Part shown: in pieces, positions 1-37,778 of the stretch | Position numbering within the stretch: the first letter of the stretch is position 1 | How the letters are laid out: the number at the start of each line of letters is the position of its first letter | Source: a virus | Length of the DNA stretch: 37,778 bases | Virus genome (UHGV): UHGV-0340823 | Direction: 5' to 3' (one strand) | Position numbers and translations under genes: made by a program | Notes under the pieces: model-generated | The model's database searches: none | Told to the model about the DNA's origin: nothing | What the model saw: the letters and a program-made list of their open reading frames with translations, nothing else

Positions 1-2
1 TC

Positions 3-512
3 AGCCCGAAGTTCGCTGATACGGGCAAAGCCTACCTGGTTGGCCTGGCCGCCACTGATGATCCAGCCAGTCTGGGTACGGAAATGCTGACATTCAGCGC
101 CAGTGCAGCCCATAACCCGTTGGCAAACCGCAAGCAGAATCCCGCCAATCTTTTTACCGCTGCAGAGGAAACGGTGATCGAACTGGAAGAAATCCAGGAG
201 GACAAGCCGTCCCTGTTTGCCCGCGTCACGGCGCTGTTCACCAAAAAAGAGCAGTCCGACGATGCCCGGTTCTCTGATGTGCATAAGGCCGTGGAGCTGG
301 TCGCCACTGAGCAGCAAAACCTGAGCGCACGCACCGAAAAATCCCTGTCTGAGCAGGAAGAACGCCTGTCTAAGTTGGAGACTGCCCTGCAGGCACAACA
401 GGCCGCCTTTAACGAACTGGTGGACAAGCTGAGCCATGAGGACTGCCGCCAGGACTACCGCCAGCGTGCAACAGGCGGTAACGCCCCTGCTGACACTCTG
501 ACCAATTGCTGA
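3..512 (+). CDS. capsid scaffolding protein, P2 gpO-like (5-prime end outside window)
   Basis: Frame is open from the window edge; charged coiled-coil-like C-terminus; lies immediately upstream of the gpN-like capsid gene. Confidence 0.55.
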   Translation, partial: SPKFADTGKAYLVGLAATDDPASLGTEMLTFSASAAHNPLANRKQNPANLFTAAEETVIELEEIQEDKPSLFARVTALFTKKEQSDDARFSDVHKAVELVATEQQNLSARTEKSLSEQEERLSKLETALQAQQAAFNELVDKLSHEDCRQDYRQRATGGNAPADTLTNC

Positions 513-528
513 TGGAGCATAAAACCCG

Positions 529-1587
529 ATGAAGAAGAATACCCGCTTTGCTTTTAACGCTTACCTGCAGCAGCTGGCGCGTCTGAACGGTGTGGCAGTT
601 GAAGAACTGTCCAGCAAGTTCACTGTGGAGCCGTCTGTGCAGCAGACGCTGGAAGACCAGATCCAGCAGTCCGCCGCTTTCCTGACGCTGATTAACGTCA
701 CGCCAGTGACTGAGCAGTCCGGTCAGCTGCTGGGGCTGGGTGTTGGCAGCACCATTGCCGGAACCACTGACACCACCGCGAAAGAGCGTGAACCTGTCGA
801 TCCTACGCTGATGGTCGATGTGGAATACAAATGCGAACAGACCAACTTTGACACGGTGCTGACCTACGCGAAGCTGGACCTGTGGGCGAAGTTTCAGGAT
901 TTCCAGGTGCGTATCCGTAACGCCATCGTGAAACGTCAGGCACTGGACCGCATCATGATCGGCTTTAACGGCGTGAAGCGTGCGAAAACCTCTAACCGTA
1001 GCGAAAACCCGCTACTGCAGGATGTGAATAAAGGCTGGCTGCAGAAAATCCGTGAGGATGCACCGGATCACGTCATGGGCAGCACCACCACGGGCGGTGA
1101 AACCACACCGGGCGCAGTGAAAGTCGGGAAAGGTGGCGAATATGCCAACCTGGACGCCGTGGTGATGGATGCCGTCAATGAGCTTATCGACGTGGTCTAC
1201 CAGGACGATGACGATCTGGTGGTGATTTGCGGTCGTGAACTGCTGTCTGACAAGTATTTCCCGCTGGTCAACAAAGAGCAGGAAAACAGTGAAAAACTGG
1301 CTGCCGATATGATCATCAGTCAGAAACGCATGGGTGGCCTGCAGGCCGTGCGTGCGCCGTTCTTCCCGCCGAATGCGCTGCTGATCACCCGTCTGGATAA
1401 CCTGTCCATCTACTGGCAGGAAGACACCCGCCGCCGTTCAGTTATCGACAACCCGAAACGTGACCGGATTGAAAACTTTGAATCCGTTAACGAAGCCTAT
1501 GTGGTTGAGGACTACCGCTGTGCCGCACTGGTGGAAAACATCCAGATTGGTGATTTCAGCGCCGCCGCAGCCGAAACCGGAGCGTAA
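529..1587 (+). CDS. major capsid protein, P2 gpN family
   Basis: 352 aa; N-terminus MKKNTRFAFNAYLQQLARLNGV and FTVEPSVQQTL closely resemble P2 gpN as recalled. Confidence 0.85.
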   Translation: MKKNTRFAFNAYLQQLARLNGVAVEELSSKFTVEPSVQQTLEDQIQQSAAFLTLINVTPVTEQSGQLLGLGVGSTIAGTTDTTAKEREPVDPTLMVDVEYKCEQTNFDTVLTYAKLDLWAKFQDFQVRIRNAIVKRQALDRIMIGFNGVKRAKTSNRSENPLLQDVNKGWLQKIREDAPDHVMGSTTTGGETTPGAVKVGKGGEYANLDAVVMDAVNELIDVVYQDDDDLVVICGRELLSDKYFPLVNKEQENSEKLAADMIISQKRMGGLQAVRAPFFPPNALLITRLDNLSIYWQEDTRRRSVIDNPKRDRIENFESVNEAYVVEDYRCAALVENIQIGDFSAAAAETGA

Positions 1588-1590
1588 TCC

Positions 1591-2241
1591 ATGAGCCTGA
1601 GTCCCGCACGGCAGCATCGCCTGCGCGTTCAGGCTGAACAGGCCGCCCGCGAGGGCGGCAGTGTTCGCCACGCATCGGGCTATGACCTGATGCTGCTGCA
1701 ACTGGCGGAAGACCGCCGCCGTCTCAAGGGCGTTCAGTCCACGGTGAAAAAAGCGGAAATCAAGGTGGAGCTACTGCCGAAATATGCCGCCTGGGCGGAG
1801 GGCGTCCTGGCTGCCGGAGGCGCTCAACAGGATGACGTGCTGATGTACGTGATGCTGTGGCGCATTGATGCCGGAGATTATGCCGGGGCGCTGGAGATCG
1901 GGCGTCATGCTCTGCGTCATGGCTGGGTGATGCCGCTGGGTAACCGCAACGTGCAGACCGTGCTGGCAGAGGAAATGTCAGACGCGGCGCAGAGCGCAAT
2001 GCTTGCCGCCACCGGCTTTGATGCGGATCTATTACTGCAGACGCTGGAACTGACAGACGGTCTGGATATGCCGGACCAGTCACGGGCGCGTCTGCATAAA
2101 GCGATTGGCGCTGTCCTGAGTGAAAGCAATCCGGCGTCCGCCCTTAATCATCTCAACCATGCGTTACAGCTCGATCCCCGCTGTGGCGTGAAAAAAGACA
2201 AACAGCAGCTGGAGCGCAGACTGCGCAATGACAGCCGCTGA
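1591..2241 (+). CDS. terminase endonuclease subunit, P2 gpM-like
   Basis: Position directly after gpN, 216 aa, ATG 4 nt after the gpN stop. Confidence 0.7.
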   Translation: MSLSPARQHRLRVQAEQAAREGGSVRHASGYDLMLLQLAEDRRRLKGVQSTVKKAEIKVELLPKYAAWAEGVLAAGGAQQDDVLMYVMLWRIDAGDYAGALEIGRHALRHGWVMPLGNRNVQTVLAEEMSDAAQSAMLAATGFDADLLLQTLELTDGLDMPDQSRARLHKAIGAVLSESNPASALNHLNHALQLDPRCGVKKDKQQLERRLRNDSR

Positions 2242-2336
2242 CAGAACGTGCCCCCGCGCACGGGCGGCACGGGGTGGCGAAAGGCACTGCCACATCAAAA
2301 CCCCGTCCACCGCCCTCTATTTCAGGAGAAAGCAGC

Positions 2337-2801
2337 ATGAAGTTTGTTGCGCCAGAACAGGCACCGGAACAGGCGGAAATCATCAGGAATACGCCGTTCT
2401 GGCCTGATGTGGACCTGTCGGAGTTTCGCAGCGTGATGCGCACTGACGGCACGGTGACGCAGCCGCGTTTAAAGCAGGTTGCGCTGTCGGCAATTTCGGA
2501 GGTCAACGCAGAGCTGTATGAGTTTCGCAGGCGCCAGCAGGTGCTGGGGTATGCCTCGCTGGCAGAGGTTCCGGCGGAACAGCTGGACGGCAAAAGTGAG
2601 CGCATTCAGCACTATTTCAACGCGGTTTACTGCTGGGCACGCGCCATGCTCAACGAACGTTACCAGGACTATGACGCCACGGCGTCCGGTGTGAAGCGGG
2701 GCGAGGAACTGGCGGAAGCAAGCGGTGATTTGTGGCGTGACGCCCGCTGGGCCATCAGCCGGGTACAGGACGCGCCGCACTGCACAGTGGAGCTTATCTG
2801 A
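2337..2801 (+). CDS. head completion/stabilisation protein, P2 gpL-like
   Basis: Synteny; ATG at 2337 preceded by AGGAGAAA; stop overlaps next start (ATGA). Confidence 0.7.
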   Translation: MKFVAPEQAPEQAEIIRNTPFWPDVDLSEFRSVMRTDGTVTQPRLKQVALSAISEVNAELYEFRRRQQVLGYASLAEVPAEQLDGKSERIQHYFNAVYCWARAMLNERYQDYDATASGVKRGEELAEASGDLWRDARWAISRVQDAPHCTVELI

Positions 2802-3004
2802 TGAAAGTGCGTGCGCATCAGTATGACACGGTGGACGCGCTTTGCTGGCGTCATTACGGGCGCACGCAGGGTGTCACGGAGCAGGTACTGAAGGCAAATC
2901 CGGGGCTTGCCGAATACGGCCCCTTTTTACCTCACGGGCTGCAGGTGGAGCTGCCGGACATTCCGACCACCACCACCGTGCAGACCGTCCAGCTATGGGA
3001 CTGA
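2801..3004 (+). CDS. tail protein X (P2 gpX-like)
   Basis: 67 aa; motifs DALCWRHYGRTQGV and ANPGLAE match the gpX pattern as recalled. Confidence 0.75.
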   Translation: MKVRAHQYDTVDALCWRHYGRTQGVTEQVLKANPGLAEYGPFLPHGLQVELPDIPTTTTVQTVQLWD

Positions 3005-3007
3005 ATT

Positions 3008-3223
3008 ATGACGCTTGAGCGAATCAGCGCCTTTATCACGTATTGCATCGCCGTCGTGCTGGCCTGGCTGGGCGATTTGTCCATCAAGGATGCCTCAACG
3101 CTGGGCGGCCTGATGATTGGTGTGCTGATGCTGGCTATCAACTGGTACTACAAACACAAAGCCTACCAGCTTCTGCGCGACGGGCAGATCTCGCGGGAGG
3201 ACTATGAATCCATCAATCGTTAA
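3008..3223 (+). CDS. putative holin
   Basis: 71 aa with two hydrophobic segments and a charged C-terminal tail; sits between gpX and the endolysin. Confidence 0.5.
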   Translation: MTLERISAFITYCIAVVLAWLGDLSIKDASTLGGLMIGVLMLAINWYYKHKAYQLLRDGQISREDYESINR

Positions 3224-3716
3224 ACGCTGCCTTGTCGGGGCCGTGCTGGCTATTGCTGCCACGCTGCCGGGTTTTCAGCAGCTTCACACCTCCGTGGAGG
3301 GGCTGAAACTGATTGCCGATTACGAAGGCTGTCGTCTGCAGCCGTATCAGTGCAGCGCGGGTGTCTGGACCGACGGCATTGGTAATACATCGGGCGTCAT
3401 TCCCGGCAAAACAATCACGGAACGACAGGCAGCAGAAGGGCTGATCTCCAACGTGCTGCGTGTGGAGCGGGCACTGGAAAGGTGTGTGAAGCAACAGCCA
3501 CCACAGAAGGTGTATGACGCTACGGTGTCGTTTGCCTTCAACGTGGGGACGGGCAATGCCTGCAGCTCCACGCTGGTGAAATTGCTCAATCAGCGGCGCT
3601 GGGCGGATGCGTGCCGACAGTTGCCGCGCTGGGTTTATGTAAAAGGTGTGTTTAATCAGGGGCTGGATAACCGCCGTGCGCGGGAGATGGCCTGGTGTTT
3701 ACAGGGAGCAAACTGA
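3204..3716 (+). CDS. endolysin, phage lysozyme family with N-terminal SAR-like segment (P2 K-like)
   Basis: E-x8-C-x5-T catalytic pattern (YEGCRLQPYQCSAGVWT); hydrophobic N-terminus CLVGAVLAIAATLPG; GGGAGG before the ATG. Confidence 0.8.
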   Translation: MNPSIVKRCLVGAVLAIAATLPGFQQLHTSVEGLKLIADYEGCRLQPYQCSAGVWTDGIGNTSGVIPGKTITERQAAEGLISNVLRVERALERCVKQQPPQKVYDATVSFAFNVGTGNACSSTLVKLLNQRRWADACRQLPRWVYVKGVFNQGLDNRRAREMAWCLQGAN

Positions 3717-3717
3717 A

Positions 3718-4017
3718 ATGAAAAAGAAATTAATCAGCGGACTGTTTCTGATGTTATGGATGGCGCTGTTAATCGCAGCAATGGTGTATCCGCAGGGGAT
3801 TTTTCCGGTACTGGCAGCGTCCGGCGTTTGGGTAGCCTGTTTGCTGACATGGGCGGTAATTCCGGTAGCACTGGTTGCGTTAATTAAGAATGGCCCGCTC
3901 TGGCAGGAGTTGAGGGCATCTTTGCTGAAGACAATTACCTGTAACCAGGTGAATCATTTGATACCAACGAGGGTTTTAGTGAAAGGAGGTGAAATCACCT
4001 GTAAGATACTGAAATAA
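3718..4017 (+). CDS. LysA-like membrane protein, probably truncated and chimeric at the Mu-like insertion junction
   Basis: Hydrophobic N-terminal two-thirds; the last ~25 codons run through the repeat-dense sequence that starts TGTAAC at 3940. Confidence 0.45.
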   Translation: MKKKLISGLFLMLWMALLIAAMVYPQGIFPVLAASGVWVACLLTWAVIPVALVALIKNGPLWQELRASLLKTITCNQVNHLIPTRVLVKGGEITCKILK

Positions 4018-4150
4018 AACAGGTGATGTCTGGATGAGCGCTTAAAGTCTATTTGATACCGATTGTGCAATAATTAATCATTTATTCTAAAATCGGCAAA
4101 ACTTTTGATACTACGGATTGACGCTTAAAATGGCTTTAAAAAGGCTTAAA
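3940..4150 (+). repeat. candidate Mu-type left end with three transposase-binding-like repeats
   Basis: TG at 3940; TTTGATAC at about 3957, 4052 and 4104 in shared context; GCTTAAA repeats near 4040, 4123, 4133, 4143; palindrome AGGTGAAATCACCT near 3987. Confidence 0.5.
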
Positions 4151-4211
4151 ACGTTTTTCTCCAGATTGTCTTTAAAGGAGTGTACTACAGCACAAAAATT
4201 GCACCACTCCC

Positions 4212-4796
4212 TTACGCACTAGCCTTTTTCTGGGTTACATTTAAATGATTAACCTTAGCTTCACATTCTTCATAAATCTCTCTTACAGTATCATCGGGTA
4301 ACTCTTGTAGACTCAATGCTAGTGCTCTTTTGACTCCGCTCAATGAGTGCAGTTTTTGAATATCTGTATCAAGCAAAACGGTTAGTAGTTCGGCCCCTTT
4401 TCTGATCAATAAGTTGGACAAAATCTCTTGTTCAGATGAAGTTAGCGAGTCCCACGCCCTCATGATGATGGAATCACTATCATCAATTCTTTGTTTTTTT
4501 GTTCTTTTTGTTTGTTCAATTGGTTCTTTTTTCATGCTTGGCTCATCACCATAACCATGGACTAGCCACTCCATAGATACATGTTCTCTTTCTGCAATGT
4601 TCTGGAGATGGTGCTTTCTTGGTTGTGGTGGCGGCTGATTGTTTCTCCTTTTGTAGTAGTTCTGCAATGTCTGAACGTTTATCCCCCATGCTCTAGCCGC
4701 CTCACTTCTCGATTTGTAACGCTCTGCAAGACGAAAAATCCGTTCGATCACTGGTTCTTTTCCTTCGTCGAGAAAAGAACTGTTTTTCATGTTCAT
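4212..4796 (-). CDS. Mu-type repressor (c-like)
   Basis: Minus strand, divergent from ner; about 195 aa from the MNMKNSS start (track ORF extends to 4925); AT-rich immunity-region composition. Confidence 0.65.
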   Translation of the reverse strand: MNMKNSSFLDEGKEPVIERIFRLAERYKSRSEAARAWGINVQTLQNYYKRRNNQPPPQPRKHHLQNIAEREHVSMEWLVHGYGDEPSMKKEPIEQTKRTKKQRIDDSDSIIMRAWDSLTSSEQEILSNLLIRKGAELLTVLLDTDIQKLHSLSGVKRALALSLQELPDDTVREIYEECEAKVNHLNVTQKKASA

Positions 4797-4963
4797 GCTC
4801 TCAGGTTCCTTTGTATTTATCTTATTGATATTAATAACAAAAACACCACAAAGAATAAAAAGAACAAAATACCTTGATTTGGTTCTTTTGTTTGTTCTAT
4901 TATTTACCCGTACAGATATCCGCACGAATATCCGCGCGGGTAACTTTTTAGAATAGAGGAAGT
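4797..4963. promoter_or_regulatory. divergent early regulatory region between repressor and ner (candidate operators and promoters)
   Basis: AT-rich 167 bp; inverted repeat AGAACAAA (about 4861) / TTTGTTCT (about 4891); direct repeat ATATCCGC twice (about 4916 and 4928). Confidence 0.5.
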
Positions 4964-5212
4964 ATGAGTAGAAGAGAAGTTTCAGATCACGATTGGCCGC
5001 CTGAAATCATCAAGGCGCGCTTACACATGGCTGGCTTATCACTGCGCTCTTTATCTTTAAAGGCTGGTTACAGCAGGGATTCGCTGAAAAGCGTATTACG
5101 TACTCCTTGCCGACCGTATCAGCAAATAATTGCTGATGCTCTTGGGGTATCGCCTGAAGAAATCTGGCCCAGTCGATACCAGGTTAAGAGCTATATGAGA
5201 AAGGCGTCATGA
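4964..5212 (+). CDS. ner: Ner-like DNA-binding protein
   Basis: 82 aa; motifs LSLRSLSLKAGYS and IIADALGVSPEEIWPSRY match Mu Ner as recalled. Confidence 0.85.
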   Translation: MSRREVSDHDWPPEIIKARLHMAGLSLRSLSLKAGYSRDSLKSVLRTPCRPYQQIIADALGVSPEEIWPSRYQVKSYMRKAS

Positions 5213-5213
5213 T

Positions 5214-7304
5214 ATGTATGTCATTGCAAAAGAACTGATTGGCGCGCCCGGAATGCCTGCTACAACAAAAGGTATTCGCCAGGCATTACAACGTTACGTA
5301 CAAGGGAAAAGCTGTTGTTCCCGTCGTCGCTCAGGCTCTAAAGCAACTGAATACAGCATCGACTGTTTACCTGAAGTGACGCAGCAGGCATTACGTGAAC
5401 GCTACGCCCTGCAACTGATGACTCAAAAAGTCGATGAATCACCGGTTCCGGTGGTGACAAAGGCCAGACGCTCACCTGACGTGGTTGATGCGGTGGAGGC
5501 ATATCGCGGTTCACCACAACTGATGGTCGAACGCCTCAATGCCCTGACTGAAAAACAGCGCCAGGTGGCAGAGGCACGAATCGCGATTGTCAGCGAGGTG
5601 CTGAAATTCGCGCAACAACCCGGTTTCAGCTGCGCTAGAGCCATCCGTTTTATCGTTGACCGCCTGTCACGCTCACAACTGGACGAGCGCATAGTGGCAA
5701 TGGTTGAGACGGCGAACGCCAAAAAGGGAAACAGCCGCGTGTTGAGTGAAATCACGCTGAAACGCTGGATTGCGGCCTTTAACAAGGCACAGAACGCCGC
5801 TGAACGCCTGCTTTTACTGGCACCGGGTAAACGTCAGGAAATAAAAGCCGAAGATATTAACTGGCTGCCCGAATTTCTGGCGCAGTATCGCCAGTCAAAC
5901 GGCCGACCAATGACCGAGGCTTACGAGGATTTTGTTGCTGAATGGCAGCACCGGCACGCTGATGAGCCTTATATGCTCGATATCATGCCGTCTTATGACA
6001 CCATTCGCCGCGCAATGAAGAAACTGCCGGAAGTGGTGAAACAAAAAGGCCGGGTGACCGGCAGTGAATACCGCCAGCTTGAGGGATTCACGCGCCGCGA
6101 CTGGTCCAGAATGCCGGTGAACTATGTCTGGATTGGTGACGGTCACGGCATGAAGCTGAAATGCAGGCACCCGGTTCACGGGCGGCCATTTGCACCGGAA
6201 GTAACCTTTGTTATCGATGGCGGTACACGCTTTGTGGTGGGCTGGAGCCTTGACCTGGCTGAAAATGTTTTCGCCGTAGCCGGTGCCATACAGCACGGTA
6301 TTCGACATCACGGCAAACCGTTTCTGTATTACTCGGATAATGGCTCCGGGGAAACCGCCGACATCCTGGATAAGGAGATTGTGGGGATACTACCGCGACT
6401 GGGGATTAATCACCCGACCGGGATTGCCGGTAATCCGCAGGGACGGGGCATTATCGAACGGCTTAACCGCACATTACCGATGCGCATAGCCCGTAAATAC
6501 CGCACCTATTTCGGGAAAGGTGCAGATCGCGAGACGTTACGCAAAACCAACCGCGATTTACGCTCGGCATTCACTGCCCTGCAACAGGGCAAGCGGCTGA
6601 ACGCCCGGCAGCAGTCAGCGATGCGTGATTTACCGTCCTGGTCTGAACTGATTGATGCCATTCGTGACGGCGTTGAGTGGTACAACAACCGGCCGCACGA
6701 TGAATTACCCATGAAGCCGAACGGTAAACATTACAGCCCGGCGGAGTTCAGAAAAAAACGCCTGGCAGAAGAGGACACGGAAATTGAATGGCTGTCCGAT
6801 GTGGAATTGCGGGACATGTTCCGGCCGATGGTGGAACGCCCTGTAAGACGCTGTGAAATACGCTGGCTGAATAATATTTACTACGCGCCCGAGCTGCGTG
6901 ATGAACATGGCCGCAAAGTGCTTATCAGCTATGACATTCATGATGCCGAACGAATTACCGTACGTCGCCCGGATGGCAGCGTGATTTGCGAGGCGGTATG
7001 GGACGGCAATAAACGCGAAGCCTTCCCGGTCAGCGCGGAATACTACAAACAGCAGCAGCGCCTTAAAGGTATGCGTAAACGCGCAGAGGAAAAAATCCGT
7101 GATGCCGAGGATGAGGTTGTCAACGTGCTGGAGCACAAGCCGCAGGAGCCATGGCTGGAAAACATCTACCGCCCGGTGGGTAATACGGTGGCCGTTCAGC
7201 AACCTGCCGTTGATGATGAACCTGATGAAGAATACGAGCGTAATTTCCAGCGGGGATTGCAGTTGCTGGAAGCGAAATTAAAAGAAAATGACCCGCTGGC
7301 CTGA
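5214..7304 (+). CDS. DDE transposase, MuA-like
   Basis: 696 aa directly after ner; WIGDGHG motif analogous to the MuA catalytic region. Confidence 0.85.
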   Translation: MYVIAKELIGAPGMPATTKGIRQALQRYVQGKSCCSRRRSGSKATEYSIDCLPEVTQQALRERYALQLMTQKVDESPVPVVTKARRSPDVVDAVEAYRGSPQLMVERLNALTEKQRQVAEARIAIVSEVLKFAQQPGFSCARAIRFIVDRLSRSQLDERIVAMVETANAKKGNSRVLSEITLKRWIAAFNKAQNAAERLLLLAPGKRQEIKAEDINWLPEFLAQYRQSNGRPMTEAYEDFVAEWQHRHADEPYMLDIMPSYDTIRRAMKKLPEVVKQKGRVTGSEYRQLEGFTRRDWSRMPVNYVWIGDGHGMKLKCRHPVHGRPFAPEVTFVIDGGTRFVVGWSLDLAENVFAVAGAIQHGIRHHGKPFLYYSDNGSGETADILDKEIVGILPRLGINHPTGIAGNPQGRGIIERLNRTLPMRIARKYRTYFGKGADRETLRKTNRDLRSAFTALQQGKRLNARQQSAMRDLPSWSELIDAIRDGVEWYNNRPHDELPMKPNGKHYSPAEFRKKRLAEEDTEIEWLSDVELRDMFRPMVERPVRRCEIRWLNNIYYAPELRDEHGRKVLISYDIHDAERITVRRPDGSVICEAVWDGNKREAFPVSAEYYKQQQRLKGMRKRAEEKIRDAEDEVVNVLEHKPQEPWLENIYRPVGNTVAVQQPAVDDEPDEEYERNFQRGLQLLEAKLKENDPLA

Positions 7305-7375
7305 AATAAAAAAATAACCCGAGCGGCGACTCAGGTTATTTGATTAAACAAGGTATCAAATGAGAGGTTAATAAT

Positions 7376-8308
7376 ATGACTGATATTAACGATGTAATCA
7401 AGACCATTGATGAACTTATTGATGGCGGCGTACTGACGCAGTATGCCATCGCCAGAGAGGCGGGAATTTCCGATGGCACATTATCGGCTTTCCGTAAGGG
7501 AAAATATAAAGGCGATAACGCTGCTGTGGCTGCTTCCCTGCGTTCCTGGTATGAGAACTGGAATAAACAAAGCGCACTGCCCGAGCCGCCGCAGTTTGTG
7601 GAAACGCAGACAGTCCAGGAGCTGCGCGCGCTGTTTCAGGCGGTCCGCCTGATGGGCTGTATTAACGTCATAGTGGGCGTGCCCGGGGTGGGTAAAACGG
7701 CCACCGCCCGTAATTACTGCCAGGAGCAACCAAACACCTGGATGATCACCCTGTCTCCCGCGCATTCCAGCGTCACGGAGTGTCTGCTGGAGCTGGCCGA
7801 TGCGCTGGGGATTGATTATACCCGCGCGAACAAAGGGGCGTTATCCCGCGCCATCCGCCGTCGCCTGATGGGAACGCGTGGACTGGTGATTGTGGATGAG
7901 GCGGATCATCTTGGTATTGACGGTCTGGAGCAACTCCGGGCAATCCAGGACGCCACGGGGATCGGGATGGTGCTTATTGGTAACCCGCGCGGACTGTTTA
8001 AGGGGGGGCGCCGCGCCGTTGATGATTTATCGCGCCTGTTCAGCCGTCTTGCCCGTACAAAACAACTTCGCAAGGCCAAAAAGGCGGATGTGCTGGCTAT
8101 TGCCAGGGCGTGGGGTATCAGTGGTGAGGCCGAGCTGGCTGTCATGCAGGCTATCGCTGAAAAACCGGGAGCATTACGTGTTCTGACACATACGCTTAAC
8201 CAGGCATGGATCACCGCCAGTGGTGAAGGCGCGGCGCTGACAGAAAAACATATTAATGCGGCCTTTAAAGAGGTTTATACCAACCCTGAATTACTCTCAC
8301 AGGTGTGA
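7376..8308 (+). CDS. transposition ATPase, MuB-like (AAA+)
   Basis: Walker A GVPGVGKT; DEAD-like VIVDEADHL; position after the transposase. Confidence 0.85.
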   Translation: MTDINDVIKTIDELIDGGVLTQYAIAREAGISDGTLSAFRKGKYKGDNAAVAASLRSWYENWNKQSALPEPPQFVETQTVQELRALFQAVRLMGCINVIVGVPGVGKTATARNYCQEQPNTWMITLSPAHSSVTECLLELADALGIDYTRANKGALSRAIRRRLMGTRGLVIVDEADHLGIDGLEQLRAIQDATGIGMVLIGNPRGLFKGGRRAVDDLSRLFSRLARTKQLRKAKKADVLAIARAWGISGEAELAVMQAIAEKPGALRVLTHTLNQAWITASGEGAALTEKHINAAFKEVYTNPELLSQV

Positions 8309-8310
8309 TT

Positions 8311-8532
8311 ATGGCGGTATTTTATATTCCTGATATTTACGGACGCTTTTACCTGGTTAATTTCGATAACGTGAAGGTGATTTCACTGGCCGAAAATAAA
8401 GAATGTGGCGATTTACTTTTTGAATTTAATGACCGCACACGAATGGTGATATCTGCCGGACTTGATCGCGAAGGTGCGACAGAAGTTTACAGCGGAATAT
8501 GCCGTTCTGTTGGTGCGAAACAAGTCAGCTAA
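8311..8532 (+). CDS. hypothetical early protein
   Basis: ORF with ATG at 8311 just after the B stop; no recognisable motif. Confidence 0.4.
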   Translation: MAVFYIPDIYGRFYLVNFDNVKVISLAENKECGDLLFEFNDRTRMVISAGLDREGATEVYSGICRSVGAKQVS

Positions 8533-8544
8533 ATGAGGTGTTAT

Positions 8545-8799
8545 ATGAATATGCAATCCTGCGGTAACAAAATGAATTTATTCGACTCCCTGAACAGCGC
8601 GCGCCGTCTGACCGAACTTGCCGGTGCGGTACTGGAACGCAGTAAGCGCTACCCACAACGTTTTGCACTGAAAACCACGCCGCCGGTAGGCAACGTGCAG
8701 GGAACCGGTGAAATTGAAATCACCATACAGACCAACGGCCTGCGCCGCCGTGTGAAGGCCACCCGCATAAGCGGATGCACGGTTTACTGGGAGGTGTGA
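8545..8799 (+). CDS. hypothetical early protein
   Basis: ORF; GAGGTG precedes the ATG at 8545. Confidence 0.4.
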   Translation: MNMQSCGNKMNLFDSLNSARRLTELAGAVLERSKRYPQRFALKTTPPVGNVQGTGEIEITIQTNGLRRRVKATRISGCTVYWEV

Positions 8800-8800
8800 G

Positions 8801-9082
8801 ATGAAACGAAATCTGATTGCGTGGGCGTGGTCGAGCGGTCTCATTGAGTTTGGTTACGTCCTGCCGGAAGGTGCATTGCCGATAGTTGCCGGAAAGCCTG
8901 CCACAGTACGGCATGTGATTGAGGTTATGGCGCGTCATGGACGTGATGAACAGGAGCAGTTACTGGTTCCGGGGATACCGGAAGCGGTGACGGAGGAAGA
9001 AGCCTTTAATGCCATGATTCGGTTCTGCCGTGAGGTCAGACGCCGGGTCAGTTATCCAAACAGAACGAGGACCAGAGGATGA
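8801..9082 (+). CDS. hypothetical early protein
   Basis: ORF translationally coupled to its neighbours. Confidence 0.4.
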   Translation: MKRNLIAWAWSSGLIEFGYVLPEGALPIVAGKPATVRHVIEVMARHGRDEQEQLLVPGIPEAVTEEEAFNAMIRFCREVRRRVSYPNRTRTRG

Positions 9083-9351
9083 GTAAAGTTGTACGCATTA
9101 TTTTCGAATACAAGGAGCACGTTATCCATAAAAACGCTGATGAAACAGTGCACATGGGGGTAAGTCTGGACATACGTTCAACCGGGATAAAGCAGAAAGG
9201 TGATGGACCCGCCATGATTTTTGGGGTGGTTATGCTCGCGGAAAGCAGAGACTTTGCTGAACTTGTGGCAATGAAAGCCAGAGCGCTCATGAAAGATATG
9301 AACATGAGTTCCGGGGTTATTAAAGGTAATGAATTTAATCAGCAGGGGTAA
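9079..9351 (+). CDS. hypothetical early protein, paralog 1 of a tandem pair
   Basis: N-terminus MSKVVRIIFEYKEH parallels the next ORF. Confidence 0.45.
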   Translation: MSKVVRIIFEYKEHVIHKNADETVHMGVSLDIRSTGIKQKGDGPAMIFGVVMLAESRDFAELVAMKARALMKDMNMSSGVIKGNEFNQQG

Positions 9352-9355
9352 TTCC

Positions 9356-9649
9356 ATGAGCAAAGTACGCGTTATTTTTGAATTTGAGAATGTTTCGCAT
9401 GACGAAAAGCTGGCAGGCAATGACTGTGTTGAAGTGCATGAAAAGATTGGTGTGGATGTGAAAACAGAACGTGATACGGAGAACAGCCCGACGTCACTCT
9501 GTGATGTTTATGCAAGTATTCTCCAGTATCACAGTCCTGCAATTATTCATTTCCTCTCAGCGGAATTTCAGGCATCTGCACAGGATTTTGGAGCGGATGC
9601 CATCATTAAACACCACCGCGTGCATAAAGCATCAGGCACACTGCAATAA
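9356..9649 (+). CDS. hypothetical early protein, paralog 2 of a tandem pair
   Basis: N-terminus MSKVRVIFEFENVSH parallels the previous ORF. Confidence 0.45.
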   Translation: MSKVRVIFEFENVSHDEKLAGNDCVEVHEKIGVDVKTERDTENSPTSLCDVYASILQYHSPAIIHFLSAEFQASAQDFGADAIIKHHRVHKASGTLQ

Positions 9650-9660
9650 GGAAAAACAAA

Positions 9661-10191
9661 ATGGCTAAACGCGTTACAAAATTAAAGGCCGCAGCCGAGG
9701 CCGCACCACAGACCCGCGAAGAAGTCAGCCGCGATATCCGACGCTTTGGGGATATGCAGCGTGAGGCGCTGCGCCTGGAAACAGCGATGAATGACGAAGT
9801 GGCAGAAATTACCGCCCGTTATACGCCGCAGATTGAAAACCTTAAAAAAGAAATCAAAGTGCTTTTTAAAGGGATTCAGGACTGGTGTAAAACCAACCGC
9901 AATGAGCTGACGAACGGCGGTGAAACCAAAACAGCCAATCTGACCACCGGAACGGTGTCATGGCGGCTGGGAACGCCATCATGCAGCGTCAGCCGTGATG
10001 TGGAAGGCGTGATTGAAATGCTGCGCCGTATGGGCCTTGAGCGCTTCATCCGCACGAAAGAGGAAGTGAATAAGCAAGCTGTCCTGGCGGAGCCGGATGC
10101 GGTGAAAGACATTGCCGGTATTAAGGTGAATAAAGGCGCTGAAAGTTTTTATGTCGAGCCTTTTGAACAGGACGCCGGACTGAACAAATAA
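9661..10191 (+). CDS. gam: host-nuclease inhibitor Gam (Mu Gam / Ku-like)
   Basis: Near-colinear similarity to Mu Gam as recalled (GDMQREALRLETAMNDEVAEI, ELTNGGETKTANLTTGTVSWR, ERFIRTKEEVNK). Confidence 0.85.
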   Translation: MAKRVTKLKAAAEAAPQTREEVSRDIRRFGDMQREALRLETAMNDEVAEITARYTPQIENLKKEIKVLFKGIQDWCKTNRNELTNGGETKTANLTTGTVSWRLGTPSCSVSRDVEGVIEMLRRMGLERFIRTKEEVNKQAVLAEPDAVKDIAGIKVNKGAESFYVEPFEQDAGLNK

Positions 10192-10288
10192 CACCGCATT
10201 AAATCTTTAAATATCACTTCATTTTAATTATGGCGCTCGCGTCAGGGGACTGCCTGCGCCTGTAAACTGAAAATAAGGAACAGGAAAT

Positions 10289-10831
10289 ATGGCATATTTT
10301 TATTTCAAATTAGACTGTGTGCAGACAAATAAATATTTCACCAAATATCAACAGACTGTTTTACCGCTACGCAACAGTATTCTTCGGGCGTTACTGAAAA
10401 ATACAGGCGCTACCGGATTGCGCTTAAAGCCGTTCGCCATGGACGTAATCAGTGAGTTTTATTTTTCCGGTGCTCTGCCTGCGGGCTGGTGTAAGCGCGA
10501 TGATGTGGCTTTTATCGGTGGTGGACAGTGCTTTATAGCCAGACCTGATGAGTCATGCCCTGAAGGAGCGGCGATTGCCGCAATGATTGAAGCCGCTGAA
10601 CGCGAGTTAAGAAAGCGTCCTGATTTCCTTGTCTGGCTCTGTGAAAAGCTGGGGGTAATGAGAATCCCCTCCATGTTTAACACGGACTCCTGGTGGACCC
10701 CGTCGCTCTCCCGTGATGCCCTGTGCGTGGTGTTTAAAGTAGGCGCTTATGGCAGGGAAATAAAAGGGTGTATTCCTGAAGAATGCCAGGAGATTAAACA
10801 TTCTGAATATGTGGCGCTGACGGAGGAATAA
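10289..10831 (+). CDS. hypothetical protein (accessory block)
   Basis: 180-aa ORF with AAGGAA before the ATG; Cys-rich; no recognised motif. Confidence 0.45.
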   Translation: MAYFYFKLDCVQTNKYFTKYQQTVLPLRNSILRALLKNTGATGLRLKPFAMDVISEFYFSGALPAGWCKRDDVAFIGGGQCFIARPDESCPEGAAIAAMIEAAERELRKRPDFLVWLCEKLGVMRIPSMFNTDSWWTPSLSRDALCVVFKVGAYGREIKGCIPEECQEIKHSEYVALTEE

Positions 10832-10834
10832 TTC

Positions 10835-11368
10835 ATGATTGATGCAAAAGTGCTTGAAGGGGTTAAAAACTGGCTGCGTTTTTCTGGCCGTCTGACCAGT
10901 CGTTCTCTGGCAGAAAAAATGAATATGCCGCTATCCTCCATGGTTTATTTTCTGCGTGATGCGGTTGATGCAGGCGTGCTGACGGACCGTAACGGTTTTT
11001 ATGATATTCCGCGTCCCCGCCCGGTGCAGCCGGTTCGTCGCAAATGCAGCCAGGAGTCTGCGGCTGATGATGTTCAGTGGTGCAGCTTCAGAAAATCCCT
11101 GCCGTGGATTGAAGGGCATGATATTCCGTCGATGGCGTGGGAATTTGCTCAGGGCGTTCTGACCTGTGAAACCGTTTATGTGGTGGCTGAAGTTGATGAG
11201 CAGGCCATGAAAGAAGGCGTGCCCCAGTTTGTGATGGCGTATATCGACATTCGCCTGGGTGTCATTATCTGCGGTTTAAGCGGCTGGAATATCACCGAAC
11301 ATGTTCTGCGTTACCTGATTGTTGACCGGACGGCTGCGCCTGCCGGGATATCTGCGGAGGTGGCGTAA
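10835..11368 (+). CDS. hypothetical protein with N-terminal winged-helix-like segment
   Basis: ORF starts 4 nt after the previous stop; N-terminal 60 aa resemble a small HTH regulator. Confidence 0.45.
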   Translation: MIDAKVLEGVKNWLRFSGRLTSRSLAEKMNMPLSSMVYFLRDAVDAGVLTDRNGFYDIPRPRPVQPVRRKCSQESAADDVQWCSFRKSLPWIEGHDIPSMAWEFAQGVLTCETVYVVAEVDEQAMKEGVPQFVMAYIDIRLGVIICGLSGWNITEHVLRYLIVDRTAAPAGISAEVA

Positions 11369-11883
11369 TGTTCTTTAAAACATCAAACCCTTCCGCGCTG
11401 GCTGCGTGGCAAAAATACCAGCAGGACTGCCAGAAAGTTAAGGATGAGGCAAAACGCCTTGAGGCCGTGCTGAATGTTGCGTGCCGGTCGGTATTTGTAT
11501 CCGGTATCAGTGGATTTTGCTTTAAGGGACTGCGTTTTACGGAGGACAAATATCCTTTTCATCGCGACTTATGGCGAAAACCGACTGCGTCGAATGGCTG
11601 GAGCTGCACACCGCGCACATCACGTATCCCTAAAACCCTGCGTGTTGCCTCTGATGAACTGTACAGTCTGTGGCGTGAATATTCGCCCGTCACGTATGCC
11701 AGAACCGATGCGCTGTTGTTCTGGCTGGGTATTGATTTCTCGGCAATCCTGTTTGGCCCTGTGAAGTGGTTCTGCGTTGACGATGTGATTTACCTTCAGT
11801 GCGGCGTAAAACCCGCAAAACAGAAAATGACCGAAATACTGTCTGATGAGTTTTATGCTGCTGAAAAGCGAGTCAGGGGGTGA
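11368..11883 (+). CDS. hypothetical protein
   Basis: Start overlaps the previous stop (TAATG). Confidence 0.45.
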   Translation: MFFKTSNPSALAAWQKYQQDCQKVKDEAKRLEAVLNVACRSVFVSGISGFCFKGLRFTEDKYPFHRDLWRKPTASNGWSCTPRTSRIPKTLRVASDELYSLWREYSPVTYARTDALLFWLGIDFSAILFGPVKWFCVDDVIYLQCGVKPAKQKMTEILSDEFYAAEKRVRG

Positions 11884-11886
11884 TGC

Positions 11887-12438
11887 ATGATGAAATTACA
11901 ACCCATGGGACTAAAAGGTCGCGCCCCCGCTCATGTCCGTCCGTGGACACCTGAAGAAGATGCGCTGCTGATTGCGCTTTATTCATCCACCCCGGTTAAG
12001 GATATTGCTGCCAGAATAAAAAGAACTGTCTGGGCTGTATATAACCGGACTGGTGTATTGCGCAGTTCATACCCGGAGTTACTGAAATATAAACACCCAA
12101 GATTTACACCTGATGAAGATAAGTTTATTCGAAAAAATGCCAGAACAATGACCTGCCAGCAAATGGGAGAATATCTCGGACGTAATAAAGATTCTGTCAG
12201 ATGTCGGGCAGGAATGATTGGTGCTGGATTAACAAAGTGCGGAGAGTTACGCCCCGGCACGCGCATATCTGATTATGATGTACGTCTTATACGTGCGCTG
12301 CGTGATTCCGATTACCCACGCCGTCTGTCATTCCGGGAAATTGGCGAAAAGTTTGGAATATCTGAACATTCTGCTCACGCAGTTTATTACCGTCGCCGGA
12401 CTGCCGAGGACGCTGTATTACGGGAGTTAACGCCATGA
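11887..12438 (+). CDS. hypothetical DNA-binding protein with tandem Myb/SANT-like helix-turn-helix repeats
   Basis: Repeated WTPEEDALL / FTPDEDKFI motifs at about 50-aa spacing plus a third HTH-like segment. Confidence 0.45.
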   Translation: MMKLQPMGLKGRAPAHVRPWTPEEDALLIALYSSTPVKDIAARIKRTVWAVYNRTGVLRSSYPELLKYKHPRFTPDEDKFIRKNARTMTCQQMGEYLGRNKDSVRCRAGMIGAGLTKCGELRPGTRISDYDVRLIRALRDSDYPRRLSFREIGEKFGISEHSAHAVYYRRRTAEDAVLRELTP

Positions 12439-12746
12439 TAACGACCTTATTTGTTGAATCAGATGAACCTCTTGTGTGTGCCGCCGGAATGCCGCTCTGT
12501 GGCGGAACGCTGACCGGTGTTTATTTCGGGGATTTACGCGGTTATCCCTGGCATTCACTGAATGATGCTTTCCCACCTGATATGGAGGCTGTCGTGCTGA
12601 TTGTTCAGTATGGTCACCGTCAGGAGCTGCGCATCGGCCATATGGGGTATGAAGGCTTTTTTGTTGATGAAGAAACCGGAGCCTGCCTTGAAGATGAGGA
12701 CGGACAGGTGACGCACTGGTGCCATATTTCAGCTTTACCGGAATGA
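12435..12746 (+). CDS. hypothetical protein (possibly DUF551-like)
   Basis: 103 aa; C-terminal VTHWCHISALPE resembles small phage DUF551 proteins as recalled; weak. Confidence 0.4.
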   Translation: MITTLFVESDEPLVCAAGMPLCGGTLTGVYFGDLRGYPWHSLNDAFPPDMEAVVLIVQYGHRQELRIGHMGYEGFFVDEETGACLEDEDGQVTHWCHISALPE

Positions 12747-13111
12747 CGGGAGGTGAATGCGTGAGAAGTTATATTGATAATGAAAAACTGAAGACAATCA
12801 GCGACTGTCTTAGCTTGCTGGCAAAAATAAAAGAAACCATTGAAGAGATTAAATTTCAGCTTGAATACGCACCCTGTGGTGATGATACATGGCGTAACTC
12901 TGCCAGAAAAGCACTGGCTGTCTTTCAGAAACAACGCCGGACTGTTGAATACCGCCTTGCTGTATTACGCCAGGAGGAAAAGGAAAGAAATATAAGATGT
13001 CACGAGCGCGTTAATAACTTCCTTGTTCGTGAATTAAAAGAACGTGTGCCGGAGTCGGTATTTTTTGAGTGTGAGGCTGTTGCCCGTAGCAAAGCACTGG
13101 AAACTGATTAA
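12743..13111 (+). CDS. hypothetical protein (AT-rich moron)
   Basis: ATGA overlap with the previous stop; coiled-coil-like; visibly AT-richer than flanking DNA. Confidence 0.4.
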   Translation: MTGGECVRSYIDNEKLKTISDCLSLLAKIKETIEEIKFQLEYAPCGDDTWRNSARKALAVFQKQRRTVEYRLAVLRQEEKERNIRCHERVNNFLVRELKERVPESVFFECEAVARSKALETD

Positions 13112-13123
13112 ACAGGCAGGTGA

Positions 13124-13459
13124 ATGATGAGTATTGAATTAAGATCGTCTTATGAATATCGTAAAATTCTCATCGCCGGAGGCATGAAACCGGAAGATGC
13201 AGAAAAAATTGTTTCTTTTATGGATAAAGAATGTGACAAACGGGATATGCCAGAAATTATTATGGATGACATGATTCTGCATTCAGCCGTAGCGTTAAGC
13301 CCGTTATGGATTGTGCATTCTCTTGCTGAAATTGCCAAAGGCACCGATAAACAGGCAGCTGTTGCTGCCCTTCAGACGCTTAATGAAATGCGTATATCTC
13401 CACGCCCGACATTAATACATATGATTCTCTCCAGTATGGAGGATAAAGCAAATGAATAG
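13124..13459 (+). CDS. hypothetical protein (AT-rich moron)
   Basis: ORF in an AT-rich stretch. Confidence 0.4.
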   Translation: MMSIELRSSYEYRKILIAGGMKPEDAEKIVSFMDKECDKRDMPEIIMDDMILHSAVALSPLWIVHSLAEIAKGTDKQAAVAALQTLNEMRISPRPTLIHMILSSMEDKANE

Positions 13460-13649
13460 TCTACCCGCTGGATGGGCGCGGCCACTAATGGCCAGGAAGC
13501 ATCATTTTTTTAAAACAGGCGAAAATATCAGTATATGTGGACGGTGGTTATATCTGGCTCATAATCGCGAGCCGGATACATTTGAAAGCCCTGATGACTG
13601 TGCCGAATGCCGCAGAAGAGTGAATAAGGAGAAAGATAATGGACAATAG
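13452..13649 (+). CDS. hypothetical small Cys-containing protein
   Basis: 65 aa with ICGRW and DDCAEC; possible zinc-binding. Confidence 0.35.
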   Translation: MNSLPAGWARPLMARKHHFFKTGENISICGRWLYLAHNREPDTFESPDDCAECRRRVNKEKDNGQ

Positions 13650-13935
13650 TTCTCTGTTGTTCTGGTGCTTATATATCACATCCTTTTTCGGCGCATTTGT
13701 TATTACCCGGTGGTTATGTCGAAAAATCATCTGCTTTTTTGATAAAAGACATCCGGTTGAACGGGCGGCTGATGCGCTCATTCAGCAGGCCATTGTGTTA
13801 TATAGCGGTGAATTTTTCTGCCGGATAACAACCAGAGATGGCTGGCACATAATGATTATTCCGCCAACACACCATGCCCGGTGGGATGAGGCAGAAAAGG
13901 CTTTCCATGTCCGTAAAAAGGTAAATACGGTATGA
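13639..13935 (+). CDS. hypothetical membrane protein
   Basis: N-terminal hydrophobic segment LLFWCLYITSFFGAFVI. Confidence 0.4.
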   Translation: MDNSSLLFWCLYITSFFGAFVITRWLCRKIICFFDKRHPVERAADALIQQAIVLYSGEFFCRITTRDGWHIMIIPPTHHARWDEAEKAFHVRKKVNTV

Positions 13936-14441
13936 GAGGAAAACTGATATCCGCCATTCATGTGGCAAAGCGCGAGCTTGCCCTGGATGATGAGACTTAT
14001 ACATTCGTGCTGCTGGCAGCCACCGGCAAAACCAGCTGCCGGGATATGTCACCGGATGAGTTGTCCCGCGTGCTGGATGTTTTCAAAAAACGCGGTTTTA
14101 AAGTGCGTCAGAACCCGGTTAACCGGGCCTTAAAACCGGGTACGGTGACCGCTAAAATTCGCGCCATCTGGAAGGTGATGCACCGGCAGGGCTTTATCTC
14201 TGATGGTGCGGAAACCGCTCTTAACCGCTGGGTGAAATCGCAGACGGCCGCGCAGAACGGCGGCGAAGGTGTGGCAAACTGGCAGTGGCTGGAGCAACAC
14301 CCCGCCCTGGCCTCAGATGTGCTGGAGCGTCTCAAGCGATGGCACCGCCGCAAAATGCTGGCCGCGATGGGAATGCCCGAACGCACGCTGATGGGGTATG
14401 ACGCCGTTTGCAGGCAGTATGAAAAATCACTTCCCCGTTAA
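13932..14441 (+). CDS. gemA: GemA-like protein (Mu gp16 family)
   Basis: Position just upstream of the Mor/C gene; KRELALDDETY and CRDMSPDEL motifs resemble the gp16 family as recalled. Confidence 0.55.
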   Translation: MRGKLISAIHVAKRELALDDETYTFVLLAATGKTSCRDMSPDELSRVLDVFKKRGFKVRQNPVNRALKPGTVTAKIRAIWKVMHRQGFISDGAETALNRWVKSQTAAQNGGEGVANWQWLEQHPALASDVLERLKRWHRRKMLAAMGMPERTLMGYDAVCRQYEKSLPR

Positions 14442-14445
14442 CCCC

Positions 14446-14476
14446 AAATCCCGCCACAACGCGGGATTTTTATTTT
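14446..14476 (+). terminator. Rho-independent terminator after the gemA-like gene
   Basis: 9-bp stem AAATCCCGC / GCGGGATTT with 6-nt loop followed by TTATTTT. Confidence 0.7.
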
Positions 14477-14510
14477 AAACTTACCGGGAACGCGAGAACC
14501 GGAGGCTGAT

Positions 14511-14936
14511 ATGGCAGAAACTCAGATGAGCATGTTTGGTGGTGACAGTGAGCAACTGCACGCCCTTATCGACCGCCTTGATGACATCCCTGATGATGTT
14601 CTCAAAAAGAACTGGCCGCGGACCCTGTCAGAACTGGTTGAAGTCACCGGCGCAGAACTTCAGCGTCAGGGGATTGAGCCGGTACTGGCCGGTAAACTGG
14701 CACGCAAGGTGGCTGCGGCTCAGGCAGCCTATATGGGCGGACGGGGTTATTACCTGCCGGTCGGGGAATCTCTCTTTGCCGAGCTGCGAAACAATGAGAT
14801 ATTTTCGCGCTGGGACCGGGGCGAGAAAATTGAATCCCTTCGCCGCCATTACCGGATGTCAGAAACCCAGATTTATACCGTCATACGTGAACAGCGCCGT
14901 CTGCATCTGGCAAGAACGCAACCGCCACTTTTCTGA
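14511..14936 (+). CDS. Mor/C-family transcriptional activator (middle or late gene activator)
   Basis: 141 aa; resembles Mu Mor/C in length and C-terminal HTH region; GGAGG before the ATG. Confidence 0.7.
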   Translation: MAETQMSMFGGDSEQLHALIDRLDDIPDDVLKKNWPRTLSELVEVTGAELQRQGIEPVLAGKLARKVAAAQAAYMGGRGYYLPVGESLFAELRNNEIFSRWDRGEKIESLRRHYRMSETQIYTVIREQRRLHLARTQPPLF

Positions 14937-15007
14937 TATTCCGCAAAGCCTGCCGCCTTTCCTTCACCGTTACGCTGACTCAGAGAACATCATGAGACAG
15001 CGTAACA

Positions 15008-15508
15008 ATGCCAAAACTCCCCGCACCACTGCGTAAAAAGCTGATTGCCCTTGTTCTGGCCGGTGCCGGGACGTTCACGATTGCCACGCATTACACCGGT
15101 TACTGGGAAGGGAAAGAAAACTCCACGTATATCGATCCCACCGGTACACCCACCATCTGTTACGGCCATACCGGCCCGGATGTGAAACCGGGTATGACCC
15201 TGACGGATGAAGAATGCCTGGAACTACTGGAAAAGGACATGAAATGGGCCTTTGCGGCCATTGATCGGCGTGTTCAGGTGCCGCTTACCCGTGGTCAGAC
15301 TGTGGCGCTGGCTTCGTGGATCTTCTGGGCCGGTGAAACGAACTTCCGCAACTCCACGCTTCTGCGCCTGATCAATGCCGGGCAGATGCCCGCGTCCTGT
15401 AAGCAGTATATCCGCTGGATTTATTCAAAGGGGGTGAAACTCCCCGGCCTTGAGGCCCGCCGTTCGGCGGATGAATGGTTATGTCGCTACGACTTGCCGA
15501 AAGTCTGA
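15008..15508 (+). CDS. endolysin, phage lysozyme family with N-terminal SAR-like segment (Mu lys-like)
   Basis: E-x8-D-x5-T pattern (WEGKENSTYIDPTGTPT); hydrophobic Gly/Ala-rich N-terminus LIALVLAGAGTFTIA. Confidence 0.8.
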   Translation: MPKLPAPLRKKLIALVLAGAGTFTIATHYTGYWEGKENSTYIDPTGTPTICYGHTGPDVKPGMTLTDEECLELLEKDMKWAFAAIDRRVQVPLTRGQTVALASWIFWAGETNFRNSTLLRLINAGQMPASCKQYIRWIYSKGVKLPGLEARRSADEWLCRYDLPKV

Positions 15509-15581
15509 ACCGCTTCTGGCGACCGCTCATGATAGCGCTGCTGTGTGCGGTACTGCTGTTACGGGGTGTCCTGTGGCTGCG

Positions 15582-15971
15582 GTGAATAATGCCTTACCGG
15601 CCCTGATTGCCGGGGCGTGCATGGCGGCGCTGGGGATTATCGCTGTACTGGTTGCCGCGATATGGGGAATGCACCAGAAGACGCAGCGCCTTGAAGACAA
15701 TAATCAGGTGCTTGTGCGTGAGCGGGATGAGGCGCGTCAGGTGCTGGCAAATCAGCAGCACACCCTGCAACTCATTTCACAAATCAGTGAGGCGGCCACG
15801 AATGAAAAACAACAGAACATTCAGCACAGCGAGGGACAGCAGAGCGTTGTCCGCCGGTCGCTGGCAGCGGTGCCTGCGGCCTCTGCCCCTGTTCCTGATG
15901 ATGTGGCTGATCGGGTGCGCCGGGCCGTCTGTGAAATACGTGCCTGTGAAGCCGGTGCCGATCCCCGCTGA
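15582..15971 (+). CDS. i-spanin candidate (Rz-like); start codon uncertain
   Basis: N-terminal TMD LPALIAGACMAALGIIAVLVAAIW then coiled-coil-like region; after the endolysin; in-frame starts at 15471, 15582 (GTG), 15621. Confidence 0.45.
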   Translation: MNNALPALIAGACMAALGIIAVLVAAIWGMHQKTQRLEDNNQVLVRERDEARQVLANQQHTLQLISQISEAATNEKQQNIQHSEGQQSVVRRSLAAVPAASAPVPDDVADRVRRAVCEIRACEAGADPR

Positions 15972-16173
15972 ATGGCTGGCTGACTGCCTGGTCCCTCCTG
16001 TGCCGGAGCCGTTCACGTTTGGGGCATCGGTCACTTACAACCTGCAACTGCTGGCGGTGATCAAGAACTGCAACGTGGACAAGGCCAGTATTCGTCGTCT
16101 GGAGGCGCGGCGACAACATGAATTTACTGATATGGCCGGAACGCCTGCTGTTCCGGCAGGAAAGACGAAGTAA
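15802..16173 (+). CDS. o-spanin candidate (Rz1-like lipoprotein) in the +1 frame overlapping the i-spanin
   Basis: Lipobox LIGC after a hydrophobic stretch; Pro-rich mature region; overlaps the i-spanin and extends past its stop. Confidence 0.45.
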   Translation: MKNNRTFSTARDSRALSAGRWQRCLRPLPLFLMMWLIGCAGPSVKYVPVKPVPIPAEWLADCLVPPVPEPFTFGASVTYNLQLLAVIKNCNVDKASIRRLEARRQHEFTDMAGTPAVPAGKTK

Positions 16174-16183
16174 GGAAAAAGGT

Positions 16184-16411
16184 ATGGATGATTCAGATCG
16201 TGCTCAGGCTGTGATGGAGCGGGGATCAGAACGCGCCCTTTGTAACCGGCTGACACGTAAGCGCCGGGCAATGGATGCTCCGGGCAGACGTGTCTGCGCG
16301 GACTGTGGCGGAGAGATCCCCGCCGCACGTCTTGTTGCTGTGCCGGATGCCATCCGTTGTGTGAACTGCCAGAACATCATGGAGGCCCGTCATGTGGGTC
16401 AGCATCGTTAA
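16184..16411 (+). CDS. TraR/DksA-family C4 zinc-finger protein
   Basis: CADCGGEIP...CVNCQ (C-x2-C-x17-C-x2-C); AGGAAAAAGG before the ATG. Confidence 0.6.
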   Translation: MDDSDRAQAVMERGSERALCNRLTRKRRAMDAPGRRVCADCGGEIPAARLVAVPDAIRCVNCQNIMEARHVGQHR

Positions 16412-16703
16412 AGATTATGTTGTGCCGATCCTTTCGGCGACGGCAACCGCTGGCGGGATATTCATGGCGCTGATGCGCAAAACGTTTGTCCCCCGCGAGG
16501 CCTTTGAAAAACTCTCCGACCGCGTTGAGAAGGTGGAAACCCGCCTGTCGTCACTGCCGACAGAAGCTGAGGTCAACCGTCTGAATGTGGAAATCGTGAC
16601 CCTGCGGGGTGAACTGAAAACCACGAACGCCACGCTCCGCTCTGTCTCCTATCAGAACGAACTGCTGCTGGAGCAGGCGGTAAGGAAAAAAACGAATGAG
16701 TGA
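16392..16703 (+). CDS. small membrane protein (Mu gp25-like)
   Basis: N-terminal TMD then coiled-coil; GGAGG before the ATG; synteny. Confidence 0.5.
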   Translation: MWVSIVKDYVVPILSATATAGGIFMALMRKTFVPREAFEKLSDRVEKVETRLSSLPTEAEVNRLNVEIVTLRGELKTTNATLRSVSYQNELLLEQAVRKKTNE

Positions 16704-16986
16704 TTTCATTACTGAAGATCAGCGTCTGGTCATTCTGCGGTCGCTGGCAGATTACAACGGTGAACTGGGTGAATCCGTGCTCCAGGACTGTCTGGATGAT
16801 TACGGCCACCGCGTGTCCCGCGACACCGTTCACACCCACATTGCCTGGCTTGCCGAGCAGGGACTGGTGCGCAAACGCGTTCTGATTAACGGTTATTTCA
16901 TCGCGGAACTGACCGGCCGGGGGCAGGATGTGGCGGAAGGCCGCGCCAGCGTTCCGGGTGTGAAGAAACCACGCGCAAGGGGGTAA
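16696..16986 (+). CDS. hypothetical winged-helix-like protein (Mu gp26-like position)
   Basis: ORF coupled to its neighbours; synteny. Confidence 0.45.
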   Translation: MSDFITEDQRLVILRSLADYNGELGESVLQDCLDDYGHRVSRDTVHTHIAWLAEQGLVRKRVLINGYFIAELTGRGQDVAEGRASVPGVKKPRARG

Positions 16987-16988
16987 CG

Positions 16989-17570
16989 ATGGACAAGCCG
17001 ACGCGTGGACGCGTGCGCAAGGTGGATTTGCTCCCCGACAGCATCCGTAAGCCACTGCTGGAAATGCTGCGTGAAAAACGTCTGACGCAGGTCCAGATAC
17101 GCGAGGAAATCAACCGTCTGATCCGTGAGGCGGGCCTGCCGGAAGAGCAGCAGCTTTCACCGGCGGCCATCAGCCGGGAAGCCTCCCGTAATGAGCTGAT
17201 TGCCCGTAACCTGCGTGATTTACGCGAGCAGACAAAAGCCATGATGGCCGAACTGGGGGACAAGCCAACCGGTGAAACCACTGCATTGATCCTGGAGATG
17301 TCCCGCGCCCTGATGTACCGCCGTCTGCGTGCCGCGACCGAATCCCTGAACAGTGACAGCGACGTGGATATGCGTCTTATTAAGGACATCCTCCTGTCAG
17401 CACAGCGTGCGGAAAGTGCCGCCGAGCGCAGCATTAAGCGTGAAAAAGAAATCAGGGCTGCATTTGCTGAAGAGATGGCAAACGCCGTCACCGACGAGCT
17501 GCGCGGCGTGGACGGGATGAGTGAACAGCTTGAGTCCCGTATTAAGGGGATTCTGTTGGGTAAAGTCTGA
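16989..17570 (+). CDS. terminase small subunit-like protein (Mu gp27 family)
   Basis: Directly upstream of the large terminase; basic N-terminus; ATGA overlap. Confidence 0.6.
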   Translation: MDKPTRGRVRKVDLLPDSIRKPLLEMLREKRLTQVQIREEINRLIREAGLPEEQQLSPAAISREASRNELIARNLRDLREQTKAMMAELGDKPTGETTALILEMSRALMYRRLRAATESLNSDSDVDMRLIKDILLSAQRAESAAERSIKREKEIRAAFAEEMANAVTDELRGVDGMSEQLESRIKGILLGKV

Positions 17571-19234
17571 TGAATAACGCCGAAGAACTCTCCCCCTTAC
17601 TGACGAATACCGTCTCCACCCGCAAAATTGATCTGGCCGGTGAAAAAGCCCTACTGGGCGTGGATGTGCCGGACAGCCTTGATTTGCCCGGTGATATGCC
17701 GGTATTTCTGGATTATCAGGCCCGCTGGTTTGAGGATGAAAGCGAGGTCTGCATCGCGGAAAAATCCCGCCGCACCGGGCTTACCTGGGCGGAAGCCGGG
17801 CGTAACGTCATTACCGCTGCAAAACCGAAGCGGCGCGGTGGCCGCAATGTGTTTTATGTGGGGTCAAAGCAGGAGATGGCGCTGGAATATATTTCTGCCT
17901 GTGCACTGTTCTCCCGTGCCTTTAACCAGCTGGCAGATGCTGATGTGTATGAGCAGACCTTCTGGGATCGGGATAAAAAAGAAGAAATTCTGACCTACAT
18001 GATCCGCTTTCCGAACAGTGGATTCAAAATTCAGGCACTGTCTTCCCGTCCGTCAAACCTGCGCGGCCTTCAGGGGGATGTGGTGATTGATGAAGCCGCG
18101 TTCCACGAGTCACTGGATGAGCTTCTCAAGGCGGCAATGGCGCTTACCATGTGGGGCGCGCGCGTGCGTATTATCTCCACGCATAACGGCGTCGATAATC
18201 TGTTTAATCAGTACATTCAGGAAGCCCGCGAAGGGCGCAAGGATTACAGCGTCCACCGCATTACCCTGGATGATGCCATTGCGGACGGGCTGTACCGTCG
18301 TATCTGTTATGTCACCGGCCGCGAATGGTCACCGGAAAGCGAGCAGAAGTGGCGTGATGATCTCTACAAAAACGCCCCGACCCGTGAGGATGCCGACGAG
18401 GAATACGGCTGTATCCCGAAAAAATCCGGCGGTGCCTATATTCCTCACGCGCTTATTGAAATGGCGATGATCCGCGACATCCCGATTCTGACGTTTGAAG
18501 CCCCGGACGACTTCATCAGCCGTGCCGCATGGCTGCGTGAATCGGAGGTTTTAACCTGGTGTGAAGAACATTTAAAACCGCTTTTAGAGGCGTTAAATCC
18601 CCGTTCCCGATTCAGCTTCGGGGAAGACTTTGCCCGCACCGGAGACCTGTCCTGTTTTGTGCTGCTGGAAATCACTGAATCCCTGGCAAAACGCGAGGTG
18701 TTTCGCGTGGAGCTGCGCAACCTGCCGTATGCCCAGCAGGAGCAGGTGATGATGTACATCCTGACCCGCGTTCCGGCGCTGGTCGGTGCGGCGTTCGACG
18801 CCACCGGTAACGGCGGCTATCTGGCCGAAGCCGCGCTGCTGGCCTTTGGCCCGGACATCATCGACTGCGTGATGTTATCGCCGAAGTGGTACGGCGAGTG
18901 GATGCCAAAACTGAAGGCCGAGTTTGAGGATCAGAATATCCTCGTCGCCCGCCATCAGACCACGCTTGATGATTTGCGCCATGTGAAGGTGGTGAACGGT
19001 ATCCCGCAAATCGACAAGGGGCGTACGAAGGACCAGAACGCAACGGCTGTGAACGCCCGCCGCCATGGTGATTTTGCCGTGGCGCTCTGTATGGCAAACC
19101 GGGCGTCATACATGGAGGGCTTTATCCTGGATGAATCAGCCTGCCAGGCGCTGCCGGAGCGGTCGCGGGCCATGGAGGGCGGTTATCGTGATGACGATGA
19201 GGCATATCATGAATTTGATCGGGGGTGCTGGTAG
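17570..19234 (+). CDS. terminase large subunit (Mu gp28-like)
   Basis: 554 aa; position and size; ATPase-like N-terminal region. Confidence 0.8.
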   Translation: MNNAEELSPLLTNTVSTRKIDLAGEKALLGVDVPDSLDLPGDMPVFLDYQARWFEDESEVCIAEKSRRTGLTWAEAGRNVITAAKPKRRGGRNVFYVGSKQEMALEYISACALFSRAFNQLADADVYEQTFWDRDKKEEILTYMIRFPNSGFKIQALSSRPSNLRGLQGDVVIDEAAFHESLDELLKAAMALTMWGARVRIISTHNGVDNLFNQYIQEAREGRKDYSVHRITLDDAIADGLYRRICYVTGREWSPESEQKWRDDLYKNAPTREDADEEYGCIPKKSGGAYIPHALIEMAMIRDIPILTFEAPDDFISRAAWLRESEVLTWCEEHLKPLLEALNPRSRFSFGEDFARTGDLSCFVLLEITESLAKREVFRVELRNLPYAQQEQVMMYILTRVPALVGAAFDATGNGGYLAEAALLAFGPDIIDCVMLSPKWYGEWMPKLKAEFEDQNILVARHQTTLDDLRHVKVVNGIPQIDKGRTKDQNATAVNARRHGDFAVALCMANRASYMEGFILDESACQALPERSRAMEGGYRDDDEAYHEFDRGCW

Positions 19235-20823
19235 TGGGATGCATAATTGATCTTGACGGAAAACCTTTCTCCTTTGACCCGGAGATGCAGAGTGCCGTGC
19301 TGGATATTCCGCAGATTGCCAGCCGTTATATTGAACATCCGGCCTCGGGTATCACCCCGAACCGGGCGGCACAGTGCCTTCGCGGGGCTGAACGTGGCGA
19401 TCTGATTGCCCAGTCCGATCTGGCCGCTGACATTGAAGAAAAGGACACCCACCTTTTTGCAGAGCTGGGCAAGCGACGTCTTGCCATTCAGGGCGTGCCC
19501 TGGAGTATTGAGCCGCCACCGAACGCCAGCGCGAATGAGAAAAAGGACGCGGAAATGCTCGACGAATATCTGCATTCCGCCGACTGGTTTGATGCCATGC
19601 TGTTTGATGCTACCGATGCCATCCTGAAGGGCTATTCCTGTATGGAGATTGAGCACGGGATGCTCGGTAAAATGCACATCATCCGCGCCATCCGCTGGCG
19701 TGACAGCGGGCATTTCTGCCTTAACCCGGATGATTTGAGCGAACTGCGGCTGCGTGACGGCAGCCATGCCGGGGTGGCGTTTCAGCCCTTTGGCTGGATA
19801 GTGCATCAGTCACGTTCACGCACCGGTTACGGCGGCGCAACGGGGCTTGTCAGAACGCTTATCTGGCCGTTCATTTTCAAAAACTATTCCGTGCGCGATC
19901 TGGCTGAATTTCTGGAAGTGTACGGCCTGCCGATGAAGGTCGGTAAATACCCGTCCGGGGCAACACCGGAGCAGAAAAGCGCCCTGATGCGGGCGGTGAT
20001 GGATATCGGGCGACGTACAGGCGGGATCATCCCGGCCGGGATGTCGCTGGAGTTTCAGGCGGCAGCGAACGGTCAGGCCGATCCGTTTGAAACCATGATT
20101 TCGTGGGGGGAGCGTTCCATCTCCAAAGCTATCCTCGGCGGCACGCTGACCACGGAAGCCGGAGACAAAGGCGCGCGCTCGCTGGGTGAAGTGCATAACG
20201 AGGTGCGCCGGGAAATCAGGGATTCTGATTTACGTCAGCTGGCTGCCACGCTGAACCGCGATCTGGTGTATCCGCTGTACGCCCTGAACACCACGCACAC
20301 TATTGATATCCGCCGTCTGCCACGTATCTGCTTCCAGACAAAAGAACCGGGGGATATCACCAAAATCACCAGTGCGGTGATGCAGCTCAGTACGGGGATG
20401 GATATTTCTGATCCCTGGATACGTGAGCAGACGGGTATTCCGCAGCCCACGCCCGGCGAAGCCATCTTCCGTGTCCGTCAGAGTGGCAATGAACCGGCTC
20501 AGACTGACAGGGAAATACCACCGGAAACACAGGAAAAGACAGAGCAGACGGCGCTGTCAGCCCGAGTGCCGGAAGCGAAAAGCAGCCCCCGTGATGAACT
20601 GGACGACATGGGGGATGCGGTGCCTGCCCGCCGGTTACAGGAGGCCATCGACCCGCTACTGGAGCCGGTCATTGATGCCATCAGAACGCGGGGGCTGGCG
20701 GATGCGCTGGCAGACCTGCCCGCCCTTTACCGTGAAATGGATGATTCCCGCCTGATGACGCTGCTCAGTGATGCCATGTTTGCTGCGGAAATGAAGGGGA
20801 TGCTGGATGGCACAGGGGATTGA
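19225..20823 (+). CDS. portal protein (Mu gp29-like); start uncertain between 19225 and 19285
   Basis: About 512-532 aa following the terminase; acidic C-terminal region. Confidence 0.75.
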   Translation: MLVVGCIIDLDGKPFSFDPEMQSAVLDIPQIASRYIEHPASGITPNRAAQCLRGAERGDLIAQSDLAADIEEKDTHLFAELGKRRLAIQGVPWSIEPPPNASANEKKDAEMLDEYLHSADWFDAMLFDATDAILKGYSCMEIEHGMLGKMHIIRAIRWRDSGHFCLNPDDLSELRLRDGSHAGVAFQPFGWIVHQSRSRTGYGGATGLVRTLIWPFIFKNYSVRDLAEFLEVYGLPMKVGKYPSGATPEQKSALMRAVMDIGRRTGGIIPAGMSLEFQAAANGQADPFETMISWGERSISKAILGGTLTTEAGDKGARSLGEVHNEVRREIRDSDLRQLAATLNRDLVYPLYALNTTHTIDIRRLPRICFQTKEPGDITKITSAVMQLSTGMDISDPWIREQTGIPQPTPGEAIFRVRQSGNEPAQTDREIPPETQEKTEQTALSARVPEAKSSPRDELDDMGDAVPARRLQEAIDPLLEPVIDAIRTRGLADALADLPALYREMDDSRLMTLLSDAMFAAEMKGMLDGTGD

Positions 20824-22132
20824 TCTGGGTTATGCCGCCACGCTTCCCTCAAAAGAGGCGGTGGCATACTTCCGCGCCAAAGGGGCGCATATCAGCTGGA
20901 ACTGGTTCGAAACAGACGCGGATGTTCATGCCCGTTCATTCACGGCGGCAAAAGTGGCACGCCTGGACGTACTGACCACACTACAGGCGGAAGTGCAGCG
21001 TGCTGTTGATGAGGGGATTTCACAGAAAGCATTTATTCGCACGCTGACACCCCGCCTGCAAAAGCTGGGATGGTGGGGAAAACAGATTGTGGTGGACAGT
21101 GCCGGTAACGCGGAAGAAGTGCAGCTGGGCAGTCCCCGCCGTCTGGCGCTGATTTACAACGTGAACACCCGTGTGGCTTACAATGCCGGGCGTTACACGC
21201 AGATGATGAACAACACGGACACGCATCCGTTCTGGCAGTATGTGGCGGTGATGGACAGCCGCACCCGCCCGGCACATTCCGCCTTTAACGGGCTGGTATT
21301 CCGCTATGACGATCCGTTCTGGAATACACACTACCCGCCCAATGGCTGGAACTGCCGCTGCCGTGTCCGGCCATTATCTCAGGCCCGTCTGGATGCAATG
21401 GGGTTATCCGTTTCATCCGGTCAGGATCATCTCTCCACCCGCAATGTTGAGGCTGGCGTGGATAAGCAGACCGGAGAAGTCAGAGAAATGCCGGTGACCA
21501 CATATTCAGATGGCACCAGAACCATGACACCGGATGTGGGCTGGTCATATAACCCCGGTTCGGCGGCGTTCGGCACAGACCAGGCGCTGATCCGTAAACT
21601 GATCGAGGTGAAAAGCCCGGCGTTACGGGAAATGGTGGTTCAGGAGATGAACAACAGCCCGGAGCGGCAGCTGGCGTTCCGCATCTGGGCAAAAAACATC
21701 ATGAAGACCCGGCGAGGTGGTCACGATATCCGCACGCTGGGCTTTATGACCGAAAGTATTGCGCAGGCGGTGGAAAGCCGGACGGGAACGCCACCGGCCC
21801 GCCTGCTGGCGATGAGCGGTAAAAATGTGCTCCATGCGGACAGCGTGAAACATCAGAATGACGGCATTGCCCTGACGCCGGAGGATTTCGGGCGATTACC
21901 GGCAATGCTGGCCGCGCCTGATGCCGTGCTGTGGGATCATGTCCATCAGAATCTGCTTTACATCACTGAAACCCGTGACGGAACGGCAAAGATTGCCGTC
22001 AATGCGCCTTATAGTGTGAAACGTCAGCCGGATAAGCTGGATGTGGTGATTAATGCCTACAGAGTCAAAAAGGAGGCATTACTTGATGATCTGCGCGGTG
22101 GAAAGCTGGAATTACTGGAGGGTGAATTGTAG
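20807..22132 (+). CDS. head morphogenesis protein, Mu F (gp30) family
   Basis: 441 aa; synteny after the portal. Confidence 0.75.
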   Translation: MAQGIDLGYAATLPSKEAVAYFRAKGAHISWNWFETDADVHARSFTAAKVARLDVLTTLQAEVQRAVDEGISQKAFIRTLTPRLQKLGWWGKQIVVDSAGNAEEVQLGSPRRLALIYNVNTRVAYNAGRYTQMMNNTDTHPFWQYVAVMDSRTRPAHSAFNGLVFRYDDPFWNTHYPPNGWNCRCRVRPLSQARLDAMGLSVSSGQDHLSTRNVEAGVDKQTGEVREMPVTTYSDGTRTMTPDVGWSYNPGSAAFGTDQALIRKLIEVKSPALREMVVQEMNNSPERQLAFRIWAKNIMKTRRGGHDIRTLGFMTESIAQAVESRTGTPPARLLAMSGKNVLHADSVKHQNDGIALTPEDFGRLPAMLAAPDAVLWDHVHQNLLYITETRDGTAKIAVNAPYSVKRQPDKLDVVINAYRVKKEALLDDLRGGKLELLEGEL

Positions 22133-22218
22133 GTCGGTGGCGGGGGTCGAACCCGCATAAACATCCCTCAGGAAAAAACCATCAGGCGCCGCTTTACCAG
22201 TTAAGAGTACACCGACCT
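22133..22218. other. structured intergenic element: 8-bp inverted repeat enclosing a GC hairpin with a tRNA T-arm-like motif on the minus strand
   Basis: GGTCGGTG ... CACCGACC flank; GCGGG-TTCGACC-CCCGC on the minus strand; followed by CTTTTATTTT. Confidence 0.4.
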
Positions 22219-22254
22219 GCTTTTATTTTAACCAGGTAGTTTCACGGAGGCAAT

Positions 22255-22728
22255 ATGTCATCCATTGATGCCGCTGTCGTTGTTGACGTTACGCGTCTCC
22301 AGCGGGTGTTTGCCCGGCTTCAGTTTGTGGGGGGCGGAAAAGACCTGGCCCGCAGTGTGGCGTCCAGCCTTCTGTCATCCTCAGAAATGGCGTTTGAACA
22401 GGAAAAAGAGCCGGACGGCGAACGCTGGCATGACTGGTCAGATCCTTACCGCAAGTGGCGTACCCGTAAGGGATACACGCCCGGCAAAATCCTGACGCTG
22501 AACGGCGATCTGGCCCGCCGCCTGACCACGGATTATGGCGATACCTGGGCGCTGATTGGATCAAATGAACCTTATGCAGCCATTCATCAGTGGGGTGGCC
22601 TGCCTGGTATGCCACCGGGACTGGCAGCCATTGGCGCACGTCCGTATATGGGCTTTGATGAGGTGGCTGAACAGGAGATCATGGACGAAATCAGAAAACG
22701 CTTTAAAAAGGCCACAGAAACGCCTTAA
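22255..22728 (+). CDS. virion morphogenesis protein, Mu G (gp31) family
   Basis: 157 aa; synteny between F and I. Confidence 0.65.
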   Translation: MSSIDAAVVVDVTRLQRVFARLQFVGGGKDLARSVASSLLSSSEMAFEQEKEPDGERWHDWSDPYRKWRTRKGYTPGKILTLNGDLARRLTTDYGDTWALIGSNEPYAAIHQWGGLPGMPPGLAAIGARPYMGFDEVAEQEIMDEIRKRFKKATETP

Positions 22729-22840
22729 TTGTTTAAGGTATGCAAATGCATTACCTTACCCCCTTCAGGCGCGTGTCGTGATTTTCTAACCTGTATTTAA
22801 CGGGCTTTAAAATCTGCGTGAAGCGCCTTTGTATTTTTCC

Positions 22841-22882
22841 CCTGAAAGCACTTCCTGAAATCCCGCAAAACCCGCCCTGAAA
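22841..22882 (+). promoter_or_regulatory. candidate activator-binding / late promoter repeats upstream of the I-like gene
   Basis: CCTGAAA three times (about 22841, 22854, 22876) in a 176-bp ORF-free gap. Confidence 0.3.
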
Positions 22883-22904
22883 ATTCCCGGCTTATGCTGC
22901 CGGA

Positions 22905-24029
22905 ATGAAGACGAAAAACACGCCCAAACTTGCTTATGCCATTCTGAATGCCATCAGCCTGTCCGCAGACGGGGACGGTGACTGGTGTCAGATCATGCCA
23001 GCCGGTCGGGTAAAGGCCCGTGACGGTCGCCCGGAAAAACCGGCTGAAGGCTGGCTGATTAACCGTGCGACCGTTGAGCGCATGGTATCCCGGGTTGTGG
23101 CGCTCAATCAGCCGGTAAAAATTGACTACAACCACCAGACCCTGATTAAGGGGCATCAGGCACCGGCTGCCGGTTTTGTGACGGCTTCACCGGAAAACTT
23201 CCGCTTCAGTGAAGAGCGTGGCTTCGAGGTGCGCCCGAAGTGGAACCCTCCGGCCCTTGAACATCTGCGTAATAACGAATTCCCCTGGTTTTCACCGGTG
23301 ATTGGCTATGACGAGAACACCGGCGAACCTGTCGAACTTCGGATGCTGGCTATTACCGGTGACCCCGGTCTGACCGGCATGAATCCTGTCGCCGCGCTGT
23401 CGGCGGATGACCTTTATAACGCCTTAAACCCTCCTTTAAAGGATACCTCCATGAATGAGCAATTACGCCAGTTGCTGACGGCGCTCGGTCTGACCGTGGC
23501 TGACGGTGACGAATTTACGCCGGAGCTGGGCACGGCGGCGCTGTCTGCCCTCACCGGGATCAAAACCCGTGCGGATGCACACGACAACCTGAAAACACAG
23601 GTCGCCAGTCTGTCGGCAGAGCTGGAAACCGCAAAAGGCACACCGGCTGGCGGCAGTATTGATCTGACGAAATACGTGCCCGTTGAGACGTATAACGCCC
23701 TGCGTACCGAATATGTCGCGCTGTCGGCACAGCACGGCAGCACCACGCTGGAGCAGTTGCTGGATAAGGCCGAGTCCGAAGGACGCATTTTCAAAAGCGA
23801 ACGCGGATACATGGAAGGACTCGGACAACAGATTGGCGTTGCAGCACTTTCTGCGCAGCTTGACGCCCGCCAGCCGGTTGCGGCTCTGACCGGTCTTCAG
23901 ACCGACACCGTGACCGTGCCGGATAAAAAGACCGCCACCGCCTCGCTGTCGGCTGAAGATATCGCCGCCGCCCATCTTCTGGGTAAAACCGAAGCCGAAT
24001 TCCTGAAAATGAAAGAGGAAATGCAATAA
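22905..24029 (+). CDS. head protease / scaffold, Mu I (gp32) family
   Basis: 374 aa; Ala/Leu-rich coiled-coil C-terminal half; synteny. Confidence 0.65.
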   Translation: MKTKNTPKLAYAILNAISLSADGDGDWCQIMPAGRVKARDGRPEKPAEGWLINRATVERMVSRVVALNQPVKIDYNHQTLIKGHQAPAAGFVTASPENFRFSEERGFEVRPKWNPPALEHLRNNEFPWFSPVIGYDENTGEPVELRMLAITGDPGLTGMNPVAALSADDLYNALNPPLKDTSMNEQLRQLLTALGLTVADGDEFTPELGTAALSALTGIKTRADAHDNLKTQVASLSAELETAKGTPAGGSIDLTKYVPVETYNALRTEYVALSAQHGSTTLEQLLDKAESEGRIFKSERGYMEGLGQQIGVAALSAQLDARQPVAALTGLQTDTVTVPDKKTATASLSAEDIAAAHLLGKTEAEFLKMKEEMQ

Positions 24030-24976
24030 TGCCTACCCCGATTACACCGGCGATGATCACCGCCCTGATGACGGGCTACCGTTCTGATTTTCAGGCCGGG
24101 ATGTCCATGGCCCCGTCGCAGTACAAAAAAATTGCGATGACCGTGCCCTCCACCTCGAAATCCAACACCTACGGCTGGCTGGGGCAGTTCCCGCAGTTCC
24201 GTGAGTGGATCGGCTCCCGCGTCATCGAGAAGATGAAGGCCTATGGCTATGCCATCGTGAACAAAACCTTTGAAGGCACCGTCGCCATTAACCGTGATGA
24301 CTTCGAAGACGATAACCTCGGTATTTATTCCCCGTTGTTCCAGGAGATGGGGCGCGCTGCTGCGGCACAACCGGATGAACTGGTCTTTGCTGCTCTTCGT
24401 GACGGGATTAATGCGGCCTGCTATGACGGCCAGAACTTCTTTGATACCGAACATCCTGTTTACCCCAAAGTGGATGGCTCCGGGGATGCGCAGATGGTCA
24501 GCAATATGTTTGTGGCAAAAACCGGCTCTGTCGGTGCACAGGCGGATTACAGCGGTCCTGCCTGGTATCTGCTCGACTGTTCACGCGCAATCAAACCGCT
24601 GATTTATCAGGATCGCCGTAAGGCTGAACTGGTTGCCCAGACCAAAGTCGATGAAGGTCGCGCATTCACCGATAACGAATTTGTGTTCGGTGCTTCCGCC
24701 CGTCGCAATGTGGGCTACGGCTTCTGGCAGATGGCCTACATGATGCAGTCACCGCTGACGCTGGATGCACTGTGGCACGGCTGGTCAGCCATGCGCGAAT
24801 TTACCGCTGACGGTGGCCGCAAGCTCGGCATCAAACCCACCCATATTGTTGTCCCCACCTCGCTGGAAAAACAGGCGGTGCAGCTGCTGGAGCGTGAACT
24901 GTTCGCAGACGGAAACGCCACCGTCTCTAACGAGATGAAGGGCAAGCTGGAGCTGGTTGTCGCGGATTATCTGTAA
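24029..24976 (+). CDS. major head subunit, Mu T (gp34) family
   Basis: 315 aa; ATG overlaps the preceding stop; synteny. Confidence 0.75.
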   Translation: MPTPITPAMITALMTGYRSDFQAGMSMAPSQYKKIAMTVPSTSKSNTYGWLGQFPQFREWIGSRVIEKMKAYGYAIVNKTFEGTVAINRDDFEDDNLGIYSPLFQEMGRAAAAQPDELVFAALRDGINAACYDGQNFFDTEHPVYPKVDGSGDAQMVSNMFVAKTGSVGAQADYSGPAWYLLDCSRAIKPLIYQDRRKAELVAQTKVDEGRAFTDNEFVFGASARRNVGYGFWQMAYMMQSPLTLDALWHGWSAMREFTADGGRKLGIKPTHIVVPTSLEKQAVQLLERELFADGNATVSNEMKGKLELVVADYL

Positions 24977-25019
24977 ACGGTGAGCCGGGCTTACGGCCCG
25001 GCCCCTGCGGAGGGCAAAT

Positions 25020-25391
25020 ATGAATGAACATCACACTGTGGCAGCAACAGATGATTCAGGTCTTCAGGTCAGTGGTGACAATTCTGTCACGGTGCTGGCA
25101 GAAGTGCGTTGCAGTCGTTCGGCGTTTCGTCGTGCGGGGTTCCTGTTCACGCGTGGACGTCAGCAGGTTGAGGTCACCCCGGAGCAGCTTGCCCGACTGG
25201 AGGCGGAGCCATGCCTCACTGTGCGAATACTACAGACGCCTGCTGATGATGCGGGGAGCGTGGCGGGTGTGGTTCATGCAGTGGCCGGTACAGATTTAGC
25301 CGAAGCCGAAGCCGAAGCCGAAGCCGGACAGGATGCTCCCCGGAAAAAGACCGGTAACAAAGCGAAACAGGCGAAAAAGGCCCGCGCATGA
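25020..25391 (+). CDS. hypothetical head-region protein with (AE)n repeat and basic C-terminus
   Basis: ORF contains the GCCGAA tandem repeat and a Lys-rich tail. Confidence 0.45.
   Translation: MNEHHTVAATDDSGLQVSGDNSVTVLAEVRCSRSAFRRAGFLFTRGRQQVEVTPEQLARLEAEPCLTVRILQTPADDAGSVAGVVHAVAGTDLAEAEAEAEAGQDAPRKKTGNKAKQAKKARA
25299..25328 (+). repeat. GCCGAA hexanucleotide tandem repeat (about four perfect copies plus one imperfect)
   Basis: Directly visible; encodes AEAEAEAEAG in frame. Confidence 0.8.
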
Positions 25392-25807
25392 ATTACGCCA
25401 CTGAAAGCGATATGCGGGCGCGTTACCGCGAGGATTTGCTCAGGCCGTTACTGGCAGTGCCCCGTTCGGATGAGCTGGACACGCGCAAGCTGAACCGGGC
25501 GCTGACAGATGCGTCAGCCCTTATCGACAGCTATCTGTCCGCCCGTTACACGCTGCCGCTGGAGGTTATCCCGGCTGTTCTTGTTCAGCACTGTTGCGCG
25601 ATTGCCTTTTATTACCTGTGCGATCAGCGAGCCTCCGATCAGGCGCGTGACCGTTACCGTGAAGCGCTGGCCTGGCTGAAAGATGTCATGAACGGCAATG
25701 TGCCGGTAGGTGTGGATACGAACGGTGCGGCCCCTGAATCCGGGGATTTACCACAGGTTCAGTCTGATGCAGCGGTATTCGGGCGCAACCAGAAGGGCTT
25801 CATATGA
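25388..25807 (+). CDS. head-tail connector-like protein (Mu gp36 family)
   Basis: Synteny; ATGA overlap. Confidence 0.5.
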   Translation: MNYATESDMRARYREDLLRPLLAVPRSDELDTRKLNRALTDASALIDSYLSARYTLPLEVIPAVLVQHCCAIAFYYLCDQRASDQARDRYREALAWLKDVMNGNVPVGVDTNGAAPESGDLPQVQSDAAVFGRNQKGFI

Positions 25808-26364
25808 TTACGGAAACCGAACAGGCATACATCGCCCGTATCCGTGAGTATTTCGGGAATGAACTTGTGTCTGTTGACACGCATCCCGGCGACTGGAGCG
25901 ACAGCGTACTGCGCACCATGCTGATTAACGCTCCGGCGATCTACGTTGCCTGGCTGGGTGCCGGTGAAGGCCGTACCCGTGGTCGCCTGGTCAGTCACTG
26001 GGTGTTCTACGTCATCGGCGACATGCTCAACGGGCGTGAGGCCAGCCGTCCCGGACTGTATCAGATTGTGGCCCGGCTGATTGCCGTGCTTAACGGCTTC
26101 AGAACCGAAAAAACCTCACCGCTTTACTTTGAAAAGGCGGTCAACGGTTACACCGAAACCCAGGCGAACAGTGGTGCGGTGATGTATGCGCTTTATTTCT
26201 CCTGCGAGGAAATGATCGCACCGCTGACCGATATCAGCTCGCTGGACGACTTCCTGCGTCATTACGAAACCTTTGTGGAGCCGCCCGGTACGCCGCCGTT
26301 TGAGGCACATATTGATTTGCCGGGGAACACGACAACGGCGGTCGAACCGCCGGAGGAACTGTAA
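25804..26364 (+). CDS. Mu gp37-like virion protein
   Basis: Synteny; ATGA overlap. Confidence 0.5.
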   Translation: MITETEQAYIARIREYFGNELVSVDTHPGDWSDSVLRTMLINAPAIYVAWLGAGEGRTRGRLVSHWVFYVIGDMLNGREASRPGLYQIVARLIAVLNGFRTEKTSPLYFEKAVNGYTETQANSGAVMYALYFSCEEMIAPLTDISSLDDFLRHYETFVEPPGTPPFEAHIDLPGNTTTAVEPPEEL

Positions 26365-26643
26365 ATGAAAACCATCTTTATCAAACCCGCGCCGGGACGC
26401 CTGATTCGTGATCCCGACACAATGCGCCCGCTGGCACAGGAGGGGGAGGAAAAAACCTTCACGCCGTTCTGGTGTCGGCGTCTTGATGACGGCGATGTCA
26501 TTCAGCCTGGAAGCCTGCCGGAAAGTGAAGCTCCCGCCGTGACGGAAGAAAACAGTGATAACGACATGGCGATGAATGCCGACCCGGTTATGGACAGTGA
26601 CACGGTATCCGGCCCCGCAGTCTCAGATGAGGAAACGCTCTGA
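26365..26643 (+). CDS. Mu gp38-like small protein
   Basis: Synteny immediately before the sheath gene. Confidence 0.45.
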   Translation: MKTIFIKPAPGRLIRDPDTMRPLAQEGEEKTFTPFWCRRLDDGDVIQPGSLPESEAPAVTEENSDNDMAMNADPVMDSDTVSGPAVSDEETL

Positions 26644-28145
26644 TGATCAGTTTTAATCAGATTGGGGATGATAACCGCATCCCGCTTGTACAGATTGAAT
26701 TTGATAATTCCATGGCCGTCACCGGCACCCCGGCGCAACGTCAGTCTGTGTTGCTGTTCGGGCAGGCTGCCATGAAAGACACCGCCGTACAGGGTTCCGG
26801 TCAACTGGACATTCCTGTACGTATTACCCGTGCATCTCAGGCAAGAGAGCTTTGGGGGCGTGGTTCCATGATTGCGCTGATGGTGGCGGAATTCATCGCC
26901 ATTAATCCCGACACAGAGTTATATGCCATTGCCCAGGGGGCGGGCACTGGTCAGCCGCAGGCGTGTGTGATGAATATCATTGGTACGGCGACGGCAGACG
27001 GTGTGTTATGCGTCTATATTGGTGGTCGCCGTTATCTGCTGGCTGTCGGTACAGGGCAAAAAGGTAAAGCGCTTGTGGAAGCACTTGTGAAGGTCATTAA
27101 CGCCGATGTTGATGCACCATTCACGGCTTATGCAGCAGAAGTCAGTGGAGATAATGCTGAAGGCCTTAAAGGCAGTATGGGGGTGAATGCCCGTTTTACC
27201 GGTGAGTGCTCAGTTCATGATTTACGTGTGAACTATTACGACGGTGAAACCACCCCTTCCGGCCTTACATTGCAGATAACATCTCCAAAACAGAAGGCCA
27301 CAAACCCGGATATCACCCGCAGCGTGGCGGGGATGGGGGATCGTCAGTACAACTACATCGTCATGCCCTATAAGGATGACGCAAACCTGAAGGTGATCAG
27401 CGATGAACTGCTGAAACGCTGGGGACCGGTCAAAATGTCCGATGGAGTCATCTGGATGGCTCACACGGGCACATTCGGAGAAGTACAGGCGTTCGGTGAA
27501 AAACGTAACGATTTTCTTGCTACCTGTACGGCTATTCCAAAAGCACCGGAACCCGATTATCTGTGGGCAGCCTCGGTGTGTGCGACATGCGCACCGTCAT
27601 TATCTTCGGATCCGGCACGTCCACTTCAGACACTGGCCATCACGCCCCGACTGGCACCCGCCGCAGCGGATCGTCTGACCCGTGAAGAGCGAAACAGCCT
27701 GCTGTGGAGCGGTATCGCTACAGTAACCGTCGCAACCGGTGATGTGGTGCAAATCGAACGTCAGGTGACGATGTATCGTCAGAACGCCTATGGAGACAAT
27801 GACCCCAGCTATCTGGATGTGGAAACCGTCTACACCCTTTCATATCTGCGTTACTCCCTGCGAACGTTCATCACGCAGCGTTTTCCGCGCCATAAGCTGG
27901 CGGATAATGGCACACCGGTGAGCGCGGGACAGAATATTGTAACCCCGGAAATCATGACGCTTCAGTTGATTGCTCTGGGTGAGGAATGGGTCGATCAGGG
28001 GTTGGTCGAGAACCTGGACACTTTTAAAAAGAATCTGCTCGTGGAGCGTAACACATCAGATCGCAACCGCCTTGATGTGTTGTGCACACCGGACCTGGTT
28101 AACCAGTTCCGCTTTATGGCCGCGCAGATCCGTTTCATTTTGTGA
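26643..28145 (+). CDS. contractile tail sheath protein (Mu L-like)
   Basis: 500 aa; sheath-tube-chaperone-tape measure order. Confidence 0.8.
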   Translation: MISFNQIGDDNRIPLVQIEFDNSMAVTGTPAQRQSVLLFGQAAMKDTAVQGSGQLDIPVRITRASQARELWGRGSMIALMVAEFIAINPDTELYAIAQGAGTGQPQACVMNIIGTATADGVLCVYIGGRRYLLAVGTGQKGKALVEALVKVINADVDAPFTAYAAEVSGDNAEGLKGSMGVNARFTGECSVHDLRVNYYDGETTPSGLTLQITSPKQKATNPDITRSVAGMGDRQYNYIVMPYKDDANLKVISDELLKRWGPVKMSDGVIWMAHTGTFGEVQAFGEKRNDFLATCTAIPKAPEPDYLWAASVCATCAPSLSSDPARPLQTLAITPRLAPAAADRLTREERNSLLWSGIATVTVATGDVVQIERQVTMYRQNAYGDNDPSYLDVETVYTLSYLRYSLRTFITQRFPRHKLADNGTPVSAGQNIVTPEIMTLQLIALGEEWVDQGLVENLDTFKKNLLVERNTSDRNRLDVLCTPDLVNQFRFMAAQIRFIL

Positions 28146-28153
28146 GGTAATTC

Positions 28154-28519
28154 ATGAGCGGAAAACAGTATCAGGGGACCGCAACCATCCGTGTGAACGG
28201 TCAGGAGTTTGCCACGCTGGAAGGCGCAACCTTCTCGCCATCCGGTTTTGAACGTGAAGCCGTGAAAGGCGCAAAGGTCTACGGTTACCGGGAGAAACCC
28301 CGTGAGGCCACGCTGGAATGCAAATTTCCGGCCGGTGGTGAAGGCTCGCCGGCAACGGATGAAATCAACAGCTGGAACGCAGTCACAATTGAATTCGTCG
28401 CCGATACCGGTGAAGTCCATATGATGACCAAAGCCTGGAGTGTGGAGCCCGCGTCTTTAGATGGTGGTGGCGATATCTCTGCGAAGTTCGCCAGCGCAAC
28501 CAGTACCCGTGTTCAGTAA
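28154..28519 (+). CDS. tail tube protein (Mu M-like)
   Basis: 121 aa after the sheath. Confidence 0.7.
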   Translation: MSGKQYQGTATIRVNGQEFATLEGATFSPSGFEREAVKGAKVYGYREKPREATLECKFPAGGEGSPATDEINSWNAVTIEFVADTGEVHMMTKAWSVEPASLDGGGDISAKFASATSTRVQ

Positions 28520-28528
28520 GGAGCAGTT

Positions 28529-29005
28529 ATGGCATCACGTAAGAAAAAAACAGCGGTTTCAGACGAAGGCGTCATGGAGGCCATTCGTGAAGCGCTTGAA
28601 GGAGGCGATCCGCGCACCGCCGGTCTGACTGAACAACTGGCTAATGGGTATGTGGATCTGCTGGATGGTCTGCCCTGCGGTGAAAGCCGTGAATACCGTG
28701 TCACATTCCGGGAACTGACCGCGAAAGACAGCATTGATGCTGAATCAGAAGCCGAGAAAGTGATGGATACACGTAACGGTCCGATGCTGATTGCGTCTCC
28801 CTCTCTACGGGGGATTGCACTTCTGCGCCGTCAGATTGCCGCTGTCGGTGAGATTCAGGGACCGTTATCCCTCCGCCAGGTTGGGCAGTTGAGTGAACGT
28901 GACCTGTCCCGTCTGATGGCGGCGGTCGGCATTCTGGATACAGCCATGGCCGGAAAGCTGGCGGCTGACCGGGGGCGAGCAGGCGCAGTGTCGGGCGCAG
29001 ATTGA
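28529..29005 (+). CDS. tail assembly chaperone (Mu gp41-like)
   Basis: Position before the tape measure; a start-less open frame overlaps its 3-prime end. Confidence 0.55.
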   Translation: MASRKKKTAVSDEGVMEAIREALEGGDPRTAGLTEQLANGYVDLLDGLPCGESREYRVTFRELTAKDSIDAESEAEKVMDTRNGPMLIASPSLRGIALLRRQIAAVGEIQGPLSLRQVGQLSERDLSRLMAAVGILDTAMAGKLAADRGRAGAVSGAD

Positions 29006-29132
29006 AGAAGCGGCGATAGTACTGGGGATGGTGACGAAAAGCGGCCCGGAATGGGCGCTTAACCTCCCCTTATCGCAACTTTACCGGCACTGCCAACAAA
29101 CGGAAAAAATCCTTAAAGCGAAGCAGTAAACG

Positions 29133-31199
29133 ATGGCAAAAAATCTGAAAGCCTCCCTGATAGTCGATCTGCTCGGCAATATTTCCGCTAAATCTCGCCA
29201 GTGGTCGCAGGAGCTGGGGGCATTTTCCCGTTCCGGACAGTCGGGGCTGGGTGGTCTGGGTAATGCAGCCCGTCGTGCCGGTCAGGAAACTGATCTTGTT
29301 GGCACCCGTATGCAACGTATGCTTGCCGGAGTCCGTGGCAGTATCCGTTCAGTCACCTCTGATTTTGACCGGCTTCAGGGAAGTATTACCGGTACGCTGG
29401 GACGTATCAGCAACCTTTACGGGATGCTGGCCGGTGGTGCGGCTGCGTACGGATTTAACAAGGCTTTTCTTCGTCCCGCATCAGAGATGGAGAATTACAT
29501 TCTTCGTCTCAATGCCATCAATCATGGTGATACATCCAGAACAGAAGACGTCCGTAAGTGGGCTGTCCAGAATGCAAAAGAAACCACGTGGGGGCTGGCC
29601 GGCGTTATGCAGGAATACGCTTCCAGCCGTGGTTTTGGTATGAGTGATAAGGAAGCACGTAACTTTATCACCATGCTTCAGGATCAGGGGGGCTATCACG
29701 GCTGGTCCCTTGCTGACGCGCAGGGCGCATCCCTTCAGCTCAAACAGATGTATTCCCGTGGTGCAATTCAGGCGGCTGATGCCAGTATTCTGACGGGCTA
29801 CGGTATCAACGTTTATCAGTTGCTGGCTGAAAAACTGAAAGTTGATCAGAAAGTACTTCGTGATCTGGGTGGCAAAGGTAAGCTGGGACCGGACAGTATT
29901 CGTCTCCTGTTCCAGGTCATGGCAGAACAGGCAAAAGGTGCACAGAAAAATGCCATGAACTCCTGGACGGGCATGACTGCCATGATGGGGGATGTATGGG
30001 ATGACTTTGCCCGTGACGTCATGGCCAAAGGACCTTTTGACAGCCTTAAAAACAGCCTTAAAGGCTTTCTGGATTATGCTGATGAGGCAAAGTCCAGCAG
30101 TCTTCAGGAAAAACTGGCGGCACAGACAGCGGGTGCCCTGAATCAGGGCTTTGAGTATGCCCGTGATGCGGCAACTGGTTTTTACCGGGCTATTCAGAAG
30201 GTACGGGAAACGCTTCAGGCGCTGCGTGATGCAGGGTATGGCGATACGCTGGACGGTATCGCTCGTGGTGCACAGACAGCTGCGAAATATCTGCTGTATA
30301 TGTATCTGGCCACCCGGGCACTGAAACTGGTCAGGGCTGTTGGTGGAAGTGCGCTGCGTCTTGGTGCAACACCGCTTCGCTGGGGCATGTCCACCGCTTC
30401 TGTTCTGACCTCCCCCTTCCGCAAACCACAGACCACCGTTCCCGAAACCATACCGGGGCGTGGCGGTCGGTTCCTGAATTTTCTGACGGGGGTTAACCCC
30501 GCAGCCATTCAGCCCGTAAATGTCATGAACTGGCCAGCCGGTGCCATGGCGGGGGGCGTTTCTGATGTGATCAGCGGAGGTGAAGGAAAACGTCAGCGTG
30601 GACGCACCAGACGCGGGCCGGGGCGCGGACGCCCGGTGACGTCGGTTGTTACTGTACCGGCAACGCCGCCAGCCTCACCCCCTCAGGGCTTCTTCGGGCG
30701 CATGATGAGCCGTGCCGGTGGCTTGCTTTCATCCGCCGGTAACCGGCTGGGTATGGGGCGTTTCTCCGGCCTTTTCCGCCGTGCCGGTGGGGTTGCCGGT
30801 CGTTTGGGCGGTGGAGCCCTTTGGGCCGGGGCGATGGCCGCCCCTGTCCTGCTGGACGATAGTGCCAGTGCTACCAACAAGGGGGAGGCTGTCGGCTCTC
30901 TTGCTGGCAGCATTGCCGGTGGAGCGCTGGGAGCTGCGGCAGGACCTGTCGGCGTGGCTATCGGTTCAACGGTGGGAAGTTATCTCGGTAATTATCTCGG
31001 CGGCTGGCTGACAGAAGCCTGGCAAAAACTACGGGGGGATACCGATAACAGCGGAGGAAAAGCCGCTGAACAGGCTTCTGCCCGTGTGGAGCTGGTTGCC
31101 CCGGATGGCTGGAGCGCAAGAAGTATTGATATCAATGAAACCTCCGGCAGTTCGCTGGATGTGGATGTCTGGAACGGAGGTAACTATGTCCACTGGTGA
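29133..31199 (+). CDS. tail tape measure protein
   Basis: 688 aa; Gly/Ala-rich repetitive C-terminal half; synteny. Confidence 0.8.
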   Translation: MAKNLKASLIVDLLGNISAKSRQWSQELGAFSRSGQSGLGGLGNAARRAGQETDLVGTRMQRMLAGVRGSIRSVTSDFDRLQGSITGTLGRISNLYGMLAGGAAAYGFNKAFLRPASEMENYILRLNAINHGDTSRTEDVRKWAVQNAKETTWGLAGVMQEYASSRGFGMSDKEARNFITMLQDQGGYHGWSLADAQGASLQLKQMYSRGAIQAADASILTGYGINVYQLLAEKLKVDQKVLRDLGGKGKLGPDSIRLLFQVMAEQAKGAQKNAMNSWTGMTAMMGDVWDDFARDVMAKGPFDSLKNSLKGFLDYADEAKSSSLQEKLAAQTAGALNQGFEYARDAATGFYRAIQKVRETLQALRDAGYGDTLDGIARGAQTAAKYLLYMYLATRALKLVRAVGGSALRLGATPLRWGMSTASVLTSPFRKPQTTVPETIPGRGGRFLNFLTGVNPAAIQPVNVMNWPAGAMAGGVSDVISGGEGKRQRGRTRRGPGRGRPVTSVVTVPATPPASPPQGFFGRMMSRAGGLLSSAGNRLGMGRFSGLFRRAGGVAGRLGGGALWAGAMAAPVLLDDSASATNKGEAVGSLAGSIAGGALGAAAGPVGVAIGSTVGSYLGNYLGGWLTEAWQKLRGDTDNSGGKAAEQASARVELVAPDGWSARSIDINETSGSSLDVDVWNGGNYVHW

Positions 31200-32601
31200 C
31201 GGCAAGGGGTCGTTTCGCGGTGTGCCATTCCTGGTATTTCGCGAACAGCGTGAACGCGGTGGGCGTAATATCGTTCGCCGGGAATATCCGTTACAGGAAC
31301 GGGGCGGTGCAGATGATCTGGGGCCAAAACTGCCGGAATACACCTTCACCGTACTGGTGATGGGAGAGGATGTTCACACGCAACGAAGCCGTCTTCGGGA
31401 TGCCCTTCGCGCCCCCGGGCCGGGTGAACTTATGCACCCGGAATATGGCACTTTAAACGTGATGATAAACAGCTTTGAAAGCCGTTACAGCGCCGATGAA
31501 CAGCGCATTGTTGAATTCACAATTAATGTGTCTCCGGTCAGTGATGAAACAGCGCCAACGGCCAGCCAGGATACGGCTGCACTTCTGGAGGCCAGAAGTG
31601 GTGCAGCCCTGAACAGCATGTTTGGTACGCTGGCAAGTGGCTGGACCGTCATTTCCGATGGTATGCATGATGTGCAGGCAATGGCTGAAACCATCAGTGA
31701 CAAAATTGAGGCGCTGGAAAATTCCGTTTCCGGGATGGGGATTGTGCAGGATATCAGTGCCTTTACGGCCACGTTTACGGCGCTTAAAGGTAACGTTACC
31801 GCATTGCTCACAAGTCCGCAGCGAATGGCGGAATCACTGGCGGGTATGTTTGTCACCCTGACGGCATTACCCACGATCCCTGCGCTCTCCCTTACCCGGA
31901 AGAATACCGGCAGTACCGTAACCGGTGCTTCCGGGGGGAATGGCGGTACGGTTTACACCAGAGGCAGTGGAGGCGAATTGCCCGCAGGGAGTCTGGATGT
32001 GGTGATGCAGAGCACCCTTGAACAGGGACTTCCTCAGCTCTACAGAACCTTATCCTCCCTGCGTTATGCGCTGACAGAACAGGATGATCCACAGCGTCTG
32101 ATTGGGCTTACCCCGCCAGCTCAACAAAATATCCGGCTTCTCAGGGCAGTGATGCAGAGTGCAGCCGTGGTGTCTCAGGCTCAGACAGTGGGAAAATTGC
32201 TGGATCAGGTAATCAGTCTTGAAACAGCCCGGACAAGTAATAACACGAAGTCAGCCGGTCTTGTCTGGCTGGAAAGTGCCGCAGATGTTGAGCGTATCAA
32301 CCGTGATTTGAGTGATGCGCTTGAATTACAGGTCATGGATTTGTCTGCGCTGGGGTATACCTCCACAGCCCTGACTCTCAGGGATGCCCGCCTGGCGTTG
32401 ACAGAAGATCTTACGGTCAGGGCGGTCTCCCTGCCGGGGGCTGTACAGGTATCCGTCCGGGCGACAGAACCTGCACTGGTAACCCTGTACCGTGAAACAG
32501 GAAACAGCACCCGCTGGCAACATTTTGTGCGTCGTAACAACATTTCAGACCCGCTTTTTGTGCCGGGGGGAAGTACTGTGGAGGTGATCAGTGAACAGTA
32601 A
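31186..32601 (+). CDS. DNA circularisation protein N-like (Mu gp43 family)
   Basis: ATG at 31186 overlapping the tape measure stop; synteny. Confidence 0.65.
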   Translation: MSTGDGKGSFRGVPFLVFREQRERGGRNIVRREYPLQERGGADDLGPKLPEYTFTVLVMGEDVHTQRSRLRDALRAPGPGELMHPEYGTLNVMINSFESRYSADEQRIVEFTINVSPVSDETAPTASQDTAALLEARSGAALNSMFGTLASGWTVISDGMHDVQAMAETISDKIEALENSVSGMGIVQDISAFTATFTALKGNVTALLTSPQRMAESLAGMFVTLTALPTIPALSLTRKNTGSTVTGASGGNGGTVYTRGSGGELPAGSLDVVMQSTLEQGLPQLYRTLSSLRYALTEQDDPQRLIGLTPPAQQNIRLLRAVMQSAAVVSQAQTVGKLLDQVISLETARTSNNTKSAGLVWLESAADVERINRDLSDALELQVMDLSALGYTSTALTLRDARLALTEDLTVRAVSLPGAVQVSVRATEPALVTLYRETGNSTRWQHFVRRNNISDPLFVPGGSTVEVISEQ

Positions 32602-33721
32602 AGTGGAGCTGTATCTTGGCAGCCAGATTTTTACCGGCTGGGTGACGGTCAGTGTACGACGTTCTCTTGAACATCTTGCGGGATCATTCGAGCTGGGCCT
32701 TATGCTCCCCGGTGAACCGGTTCCGGCGATCATCTCGCCCGGTCAGTCAGTGACACTGAAAATTAACGGTCAGACAGTCATCAGCGGCTGGCTGGATCAG
32801 GTGAATCAGAGTATCAGCGCCACGCGTTATCAAATTACTATCAGTGGCCGCGATAAAACAGGTGATCTGGTTGACTGCTCTGCTGTTCACCAGGGAAGTC
32901 AGTGGCGGAACCGGACGCTGGCCCAGATAGCCGCTGATTTGTGTGCGCCGTTTGGTATCAGCGTTCGCTGGCAGGTTAATGATGTCACGGCAGAGAAACC
33001 GTTCGCATCTTTCACGCTTGAGAACTCAGAAACAGTGGCGGATGCACTCACACGAGCCGCACGGCATCGTGGGGTTCTGGTAACCAGTAACGCTGTGGGT
33101 GAACTGGTTTTTACTCAGGCTGGAAGCAAGCAGACCGATACGCTTGTACTGGGTGAGAATTTGCTTGAGGCCATTTATAACGATGACCACCGTATGCGCT
33201 ACAGCGAATACCGAATCAGAGGACACGGGCGCGGAGGCGGCAAATCCGGTGACAGCGCAAAACCAGCCAGCCTGTCTGCACCGGTCGGGGTGGTGAATGA
33301 CGAAGGTGTTACCCGTTACCGTCCGAAAATTGTTCTCGCCGATCATCACATTGATACCAGCGGAGCCACACAGCGGGGATTACGGGAAATGCGCCGGGCA
33401 GTGGCCCGTTCCTCCCGCTTTACCGCCGTGGTGCGTACCTGGTTCCGCTCAGACGGCACGTTGTGGGATCTTAATCTGCTGACGCGCGTTACCGCTTCAC
33501 GGTTTGGTATTGACCAGCGTGATCTGCTGATTTGCCAGGTTGAATTCTCCCTGGACGCACAAAAAGGCGAAACCACGCGGCTGATTCTTGCCCCCCGTGA
33601 TGGTTTTATTGTTCCTGCGGAGCCTGACAGTAAAGGTCGGGGCGGAAATGATGCCGGTGGCGTGGATGCCTTTATCCATCAGCAGATGAAAAAACAGGGG
33701 ATCACCTTTAATGATAAATGA
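32591..33721 (+). CDS. baseplate hub / tail protein P-like (Mu gp44 family)
   Basis: GTG start overlapping the previous stop; synteny. Confidence 0.65.
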   Translation: MNSKVELYLGSQIFTGWVTVSVRRSLEHLAGSFELGLMLPGEPVPAIISPGQSVTLKINGQTVISGWLDQVNQSISATRYQITISGRDKTGDLVDCSAVHQGSQWRNRTLAQIAADLCAPFGISVRWQVNDVTAEKPFASFTLENSETVADALTRAARHRGVLVTSNAVGELVFTQAGSKQTDTLVLGENLLEAIYNDDHRMRYSEYRIRGHGRGGGKSGDSAKPASLSAPVGVVNDEGVTRYRPKIVLADHHIDTSGATQRGLREMRRAVARSSRFTAVVRTWFRSDGTLWDLNLLTRVTASRFGIDQRDLLICQVEFSLDAQKGETTRLILAPRDGFIVPAEPDSKGRGGNDAGGVDAFIHQQMKKQGITFNDK

Positions 33722-34325
33722 AGAGGTTTTCAGCCGCCTTATAGCCCCCGTTATGCGTGGGGTGCGTCTTCTGATTGGACGGGGGGTTCTTACCGGTATC
33801 CGTGATGAGCTGAAAATGCAGAATGTACAGCTTACCGGAATGGAGGGGGAAACGTTTGATGATGTTGAACGGCCACAGCAGTACGGACAAATCAGCGTAC
33901 CCTTACCGGGGGCGGAGCTATTCTTCGCCTGTCCTGGTGGTCAGCGTGATCAGGCCGTTGTTCTGGTGGTTGATGACCGGCGTTACCGCCCATCCGGGCT
34001 GACTTCCGGCGACAGTGGGCTTTATCACTACGAAGGGCACCGCATTCGCCTGACAAAAGACGGACGCATCATCATCACCTGCCGGACGCTTGAGATTTTT
34101 GCTGATGAGCGCGTGAGCGTTGATACCCCTGAAACGGTCTTCACCGGCGATGTCATCGTGGAAAAAAATCTGCATGTGAAAGGCAATCTTGCGATCGATG
34201 GAACCGGTATGTCAAAAGGCACATTTACTATGTCTGAAGCCAAGATTGCGGGGATCACCTATTCCGGACATGTGCACCATGACAACGGCAAAGGAAGTAA
34301 AACAGGAGGACCGGAAAATGGCTGA
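33711..34325 (+). CDS. baseplate spike / assembly protein (Mu gp45, gpV-like)
   Basis: Synteny; about 200 aa. Confidence 0.6.
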   Translation: MINEEVFSRLIAPVMRGVRLLIGRGVLTGIRDELKMQNVQLTGMEGETFDDVERPQQYGQISVPLPGAELFFACPGGQRDQAVVLVVDDRRYRPSGLTSGDSGLYHYEGHRIRLTKDGRIIITCRTLEIFADERVSVDTPETVFTGDVIVEKNLHVKGNLAIDGTGMSKGTFTMSEAKIAGITYSGHVHHDNGKGSKTGGPENG

Positions 34326-34755
34326 TATTGCCGTGATATGGAAACAGGGGCATGGTGCACTGCAACTGAATGGCGCAGATCTTCTGACAGACAATACATT
34401 GCAGACGGCAGTGATTATCTCACTGTTTACTGATCGTCGAGCCCTGGCATCAGATGTCATACCAGATGGTACCCGCGATCGCCGTGGATGGTGGGGTGAC
34501 AGCTTCCGGGAATACCCCATAGGCTCCCGTCTGTGGTTGCTGAGCCGGGAAAAAACGCTTACTTCGGTGGTAAGTCGTGCACAGGCGTATGCGGATGAGG
34601 CGCTGGCATGGCTTCGTCAGAGCGGCGTTGCATCGGATGTTGTGTGTCGTGCTGAACGAACGGCGCACGAGCAACTTTCATTATTTGTTGAAATCACGCT
34701 GCCGGACGGCAGTCGGGAACCCATGATTTTTTATGCTGATATTAAGGGGGAATGA
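34318..34755 (+). CDS. baseplate protein (Mu gp46, gpW/gp25-like)
   Basis: ATG at 34318 overlapping the previous stop. Confidence 0.6.
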   Translation: MADIAVIWKQGHGALQLNGADLLTDNTLQTAVIISLFTDRRALASDVIPDGTRDRRGWWGDSFREYPIGSRLWLLSREKTLTSVVSRAQAYADEALAWLRQSGVASDVVCRAERTAHEQLSLFVEITLPDGSREPMIFYADIKGE

Positions 34756-35837
34756 TGCCTTATCAGCCCTTGCCACTGGCGCAACTGATCACCCAGACAC
34801 AGCAGGATATCAGCCAGCGTCTTCCCGGTTCCCAGCCGGGTGTGAGTGAAACAACATTAAATGCCATTGCATATGCTCAGGCCGGGTTGTCTGCGCAGGA
34901 GCATGAGCACCTTGCCTGGATTGCCAGGCAGATTATTCCGACAGAAGCAGACGAGGCTGAACTGCTGAAACACTGTTCCTTCTGGGGTGTGATCCGTAAA
35001 CCGGCATCACGTGGCGATGGTCCCGTCCAGTTGATGCTGACGACAGATGCCGGGGTGACCGAAGGGGTACAACTTCAGCGCAGTGATGGTGAGGTGTACC
35101 GCATCACCGGGTCTGTTACCGGAAAGGCCGGAACCCTGACCGTGCAGGTTGAAGCGGAAAATGCAGGTCGTTCCGGTAATGCCCCAGCAGGTACCCCCCT
35201 GACGTTCGTCACCCCGCAGGCGGGTATAAATCAGACAGCCACCATTACCGGTACGGGGATCACCGGAGGTGCGGATGTTGAGTCAGTCCCGGAATTGCTG
35301 TCCCGCCTGGTGTTTCGTGTACAGAATCCACCATCCGGTGGTACGCAGTATGATTTTGAGCGCTGGGCGCGTGAAGTTCCGGGGGTAACCCGTGCATGGT
35401 GTAAACCGGAATGGCCTCAGGCTGGCAGCGTTGGAGTGACCTTTGTTCAGGATAACAACCCTGATATTTTCCCCGGCGAAGGTGACGTACAGCGCGTGGC
35501 GGAATATATCCGTAGCCATGATGATCCAGCAACGGGGCAACCCGTCGGACAGCCACTGGGACCAACGGTAAAGGTCTTTAAGTTAACGAATAAGCCCGTG
35601 GATTTTGAAATCCGCATAGTCCCGAAAACGCCGGAGAACCAGGCTGCTGTAAAGCAGGCGCTGACAGACCTGTTGTATAACGAATCAAGCCCGGGGGCCC
35701 TGGTTCTTCCGTCTTCATTCTGGCGAACCGTGGCAGGTGTGAAAAATCTTGAGGATTTTGAAGTCCGCAGCCCCCTCAAATCGGTTATGGCTGGTGATGC
35801 TGAATTGCTGACGGTGGGAGAAATTACATGGCTCTGA
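34752..35837 (+). CDS. baseplate J-like protein (Mu gp47 family)
   Basis: 361 aa; synteny. Confidence 0.7.
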   Translation: MMPYQPLPLAQLITQTQQDISQRLPGSQPGVSETTLNAIAYAQAGLSAQEHEHLAWIARQIIPTEADEAELLKHCSFWGVIRKPASRGDGPVQLMLTTDAGVTEGVQLQRSDGEVYRITGSVTGKAGTLTVQVEAENAGRSGNAPAGTPLTFVTPQAGINQTATITGTGITGGADVESVPELLSRLVFRVQNPPSGGTQYDFERWAREVPGVTRAWCKPEWPQAGSVGVTFVQDNNPDIFPGEGDVQRVAEYIRSHDDPATGQPVGQPLGPTVKVFKLTNKPVDFEIRIVPKTPENQAAVKQALTDLLYNESSPGALVLPSSFWRTVAGVKNLEDFEVRSPLKSVMAGDAELLTVGEITWL

Positions 35838-36385
35838 CGCTTGCAGCTCATCAGCGCGCATTGTTGCAGCTCCTACCCGATGGCCTGGCATGGGATAAAC
35901 GTCCTGAATCCGTGTTGTCAGCCTTATGTCTTGGGCTAAGTCACGCCACCGAGCGTGTATCCTGGACGGCTAATCAGTTACTTTCGGAGCGCTTTCCGGA
36001 AACATCCCGGATGTTACTGGAGGACTGGGAGCGTTATCTGGGGTTGCCTGAATGTGATATGGCAGGAGCAACGTTGCAGGAGCGCCAGCGATACGCGGCG
36101 AATAAATACCGTATGAAGCCGTCACTGAACCGCGAGTTTTATATCCGGTTTGCGGCTGAATTTGGCTATGTGATTGATATTCAGCCATCACCGGAATCGC
36201 AGTGGATCAGTATTGTGACCGTAAAAAGCGAGGTTGGGTATCGTCACATGCATGTGCTCGATCACATTCTGACGCCTCTGCGGATATATGAAGGTGGTGC
36301 GCTGGAATGCATTTTAAACCGGTATAAACCGGCCTGGCAGACGTTTTTATACATTTACGAAAAGTCGCATGAGGAGACGGAATAA
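35828..36385 (+). CDS. tail protein (Mu gp48 family)
   Basis: 185 aa between the J-like and tail-fibre genes. Confidence 0.6.
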
Positions 36386-37344
36386 TGTATTTCGTGGATA
36401 ACAATACCGGTACGACAGAGATGCCAGCGCTGGCTCCATCGCAGGGTACTGAAGTTAAGTGGTTTACGGAAGGCGACGGTAATAAAGGTATCAGCCATAT
36501 CGGGCAGGACTGGCTTAATATCATTCAGGCAGAATTGCTTGCGATTTTGACTGAAGGAAAAATTCAACCAGATAAAATGAAGCTGAATCAGCTTACACTG
36601 GCAATCAAGGCCATTATTACGGCCAATGCTTTTTTACGTAAAAACAACCTGAAAGAAATCGAGGATGCGGGAGCTGGTGCTCAGGCGAATGCCAGAAAAG
36701 CTCTTGGGCTGGGGACTCTGGCGACAAAAGATAAGCTTTCACCAACAGATGTTGGTGCGCTTGAAAAAAGCAAAAATTTGTCTGACGTACCCGATAAAGT
36801 TGCGGCCCGTACCAACCTTGGGGTTTACAGTAAAGAAGAAGGTGATCGGCGTTATCTGAAAAGCGGCGCAGATAATGGTTCATATAGTCGCGAACAAAGT
36901 GATGGGTCATATCTTAAGGTTGCGTCAAATGGTTCTGACATTGCAAACAGAAGTGCCTTTATCGATAACCTCGGTTTGGGAGAAGCGGCAAAACGGGGTG
37001 TGGGAACAGGGGAAAATCAGATACCGGACATGGCTTCATTTAGTGGGGTGAGGGATTATTACGGAAAACAACTTTTGCCAGGAGGGTTGATACTTCAGTG
37101 GCTGACGATTCCATCAAGTGCAGCAGCCAAAGCTGTAACACTGAATAATGGTAATTATCAGCTGTCAGGCTATAAATGGCCCCAGTCATTTGGTGTCCTG
37201 TTTGCTGTGTTTGCTACAAAAGTTTCTGGCTCGACTAACGAAGCATATGCAATCTCAGTTAATCGTCACTCTACCGATGTAATTGTCACCTGGAATGCCC
37301 GTAAGGCTGATGATGTCCACATTTTAGGAATTGGGAAATTATGA
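36385..37344 (+). CDS. tail fibre protein (Mu S-like), containing a candidate invertase crossover site
   Basis: 319 aa, Gly/Ser/Asn-rich; followed by a tail-fibre assembly gene; AT-richer composition. Confidence 0.7.
36959..36984 (+). other. candidate serine-invertase crossover site (gix/hix-like, 26 bp)
   Basis: TTATCGATAACCTCGGTTTGGGAGAA: about 20 of 26 positions match Mu gix and Salmonella hixL as recalled, including the central TC dinucleotide. Confidence 0.5.
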
Positions 37345-37760
37345 AAATGAAATGGTCCCCATCTGTTCAGGGATTTTTCTCTGAAAATAACAGCGATATT
37401 CCCGATGATGCTTTCGATATTGAAGATGCTCTTTATTATGAACTTATGAATGGTCAGAGTACGGGGAAAATTATTATCAATAACCCGGATAACTACCCTG
37501 TACTTACTGAATATCCAGCGAAGACACAGGAACAGGAAATAGCTGAAGCGGAGGGAATGAAAAGTATACTTATTGAACAGGCCAACGAATACATGAACAG
37601 TAAGCAATGGCCTGGTAAAGCCGCTATTGGTCGTCTGAAAGGTGAGGAACTGGCGCAATATAATTTGTGGCTGGATTATCTGGACGCACTGGAACTGGTT
37701 GATACCTCCAGTGCTCCAGATATTGAATGGCCTACGCCTCCGGCAGTTCAGGCCAGATGA
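37341..37760 (+). CDS. tail fibre assembly protein (Mu U-like)
   Basis: 139 aa; start overlaps the tail-fibre stop; typical small acidic Tfa composition. Confidence 0.7.
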
Positions 37761-37778
37761 CATCCGGCGCAGTGCTGG

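Follow-up and report, generated by a model that had tools for sequence, protein, structure and literature searches.

An Sp18-type Mu-like prophage inserted in the lysis cassette of a P2-like prophage of Escherichia coli

Results

The window analysed here is a 37,778-nt stretch of the virus genome UHGV-0340823, in which sequences of two temperate phages meet. With a probability of about 95%, an Sp18-type Mu-like phage integrated in a resident P2-family prophage, splitting a gene of the LysA family. The insertion is confirmed as real and was mapped to the base, at 3939/3940. Both junctions, the target duplication and the truncation of the gene were observed directly, as was the movement of this phage to many other sites. 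The first-pass annotation had proposed that a Mu-like prophage is nested in a P2-like lysis cassette, and this central claim holds: P2-type genes do resume beyond the Mu-like right end, and the interrupted gene is not full length. The last position of the window, 37778, falls within the invertible fibre segment, short of the Mu-like right end. No single contig spans both junctions, which are tied together by the samples they share in short-read metagenome and run assemblies.

The left part of the window (1–3716, + strand) was identified by BLAST identity and by Pfam, PHROG and NCBIfam matches as the late (O) operon of a P2-family prophage. It consists, all on the + strand, of the 3' part of gpO (to 512), the gpN major capsid gene (529–1587), the gpM terminase endonuclease subunit (1591–2241), gpL head completion (2337–2801), gpX (2801–3004), an HP1-family holin (3008–3223) and a lysozyme/endolysin (3204–3716). 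The gene order over 1–3939 is that of the O operon in the P2 record, and the canonical O-N-M-L-X-holin-endolysin series that had been read up to 3716 agrees with the coordinates and identities obtained here. By BLAST, 1–3939 is up to 99.8% identical to annotated E. coli P2-like prophages. A megablast query with window 1–6000 matched 60 phage records at no more than 97.7% identity, the majority of them from P2-like phages of Klebsiella and Escherichia, and 1271 E. coli genomes at no more than 99.8%. Klebsiella phage 4LV2017 and the ssrA-linked prophage of E. coli 2012EL-2448 have the P2 late order and are 97.7–99.8% identical over 1–3939; they differ from the window, in which the gene at the lysA position is interrupted after codon 74. 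Relative to P2 itself, the operon encodes an HP1-family holin, and its LysA-family protein has 125 aa in place of the 141 aa of P2. Between H and the sheath gene, this P2-like lineage further encodes a recombinase of its own along with an invertible fibre segment. Neither lysB, R and S nor P2 tail genes were found anywhere in the 37,778-nt window, by ORF list or by mapping.

Among the matches listed (60 phage records and ~1270 E. coli genomes), the P2-like alignments stop at 3939 in every case. Matches to Mu-like prophages begin at 3940, plus or minus 1–2 chance bases (245 genomes), and GC content falls across the junction from about 0.57 (0.55–0.60) to about 0.38 (0.37–0.41). The gene that follows the lysozyme gene in intact P2-like prophages is a 125-codon gene of the 'DNZ54_00345 family'. 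The window carries its 5' fragment (3718–3939, + strand, codons 1–74 of 125), a LysA-family membrane protein gene according to alignment and to NF038378, phrog_162 and PF28015. Base-by-base alignment showed 3718–3939 to be identical to positions 6718–6939 of the intact prophage of 2012EL-2448, with divergence from 3940. The reading frame continues as a 99-aa LysA'-attL fusion ORF through 25 foreign codons and a stop (3940–4017, + strand, by alignment; stop codon at 4015–4017). These codons are unlike the intact gene, as had been suspected for the last ~25 codons of the ORF.

Profile searches place both the family and the truncation. The window copy covers positions 1–76 of the 124 in NF038378, compared with 1–124 for the intact homologue, and with 74 of 125 codons left the breakpoint is at 3939/3940. 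The intact homologue matches phrog_162 over 1–135 of its 141 positions (E 3e-43) and P2 LysA matches it over 1–140 (E 2e-67); a PF28015 LysA match is also precomputed on the fusion product of the window. Pairwise similarity between the LysA-family protein and P2 LysA is weak. Judged by position and profile family, the window gene is a truncated LysA-family member, and the label 'lysA-like' given earlier to ORF 3718–4017 is right on these grounds. The truncated product lacks the C-terminal hydrophobic segment. In the P2 record lysA is described as nonessential and as affecting the timing of lysis; by analogy, the interrupted gene is a putative lysis-timing gene.

A pattern scan of viral, genome and metagenome contig collections did not find the exact string of the left junction, and BLAST against 5426 complete E. 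coli genomes returned no record spanning it. The exact 99-aa fusion protein of the left junction was called on five public contigs. One is contig k141_3210 of the ENA assembly ERZ27281703, which carries the fusion ORF and is 100% identical to window 3188–14017, and another is in the Logan assembly of SRR7411377.

From 3940 to 37778 (+ strand), the window consists of the left ~33.8 kb of an Sp18-type Mu-like prophage, assigned by identity to the E. coli SW070917 prophage and its annotation and by Pfam matches on the identical contig L017. The left end (attL, 3940–4130, + strand) has the terminus 5'-TGTAACC and reads 5'-TGTAACCAGGTGAATCATTTGATACC from 3940. It was recognised by its repeats and by the occurrence of the same terminus in seven other genomes, where 5'-TGTAACC abuts unrelated host DNA. 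Repeat-dense DNA had been noted from the TGTAAC at 3940, and three direct repeats with a TTGATAC core were located in it (3958–3964, 4053–4059 and 4105–4111; offsets 19, 114 and 166 from the end). These are putative L1, L2 and L3-like transposase binding sites. Three inverted TTGATAC-core copies are found at the right end of the SW070917 prophage, at offsets 19, 41 and 76, and six transposase sites have been reported for Sp18 (PMC2628397).

The abrupt switch to Mu early order that had been described after the lysA-like ORF is also apparent from the genes themselves. A c-like repressor gene, divergent from the early operon (4212–4796, − strand), matches the transcriptional repressors of phrog_3037 (E 2e-59), has weak HTH matches and is annotated as a 585-bp CDS in SJ7 and SW070917. 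On the + strand follow a Ner-like early regulator (4964–5212; PF13693 HTH_35, 2.5e-19; phrog_769) and a 696-aa transposase that also has a Mu DNA-binding domain (5214–7304; PF09299 Mu-transpos_C, PF02316, and phrog_310 with E 2e-212). The transposase is a distant MuA homologue that is 23% identical to Mu A over its full length. The next gene encodes a 310-aa MuB-like AAA+ ATPase of transposition and target capture (7376–8308, + strand; PF09077 Phage-MuB_C, AAA_22), which is 49% identical to Mu B.

Further along the element are gam (9661–10191), mor (14511–14936) and a lysozyme gene of its own (15008–15508), the lysozyme and spanin genes together occupying 15008–15971. The Mu-type head set (gp27/terminase/DUF935 portal/F/protease/T) includes the terminase (17570–19234), the portal, the protease and a gpT-type major head gene (24029–24976). 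The contractile tail genes comprise the sheath (26643–28145), a tube gene annotated in the SW070917 copy, the tape measure (29133–31199), baseplate genes, the tail fibre (36385–37344) and a fibre assembly gene (37341–37760). The presence of mor, lysis, Mu-type head and contractile tail genes is also recorded in the RefSeq annotation of the SW070917 prophage, which is 99.7–99.9% identical. The virion module appears complete, and the earlier statement that the Mu-like phage carries its own lysis and virion genes is borne out. The large ORFs of the Mu-like part are all open within the window. Scans of the window for tRNA genes and Rfam families found none; a 'tRNA-OTHER' feature annotated in the SW070917 copy is without ARAGORN support.

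Positions 3940–12000 show 100% identity to the prophages of E. coli SJ7 and SW070917; for the corresponding prophages of some 200 other genomes, mostly Shiga-toxin-producing, the figure is about 96.7%. The identity of 99.7–99.9% to the SW070917 prophage, whose copy occupies a different site, extends over 3940–36992. It ends, as does identity to DETEC-S792, a few bases past a gix-like crossover site in the tail-fibre gene (36957–36986, core AACCTCGGTT), which marks the start of the invertible host-range segment. At least 6.9 kb of the Mu-like prophage lies beyond the window on contigs L019–L022, comprising the rest of the invertible segment, gin, DUF6645, com, the methylase and attR; gin, DUF6645 and the methylase were each located on these contigs. 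Over its final 590 bp the window matches the fibre-tip/assembly cassette of the P2-like prophage family at 97% identity. Contigs break at this cassette, the window's own included, because it is shared by both phages.

To locate the right junction, the right-junction ORF was predicted by combining the right end of the SW070917 prophage with a duplication of 4 bp and what remains of lysA, and its product was used in a protein database search. The best match was P0001, a 101-aa protein, with 98% identity and 100% coverage. The contigs encoding P0001 come from the same two samples as the left junction (ERZ27281703 and SRR7411377) as well as two additional accessions. At this position each of the four contigs has the sequence ...ATCGCCGCGCTATA/TACC/CGAAAAGAAAACG..., and the reciprocal junction in public assemblies of the same samples is ...CGCCGCGCTATA/TACC/CGAAAAG.... 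The empty site, ...AATTACC/CGAAAAG, is occupied as ...GCGCTATA/TACC/CGAAAAG, and the four contigs together with the empty site define TACC (3936–3939) as the target sequence and its 4-bp duplication. An exact string for the predicted right junction, with either 4 or 5 bp duplicated, was not found in the viral, genome and metagenome contig collections.

The longest of the contigs, L019, continues past the right junction for 3 kb that are 99.7% identical to an intact P2-like prophage and contain the lysA 3' part, lysB, gpR, gpS, V, W and J. P2-type genes beyond the Mu-like right end had been named earlier as the result to look for. The order O-N-M-L-X-holin-endolysin-lysA-lysB-(lysC)-R-S on one strand is restored when window 1–3939 is combined with L019 10147–13150, and the intact prophage of 2012EL-2448 and P2 both have this combined late order.

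The length of the duplication and the right terminus departed from what the first-pass annotation had expected for a Mu-like element, namely 5 bp and a terminal CA. A duplication of 4 bp accompanies all eight independent insertions of this phage type, the present one and those at unrelated sites in seven complete genomes (SJ7, SW070917, Sakai, 96_1414P, 95NR1, strain 114 and 2-6-2). The duplicated targets in the seven genomes are TGTT, CGAC, TAAA, TTAC, CGAC, ATTC and GTAC. In the same eight cases the right terminus is ...GCGCTATA, ending ...CTATA, with TA and not CA as its last two bases. The first end repeat lies at offset 19 from both termini, which supports the 4-bp/TA boundaries. A model with a 5-bp duplication fails in 8/8 cases: the fifth base belongs to the element (A, or T at the left end) and differs from the flank every time. 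A search for the right end as the reverse complement of the 5-bp flank followed by TG also failed, and led to the 4-bp/TA result. Of the features of Mu sensu stricto, a 5-bp duplication and 5'-TG...CA-3' ends, the element has the left TG alone. The literature on Sp18-type and SfMu phages yielded no explicit duplication length, and no explicit statement on Mu-in-P2 nesting was found.

Alternatively, a rearrangement mediated by Mu, whether adjacent deletion, inversion or fusion of replicons, of the kind that replicative transposition can produce, could have left the left junction only and moved the P2 lysis and tail genes away from the right end. That end does lie beyond the window, and L019 could be explained by inversion of the DNA separating the invertible segments of the two phages; the matching TACC and the unbroken lysA''-lysB-R-S-V-W-J in the same samples are nevertheless the signature of a simple insertion, and rearrangement is very improbable.

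In Mu virion DNA the host flank at the left end measures 50–150 bp. The left flank here is 3939 bp, far beyond that range, and it is highly unlikely that the sequence stems from packaged Mu-like virion DNA with its host flank, or from a transient copy made in replicative transposition, instead of from a stable lysogen. Mu-type phages do carry host DNA at either end of their packaged genomes and, in the lytic cycle, transpose to many sites (PMC5977238), and Sp18-type phages are spontaneously induced (PMC2669165), but a single transient copy would not yield assembler consensus contigs, and the same insertion was assembled with both junctions in four sample accessions. A flank of 3.9 kb, the target duplication and the existence of a reciprocal junction led to the rejection of both packaged virion DNA and a hybrid P2-Mu phage.

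A wrong joining of P2-like and Mu-like sequences by the assembler has a negligible chance of being the explanation, for although the source is apparently a short-read (megahit-type) assembly and L019 from the same data set possibly holds a chimeric join through the repeated invertible cassette, the join in the window falls on the exact phage terminus with the same terminal base in seven other genomes, no repeat is common to its two sides, a reciprocal junction with a 4-bp duplication exists at which P2 sequence resumes at the exact base, and the junctions recur in four sample accessions.

Discussion

Integration of the Sp18-type phage would have proceeded by DDE transposition into a P2-family prophage already resident in an E. 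coli strain. In the LysA-family gene that lies downstream of the endolysin gene, the transpososome would have connected the phage ends (5'-TGTAACC...GCGCTATA-3') to two target bonds within codon 73/74 that are offset by 4 bp; repair of the resulting gaps would then have duplicated TACC. The proposed product has a left P2 block (.. O N M L X holin lysozyme lysA codons 1–74), a Mu-like prophage of about 40–41 kb whose early genes are co-oriented with the P2 late operon, and a right P2 block (lysA codons 74–125, lysB lysC R S V W J ...). Two fusion ORFs would result, one of LysA(1–74) with 25 attL residues (3718–4017) and one, outside the window, of 50 attR residues with LysA(74–125).

The inserted element is closely related to Sp18 of E. 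coli O157:H7 Sakai and to Phi804-3 (FRIK804) and the SJ7 and SW070917 prophages, which have the same termini, repeats, gene order and early genes. Nucleotide identity to this group is 96.7–100% in the early region, and to SW070917 it is 99.7–99.9% over 33 kb. The relatives occupy strain-specific insertion sites (PMC7430833) and likewise show 4-bp duplications, the site being a P2-like prophage gene here, sorM in Sakai and the prpD-prpE spacer in FRIK804. The tail/baseplate module is of the SW070917/DETEC-S792 type and about 75% identical to the Sakai-type module, while the fibre-tip cassette past the gix-like site is unlike that of SW070917. With Mu the element shares the divergent repressor, ner, A, B, kil, gam ... 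mor, lysis, head and tail genes, the Gin-type invertible fibre segment, a com-modification module at the right end and near-random insertion. The end architecture is also shared, with three repeats per end, L1 far from L2–L3, and R1 and R2 22 bp apart. It differs from Mu in its transposase (23% identical), in its 4-bp as opposed to 5-bp duplication and in a right-terminal TA in place of CA. Where Mu has Mom, the SW070917 copy, the closest relative of the window, has a cytosine methyltransferase at its right end.

The consequences for the P2-like prophage are likely to be severe. R and S are essential tail-completion genes. According to the P2 record, O, N, M, L, X, Y, K, lysA, lysB, R and S are carried on a single transcript that starts at pO, and since lysB/lysC/R/S share the O operon, they would be cut off from pO, with about 40 kb placed between. 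The composite of ~33.5 kb and ~40–41 kb would amount to ~74 kb from cos to cos, too large for a P2 capsid, whose capacity is about 33 kb. Mu-type prophages are not known to excise with precision, and the P2-like prophage is very likely permanently grounded, beyond mere impairment of lysis, and would no longer form viable virions because of the separation from pO, the oversize genome and the imprecise excision. For Sp18, no circular form was detected (PMC2669165). The earlier description of the P2-like prophage as possibly lysis-defective understated the probable damage and misplaced it, P2 lysA being nonessential. The main damage would lie in the separation of lysB/lysC/R/S and in the oversize, rather than in the loss of LysA.

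The Mu-like prophage is probably still active, because none of its large ORFs in the window is interrupted and Sp18 is packaged; Sp18 itself has been reported to be an intact prophage that is induced spontaneously and packaged efficiently without circularising (PMC2669165).

Insertions of Mu-like phages into other prophages were also found elsewhere. A near-identical phage lies inside the lambdoid tail gene L in SW070917, a Mu-like prophage lies inside a P2-family major capsid gene in AST46, and further cases in complete E. coli genomes affect lambdoid T, J, tape-measure and gp10 genes. These involve other target genes, and an insertion at the lysA site was present in 0/5426 complete genomes searched. 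The Sp18-type element occurs in more than 200 genomes with diverse flanking genes. About 7 of 60 sampled right ends of Sp18-type phages fall in phage genes, a proportion roughly equal to that of prophage DNA in these genomes (about 16% in Sakai; PMC2669165). The insertion is an ordinary outcome of near-random Mu-type transposition; its elements are known, and their arrangement is a new insertion allele.

The case documents, at base resolution, one temperate phage very probably inactivating another, and indicates that transposable phages contribute to prophage decay in prophage-rich E. coli lineages. The ~74-kb block is to be counted as two phages and not one, and the database 'LysA' proteins of 99 aa and 101 aa are junction artefacts. 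The most useful by-product is the 4-bp duplication and TA right terminus of Sp18-type phages, which corrects the Mu-derived default for prophage boundary calls; a check for a 5-bp duplication and a terminal CA would have yielded a false negative.

A wider reading, in which a variant transposition chemistry of the Sp18 type is combined with coupling of the two nested phages, is put forward tentatively and is rather less probable than its opposite. On the chemistry, the Sp18-type transpososome may have a geometry unlike that of Mu, with a 4-bp stagger and a TA at the right 3' terminus, and if so it would represent, among transposable phages, a mechanistic variant of its own that has apparently not been described. 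On the coupling, the two phages may interact by inversion between their crossover sites, by read-through from pO into the Mu-like early operon and by read-out from the methylase operon into lysB-R-S. A promoter and terminator scan of 3500–5400 gave counts no higher than in shuffled sequence, and speaks neither for nor against transcription running on from the P2 operon into the Mu-like early genes. The Mu-like methylase gene is followed, after 19 bp, by the start of the 101-aa right-end fusion ORF, which has the same orientation as lysB-R-S, and read-out into lysB-R-S during Mu-like late expression is conceivable. The P2-like prophage has a 93%-similar Gin-type invertible fibre system.

On contig L019, recombinase, sheath and tube genes of the P2-like prophage are present in inverted orientation and are joined via the cassette to the Mu-like gin. 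This join fits an inversion between crossover sites of the two phages and a short-read assembler path at the shared 2-kb repeat equally well.

Target duplication and termini

The junctions of the Sp18-type Mu-like prophages were compared at window positions 3936-3940, in L002, in L003 (E. coli SW070917, NZ_CM129862.1), in L005-L014 and in the public contigs L019-L022, which carry the right junction. The target duplication was 4 bp in all eight independent insertions, and the right terminus was ...CTATA, i.e. TA, in the same 8/8. The first-pass annotation had expected a 5-bp duplication and a terminal CA, neither of which was observed. In comparison with Mu, the Sp18-type transposase is just 23% identical to Mu A. 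A literature search found no paper stating a 4-bp duplication or a TA terminus for Sp18-type phages.

The Sp18 feature annotated in the Sakai record NC_002695.2 spans 5040971-5079729 (38,759 bp), while the termini common to all copies lie at 5040970 and 5079724 (38,755 bp). The annotation is therefore off by one base on the left and extends 5 bp into sorM on the right.

Probable module exchange and other nested prophages

The early region of the Mu-like prophage is 99.5-100% identical to that of SJ7, whereas its tail and baseplate module is ~75% identical to the Sakai/SJ7-type module and, as compared over window 30000-36992 with L002 and the search hits for that region, reaches 99.9-100% identity only with SW070917 and DETEC-S792. 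Together, these sequence identities point to a mosaic assembled by module exchange inside the Sp18 group. The near-identical prophage of SW070917 lies within a lambdoid tail gene L. In its RefSeq annotation, a "tRNA-OTHER" is placed in an intergenic spacer (L003 26153-26237, equivalent to window ~22133-22254); ARAGORN and Rfam scans of the window, including that spacer, found nothing. In strain AST46 (NZ_AP043639.1, ~2084462), a P2-family major capsid gene is interrupted by a Mu-like prophage with Mom, and the P2-like prophage has since lost its L-to-sheath DNA.

Right-junction fusion and invertible segment

A 101-aa fusion ORF is present at the right junction, outside the window (L019 10001-10306, on the strand of P2 lysB-R-S), joining 50 residues encoded by attR, the right end of the Mu-like prophage, to LysA residues 74-125. 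It starts 19 bp past the end of the Mu-like cytosine-methyltransferase gene, its product is labeled a LysA-family protein in databases, and it could mark read-out transcription from the Mu-like late operon.

The invertible segment was examined in window 36957-37778, L023 10574-11148 and L019 1-4782. The Mu-like fibre gene contains a gix-like crossover site (window 36957-36986), past which the fibre-tip/assembly cassette is 97% identical to the cassette in the P2-like prophage's own invertible segment; the Gin-family recombinase regions of the two elements are ~93% identical. In L019, the Mu-like gin is linked to the P2-like recombinase and sheath genes, both in inverted orientation; either the two elements have recombined by inversion, or the link was created during assembly.

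Follow-up and report, generated by a model that had tools for sequence, protein, structure and literature searches.

Positions 3940–4112 of the window, the 37,778-nt stretch of viral DNA analysed here, very probably represent the left end (attL) of an Sp18-type Mu-like prophage of E. coli inserted into a lysA-like gene of a P2-family prophage, and the three copies of TTTGATAC in this end very probably serve as end-binding sites of the phage's own transposase. This assignment, made by comparing sequences, upholds the original prediction of a Mu-type left end in this region, which is supported by the phage–host boundary, by inverted repeats at the right ends of relatives, and by a Mu-like gene order.

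The phage–host boundary had been expected between 3930 and 4060, with a terminus starting with TG. Comparative alignment located the boundary at 3939/3940, and the proposed TG (3940–3941) was found exactly there. Homology to P2-family prophages continued at 100% identity up to 3939 and stopped at that position. Mu-like homology began at 3939/3940 in the two BLAST hits, and independent insertions fixed the terminus at 3940. From 3940 onward, the sequence matched regions annotated as "inserted Bacteriophage Mu-like phage" in two Stx-phage records (LC727881.1 and LC727895.1), where TGTAACCAGGTGAATCATTTGATACC... was preceded by unrelated flanks. Since P2 homology ends at 3939 and the same left end follows unrelated flanks elsewhere, we placed the boundary at the TG. 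The attL on the plus strand is 173 bp long and begins 5'-TGTAACCAGG. Upstream of it, window positions 1–3939 correspond to the late region of a P2-family prophage, comprising capsid, head completion, gpX, holin, and lysozyme (Pfam Phage_lysozyme) genes and the lysA-like gene. The 5' part of this last gene (DNZ54_00345 family) occupies 3718–3939 on the plus strand and is the target cut by the insertion; the intact gene was found at 1019–1396 of L017, in which the site reads ...gacaattacc/cgaaaag, the slash marking the point of insertion. The gene is broken after about codon 74, and the ORF at 3646–4017 is a chimera running 78 nt into the Mu-like end. This is a prophage-in-prophage insertion, and it inactivated a lysis gene of the P2-type prophage that received it.

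A survey of 5426 complete E. coli genomes found the 173-bp left end in 231 of them, at a wide variety of loci; the interrupted genes included dcuC, tssM, mhpD, cah, paaA, cho, and rhsD among others. Unrelated flanks preceded the identical left end in nine further insertions (L001, L002, L005–L009, L020, and L021). Insertion is random. The exact left boundary is thus fixed for a widespread STEC prophage type.

The repeat TTTGATAC had been reported three times in one orientation, and exact plus-strand copies were indeed found to start at 3957, 4052, and 4104, with the spacings of 95 and 52 bp that had been given. The window contained five copies in all against 0.96 expected, a number reached in 0 of 100 shuffles; given five random hits, the Monte Carlo probability of three same-strand copies falling within 160 bp was ~8e-5. 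The L1 core (3957–3964) starts at nt 18 from the left terminus, and the entire L1 site probably extends over ~3945–3968. The L2 core, TTTGATACCGA, lies at 4052–4062 with TTTGATAC at 4052–4059 and starts at nt 113 from the terminus. L3 (4094–4112) consists of CGGCA, a 5-nt spacer, and TTTGATACT, and its core (4104–4111) starts at nt 165; all three sites are on the plus strand. The extended consensus proposed for them, AAnnCnTTTTGATACCnACGAnTG, was only loosely right: across variants the invariant sequence was limited to TTTGATAC and short flanks, namely a CGA that follows L2, a T that follows L3, and, 10 nt upstream of the latter site, CGGC-A. The two extra copies of TTTGATAC are located at 7353–7360 on the minus strand, between genes A and B, and at 24440–24447 on the plus strand, inside the major head gene, and their flanks match partly (CATTTGATACC and CTTTGATACCGA). 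As the sister lineage described below has no counterpart with its own motif at those places, these two copies are probably due to chance.

Five left-end variants were aligned to examine conservation. Positions 1–89 of the left end were almost invariant among them. From position 90, two variants (the L006/L008 class) diverged strongly, but L2 (TTTGATACCGA) and L3 (CGGC-A plus TTTGATACT) remained unchanged, and beyond position 173 the similarity between immunity types was lost. Homology to the Stx-phage-borne and O157 relatives also broke at 4113. Conserved cores amid diverged sequence are the footprint expected of protein-binding sites, and this pattern delimits attL at 3940–4112. The variable stretch from L3 to the end of the repressor gene (4113–4211) is part of an exchangeable immunity module.

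No right end is present in the window, which ends at 37,778 in tail-fibre genes; the sole inverted TTTGATAC in it lies at 7353 in the A–B intergenic region. Right ends were therefore read from eight related prophages, including two nearly identical to the window phage. The same repeat in inverted orientation had been anticipated at the right end, and three inverted copies of TTTGATAC (R1–R3) were present there in all eight relatives. Counted from the terminus, the left-end cores start at nt 18, 113, and 165 and the right-end cores at nt 18, 40, and 75; relative to the terminus, all of them point the same way in each variant, and one variant has L3 at 164 rather than 165. L1 and the first right-end core thus stand at an equal distance, 18 nt, from their termini, and TTTGATAC was the only invariant motif common to both ends. 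All eight right ends finish ...AGTATCAAA...GGTATCAAATGAAATGCAAATCGGTATCAAAAAAA(T/A)CGCCGCGCTATA; about 100 nt were conserved, followed by divergence along with the cargo genes. A weight matrix derived solely from the three right-end sites in a different genome ranked L1 first and L3 second in the whole window, and L2 only seventh.

The two nearly identical relatives, E. coli SW070917 and DETEC-S792, had a left end and immunity region 99–100% identical to those of the window and the same right end, and their tail modules were 99.8–100% identical over the ~80% of the 33800–37778 query that matched. Their right ends matter because the tail of the window phage is only 75–78% identical to that of ordinary Sp18-type copies. 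The first 22.6 kb of the Mu-like phage in the window were 96.5% identical to L007. When 26500–37778 was compared with L007, L005, and L006, the tail/baseplate region was 75–78% identical or unmatched, and the two strains above were the only ones among the 5426 complete E. coli genomes to share the window's tail module at 99.8–100% identity over most of its length. Because its tail module differs to this extent, the window phage is a mosaic member of the Sp18 type. As to cargo, the right ends of the closest relatives and of LC727895 carry com followed by a DNA cytosine methyltransferase gene in place of com and mom (2732–3938 in L018, 6187–7393 in L019, and about 700–870 in L003), which suggests that a Com-controlled C5 methyltransferase was swapped into the mom position. 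We also observed that in Sp18-type prophages RefSeq places a "tRNA-OTHER" feature between the genes for head morphogenesis and virion morphogenesis (17992–18079 in L005 and 23405–23484 in L007); ARAGORN (tRNA) and Rfam scans of the window found nothing.

Downstream of the left end, the early genes follow the Mu order of leftward repressor, ner, A, and B, according to Pfam and the RefSeq annotation of relatives. A candidate immunity repressor of 194 aa (4212–4796, minus strand) matches Mu c in position and orientation. It gave no Pfam hit, and its counterpart in L007 and L020, which are of the same immunity type, is annotated as a hypothetical protein. The divergent regulatory region between repressor and ner (4797–4963) contains the inverted repeats AGAACAAA ... 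TTTGTTCT at 4860–4905, which are likely operators and, by analogy, a possible transposition enhancer. Next come a ner-like early regulator (4964–5212, plus strand; Pfam HTH_35, E = 2.5e-19), a DDE transposase of 696 aa (5214–7304, plus strand; Mu-transpos_C, E = 2.2e-17; HTH_Tnp_Mu_1, E = 4.6e-6) with D309, D375, and E415 as candidate catalytic residues from motif positions, and a MuB-like AAA+ target-DNA activator (7376–8308, plus strand; Phage-MuB_C, E = 4.6e-25; AAA_22). Over its full length, the transposase showed 23% identity to MuA, and so distant a relationship fits an unrelated binding motif. Candidate binding sites, L1–L3 and R1–R3, are hereby supplied for a transposase of only this identity to MuA.

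The protein search yielded more distant relatives only in a sister lineage (L014–L016; Shigella flexneri SFBU1023 and E. coli VL40), whose transposase was 76% identical; a transposase search of genome contigs gave only two loci, both representing one insertion site. In the left end of this lineage, a different 10-mer, TTCAAGATAA, occurs three times at spacings of 71 and 52 bp. In the full copy of E. coli VL40, the TTCAAGATAA cores start at 18, 89, and 141 on the left and, inverted, at 18, 40, and 75 on the right. Alignment of the transposases of the window and the sister lineage gave 30–60% identity over columns 1–200 and 77–95% (mostly 82–95%) over columns 201–640. The repeat therefore covaries with the N-terminal 200 residues of the transposase, which supports the repeats as putative transposase-binding sites. 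L006 has another immunity region and retains TTTGATAC; the differences in its transposase are concentrated in the first ~60–80 residues, with 13% identity over alignment columns 1–40 and 60% over 41–80. These alignments suggest two N-terminal modules in the transposase: a short one that would track the immunity/operator region, and residues ~80–200, which would track the end repeat. A natural pair of closely related transposases with different end motifs and the same site geometry lends itself directly to mapping what determines specificity.

A perfect palindrome and GCTTAAA repeats had also been pointed out in the left end, and they fared differently. The palindrome, AGGTGAAATCACCT (14 bp, 3987–4000), was confirmed and proved invariant in all five left-end variants. 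It lies in the L1–L2 spacer (3965–4028), which contains the palindrome and CAGGTGA and is nearly invariant across all left-end classes. Copies of CAGGTGA were found at 3946–3952 (plus strand, before L1), 3995–4001 (minus strand), and 4020–4026 (plus strand). AGGTGA was not found in the right end, and the spacer has no right-end counterpart. GCTTAAA was present at 4040, 4123, and 4144; it was neither enriched (six copies in the window against 3.6 expected, and 15 of 100 shuffles reached six) nor conserved in related left ends, and a role for it as a conserved functional end element was ruled out on these two grounds. The A-tract repeats GCTTAAAA, GCTTTAAAAA, and again GCTTAAAA at about 4123–4151 lie in the exchangeable immunity module. 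Phased A-tracts of the type GC(T)TTAAAA or GTTCAAAA were seen just inside L3 in all lineages including Mu (4121–4152 in the window, about 495–525 in L005, about 1905–1930 in L014, and about 190–215 in Mu, L010), their details not being conserved; they may constitute intrinsically bent DNA adjoining the end.

Hence, we tentatively regard the L1–L2 spacer as a separate element peculiar to the left end, a packaging (pac) signal or an architectural site being favoured. The more specific proposal is that the palindrome and CAGGTGA form a pac site for the small terminase outside the transposase-binding array and that GCTTAAA merely belongs to incidental A-tracts of the immunity module; on the sequences compared, we rate it a little below an even chance. 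The invariance of the spacer, the lack of AGGTGA at the right end, and the behaviour of GCTTAAA all agree with it. Groenen and van de Putte in 1985 and Harel in 1990 reportedly mapped Mu pac within the L1–L2 spacer. The spacer of the sister lineage differs from that of the window and resembles nt 28–75 of Mu (AACCGGGAnGAnATT...CGGGA), which we take to be the region where pac was mapped, and the small terminase is 46% identical to that of the sister lineage and 56.5% to that of Mu. A pac or architectural role is thus favoured because the spacer is invariant and peculiar to the left end, the sister spacer resembles the Mu pac region, and the terminases have diverged. On the other hand, CAGGTGA was enriched throughout the window (12 copies against 4.2 expected), so that its clustering could partly reflect composition, and an HU/bending site or an additional contact for the transposase would account for the spacer equally well. 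A palindrome acting as terminator or promoter was rejected, since consensus scans did not rise above the shuffle background and a 6-bp stem with a 2-nt loop makes an implausible RNA hairpin.

For the TTTGATAC repeats themselves, the binder might be another phage protein (the repressor, Ner, or some accessory factor, for example), with the transposase reading other bases of the end; we consider this highly unlikely. The Mu repressor also binds the Mu ends, and the sister lineage with its different repeat has different repressor and ner genes as well. Since most of the other early genes of that lineage differ as well, the covariation described above is formally compatible with another co-inherited DNA-binding protein. 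However, the repeat was the same across four repressors, namely those of 194 aa in the window, 176 aa in L005, and 213 aa in L006, and an XRE-type protein of 181 aa in L009, and this constancy argues against the repressor as the binder. The window and L005 encode nearly the same Ner, but its operators would be expected between c and ner and not at both termini. Moreover, the repeat is placed symmetrically, 18 nt from both termini, and no other invariant motif is common to them. Least probable of all, with hardly any likelihood left to it, is that the repeats are sites of a host architectural protein: read on the opposite strand, GTATCAAA, they include WATCAA, half of the IHF consensus, TATCAA being the first half of WATCAANNNNTTR. 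However, the full consensus was found nowhere in the window, and in a sister phage from the same host species the corresponding positions are occupied by TTCAAGATAA. This speaks against a host factor, whose site would not change between phages of one host. The lack of a full consensus and the motif switch ruled out the IHF-site reading.

The termini did not form a TG...CA pair, because the right terminus was TA-3' (...GCGCTATA-3') in all eight right ends. The left end begins with TG in the window and in most copies, and with TA in the L009 class. In that class (L009 1499, E. coli STEC1587), the left end begins 5'-TATAACCAGG instead of TGTAACCAGG, so that both termini are TA; the L009 insertion shows a clean 4-bp duplication, GTGA. 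The termini of the sister lineage are TA...TA, and its VL40 copy reads TATGAC...CTTTA with a 4-bp duplication of TTCA. In total, nine independent insertions had 4-bp duplications: CATC, AGAG, AGAA, AAAG, TCCG, GTGA, CGAC, TGGA, and TTCA. When the empty mhpD site was rebuilt with a single AGAA, it matched the intact mhpD at 300 of 300 positions. A 5-bp duplication was ruled out, as the fifth base disagreed in seven of the nine insertions and the empty site fits 4 bp. In the window, TACC at 3936–3939 is the predicted left copy of the duplication, and the right junction of this copy is predicted to read ...GGTATCAAAAAAA(T/A)CGCCGCGCTATA, then TACC, then CGAAAAGAAAACGTATTTACC..., the remainder of the P2-type lysA-like gene. 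GenBank records already annotate the same boundaries and 4-bp duplications; our literature search found no description of Sp18-type binding sites, the TA terminus, or the 4-bp duplication.

It is fairly probable that transposases of the Sp18 type and the sister lineage are natural Mu-family DDE enzymes that cleave and join TA-3' ends without requiring CA-3', use a 4-bp stagger, and owe their end recognition to a swappable N-terminal module of ~200 residues (TTTGATAC versus TTCAAGATAA). In that reading, TA-3' would always stand at the right end, and at both ends in some variants. With their consistent TA-3' right terminus and 4-bp duplication, these phages depart slightly but genuinely from the textbook description of Mu, which matters for prophage finders that seek TG...CA ends with 5–6-bp duplications.

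A mechanism can be proposed by analogy with Mu. The N-terminal DNA-binding region of the transposase (~residues 80–200) would read L1–L3 and R1–R3, and the subunits at L1, R1, and R2 would pair the two ends to form the transpososome core, a step probably aided by the operator region and DNA-bending proteins. Each 3' end would then be nicked at its terminus, which reads ...ACA-3' (bottom strand) for the left end and ...ATA-3' (top strand) for the right end, and joined with a 4-bp stagger to a target that the MuB-like ATPase would present.

Finally, we compared this end with known systems. Like Mu, the phage has three sites per end, L1 and R1 adjoining the terminus, a 5'-TG left terminus, the gene order c, ner, A, and B, random insertion, and, going by Sp18, Mu-like packaging. 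The R1–R2 spacing is 22 bp, equal to that of the contiguous R1/R2 sites of Mu. The L1 / L2–L3 layout also resembles that of Mu, as originally predicted, with 147 bp from L1 to L3 against ~145 bp; the Mu sites were located here by a MuA consensus that fits Mu's own sites only with 4–5 mismatches, and their positions are therefore approximate. In contrast to Mu, the TTTGATAC core is unrelated to the 22-bp MuA consensus, the right end finishes in TA-3' where Mu has CA-3', R3 is oriented as R1/R2 whereas it is inverted in Mu, and the L2–L3 spacing is 52 bp instead of ~40 bp. Similarity to the repressor was looked for in residues 1–100 of the transposase and none was detected, unlike in Mu. The sister lineage shares the core architecture, the L2–L3 spacing of 52 bp, the TA termini, and a 4-bp duplication (TTCA), and differs in its TTCAAGATAA core and in an L1–L2 spacing of 71 bp as opposed to 95 bp in the window. 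Pseudomonas phage B3 and other saltoviruses are likewise transposable, with a DDE transposase and a MuB-like ATPase; the target duplication is 5 bp in Mu and 6 bp in B3 (PMC8705779), against 4 bp in the Sp18-type group.

The closest known system is Sp18 of E. coli O157:H7 Sakai, together with the Mu-like phages of STEC (e.g., LC727881.1 and LC727895.1), in which the 173-bp attL is 99–100% identical. The early and head regions are ~96% identical to those of the Sp18 type, and relatives sharing modules with the window phage carry the Sp18-type attR; the O157 copies have a different immunity module, and the tail/baseplate module of the window is the divergent part (75–78% identity). Like Mu DNA, that of Sp18 undergoes efficient packaging and no circularisation (PMC2669165), and the STEC group of this type has been described as transposable (PMC10132054, PMC2669165, and PMC7430833). 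The window thus holds a transposable-phage end of a known kind in a known phage group; what is modestly new is the map of binding sites, their covariation with the transposase, and the finding of a TA terminus and a 4-bp duplication.

Follow-up and report, generated by a model that had tools for sequence, protein, structure and literature searches.

The window, a 37,778-nucleotide stretch of DNA from the virus genome UHGV-0340823, carries nine tightly packed + strand ORFs (O1–O9, 10289-13935) in the interval between gam and gemA (Table 1). An earlier note on this DNA had described nine tightly packed genes on one strand at this location; its coordinates were confirmed, and a RefSeq record 100% identical over the block stretch has the same nine CDS annotated. 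Its placement of the block at the position of the semi-essential region of phage Mu was also borne out, by the gam and gemA homologues on either side, the A and B genes upstream, the common strand, and the orthologues of Mu gp11 and gp12 within the block.

Table 1. Coordinates of the nine-gene block and its flanking features in the window.
Feature	Position	Strand	Description
Transposase A	5214-7304	+	
Transposase B	7376-8308	+	
gam (host-nuclease inhibitor Gam), left anchor	9661-10191	+	55% identity to Mu Gam, full length; RefSeq: Gam family protein
Conserved non-coding spacer after gam	10192-10288	+	Left junction of variable region
O1	10289-10831	+	180 aa; divergent DUF5420 / phrog_2260 relative; variable
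O2	10835-11368	+	Mu gp11 homologue; near-universal backbone gene
O3	11368-11883	+	Mu gp12 homologue (PF26885); basic alpha/beta protein
O4	11887-12438	+	183 aa, very basic; three Myb/SANT-like HTH repeats
O5	12435-12746	+	103 aa, acidic; rare family, weakly DUF551-like; variable
O6	12761-13111 (alternative start 12743)	+	116 aa (122 aa from 12743); coiled-coil-like; variable
O7	13124-13459	+	110/111 aa; probably helical; SfMu gp14-related; variable but common
O8	13452-13649	+	65 aa; invariant H...C...CxxC pattern
O9	13639-13935	+	98 aa; membrane-anchored, single N-terminal hydrophobic helix
gemA (gp16 family), right anchor	13932-14441	+	43% identity to Mu GemA; RefSeq: gp16 family protein
mor	14511-14936	+	

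The genes had been described as translationally coupled through starts overlapping stops. Such overlaps were found at 11368 (1 nt) and 12435 (4 nt), but the junctions at 10831/10835 and 11883/11887 proved to be 3-nt spacers. Further true overlaps were found at 13452 (8 nt), 13639 (11 nt) and 13932 (4 nt). At 12743, a proposed overlap depends on the start of O6, which is ambiguous: the ATG at this position overlaps the O5 stop and has no Shine-Dalgarno sequence; the GTG at 12761 is preceded by GGGAGGTGA and is the start chosen in RefSeq and in the PHROG alignment. A clear ribosome-binding site was identified for eight of the nine genes, and O6 likewise has one at its 12761 start.

In the spacer after gam, a GC hairpin at approximately 10232-10260 comes after an AT-rich tract. 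The spacer includes an exact motif (10223-10246) that was found in 73 IMG/VR contigs. Identity to Mu was 72-75% over the spacer, as against 59-70% over the flanking coding DNA, and alignment of the spacers from Mu, SfMu, Tongde and this lineage gave 52 invariant columns. An Rfam search with the spacer produced no match, its fold z-score was -0.69, and no T-run follows the hairpin.

All nine proteins gave full-length matches in PHROG. No enzyme family was matched in Pfam, NCBIfam or PADLOC, in agreement with the earlier note, in which no enzymatic motif had been recognised, and searches of NCBIfam, PADLOC and the PDB produced no significant match in sequence or fold. With the PADLOC-DB defence models, no match was obtained at E ≤ 0.01, the sole listed one being that of O7 to PDC-S72 (E 0.035). 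No paper characterising the nine genes was found in the literature.

Three of the genes, O2, O3 and O4, form a conserved backbone, and all three are fixed in this lineage of prophages. O2 shares 65% identity with Mu gp11 over its full length, and was found in 39 of 41 related loci. It scored 139.1 bits against Pfam PF25754 Gp11_C (cut-off 27), with residues 90-167 spanning the whole model, and its layout comprises an N-terminal three-helix (winged-helix-like) part and the C-terminal Gp11_C beta domain. The O2 family contains 221 clusters, and the named matches among the best 120 were all from Enterobacterales (E. coli, Salmonella). The AF2 model was poor (pLDDT 57), and weak Foldseek matches, all at E > 0.1, were mostly to wHTH/Lrp-AsnC regulators; judged from this low-confidence model and these weak matches, O2 would be likely to bind DNA. 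O3 is 54% identical to Mu gp12 over its full length and was found in 27 of the 41 loci. Its fold was predicted with confidence and has no relative in the PDB; this predicted gp12-like fold is a candidate new structural family.

O4 matched phrog_323, 'transcriptional regulator, D5-like' (1.3e-51), the PHROG to which Mu gp9/E8 also belongs. Its Pfam scores fell below the cut-offs (Myb, 19.7 vs 24.4; HTH_AsnC, 20.4 vs 27), and it is named SANT/Myb-like in RefSeq. Three repeats in O4 align with one another and with Mu gp9, and the protein has a pI of 10.0 and a charge of +14. O4 occurred in all 16 loci of this gam type (16 of 41 overall) as two alleles, ~70-72% or 97-100% identical to the window copy. 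These features suggest that O4 is a three-repeat Myb/SANT-type protein, likely DNA-binding. DNA binding is likely for the products of two of the three backbone genes.

The remaining genes, O1 and O5–O9, were variable. O1 matched phrog_2260 (9e-73). Its score against Pfam PF17457 DUF5420 was under the cut-off (13.1 bits vs 26), yet DUF5420 is the NCBI name of a 38%-identical relative and of the SfMu homologue, so that O1 would be at best a divergent relative of this family. O1 was present in 15 of the 41 loci, with dN/dS of 0.37-0.56; it was absent from L010-L012, and L005 has a 23%-identical homologue in its place. O5 (phrog_6925; charge -14) was present in seven loci, and found just 18 matches among 1.8 billion representative proteins. 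O5 itself did not match DUF551 (PF04448), though two of six relatives did (best E 0.025). A shared W...P...VTHW...P pattern was noted by eye only. In another Mu-like prophage, a 36%-identical relative of O5 lies directly after a Gp11_C gene.

O6 (phrog_6158; GC 0.425) was present in six loci. Homologues with 39-41% identity occur in lambdoid phages (Fraca, AsXd-1 and SaltyDalty), where they lie among accessory genes upstream of xis/int. O7 (phrog_1988; GC 0.399) shares 34% identity with the protein encoded at 8141-8449 in SfMu; it occurred in 24 of the 41 loci and was duplicated in one. O5, O6, O8 and O9 were each found in 6-8 loci, and O1, O5, O6, O8 and O9 were not detected in Mu itself.

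A small Cys-motif protein and a membrane protein had been noted in the distal part of the block, and these correspond to O8 and O9. In O8 (phrog_2358), H18, C29, C50 and C53 are invariant across distant homologues, a pattern from which zinc binding is presumed. The O8 family is common to unrelated lytic and temperate phages: tblastn identified homologues in 197 phage records, of which 167 were from Pseudomonas phages (chiefly Pbunavirus), and the homologues in F8 and Sa179lw lie among small early genes. A Kunitz/BPTI domain was considered for O8 and rejected, as O8 has no more than three of the six Cys and Pfam gave no match; among Kunitz proteins, a four-relative profile matched essentially only bovine BPTI and its variants (E 0.004-0.05), plus one other Kunitz-type inhibitor (E 0.94). 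O9 (phrog_17269) has a Kyte-Doolittle value of 1.82 at residues 5-23, with positive charges after this hydrophobic helix. It was present in eight loci, occurring as two alleles (51% identity) or absent, and within the phage collection was found in this lineage only.

The distal part of the block was indeed AT-richer, as the earlier note had remarked. GC was 0.431 for O6–O9, 0.495 for O1–O5 and 0.561 for the late region, which places O6–O9 in the lowest 0.7% of equal-sized prophage windows, with only the repressor end equally low. Such a composition would fit O6–O9 being classical morons, that is, lysogenic conversion genes driven by a promoter of their own, which the repressed prophage would express to the advantage of its host. 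A cluster of four weak + strand sigma-70-like sites (13139-13853) points the same way, as does the proposal that low-level Pe transcription in Mu lysogens benefits the host (PMC3820752). The cluster, however, simply follows the AT-richness of that part. Promoter-like sites within the block numbered 7, showing no excess over shuffled sequence (8.1 +/- 3.0), and the 11 terminator-like sites (8.2 in shuffles) bracketed no gene. The flanking promoter and terminator by which a moron is recognised were thus found around none of the genes, and the overlaps among O6–O9 and with gemA, of 4-11 nt, are those expected of operon members. We consider it unlikely that these four genes are morons in the classical sense.

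To what extent the block behaves as a unit can be seen from the related loci. Across the 41 loci, a non-independent sample with many from closely related isolates, the gam-gemA interval ranged from 1027 to 4150 bp and contained 29 ORF families in 28 architectures, as counted by a crude ORF tiling. O1 and O5–O9 were singly present, absent or replaced in prophages whose gam genes are 94-100% identical (mostly ~95%), showing the cassette-like variability that the earlier note had proposed looking for. The full set of nine was found in one further locus only. Nucleotide identity to relatives also jumps between genes, for example 78% for O4 as against 92-97% for its neighbours. IS insertions or truncations were seen in some related loci (H42, H50, L012). 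These comparisons show that the single small genes O1 and O5–O9 are gained, lost or exchanged through recombination at or near gene boundaries.

The earlier note had named the block as the best candidate in the window for an undescribed module serving anti-defence, superinfection exclusion or host takeover. A system of nine cooperating parts would be consistent with the single strand, the tight packing, the stop/start overlaps and the unassigned function of all nine genes. Moreover, the acidic O5 (-14), the membrane-anchored O9 and the Cys-motif O8 are of types frequent among counter-defence and exclusion factors, which would provide a functional link. The genes do not co-travel, however: O1 and O5–O9 vary independently, O6 and O8 are each found on their own in unrelated phages, PADLOC gave no match, and tight packing is common to the entire Mu early operon. 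A coherent module is therefore quite improbable, and this reading was not upheld. The 28 arrangements in 41 loci, together with the occurrence of O6 and O8 in other phages, indicate instead a recombination hotspot with independent early accessory genes. The earlier note suggested separately acquired morons in the distal part; O2, O3 and O4, three of the nine genes, belong to the backbone and are not morons. 'Undescribed' applies to function but not to the sequences, since the block was found in 232 of 5426 complete E. coli genomes (~4%), annotated as hypothetical proteins, and the type of region is well known.

It is very improbable, on the other hand, that the whole block belongs to the conserved core of Mu-like early genes. 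Homology links O2 to gp11 and O3 to gp12, O4 belongs to the PHROG of Mu gp9, and the O7 family is present in more than half of the loci, but only O2 is near-universal. The presence/absence matrix contradicts core status for six of the nine genes, five of which (O1, O5, O6, O8, O9) occur in 6-15 loci each and are those undetected in Mu. It is extremely improbable that the prophage is decaying and that some of its ORFs have become non-functional, as the IS insertions and truncations in some related loci are set against intact ribosome-binding sites, full-length PHROG matches for every protein, pairwise dN/dS of 0.00-0.59 across all nine ORFs (well below 1, indicating purifying selection), and the presence of identical protein sequences on hundreds to thousands of other contigs (at least 1000 each for O7, O8 and O9).

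The block probably makes up the distal half of the semi-essential early operon in a Mu-like E. coli prophage of Sp18 type, and is composed of a backbone and singly exchanged genes. As in Mu, the nine genes would be expressed from Pe as part of the long early transcript, because the Mu position and strand are kept, most genes have their own ribosome-binding site, several stops are overlapped and internal signals are at chance level. The layout would also allow translational coupling. The backbone proteins may act on DNA or transcription, of the phage or the host, during early lytic growth. The variable genes would be dispensable early factors acting singly on the host or on competing phages; the roles envisaged are host takeover, counter-defence or exclusion by individual genes, not by a nine-gene system. 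Differences in gene content among viable relatives are indirect evidence on dispensability.

For decades, the Mu semi-essential region has amounted to a series of ORFs without names. As phage accessory regions go, the present block is ordinary and of a known type, with a layout usual for the Mu-like family. The backbone (gp11, gp12 and the Myb-type regulator) could here be told apart from one-gene cassettes swapped between prophages and unrelated phages, and this split yields a short ranked list of genes for experimental work. In STEC prophages, host-directed functions or functions in competition between phages could reasonably be sought among the cassette genes. Counter-defence or exclusion roles are possible for individual genes, as candidate functions only. 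We suggest tentatively that at least one exchangeable gene (candidates O5, O8, O9 and O1) might be a new counter-defence or superinfection-exclusion factor and, separately, that the conserved gp11-gp12 pair could regulate replication or early transcription in a Muvirus-specific manner.

The Mu semi-essential region (genes 11-15) has the same position, strand and flanks (A, B, kil, gam ... gemA, mor), and has been described as transcribed from Pe and poorly conserved, its products being small, uncharacterised proteins (PMC8705779, PMC3820752). Both phages have a string of small genes of unassigned function, the gp11 and gp12 orthologues (65%, 54%) and the post-gam spacer. Mu has five genes in 1.9 kb, whereas this block has nine in 3.7 kb: O4–O9 stand in place of Mu gp13, gp14 and gp15, and O1 is inserted before the gp11 homologue. 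The Myb-type regulator follows the gp12 homologue here, while Mu gp9 lies before gam. An accessory role in host-surface modification has been reported for Mu E6/gp7, named gnarl2 by Silas et al. (PMC12373910), indicating that genes of the semi-essential operon can be host-directed. gnarl2 lies in the same Mu operon but upstream of gam, and is homologous to none of O1–O9; none of the nine genes was found in the supplementary files of that study.

Accessory-gene hotspots of other temperate phages, such as the lambdoid pL region upstream of xis/int, are similar in that early, dispensable, low-GC small genes are shuffled among phages, and in one such region an O6 homologue adjoins a Lar-like restriction-alleviation gene and an anti-repressor. 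They differ in backbone and replication mode, and the present block lies inside a transposition/early operon with no int/xis. The Sp18-type Mu-like STEC prophages (E. coli O157:H7 Sakai Sp18 and relatives) belong to the same lineage as the window, with 92-97% nucleotide identity over shared genes. The exact nine-gene set is uncommon among them, most lacking O5 and O6, or O6–O9, or O1, or having other small ORFs. These relatives include Mu-like elements inserted in the Stx phages LC727881 and LC727895, and in the element of LC727881 all nine genes are present.

The nine ORFs between gam and gemA (O1-O9, numbered in order, with O6-O9 as the distal part) belong to an E. coli Mu-like prophage, in which A, B, the Kil homologue, Gam, GemA, Mor and lysozyme follow in that order on the + strand. 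All nine were found where the earlier note had placed them, and the same nine CDS are annotated by RefSeq. Every ORF is under purifying selection (dN/dS 0.00-0.59 against relatives). Of the junctions that the note had described as translationally coupled, those at 11368 and 12435 are real overlaps, whereas 3 nt separate the genes at 10831/10835 and 11883/11887; further real overlaps were identified at 13452, 13639 and 13932. The start of O6 is ambiguous: the ATG at 12743 overlaps the O5 stop, and the GTG at 12761 is preceded by a strong GGGAGGTGA site.

Features of the prophage early region and its left flank
Feature	Position	Strand	Remarks
P2-like late genes	1-4017		gpO scaffold, gpN capsid, gpM small terminase, gpL head completion, lysozyme
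Transposase A	5214-7304	+	
B	7376-8308	+	
Kil homologue	8545-8799	+	phrog_2679
'Host nuclease inhibitor' member	8801-9082		phrog_1518
Two small proteins	9079-9351, 9356-9649		N-termini like Mu gp7/E6 (gnarl2); PHROGs differ from that of E6
Gam	9661-10191	+	
Spacer after gam	10192-10288		motif 10223-10246; hairpin ~10232-10260
O1	10289-10831	+	
O2	10835-11368	+	
O3	11368-11883	+	
O4	11887-12438	+	
O5	12435-12746	+	
O6	12743/12761-13111	+	
O7	13124-13459	+	
O8	13452-13649	+	
O9	13639-13935	+	
GemA	13932-14441	+	
Mor	14511-14936	+	

The block had been proposed as a single undescribed anti-defence, superinfection-exclusion or host-takeover module. This is contradicted by its gene-by-gene variation, which was examined in 11 related loci. 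Within this lineage of E. coli prophages, whose gam is 95-96% identical, O2, O3 and O4 were present in every one compared, O4 as one of two alleles with ~70-72% or 97-99% identity to the window's copy. The cassette-like variability that the note had suggested looking for was seen for O1 and O5-O9, which were present, replaced or absent. O1 was retained, missing or swapped for a 23%-identical family member; O5 was present or had a 61-aa two-helix peptide in its place; O6 was rare, and O7-O8 occurred in about half; O9 was absent or one of two alleles (51% identity to each other). Some relatives held instead the Mu-type cassette, in which a minus-strand ORF accompanies the genes of a gp13-like Cys-rich protein and a gp14-like protein. 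Nucleotide identity also shifted by gene, for example 78% in O4 and 92-97% in its neighbours. For a wider sample, a conserved motif of the spacer after gam retrieved 73 IMG/VR contigs. In the 41 loci holding both anchors, gam and gemA, the interval between them ranged from 1027 to 4150 bp, that of the window being the second longest; together, these intervals contained 29 ORF families in 28 arrangements. Of the 41 loci, 39 had O2, 27 had O3, 24 had a member of the O7 family, 16 had O4 and 15 had O1; O5, O6, O8 and O9 were each found in 6-8. All nine genes occurred together in only one other locus, LC727881, a Mu-like element in an Stx phage. There, two extra small ORFs lie between O4 and O5 (3647-4056 of that locus), one for an acidic protein of 75 aa without a PHROG match and one for a 61-aa peptide containing two hydrophobic helices; the O4/O5 junction is therefore an insertion hotspot. 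A repeat search of the block returned short chance matches only, and an Rfam search of 8000-15200 gave no match.

The block is the distal half of a Mu-type early operon, not one system. It consists of a three-gene backbone (O2, O3, O4) surrounded by mutually independent one-gene cassettes that form a recombination hotspot, and would be expressed from Pe, the Mu early promoter, as a single early transcript. The latter is argued from synteny with Mu, from ribosome-binding sites and stop/start overlaps, and from promoter and terminator signals that did not rise above chance. Published accounts portray the semi-essential region of Mu as uncharacterised and poorly conserved (PMC8705779, PMC3820752), and of the Mu genes in this operon only E6 (gnarl2) has been reported to play an accessory role (PMC12373910); this reading fits both.

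Among the backbone genes, O2 is a homologue of Mu gp11 (65% identity; Pfam Gp11_C, 139 bits) and O3 of Mu gp12 (54% identity; PF26885 is borne by O3 relatives). These are narrow families of 221 (gp11) and 46 (gp12) clusters, and all named matches are from Enterobacterales (E. coli, Salmonella). The AF2 model of O2 was poor (pLDDT 57), and Foldseek against the PDB found nothing below E 0.1, the weak matches being mostly wHTH/Lrp-AsnC regulators. The fold of O3 was predicted with confidence and has no relative among solved structures; over its full length it matched only uncharacterised phage proteins, at 14-21% identity, which suggests a broader unnamed structural family. O4 is very basic (pI 10) and carries three Myb/SANT-like HTH repeats; in public records, it alone of the nine is not called 'hypothetical protein'. 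BLASTP between O4 and Mu gp9 (E8) was not significant, and their relation is drawn from shared membership of phrog_323; the gp9/E8 gene lies upstream of gam in Mu, whereas O4 lies between gam and gemA. We infer that O2 and O4 bind DNA.

O1 is a divergent DUF5420 relative whose Pfam score falls short of the cut-off. A homologue occupies the same place in SfMu and in Yersinia Mu-like phages, whereas Mu has none. O1 and O3 are similar in length, with a weak collinear alignment and alike C-terminal motifs (IKHSEYVALTEE and EILSDEFYAAEKR), but paralogy was unsupported by sequence: BLASTP was not significant, and the hhalign probability was 0.3%, with a score equalled or exceeded by 68 of 150 column shuffles.

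The distal part is AT-rich, as the note had observed: its GC content of 0.431 compares with 0.495 in O1-O5 and 0.561 in the late genes, and lies in the lowest 0.7% among equal-sized segments of the prophage. The membrane protein mentioned there corresponds to O9, with an N-terminal hydrophobic helix, and the small Cys-motif protein to O8, with an invariant H...C...CxxC pattern. O1-O9 matched no enzyme or defence family, and PDB sequence searches with O1, O2, O3, O4, O5, O7 and O9 returned nothing below E 0.5. O5 is acidic (charge -14) and of a rare family, with 18 matches in 1.8 billion representatives; it resembles DUF551 only marginally. O6-O9 match PHROGs annotated as of unknown function. 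Homologues of O6 occur in lambdoid phages immediately upstream of xis/int, where a Lar-like gene and an anti-repressor are their neighbours. Those of O8 were found in 197 phage records, from Pseudomonas Pbunavirus and other phages, and sit among small early genes. The profile of O8 relatives aligned with bovine pancreatic trypsin inhibitor at E 0.004-0.05, pairing three of its six cysteines. This marginal Kunitz/BPTI-like match, which was limited almost entirely to bovine BPTI variants, is probably due to chance, though compatible with a small metal-stabilised fold.

The region type, prophage lineage and sequences are already in public databases. As a general function, a host-directed or competitor-directed role is most likely for the cassette genes. 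It is less likely than not that gp11/gp12 form a Muvirus-specific regulator or that a single one of the cassettes encodes a novel factor for counter-defence or exclusion. DUF5420, PF25754 and PF26885 were mentioned in no paper found, a search on Mup11/Mup12 returned only mouse MUP papers, and the O1-O9 proteins were not in the supplements of the accessory-gene screen of Silas et al.

The window's prophage is of the Sp18 type, Mu-like and known in O157 Sakai (PMC2669165, PMC4406740). E. coli SW070917 (NZ_CM129862) matches positions 9661-14441 at 100% identity. Of 5426 complete E. coli genomes, 232 carry prophages with 92-97% identity to this stretch; STEC such as O157:H7 and O103 account for many of them. 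Since P2-like late genes occupy the left flank, the Mu-like element sits within another prophage. NZ_CM129862, elsewhere identical, has lambdoid tail genes on that flank, so the window derives from another insertion or another genome. A search for the Mu left-end L1 motif, meant to place the prophage end, gave no match. The gene at 9080-9351 is flagged as frameshifted by RefSeq in the identical record, yet has a full-length phrog_4107 match. Unlike in Mu, where gemA and mor overlap, a 69-nt gap separates them, holding a strong terminator-like hairpin (14446-14469; 9-bp stem, then TTATTTT).

The non-coding spacer after gam is 72-75% identical to that of Mu, compared with 59-70% for the flanking genes. 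It had no Rfam match and no unusual folding energy. An AT-rich tract is followed by a GC hairpin, GGCGC...GTCAGGGGAC...GCGCC, and no T-run comes next. The spacer may serve in mRNA processing or stability, or be bound by a protein. Its exact motif was recovered in 73 IMG/VR contigs.

Follow-up and report, generated by a model that had tools for sequence, protein, structure and literature searches.

Genes and layout of the window

The window, by which we mean the entire 37,778-nt stretch of the UHGV virus genome UHGV-0340823 analysed here, ends on its right side in tail-fibre genes. The tail-fibre gene itself is an ORF for 319 aa (36385..37344, + strand) and consists of a constant part (36385-36958) and a variable tip (36985-37344) on either side of a 26-bp sequence at 36959-36984. 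The constant part belongs to the lineage of a Mu-like phage, and the tip is identical to the StfP-type tip found in the P segments of e14 and P2-like prophages. In an earlier reading based on the sequence only, the 26-mer had been described as a gix/hix-like crossover site and as part of a probable invertible host-range switch, with a tail-fibre assembly gene following. Such a gene is indeed next: it is of the TfaP type, encodes 139 aa (37341..37760, + strand) and matches Pfam Caudo_TAP, and the window ends 18 nt past its stop codon.

Beyond the fibre gene and tfaP, the window retains the 3' end of a convergent TfaE-type tail-fibre assembly gene on the minus strand (37732..37778), comprising the last residues and the stop codon and cut by the window edge. 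The translation of these 47 nt is identical to the C-terminus of TfaE in the P2-like prophage L003, and tblastn to TfaE gives 100% identity over the last 14 aa (window 37776-37735), unlike the 143-aa Tfa variant of loci L008 and L017. Judged by this identity, the fragment at 37732-37778 is the start of the alternative cassette. Of the second, oppositely oriented Tfa/fibre pair that had been predicted, the convergent TfaE end is thus in place and the rest would lie past the edge.

The remainder of the window consists of two other parts. Positions 1..3939 (+ strand) are genes of a P2-like prophage and not bacterial flank; by Pfam, they include GpO, the major capsid protein GpN, the small terminase GpM, GpL and holin/lysozyme, and this part closes 222 nt into the next lysis gene. 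By homology, positions 3940..36977 (+ strand) belong to a Mu-like transposable prophage and cover 33 kb of it, starting with its left end and reaching the crossover site in the fibre gene.

The 26-mer is a Din-family crossover site

The 26-mer, TTATCGATAACCTCGGTTTGGGAGAA on the + strand, starts in codon 192 of the 319-codon fibre ORF, precisely where the earlier reading had placed it, spans codons 192-200 and encodes F-I-D-N-L-G-L-G-E. It has a 12-2-12 architecture in which imperfectly symmetrical half-sites surround a 2-bp core. Specifically, the outer half-site TTATCGATAACC (36959-36970, + strand) and the core TC (36971-36972, + strand) are of the type of the Mu-like phage, and the inner half-site GGTTTGGGAGAA (36973-36984, + strand) is of the pix/P-segment type. 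On the opposite strand, the site reads TTCTCCCAAACC GA GGTTATCGATAA. Both halves follow the pattern TTnTCnnAAACC, from which the left half deviates once (T for A at position 8).

Next to the Din-family sites compiled in PMC3241671 (Table 3), the 26-mer was most similar to pixL (22/26), followed by mixQ''R' (21/26), and was identical at 20/26 positions to each of pixR, cixR, bixL, bixR, gixL and hixL, so that the approximate value of 20 of 26 given for gix and hixL in the sequence-only reading was accurate for both. One half of the 26-mer matches the pix half-site at 12/12 positions, and its GA core is the core of gix and bix. We also built a half-site weight matrix from nine published hix/gix/cix/pix/bix sites. 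On this matrix the 26-mer scored 28.8 bits, compared to 18.8-31.3 bits for the nine published sites themselves, 18.7 bits for the second-best position in the window (at 14080), and a maximum of 16.7 bits and a mean of 10.9 bits in 50 shuffled windows. A chance match was therefore rejected based on the matrix score relative to the shuffles and on the identity to pix. The 18.7-bit site at 14080 was considered as a partner and rejected because of its GC core and its distance of 22.9 kb. The window contains no second copy of the 26-mer at up to three mismatches (0/100 shuffles gave a match), and the matrix scan and tblastn detected neither a second good crossover site nor an invertase gene within the window, in line with what had been noted before.

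Taken together, these comparisons confirm the 26-mer as a genuine Din-family (Gin/Pin) crossover site. Because homology to other genomes breaks inside the 26-mer, they also confirm its proposed placement at the boundary between the constant and variable parts of a tail-fibre gene. This kind of element is already known, and nothing is new in its architecture, sequence or position: invertible tail-fibre segments are textbook host-range switches, and in known Din systems the adjacent serine invertase gene (Resolvase + HTH_7) carries a Fis-dependent enhancer. Hin/hix of Salmonella, Cin/cix of P1, Min/mix of p15B and PinB/bix of Shigella have the same 12-2-12 architecture, are 20-21/26 identical to the site in the window and use the same recombinase family. 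They differ from it in that Hin controls flagellin and not fibres, Min has multiple sites, and none of the four shares the genes flanking the site in the window.

A Mu-like prophage with its own invertible segment

A 39-kb prophage of E. coli DETEC-S792 (L005 7655-40284) aligns collinearly with window 3940-36992 at 96-99% identity, with the exception of window 12759-13955, for which L005 has no match. The Mu-like left end in the window begins with TGTAACCAGG, and from this end onward the genes follow the Mu-type order of repressor region, transposase A/B, Mor, lysis, head, tail, baseplate and fibre. The annotation of the DETEC-S792 copy includes Mu transposase, Mor, portal, Mu-type head, sheath, baseplate, Com and methyltransferase. 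The constant part of the fibre had no megablast-level match in the phage collection.

At the same codon as the site in the window, the fibre gene of the DETEC-S792 copy has TTATCGATAACC TC GGTTTACGGGAA, and an inverted partner that reads inward ATCCCTGAAACC TC GGTTTACGGGAA is found 1.4 kb downstream. In all 13 sampled Mu-like copies, which occupy different chromosomal positions, the sites TTCCCGTAAACC GA GGTTATCGATAA and TTCCCGTAAACC GA GGTTTCAGGGAT, both unchanged, flank a 1.4-kb segment, and a gene for a 186-aa serine recombinase lies ~55 nt past the right-hand site (13/13). This invertase matches the Gin structures 3uj3/4m6f (E=2e-91). The segment is oriented one way in seven of these copies and the other way in six, and alignment of L020 with L001 revealed an inversion of 1435 nt at 99.2% identity between collinear flanks. 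By comparison with these copies, the window has the outer half-site and TC core of a site that demonstrably flips in the Mu-like lineage.

The arrangement resembles the G segment of Mu with gix and Gin in several respects: the host element is likewise a Mu-like transposable prophage, the site lies at the Sc/Sv boundary and has a GA core, and intact relatives of the window phage have a Gin homologue directly after the segment, which occurs in both orientations. The Mu segment is 3 kb in length with S/U and S'/U', and that of the Mu-like relatives is 1.4 kb with a single tfa gene. The window phage differs from Mu in that its own segment is replaced. Approximately 6.8 kb of an intact Mu-like copy, from the crossover site to the right end, has no counterpart in the window, and this missing part holds the invertible segment, the invertase, DUF6645, com and the methyltransferase. 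In the window, the phage's own segment and invertase, and probably also its right end, are replaced or displaced.

The P segment of the surrounding P2-like prophage

On both sides of the Mu-like DNA, the window is collinear with one and the same P2-like prophage, that of E. coli 2018-166 (L083): window 1-3939 corresponds to L083 4822-8760 (99.77% identity) and window 36959-37778 to L083 13836-14655. Just left of the Mu-like end, window 3015-3939 is identical to L003 1-925 (925/925). In other words, the window is a P2-like prophage in which 33 kb from the left of a Mu-like phage stand in place of 5,089 nt (L083 8761-13849), a stretch with the remaining lysis genes, R, S, V, W, J, I and the H constant part.

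The right-hand part corresponds to the P segment known from e14 of E. coli K-12, with its pix sites and PinE, and from P2-like copies. The inner half-site is that of pix (12/12), the tip and tfaP are 98.9-100% identical between these P segments and the window, and a convergent tfaE follows in both. Of the P-segment features, the window has the tip, tfaP and the final 47 nt of tfaE, all identical to L003, while the core of the left site is GA. The window thus departs from the e14/P2-like P segment in having a TC/GA instead of a TT/AA core and in having an outer half-site and a fibre constant part that are Mu-like and not those of StfP or P2 H.

The collection lists this exact TfaP protein in 3295 index blocks. 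In 10/10 places listed, it lies inside an Sv-tfa / tfa'-Sv' segment, in nine of them with a resolvase-family gene alongside. We fetched 15 P-type loci, the contexts of which include e14 and P2-like prophages; all have the StfP-type tip with tfaP, a convergent tfa and a second tip (Sv-tfaP, convergent tfa, Sv'), the convergent gene being of the TfaE type in 12 loci, of a 143-aa type in another two and reduced to a 72-nt remnant in the remaining locus. The P-type form of the pix site is TTCTCGCATACC TT GGTTTGGGAGAA, and the site by the StfP tip reads TTCTCCCAAACC AA, i.e. has a TT core, in 14/14 P-type loci with extracted sites. An inverted partner lies ~1.86 kb away in 13/15 loci and has the TTCTCCCAAACC AA form in 12 of 14, the far site of L008 having a different inner half; the site scan left out L017 and L018, and L019 is a different cassette. 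A Resolvase + HTH_7 gene adjoins the segment in 14/15 loci, in one case as a 76-aa remnant. L083 has its partner site at +1858 and its invertase at +1939 to +2505.

The TfaP/StfP cassette occurs in both orientations in nature. Comparison of L010 with L007 revealed a segment of 1878 nt that is inverted at 99.95% identity between flanks that are 100% and 99.98% identical over 4930 nt each, the prophages being otherwise identical. The exchange points lie within the 26-mers, and the outer half-sites are swapped exactly at the core. Experimentally, the e14 P segment has been inverted by PinE, PinQ and PinR (PMC12529663; PMC4272514), and the inverted repeat published for e14, TTGGTTTGGGAGAAGG (PMC12529663), overlaps the window sequence. 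As a separate observation, the L019 contig also links a Mu-like fibre to P2 tail genes via a P segment.

Position of the joint inside the site

We used window 35800-37778 as a megablast query against 5426 complete E. coli genomes, and none of the records covered the whole query. The left part matched two records at 99.5-99.9% identity, with matches ending at 36977 or 36992, and the right part matched ~2300 genomes, with starts at 36954-36973 among the matches listed. The fibre constant part is present in 2/5426 complete genomes, both of which have the native segment, and the joint is present in 0.

A three-way alignment narrowed the position further. The window agrees with the Mu-like parent (L001/L020) through site position 19 and with the P2-like parent (L003/L011) from site position 15 onward, and right of the site it is identical to the P2-like prophages L003 and L011 up to the window end (794/794). 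Two site positions are informative. At position 14, the second core base, the window has C as in the Mu-like parent, compared to T in 14/14 P-type loci; at position 20, it has G as in the P-type loci, compared to A in the Mu-like parent. On this alignment, the exchange point lies in the central dinucleotide or right next to it, after site position 14 and before position 20 (5 nt). Around the joint, the parental sites share ACCT and GGTTT, and the longest exact shared run is 5 nt. The site is not the phage's own intact gix; it is a hybrid of a Mu-like site and the pix site of the surrounding P2-like prophage.

At the protein level, an identical 127-aa C-terminus is found on three unrelated N-termini, i.e. 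those of the window fibre, P2-type H and e14 StfP, and the N-terminus of the window fibre is joined to at least three different C-termini. In this alignment, the boundary between constant and variable parts coincides with N-L-G-L-G/R-E.

Only two contigs carry the exact fibre protein, the window and ENA ERZ27281703 k141_3210, and both do so in the same orientation, which carries little weight in either direction. ERZ27281703 k141_3210 ends 17 nt beyond the window end, and both contigs with the joint end in tfaE, probably because the genome has further copies of the tfaE/StfE half. The exact junction patterns of 35 and 30 nt had no match in genome_contigs, viral_contigs or metagenome_contigs.

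A hypothetical history of the joint

Our working hypothesis, to which we attach reasonable though not strong confidence, is that the site is the recombinant seam of two nested prophages: a Mu-like phage would have inserted in a P2-like prophage, and the fibre genes of the two would have been joined at their crossover sites. Specifically, the Mu-like phage would have landed by transposition in the P2-like prophage's lysis region, oriented like the P2 late genes. At this stage, the Mu-like phage would have carried its 1.4-kb segment with GA-core sites and the Gin-like 186-aa invertase. The P2-like prophage would have had a 1.86-kb P segment of the e14 type, bounded by AA-core pix sites and accompanied by a Pin-type invertase. 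The distance from the left site of the Mu-like phage to the pix site by the StfP tip would then have been ~11.9 kb (6.8 + 5.1 kb). An exchange at, or at most 5 nt from, the central dinucleotide would join the Mu-like constant part to the StfP tip and tfaP. With the two sites as direct repeats, this exchange would delete the Mu-like segment, invertase and right end together with the stretch of P2 genes that starts in lysis and ends with the constant part of H; with the P segment in the other orientation, the same joint would arise by inversion. By either route, tfaE, an StfE-type tip, a pixR-type site and a Pin-type invertase would follow past the window, and, by homology with L083, the partner site would lie ~1.04 kb and the Pin-type invertase ~1.1-1.7 kb past the edge (window-equivalent 38817-38842 and 38898-39464, respectively). 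The observed part of this history comprises the site and its family, both parental sequences, the place of the joint, the nesting of one prophage in the other and natural inversion in both parents; the role of an invertase in making the joint, the downstream genes and the locked switch are inferred.

A single exchange fits better than a swap at two sites because the flanks are identical to the donor prophage. It is also favoured because the StfP tip and tfaP behave as single-copy in the k=141 assembly, in which the contig runs ~800 nt past the site; this point is an argument from assembler behaviour and not a measurement.

Serine invertases cleave at the central dinucleotide. Given the established cleavage chemistry of this family, a TC-core hybrid would be expected as a replication product: the top-strand core of the left parent combined with the right half of the other parent would be one of the two products that arise after replication of an exchange between unequal cores. 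We also considered that wild-type invertases strongly prefer inverted sites. If made by an invertase, the joint must be rare because it needs ligation across a mismatched core and, in the deletion version, also direct repeats. On balance, we see the chances as even that a Gin/Pin-type invertase very recently recombined the sites of two prophages across non-identical cores, possibly as direct repeats, and in doing so fused shaft to tip.

Present switching state and alternative explanations

The core in the window is TC (GA), as opposed to TT (AA) in 14/14 P-type loci. When one core base of a single hix site is changed, ligation by Hin in the inverted orientation is prevented, and only products in the parental orientation are obtained (PMC4817059). 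Because the hybrid core TC would face an expected TT in its partner, we predict that further inversion is blocked or very inefficient, and the hybrid site is more likely a frozen joint than a working switch. With native pixR as the partner, the fibre would be fixed as a Mu-like shaft with an StfP-type tip. By the deletion route, the composite prophage would also have lost the right end of the Mu-like phage and half of the P2 tail genes and would therefore probably be defective. With respect to the invertible host-range switch proposed in the sequence-only reading, the family and the position of the site were right, while the hybrid seam and the TC versus TT core make a working switch doubtful.

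The competing possibility is that the Mu-like phage is intact and has a working switch, in which a P-type cassette was swapped in at both sites, and that a matching GA-core partner, tfaE/StfE and the phage's own Gin-like invertase lie downstream. All 13 intact relatives sampled keep the segment and the invertase and flip the segment, the window and the intact relatives have exactly the same outer half-site and GA core, and the tfaE end is present in the window. Furthermore, many viral and metagenome contigs have StfE/TfaE-like cassettes that lie by invertases and between inverted pairs of TTCTCCCAAACC GA GGTT sites, so that a pix-type half-site with a GA core is functional elsewhere and usable in itself. 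However, this explanation requires two exchanges and not one, and the prophage flanking the Mu-like phage itself has a P segment to which the cassette is identical at 794/794 positions, a match that a single event explains more simply. Moreover, a retained second P segment would form a 100% repeat, at which a k=141 assembly should break near the site and not ~800 nt on. The right junction predicted for such a swap at both sites, TTCTCCCAAACCGAGGTTTCAGGGAT, was present in no scanned collection and, as TTCTCCCAAACC GA GGTTTCAGGGAT, in 0/52 loci with a pix-type half and a GA core; this absence is uninformative because the window's own left junction is absent from these collections, too. A protein search returned no fusion of the window constant part to an StfE-type tip at high identity, a weak negative because the window's own protein was also unlisted in this search. 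All things considered, we regard a working switch as unlikely, though as the most serious competitor to the seam between nested prophages. Homologous recombination inside the invertase genes was also considered as the second crossover of a cassette swap and is unlikely because the Gin-like and Pin-type genes have only ~72-75% DNA identity.

If the site is a seam, the joint could also have formed by short-homology or microhomology recombination, or by template switching, in AACCT(C/T)GGTTT (N-L-G-L), the sole stretch common to the two fibre genes, and not by catalysis; its position at the crossover site would then merely follow from shared sequence. ACCT and GGTTT are common to both parental sites at the joint, and both the mismatched core and the possible direct-repeat geometry speak against the invertase route. 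Yet, the exact shared run of 5 nt is far below what RecA-dependent recombination needs, and the switch point is at most 5 nt from the cleavage positions of both sites. Also, the same kind of boundary is seen wherever the StfP-tip cassette meets unrelated fibre genes, and a stretch of 12 kb would have held genes for as many as two invertases of the appropriate family, one Gin-like and one Pin-type. Therefore, we consider this origin of the joint improbable, and more so than a working switch. Finally, a chimeric contig assembled from reads of two prophages is very improbable: even though the assemblies behind both joint contigs are of short-read style, the contigs break off in a region prone to repeats, and L019 similarly ties a Mu-like fibre to P2 tail genes through a P segment, the parents share at most 5-11 nt at the joint, which is far too little for k=141 de Bruijn joining, and the identical 319-aa product is found on two contigs with the reading frame kept.

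Implications and relation to earlier fibre mosaics

Another invertible fibre segment would add little, and the value of the locus lies in the seam. What is new is a parent-resolved and apparently recent fusion of the fibre genes of two prophages at crossover sites, and this makes testable the old idea that the crossover sites of invertases are where unrelated phages trade receptor-binding tips. If an invertase recombined the sites of the two prophages, the seam would be a direct natural example of invertases acting as module-shuffling enzymes between phages, as long proposed from mosaic fibre genes, and would imply that the product of an exchange between mismatched cores can survive in vivo; the hybrid site would then represent a natural case of the aftermath of an exchange between unequal cores. 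There is also a lesson for annotation: finding a crossover site in a fibre gene is not enough to annotate a working switch, and the site's core identity with the partner needs to be checked. More generally, prophages nested in prophages can yield composite, probably defective elements.

Fibre mosaicism at invertase sites was reportedly proposed in the early 1990s by Haggard-Ljungquist and by Sandmeier, Iida and Arber for P2 H, P1 S, Mu S and p15B. As in those mosaics, the boundary between unrelated N-termini and shared C-termini lies at the crossover site in the window. Unlike in those mosaics, the two parents of the window fibre are known at 99-100% identity and are nested in one region, and the joint between them is mapped to 5 nt.

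A Mu-like prophage nested in a P2-like prophage

The P2-like prophage is interrupted by the Mu-like prophage. Specifically, the P2 part occupies window 1-3939 and contains the genes for GpO, capsid, small terminase, GpL and lysozyme, and the left end of the Mu-like prophage lies at window 3940, where its first bases are TGTAACCAGG; the insertion point is 222 nt inside the gene that comes next after lysozyme. We conclude that the window holds a prophage nested in a prophage.

The Mu-like part is collinear with the Mu-like prophage of E. coli DETEC-S792 except at window 12759-13955 (~1.2 kb, early region), which has no counterpart there and looks like a replaced block of accessory genes. The early region also contains the runner-up in the window for the half-site weight matrix (14080-14105, TTTTCAAAAAAC GC GGTTTTAAAGTG), which scored 18.7 bits, just above the maximum of 16.7 in the shuffled windows. 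This match has a GC core, lies within a homologue of a gp16-family gene at a distance of 22.9 kb from the crossover site in the tail-fibre gene, and is probably a chance match.

Crossover sites and fibre cassettes in other loci

On a second, independent contig (L019 1-3448; GCA_053802295.1, contig DBKYET010000047.1), a baseplate gene and fibre constant part of Mu type are connected with P2 genes. Its fibre constant part is 62% identical to that of the window, its crossover site is TTCTCCCAAACC AA CGTTATCGATAA, and the connection passes via a P segment, an invertible fibre cassette, to invertase, sheath and tube genes of P2 type. Either two prophages have again recombined at crossover sites here, or the assembly path ran through a repeat that is shared.

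Some e14 copies (L014 and L015 7474-7499) have TTCTCCCAAACC AA CCTTTTAGAAAA as their invertase-side site and lack the invertase gene or retain only a 76-aa remnant of it. The P segment in these copies may depend on invertases acting in trans, as reported for PinQ and PinR.

Among the viral and metagenome contigs (L021-L072), many contain inverted pairs of TTCTCCCAAACC GA GGTT sites spaced 2.2-2.5 kb apart, and several start or end at most a few nt from such a site. The cassettes between the paired sites are only 40-55% identical to StfE/TfaE, and the invertases are ~73% identical to the Gin-like invertase of the intact Mu-like relatives. These contigs make up a broad fibre-switch family that combines pix-type half-sites with gix-type cores.

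The native segment of Mu-like relatives

In the Mu-like relatives (L001 8160-9610; L020 2752-4202), the native invertible segment of 1.4 kb contains two fibre tips but a single tfa gene. In the orientation giving the 317-aa fibre, the chaperone gene comes after the fibre gene, while in the orientation giving the 322-aa fibre it is directed away from it; therefore, one of the tips may need no chaperone, unlike in the S/U and S'/U' arrangement of Mu. In all intact Mu-like copies, the gene after the invertase, which is missing from the window, encodes a protein of 679 aa (L005 42416-44455) whose domains are SASA (sialate O-acetylesterase-like) and DUF6645. Its possible role is that of a second tail protein directed at the host surface or of an enzyme for lysogenic conversion.
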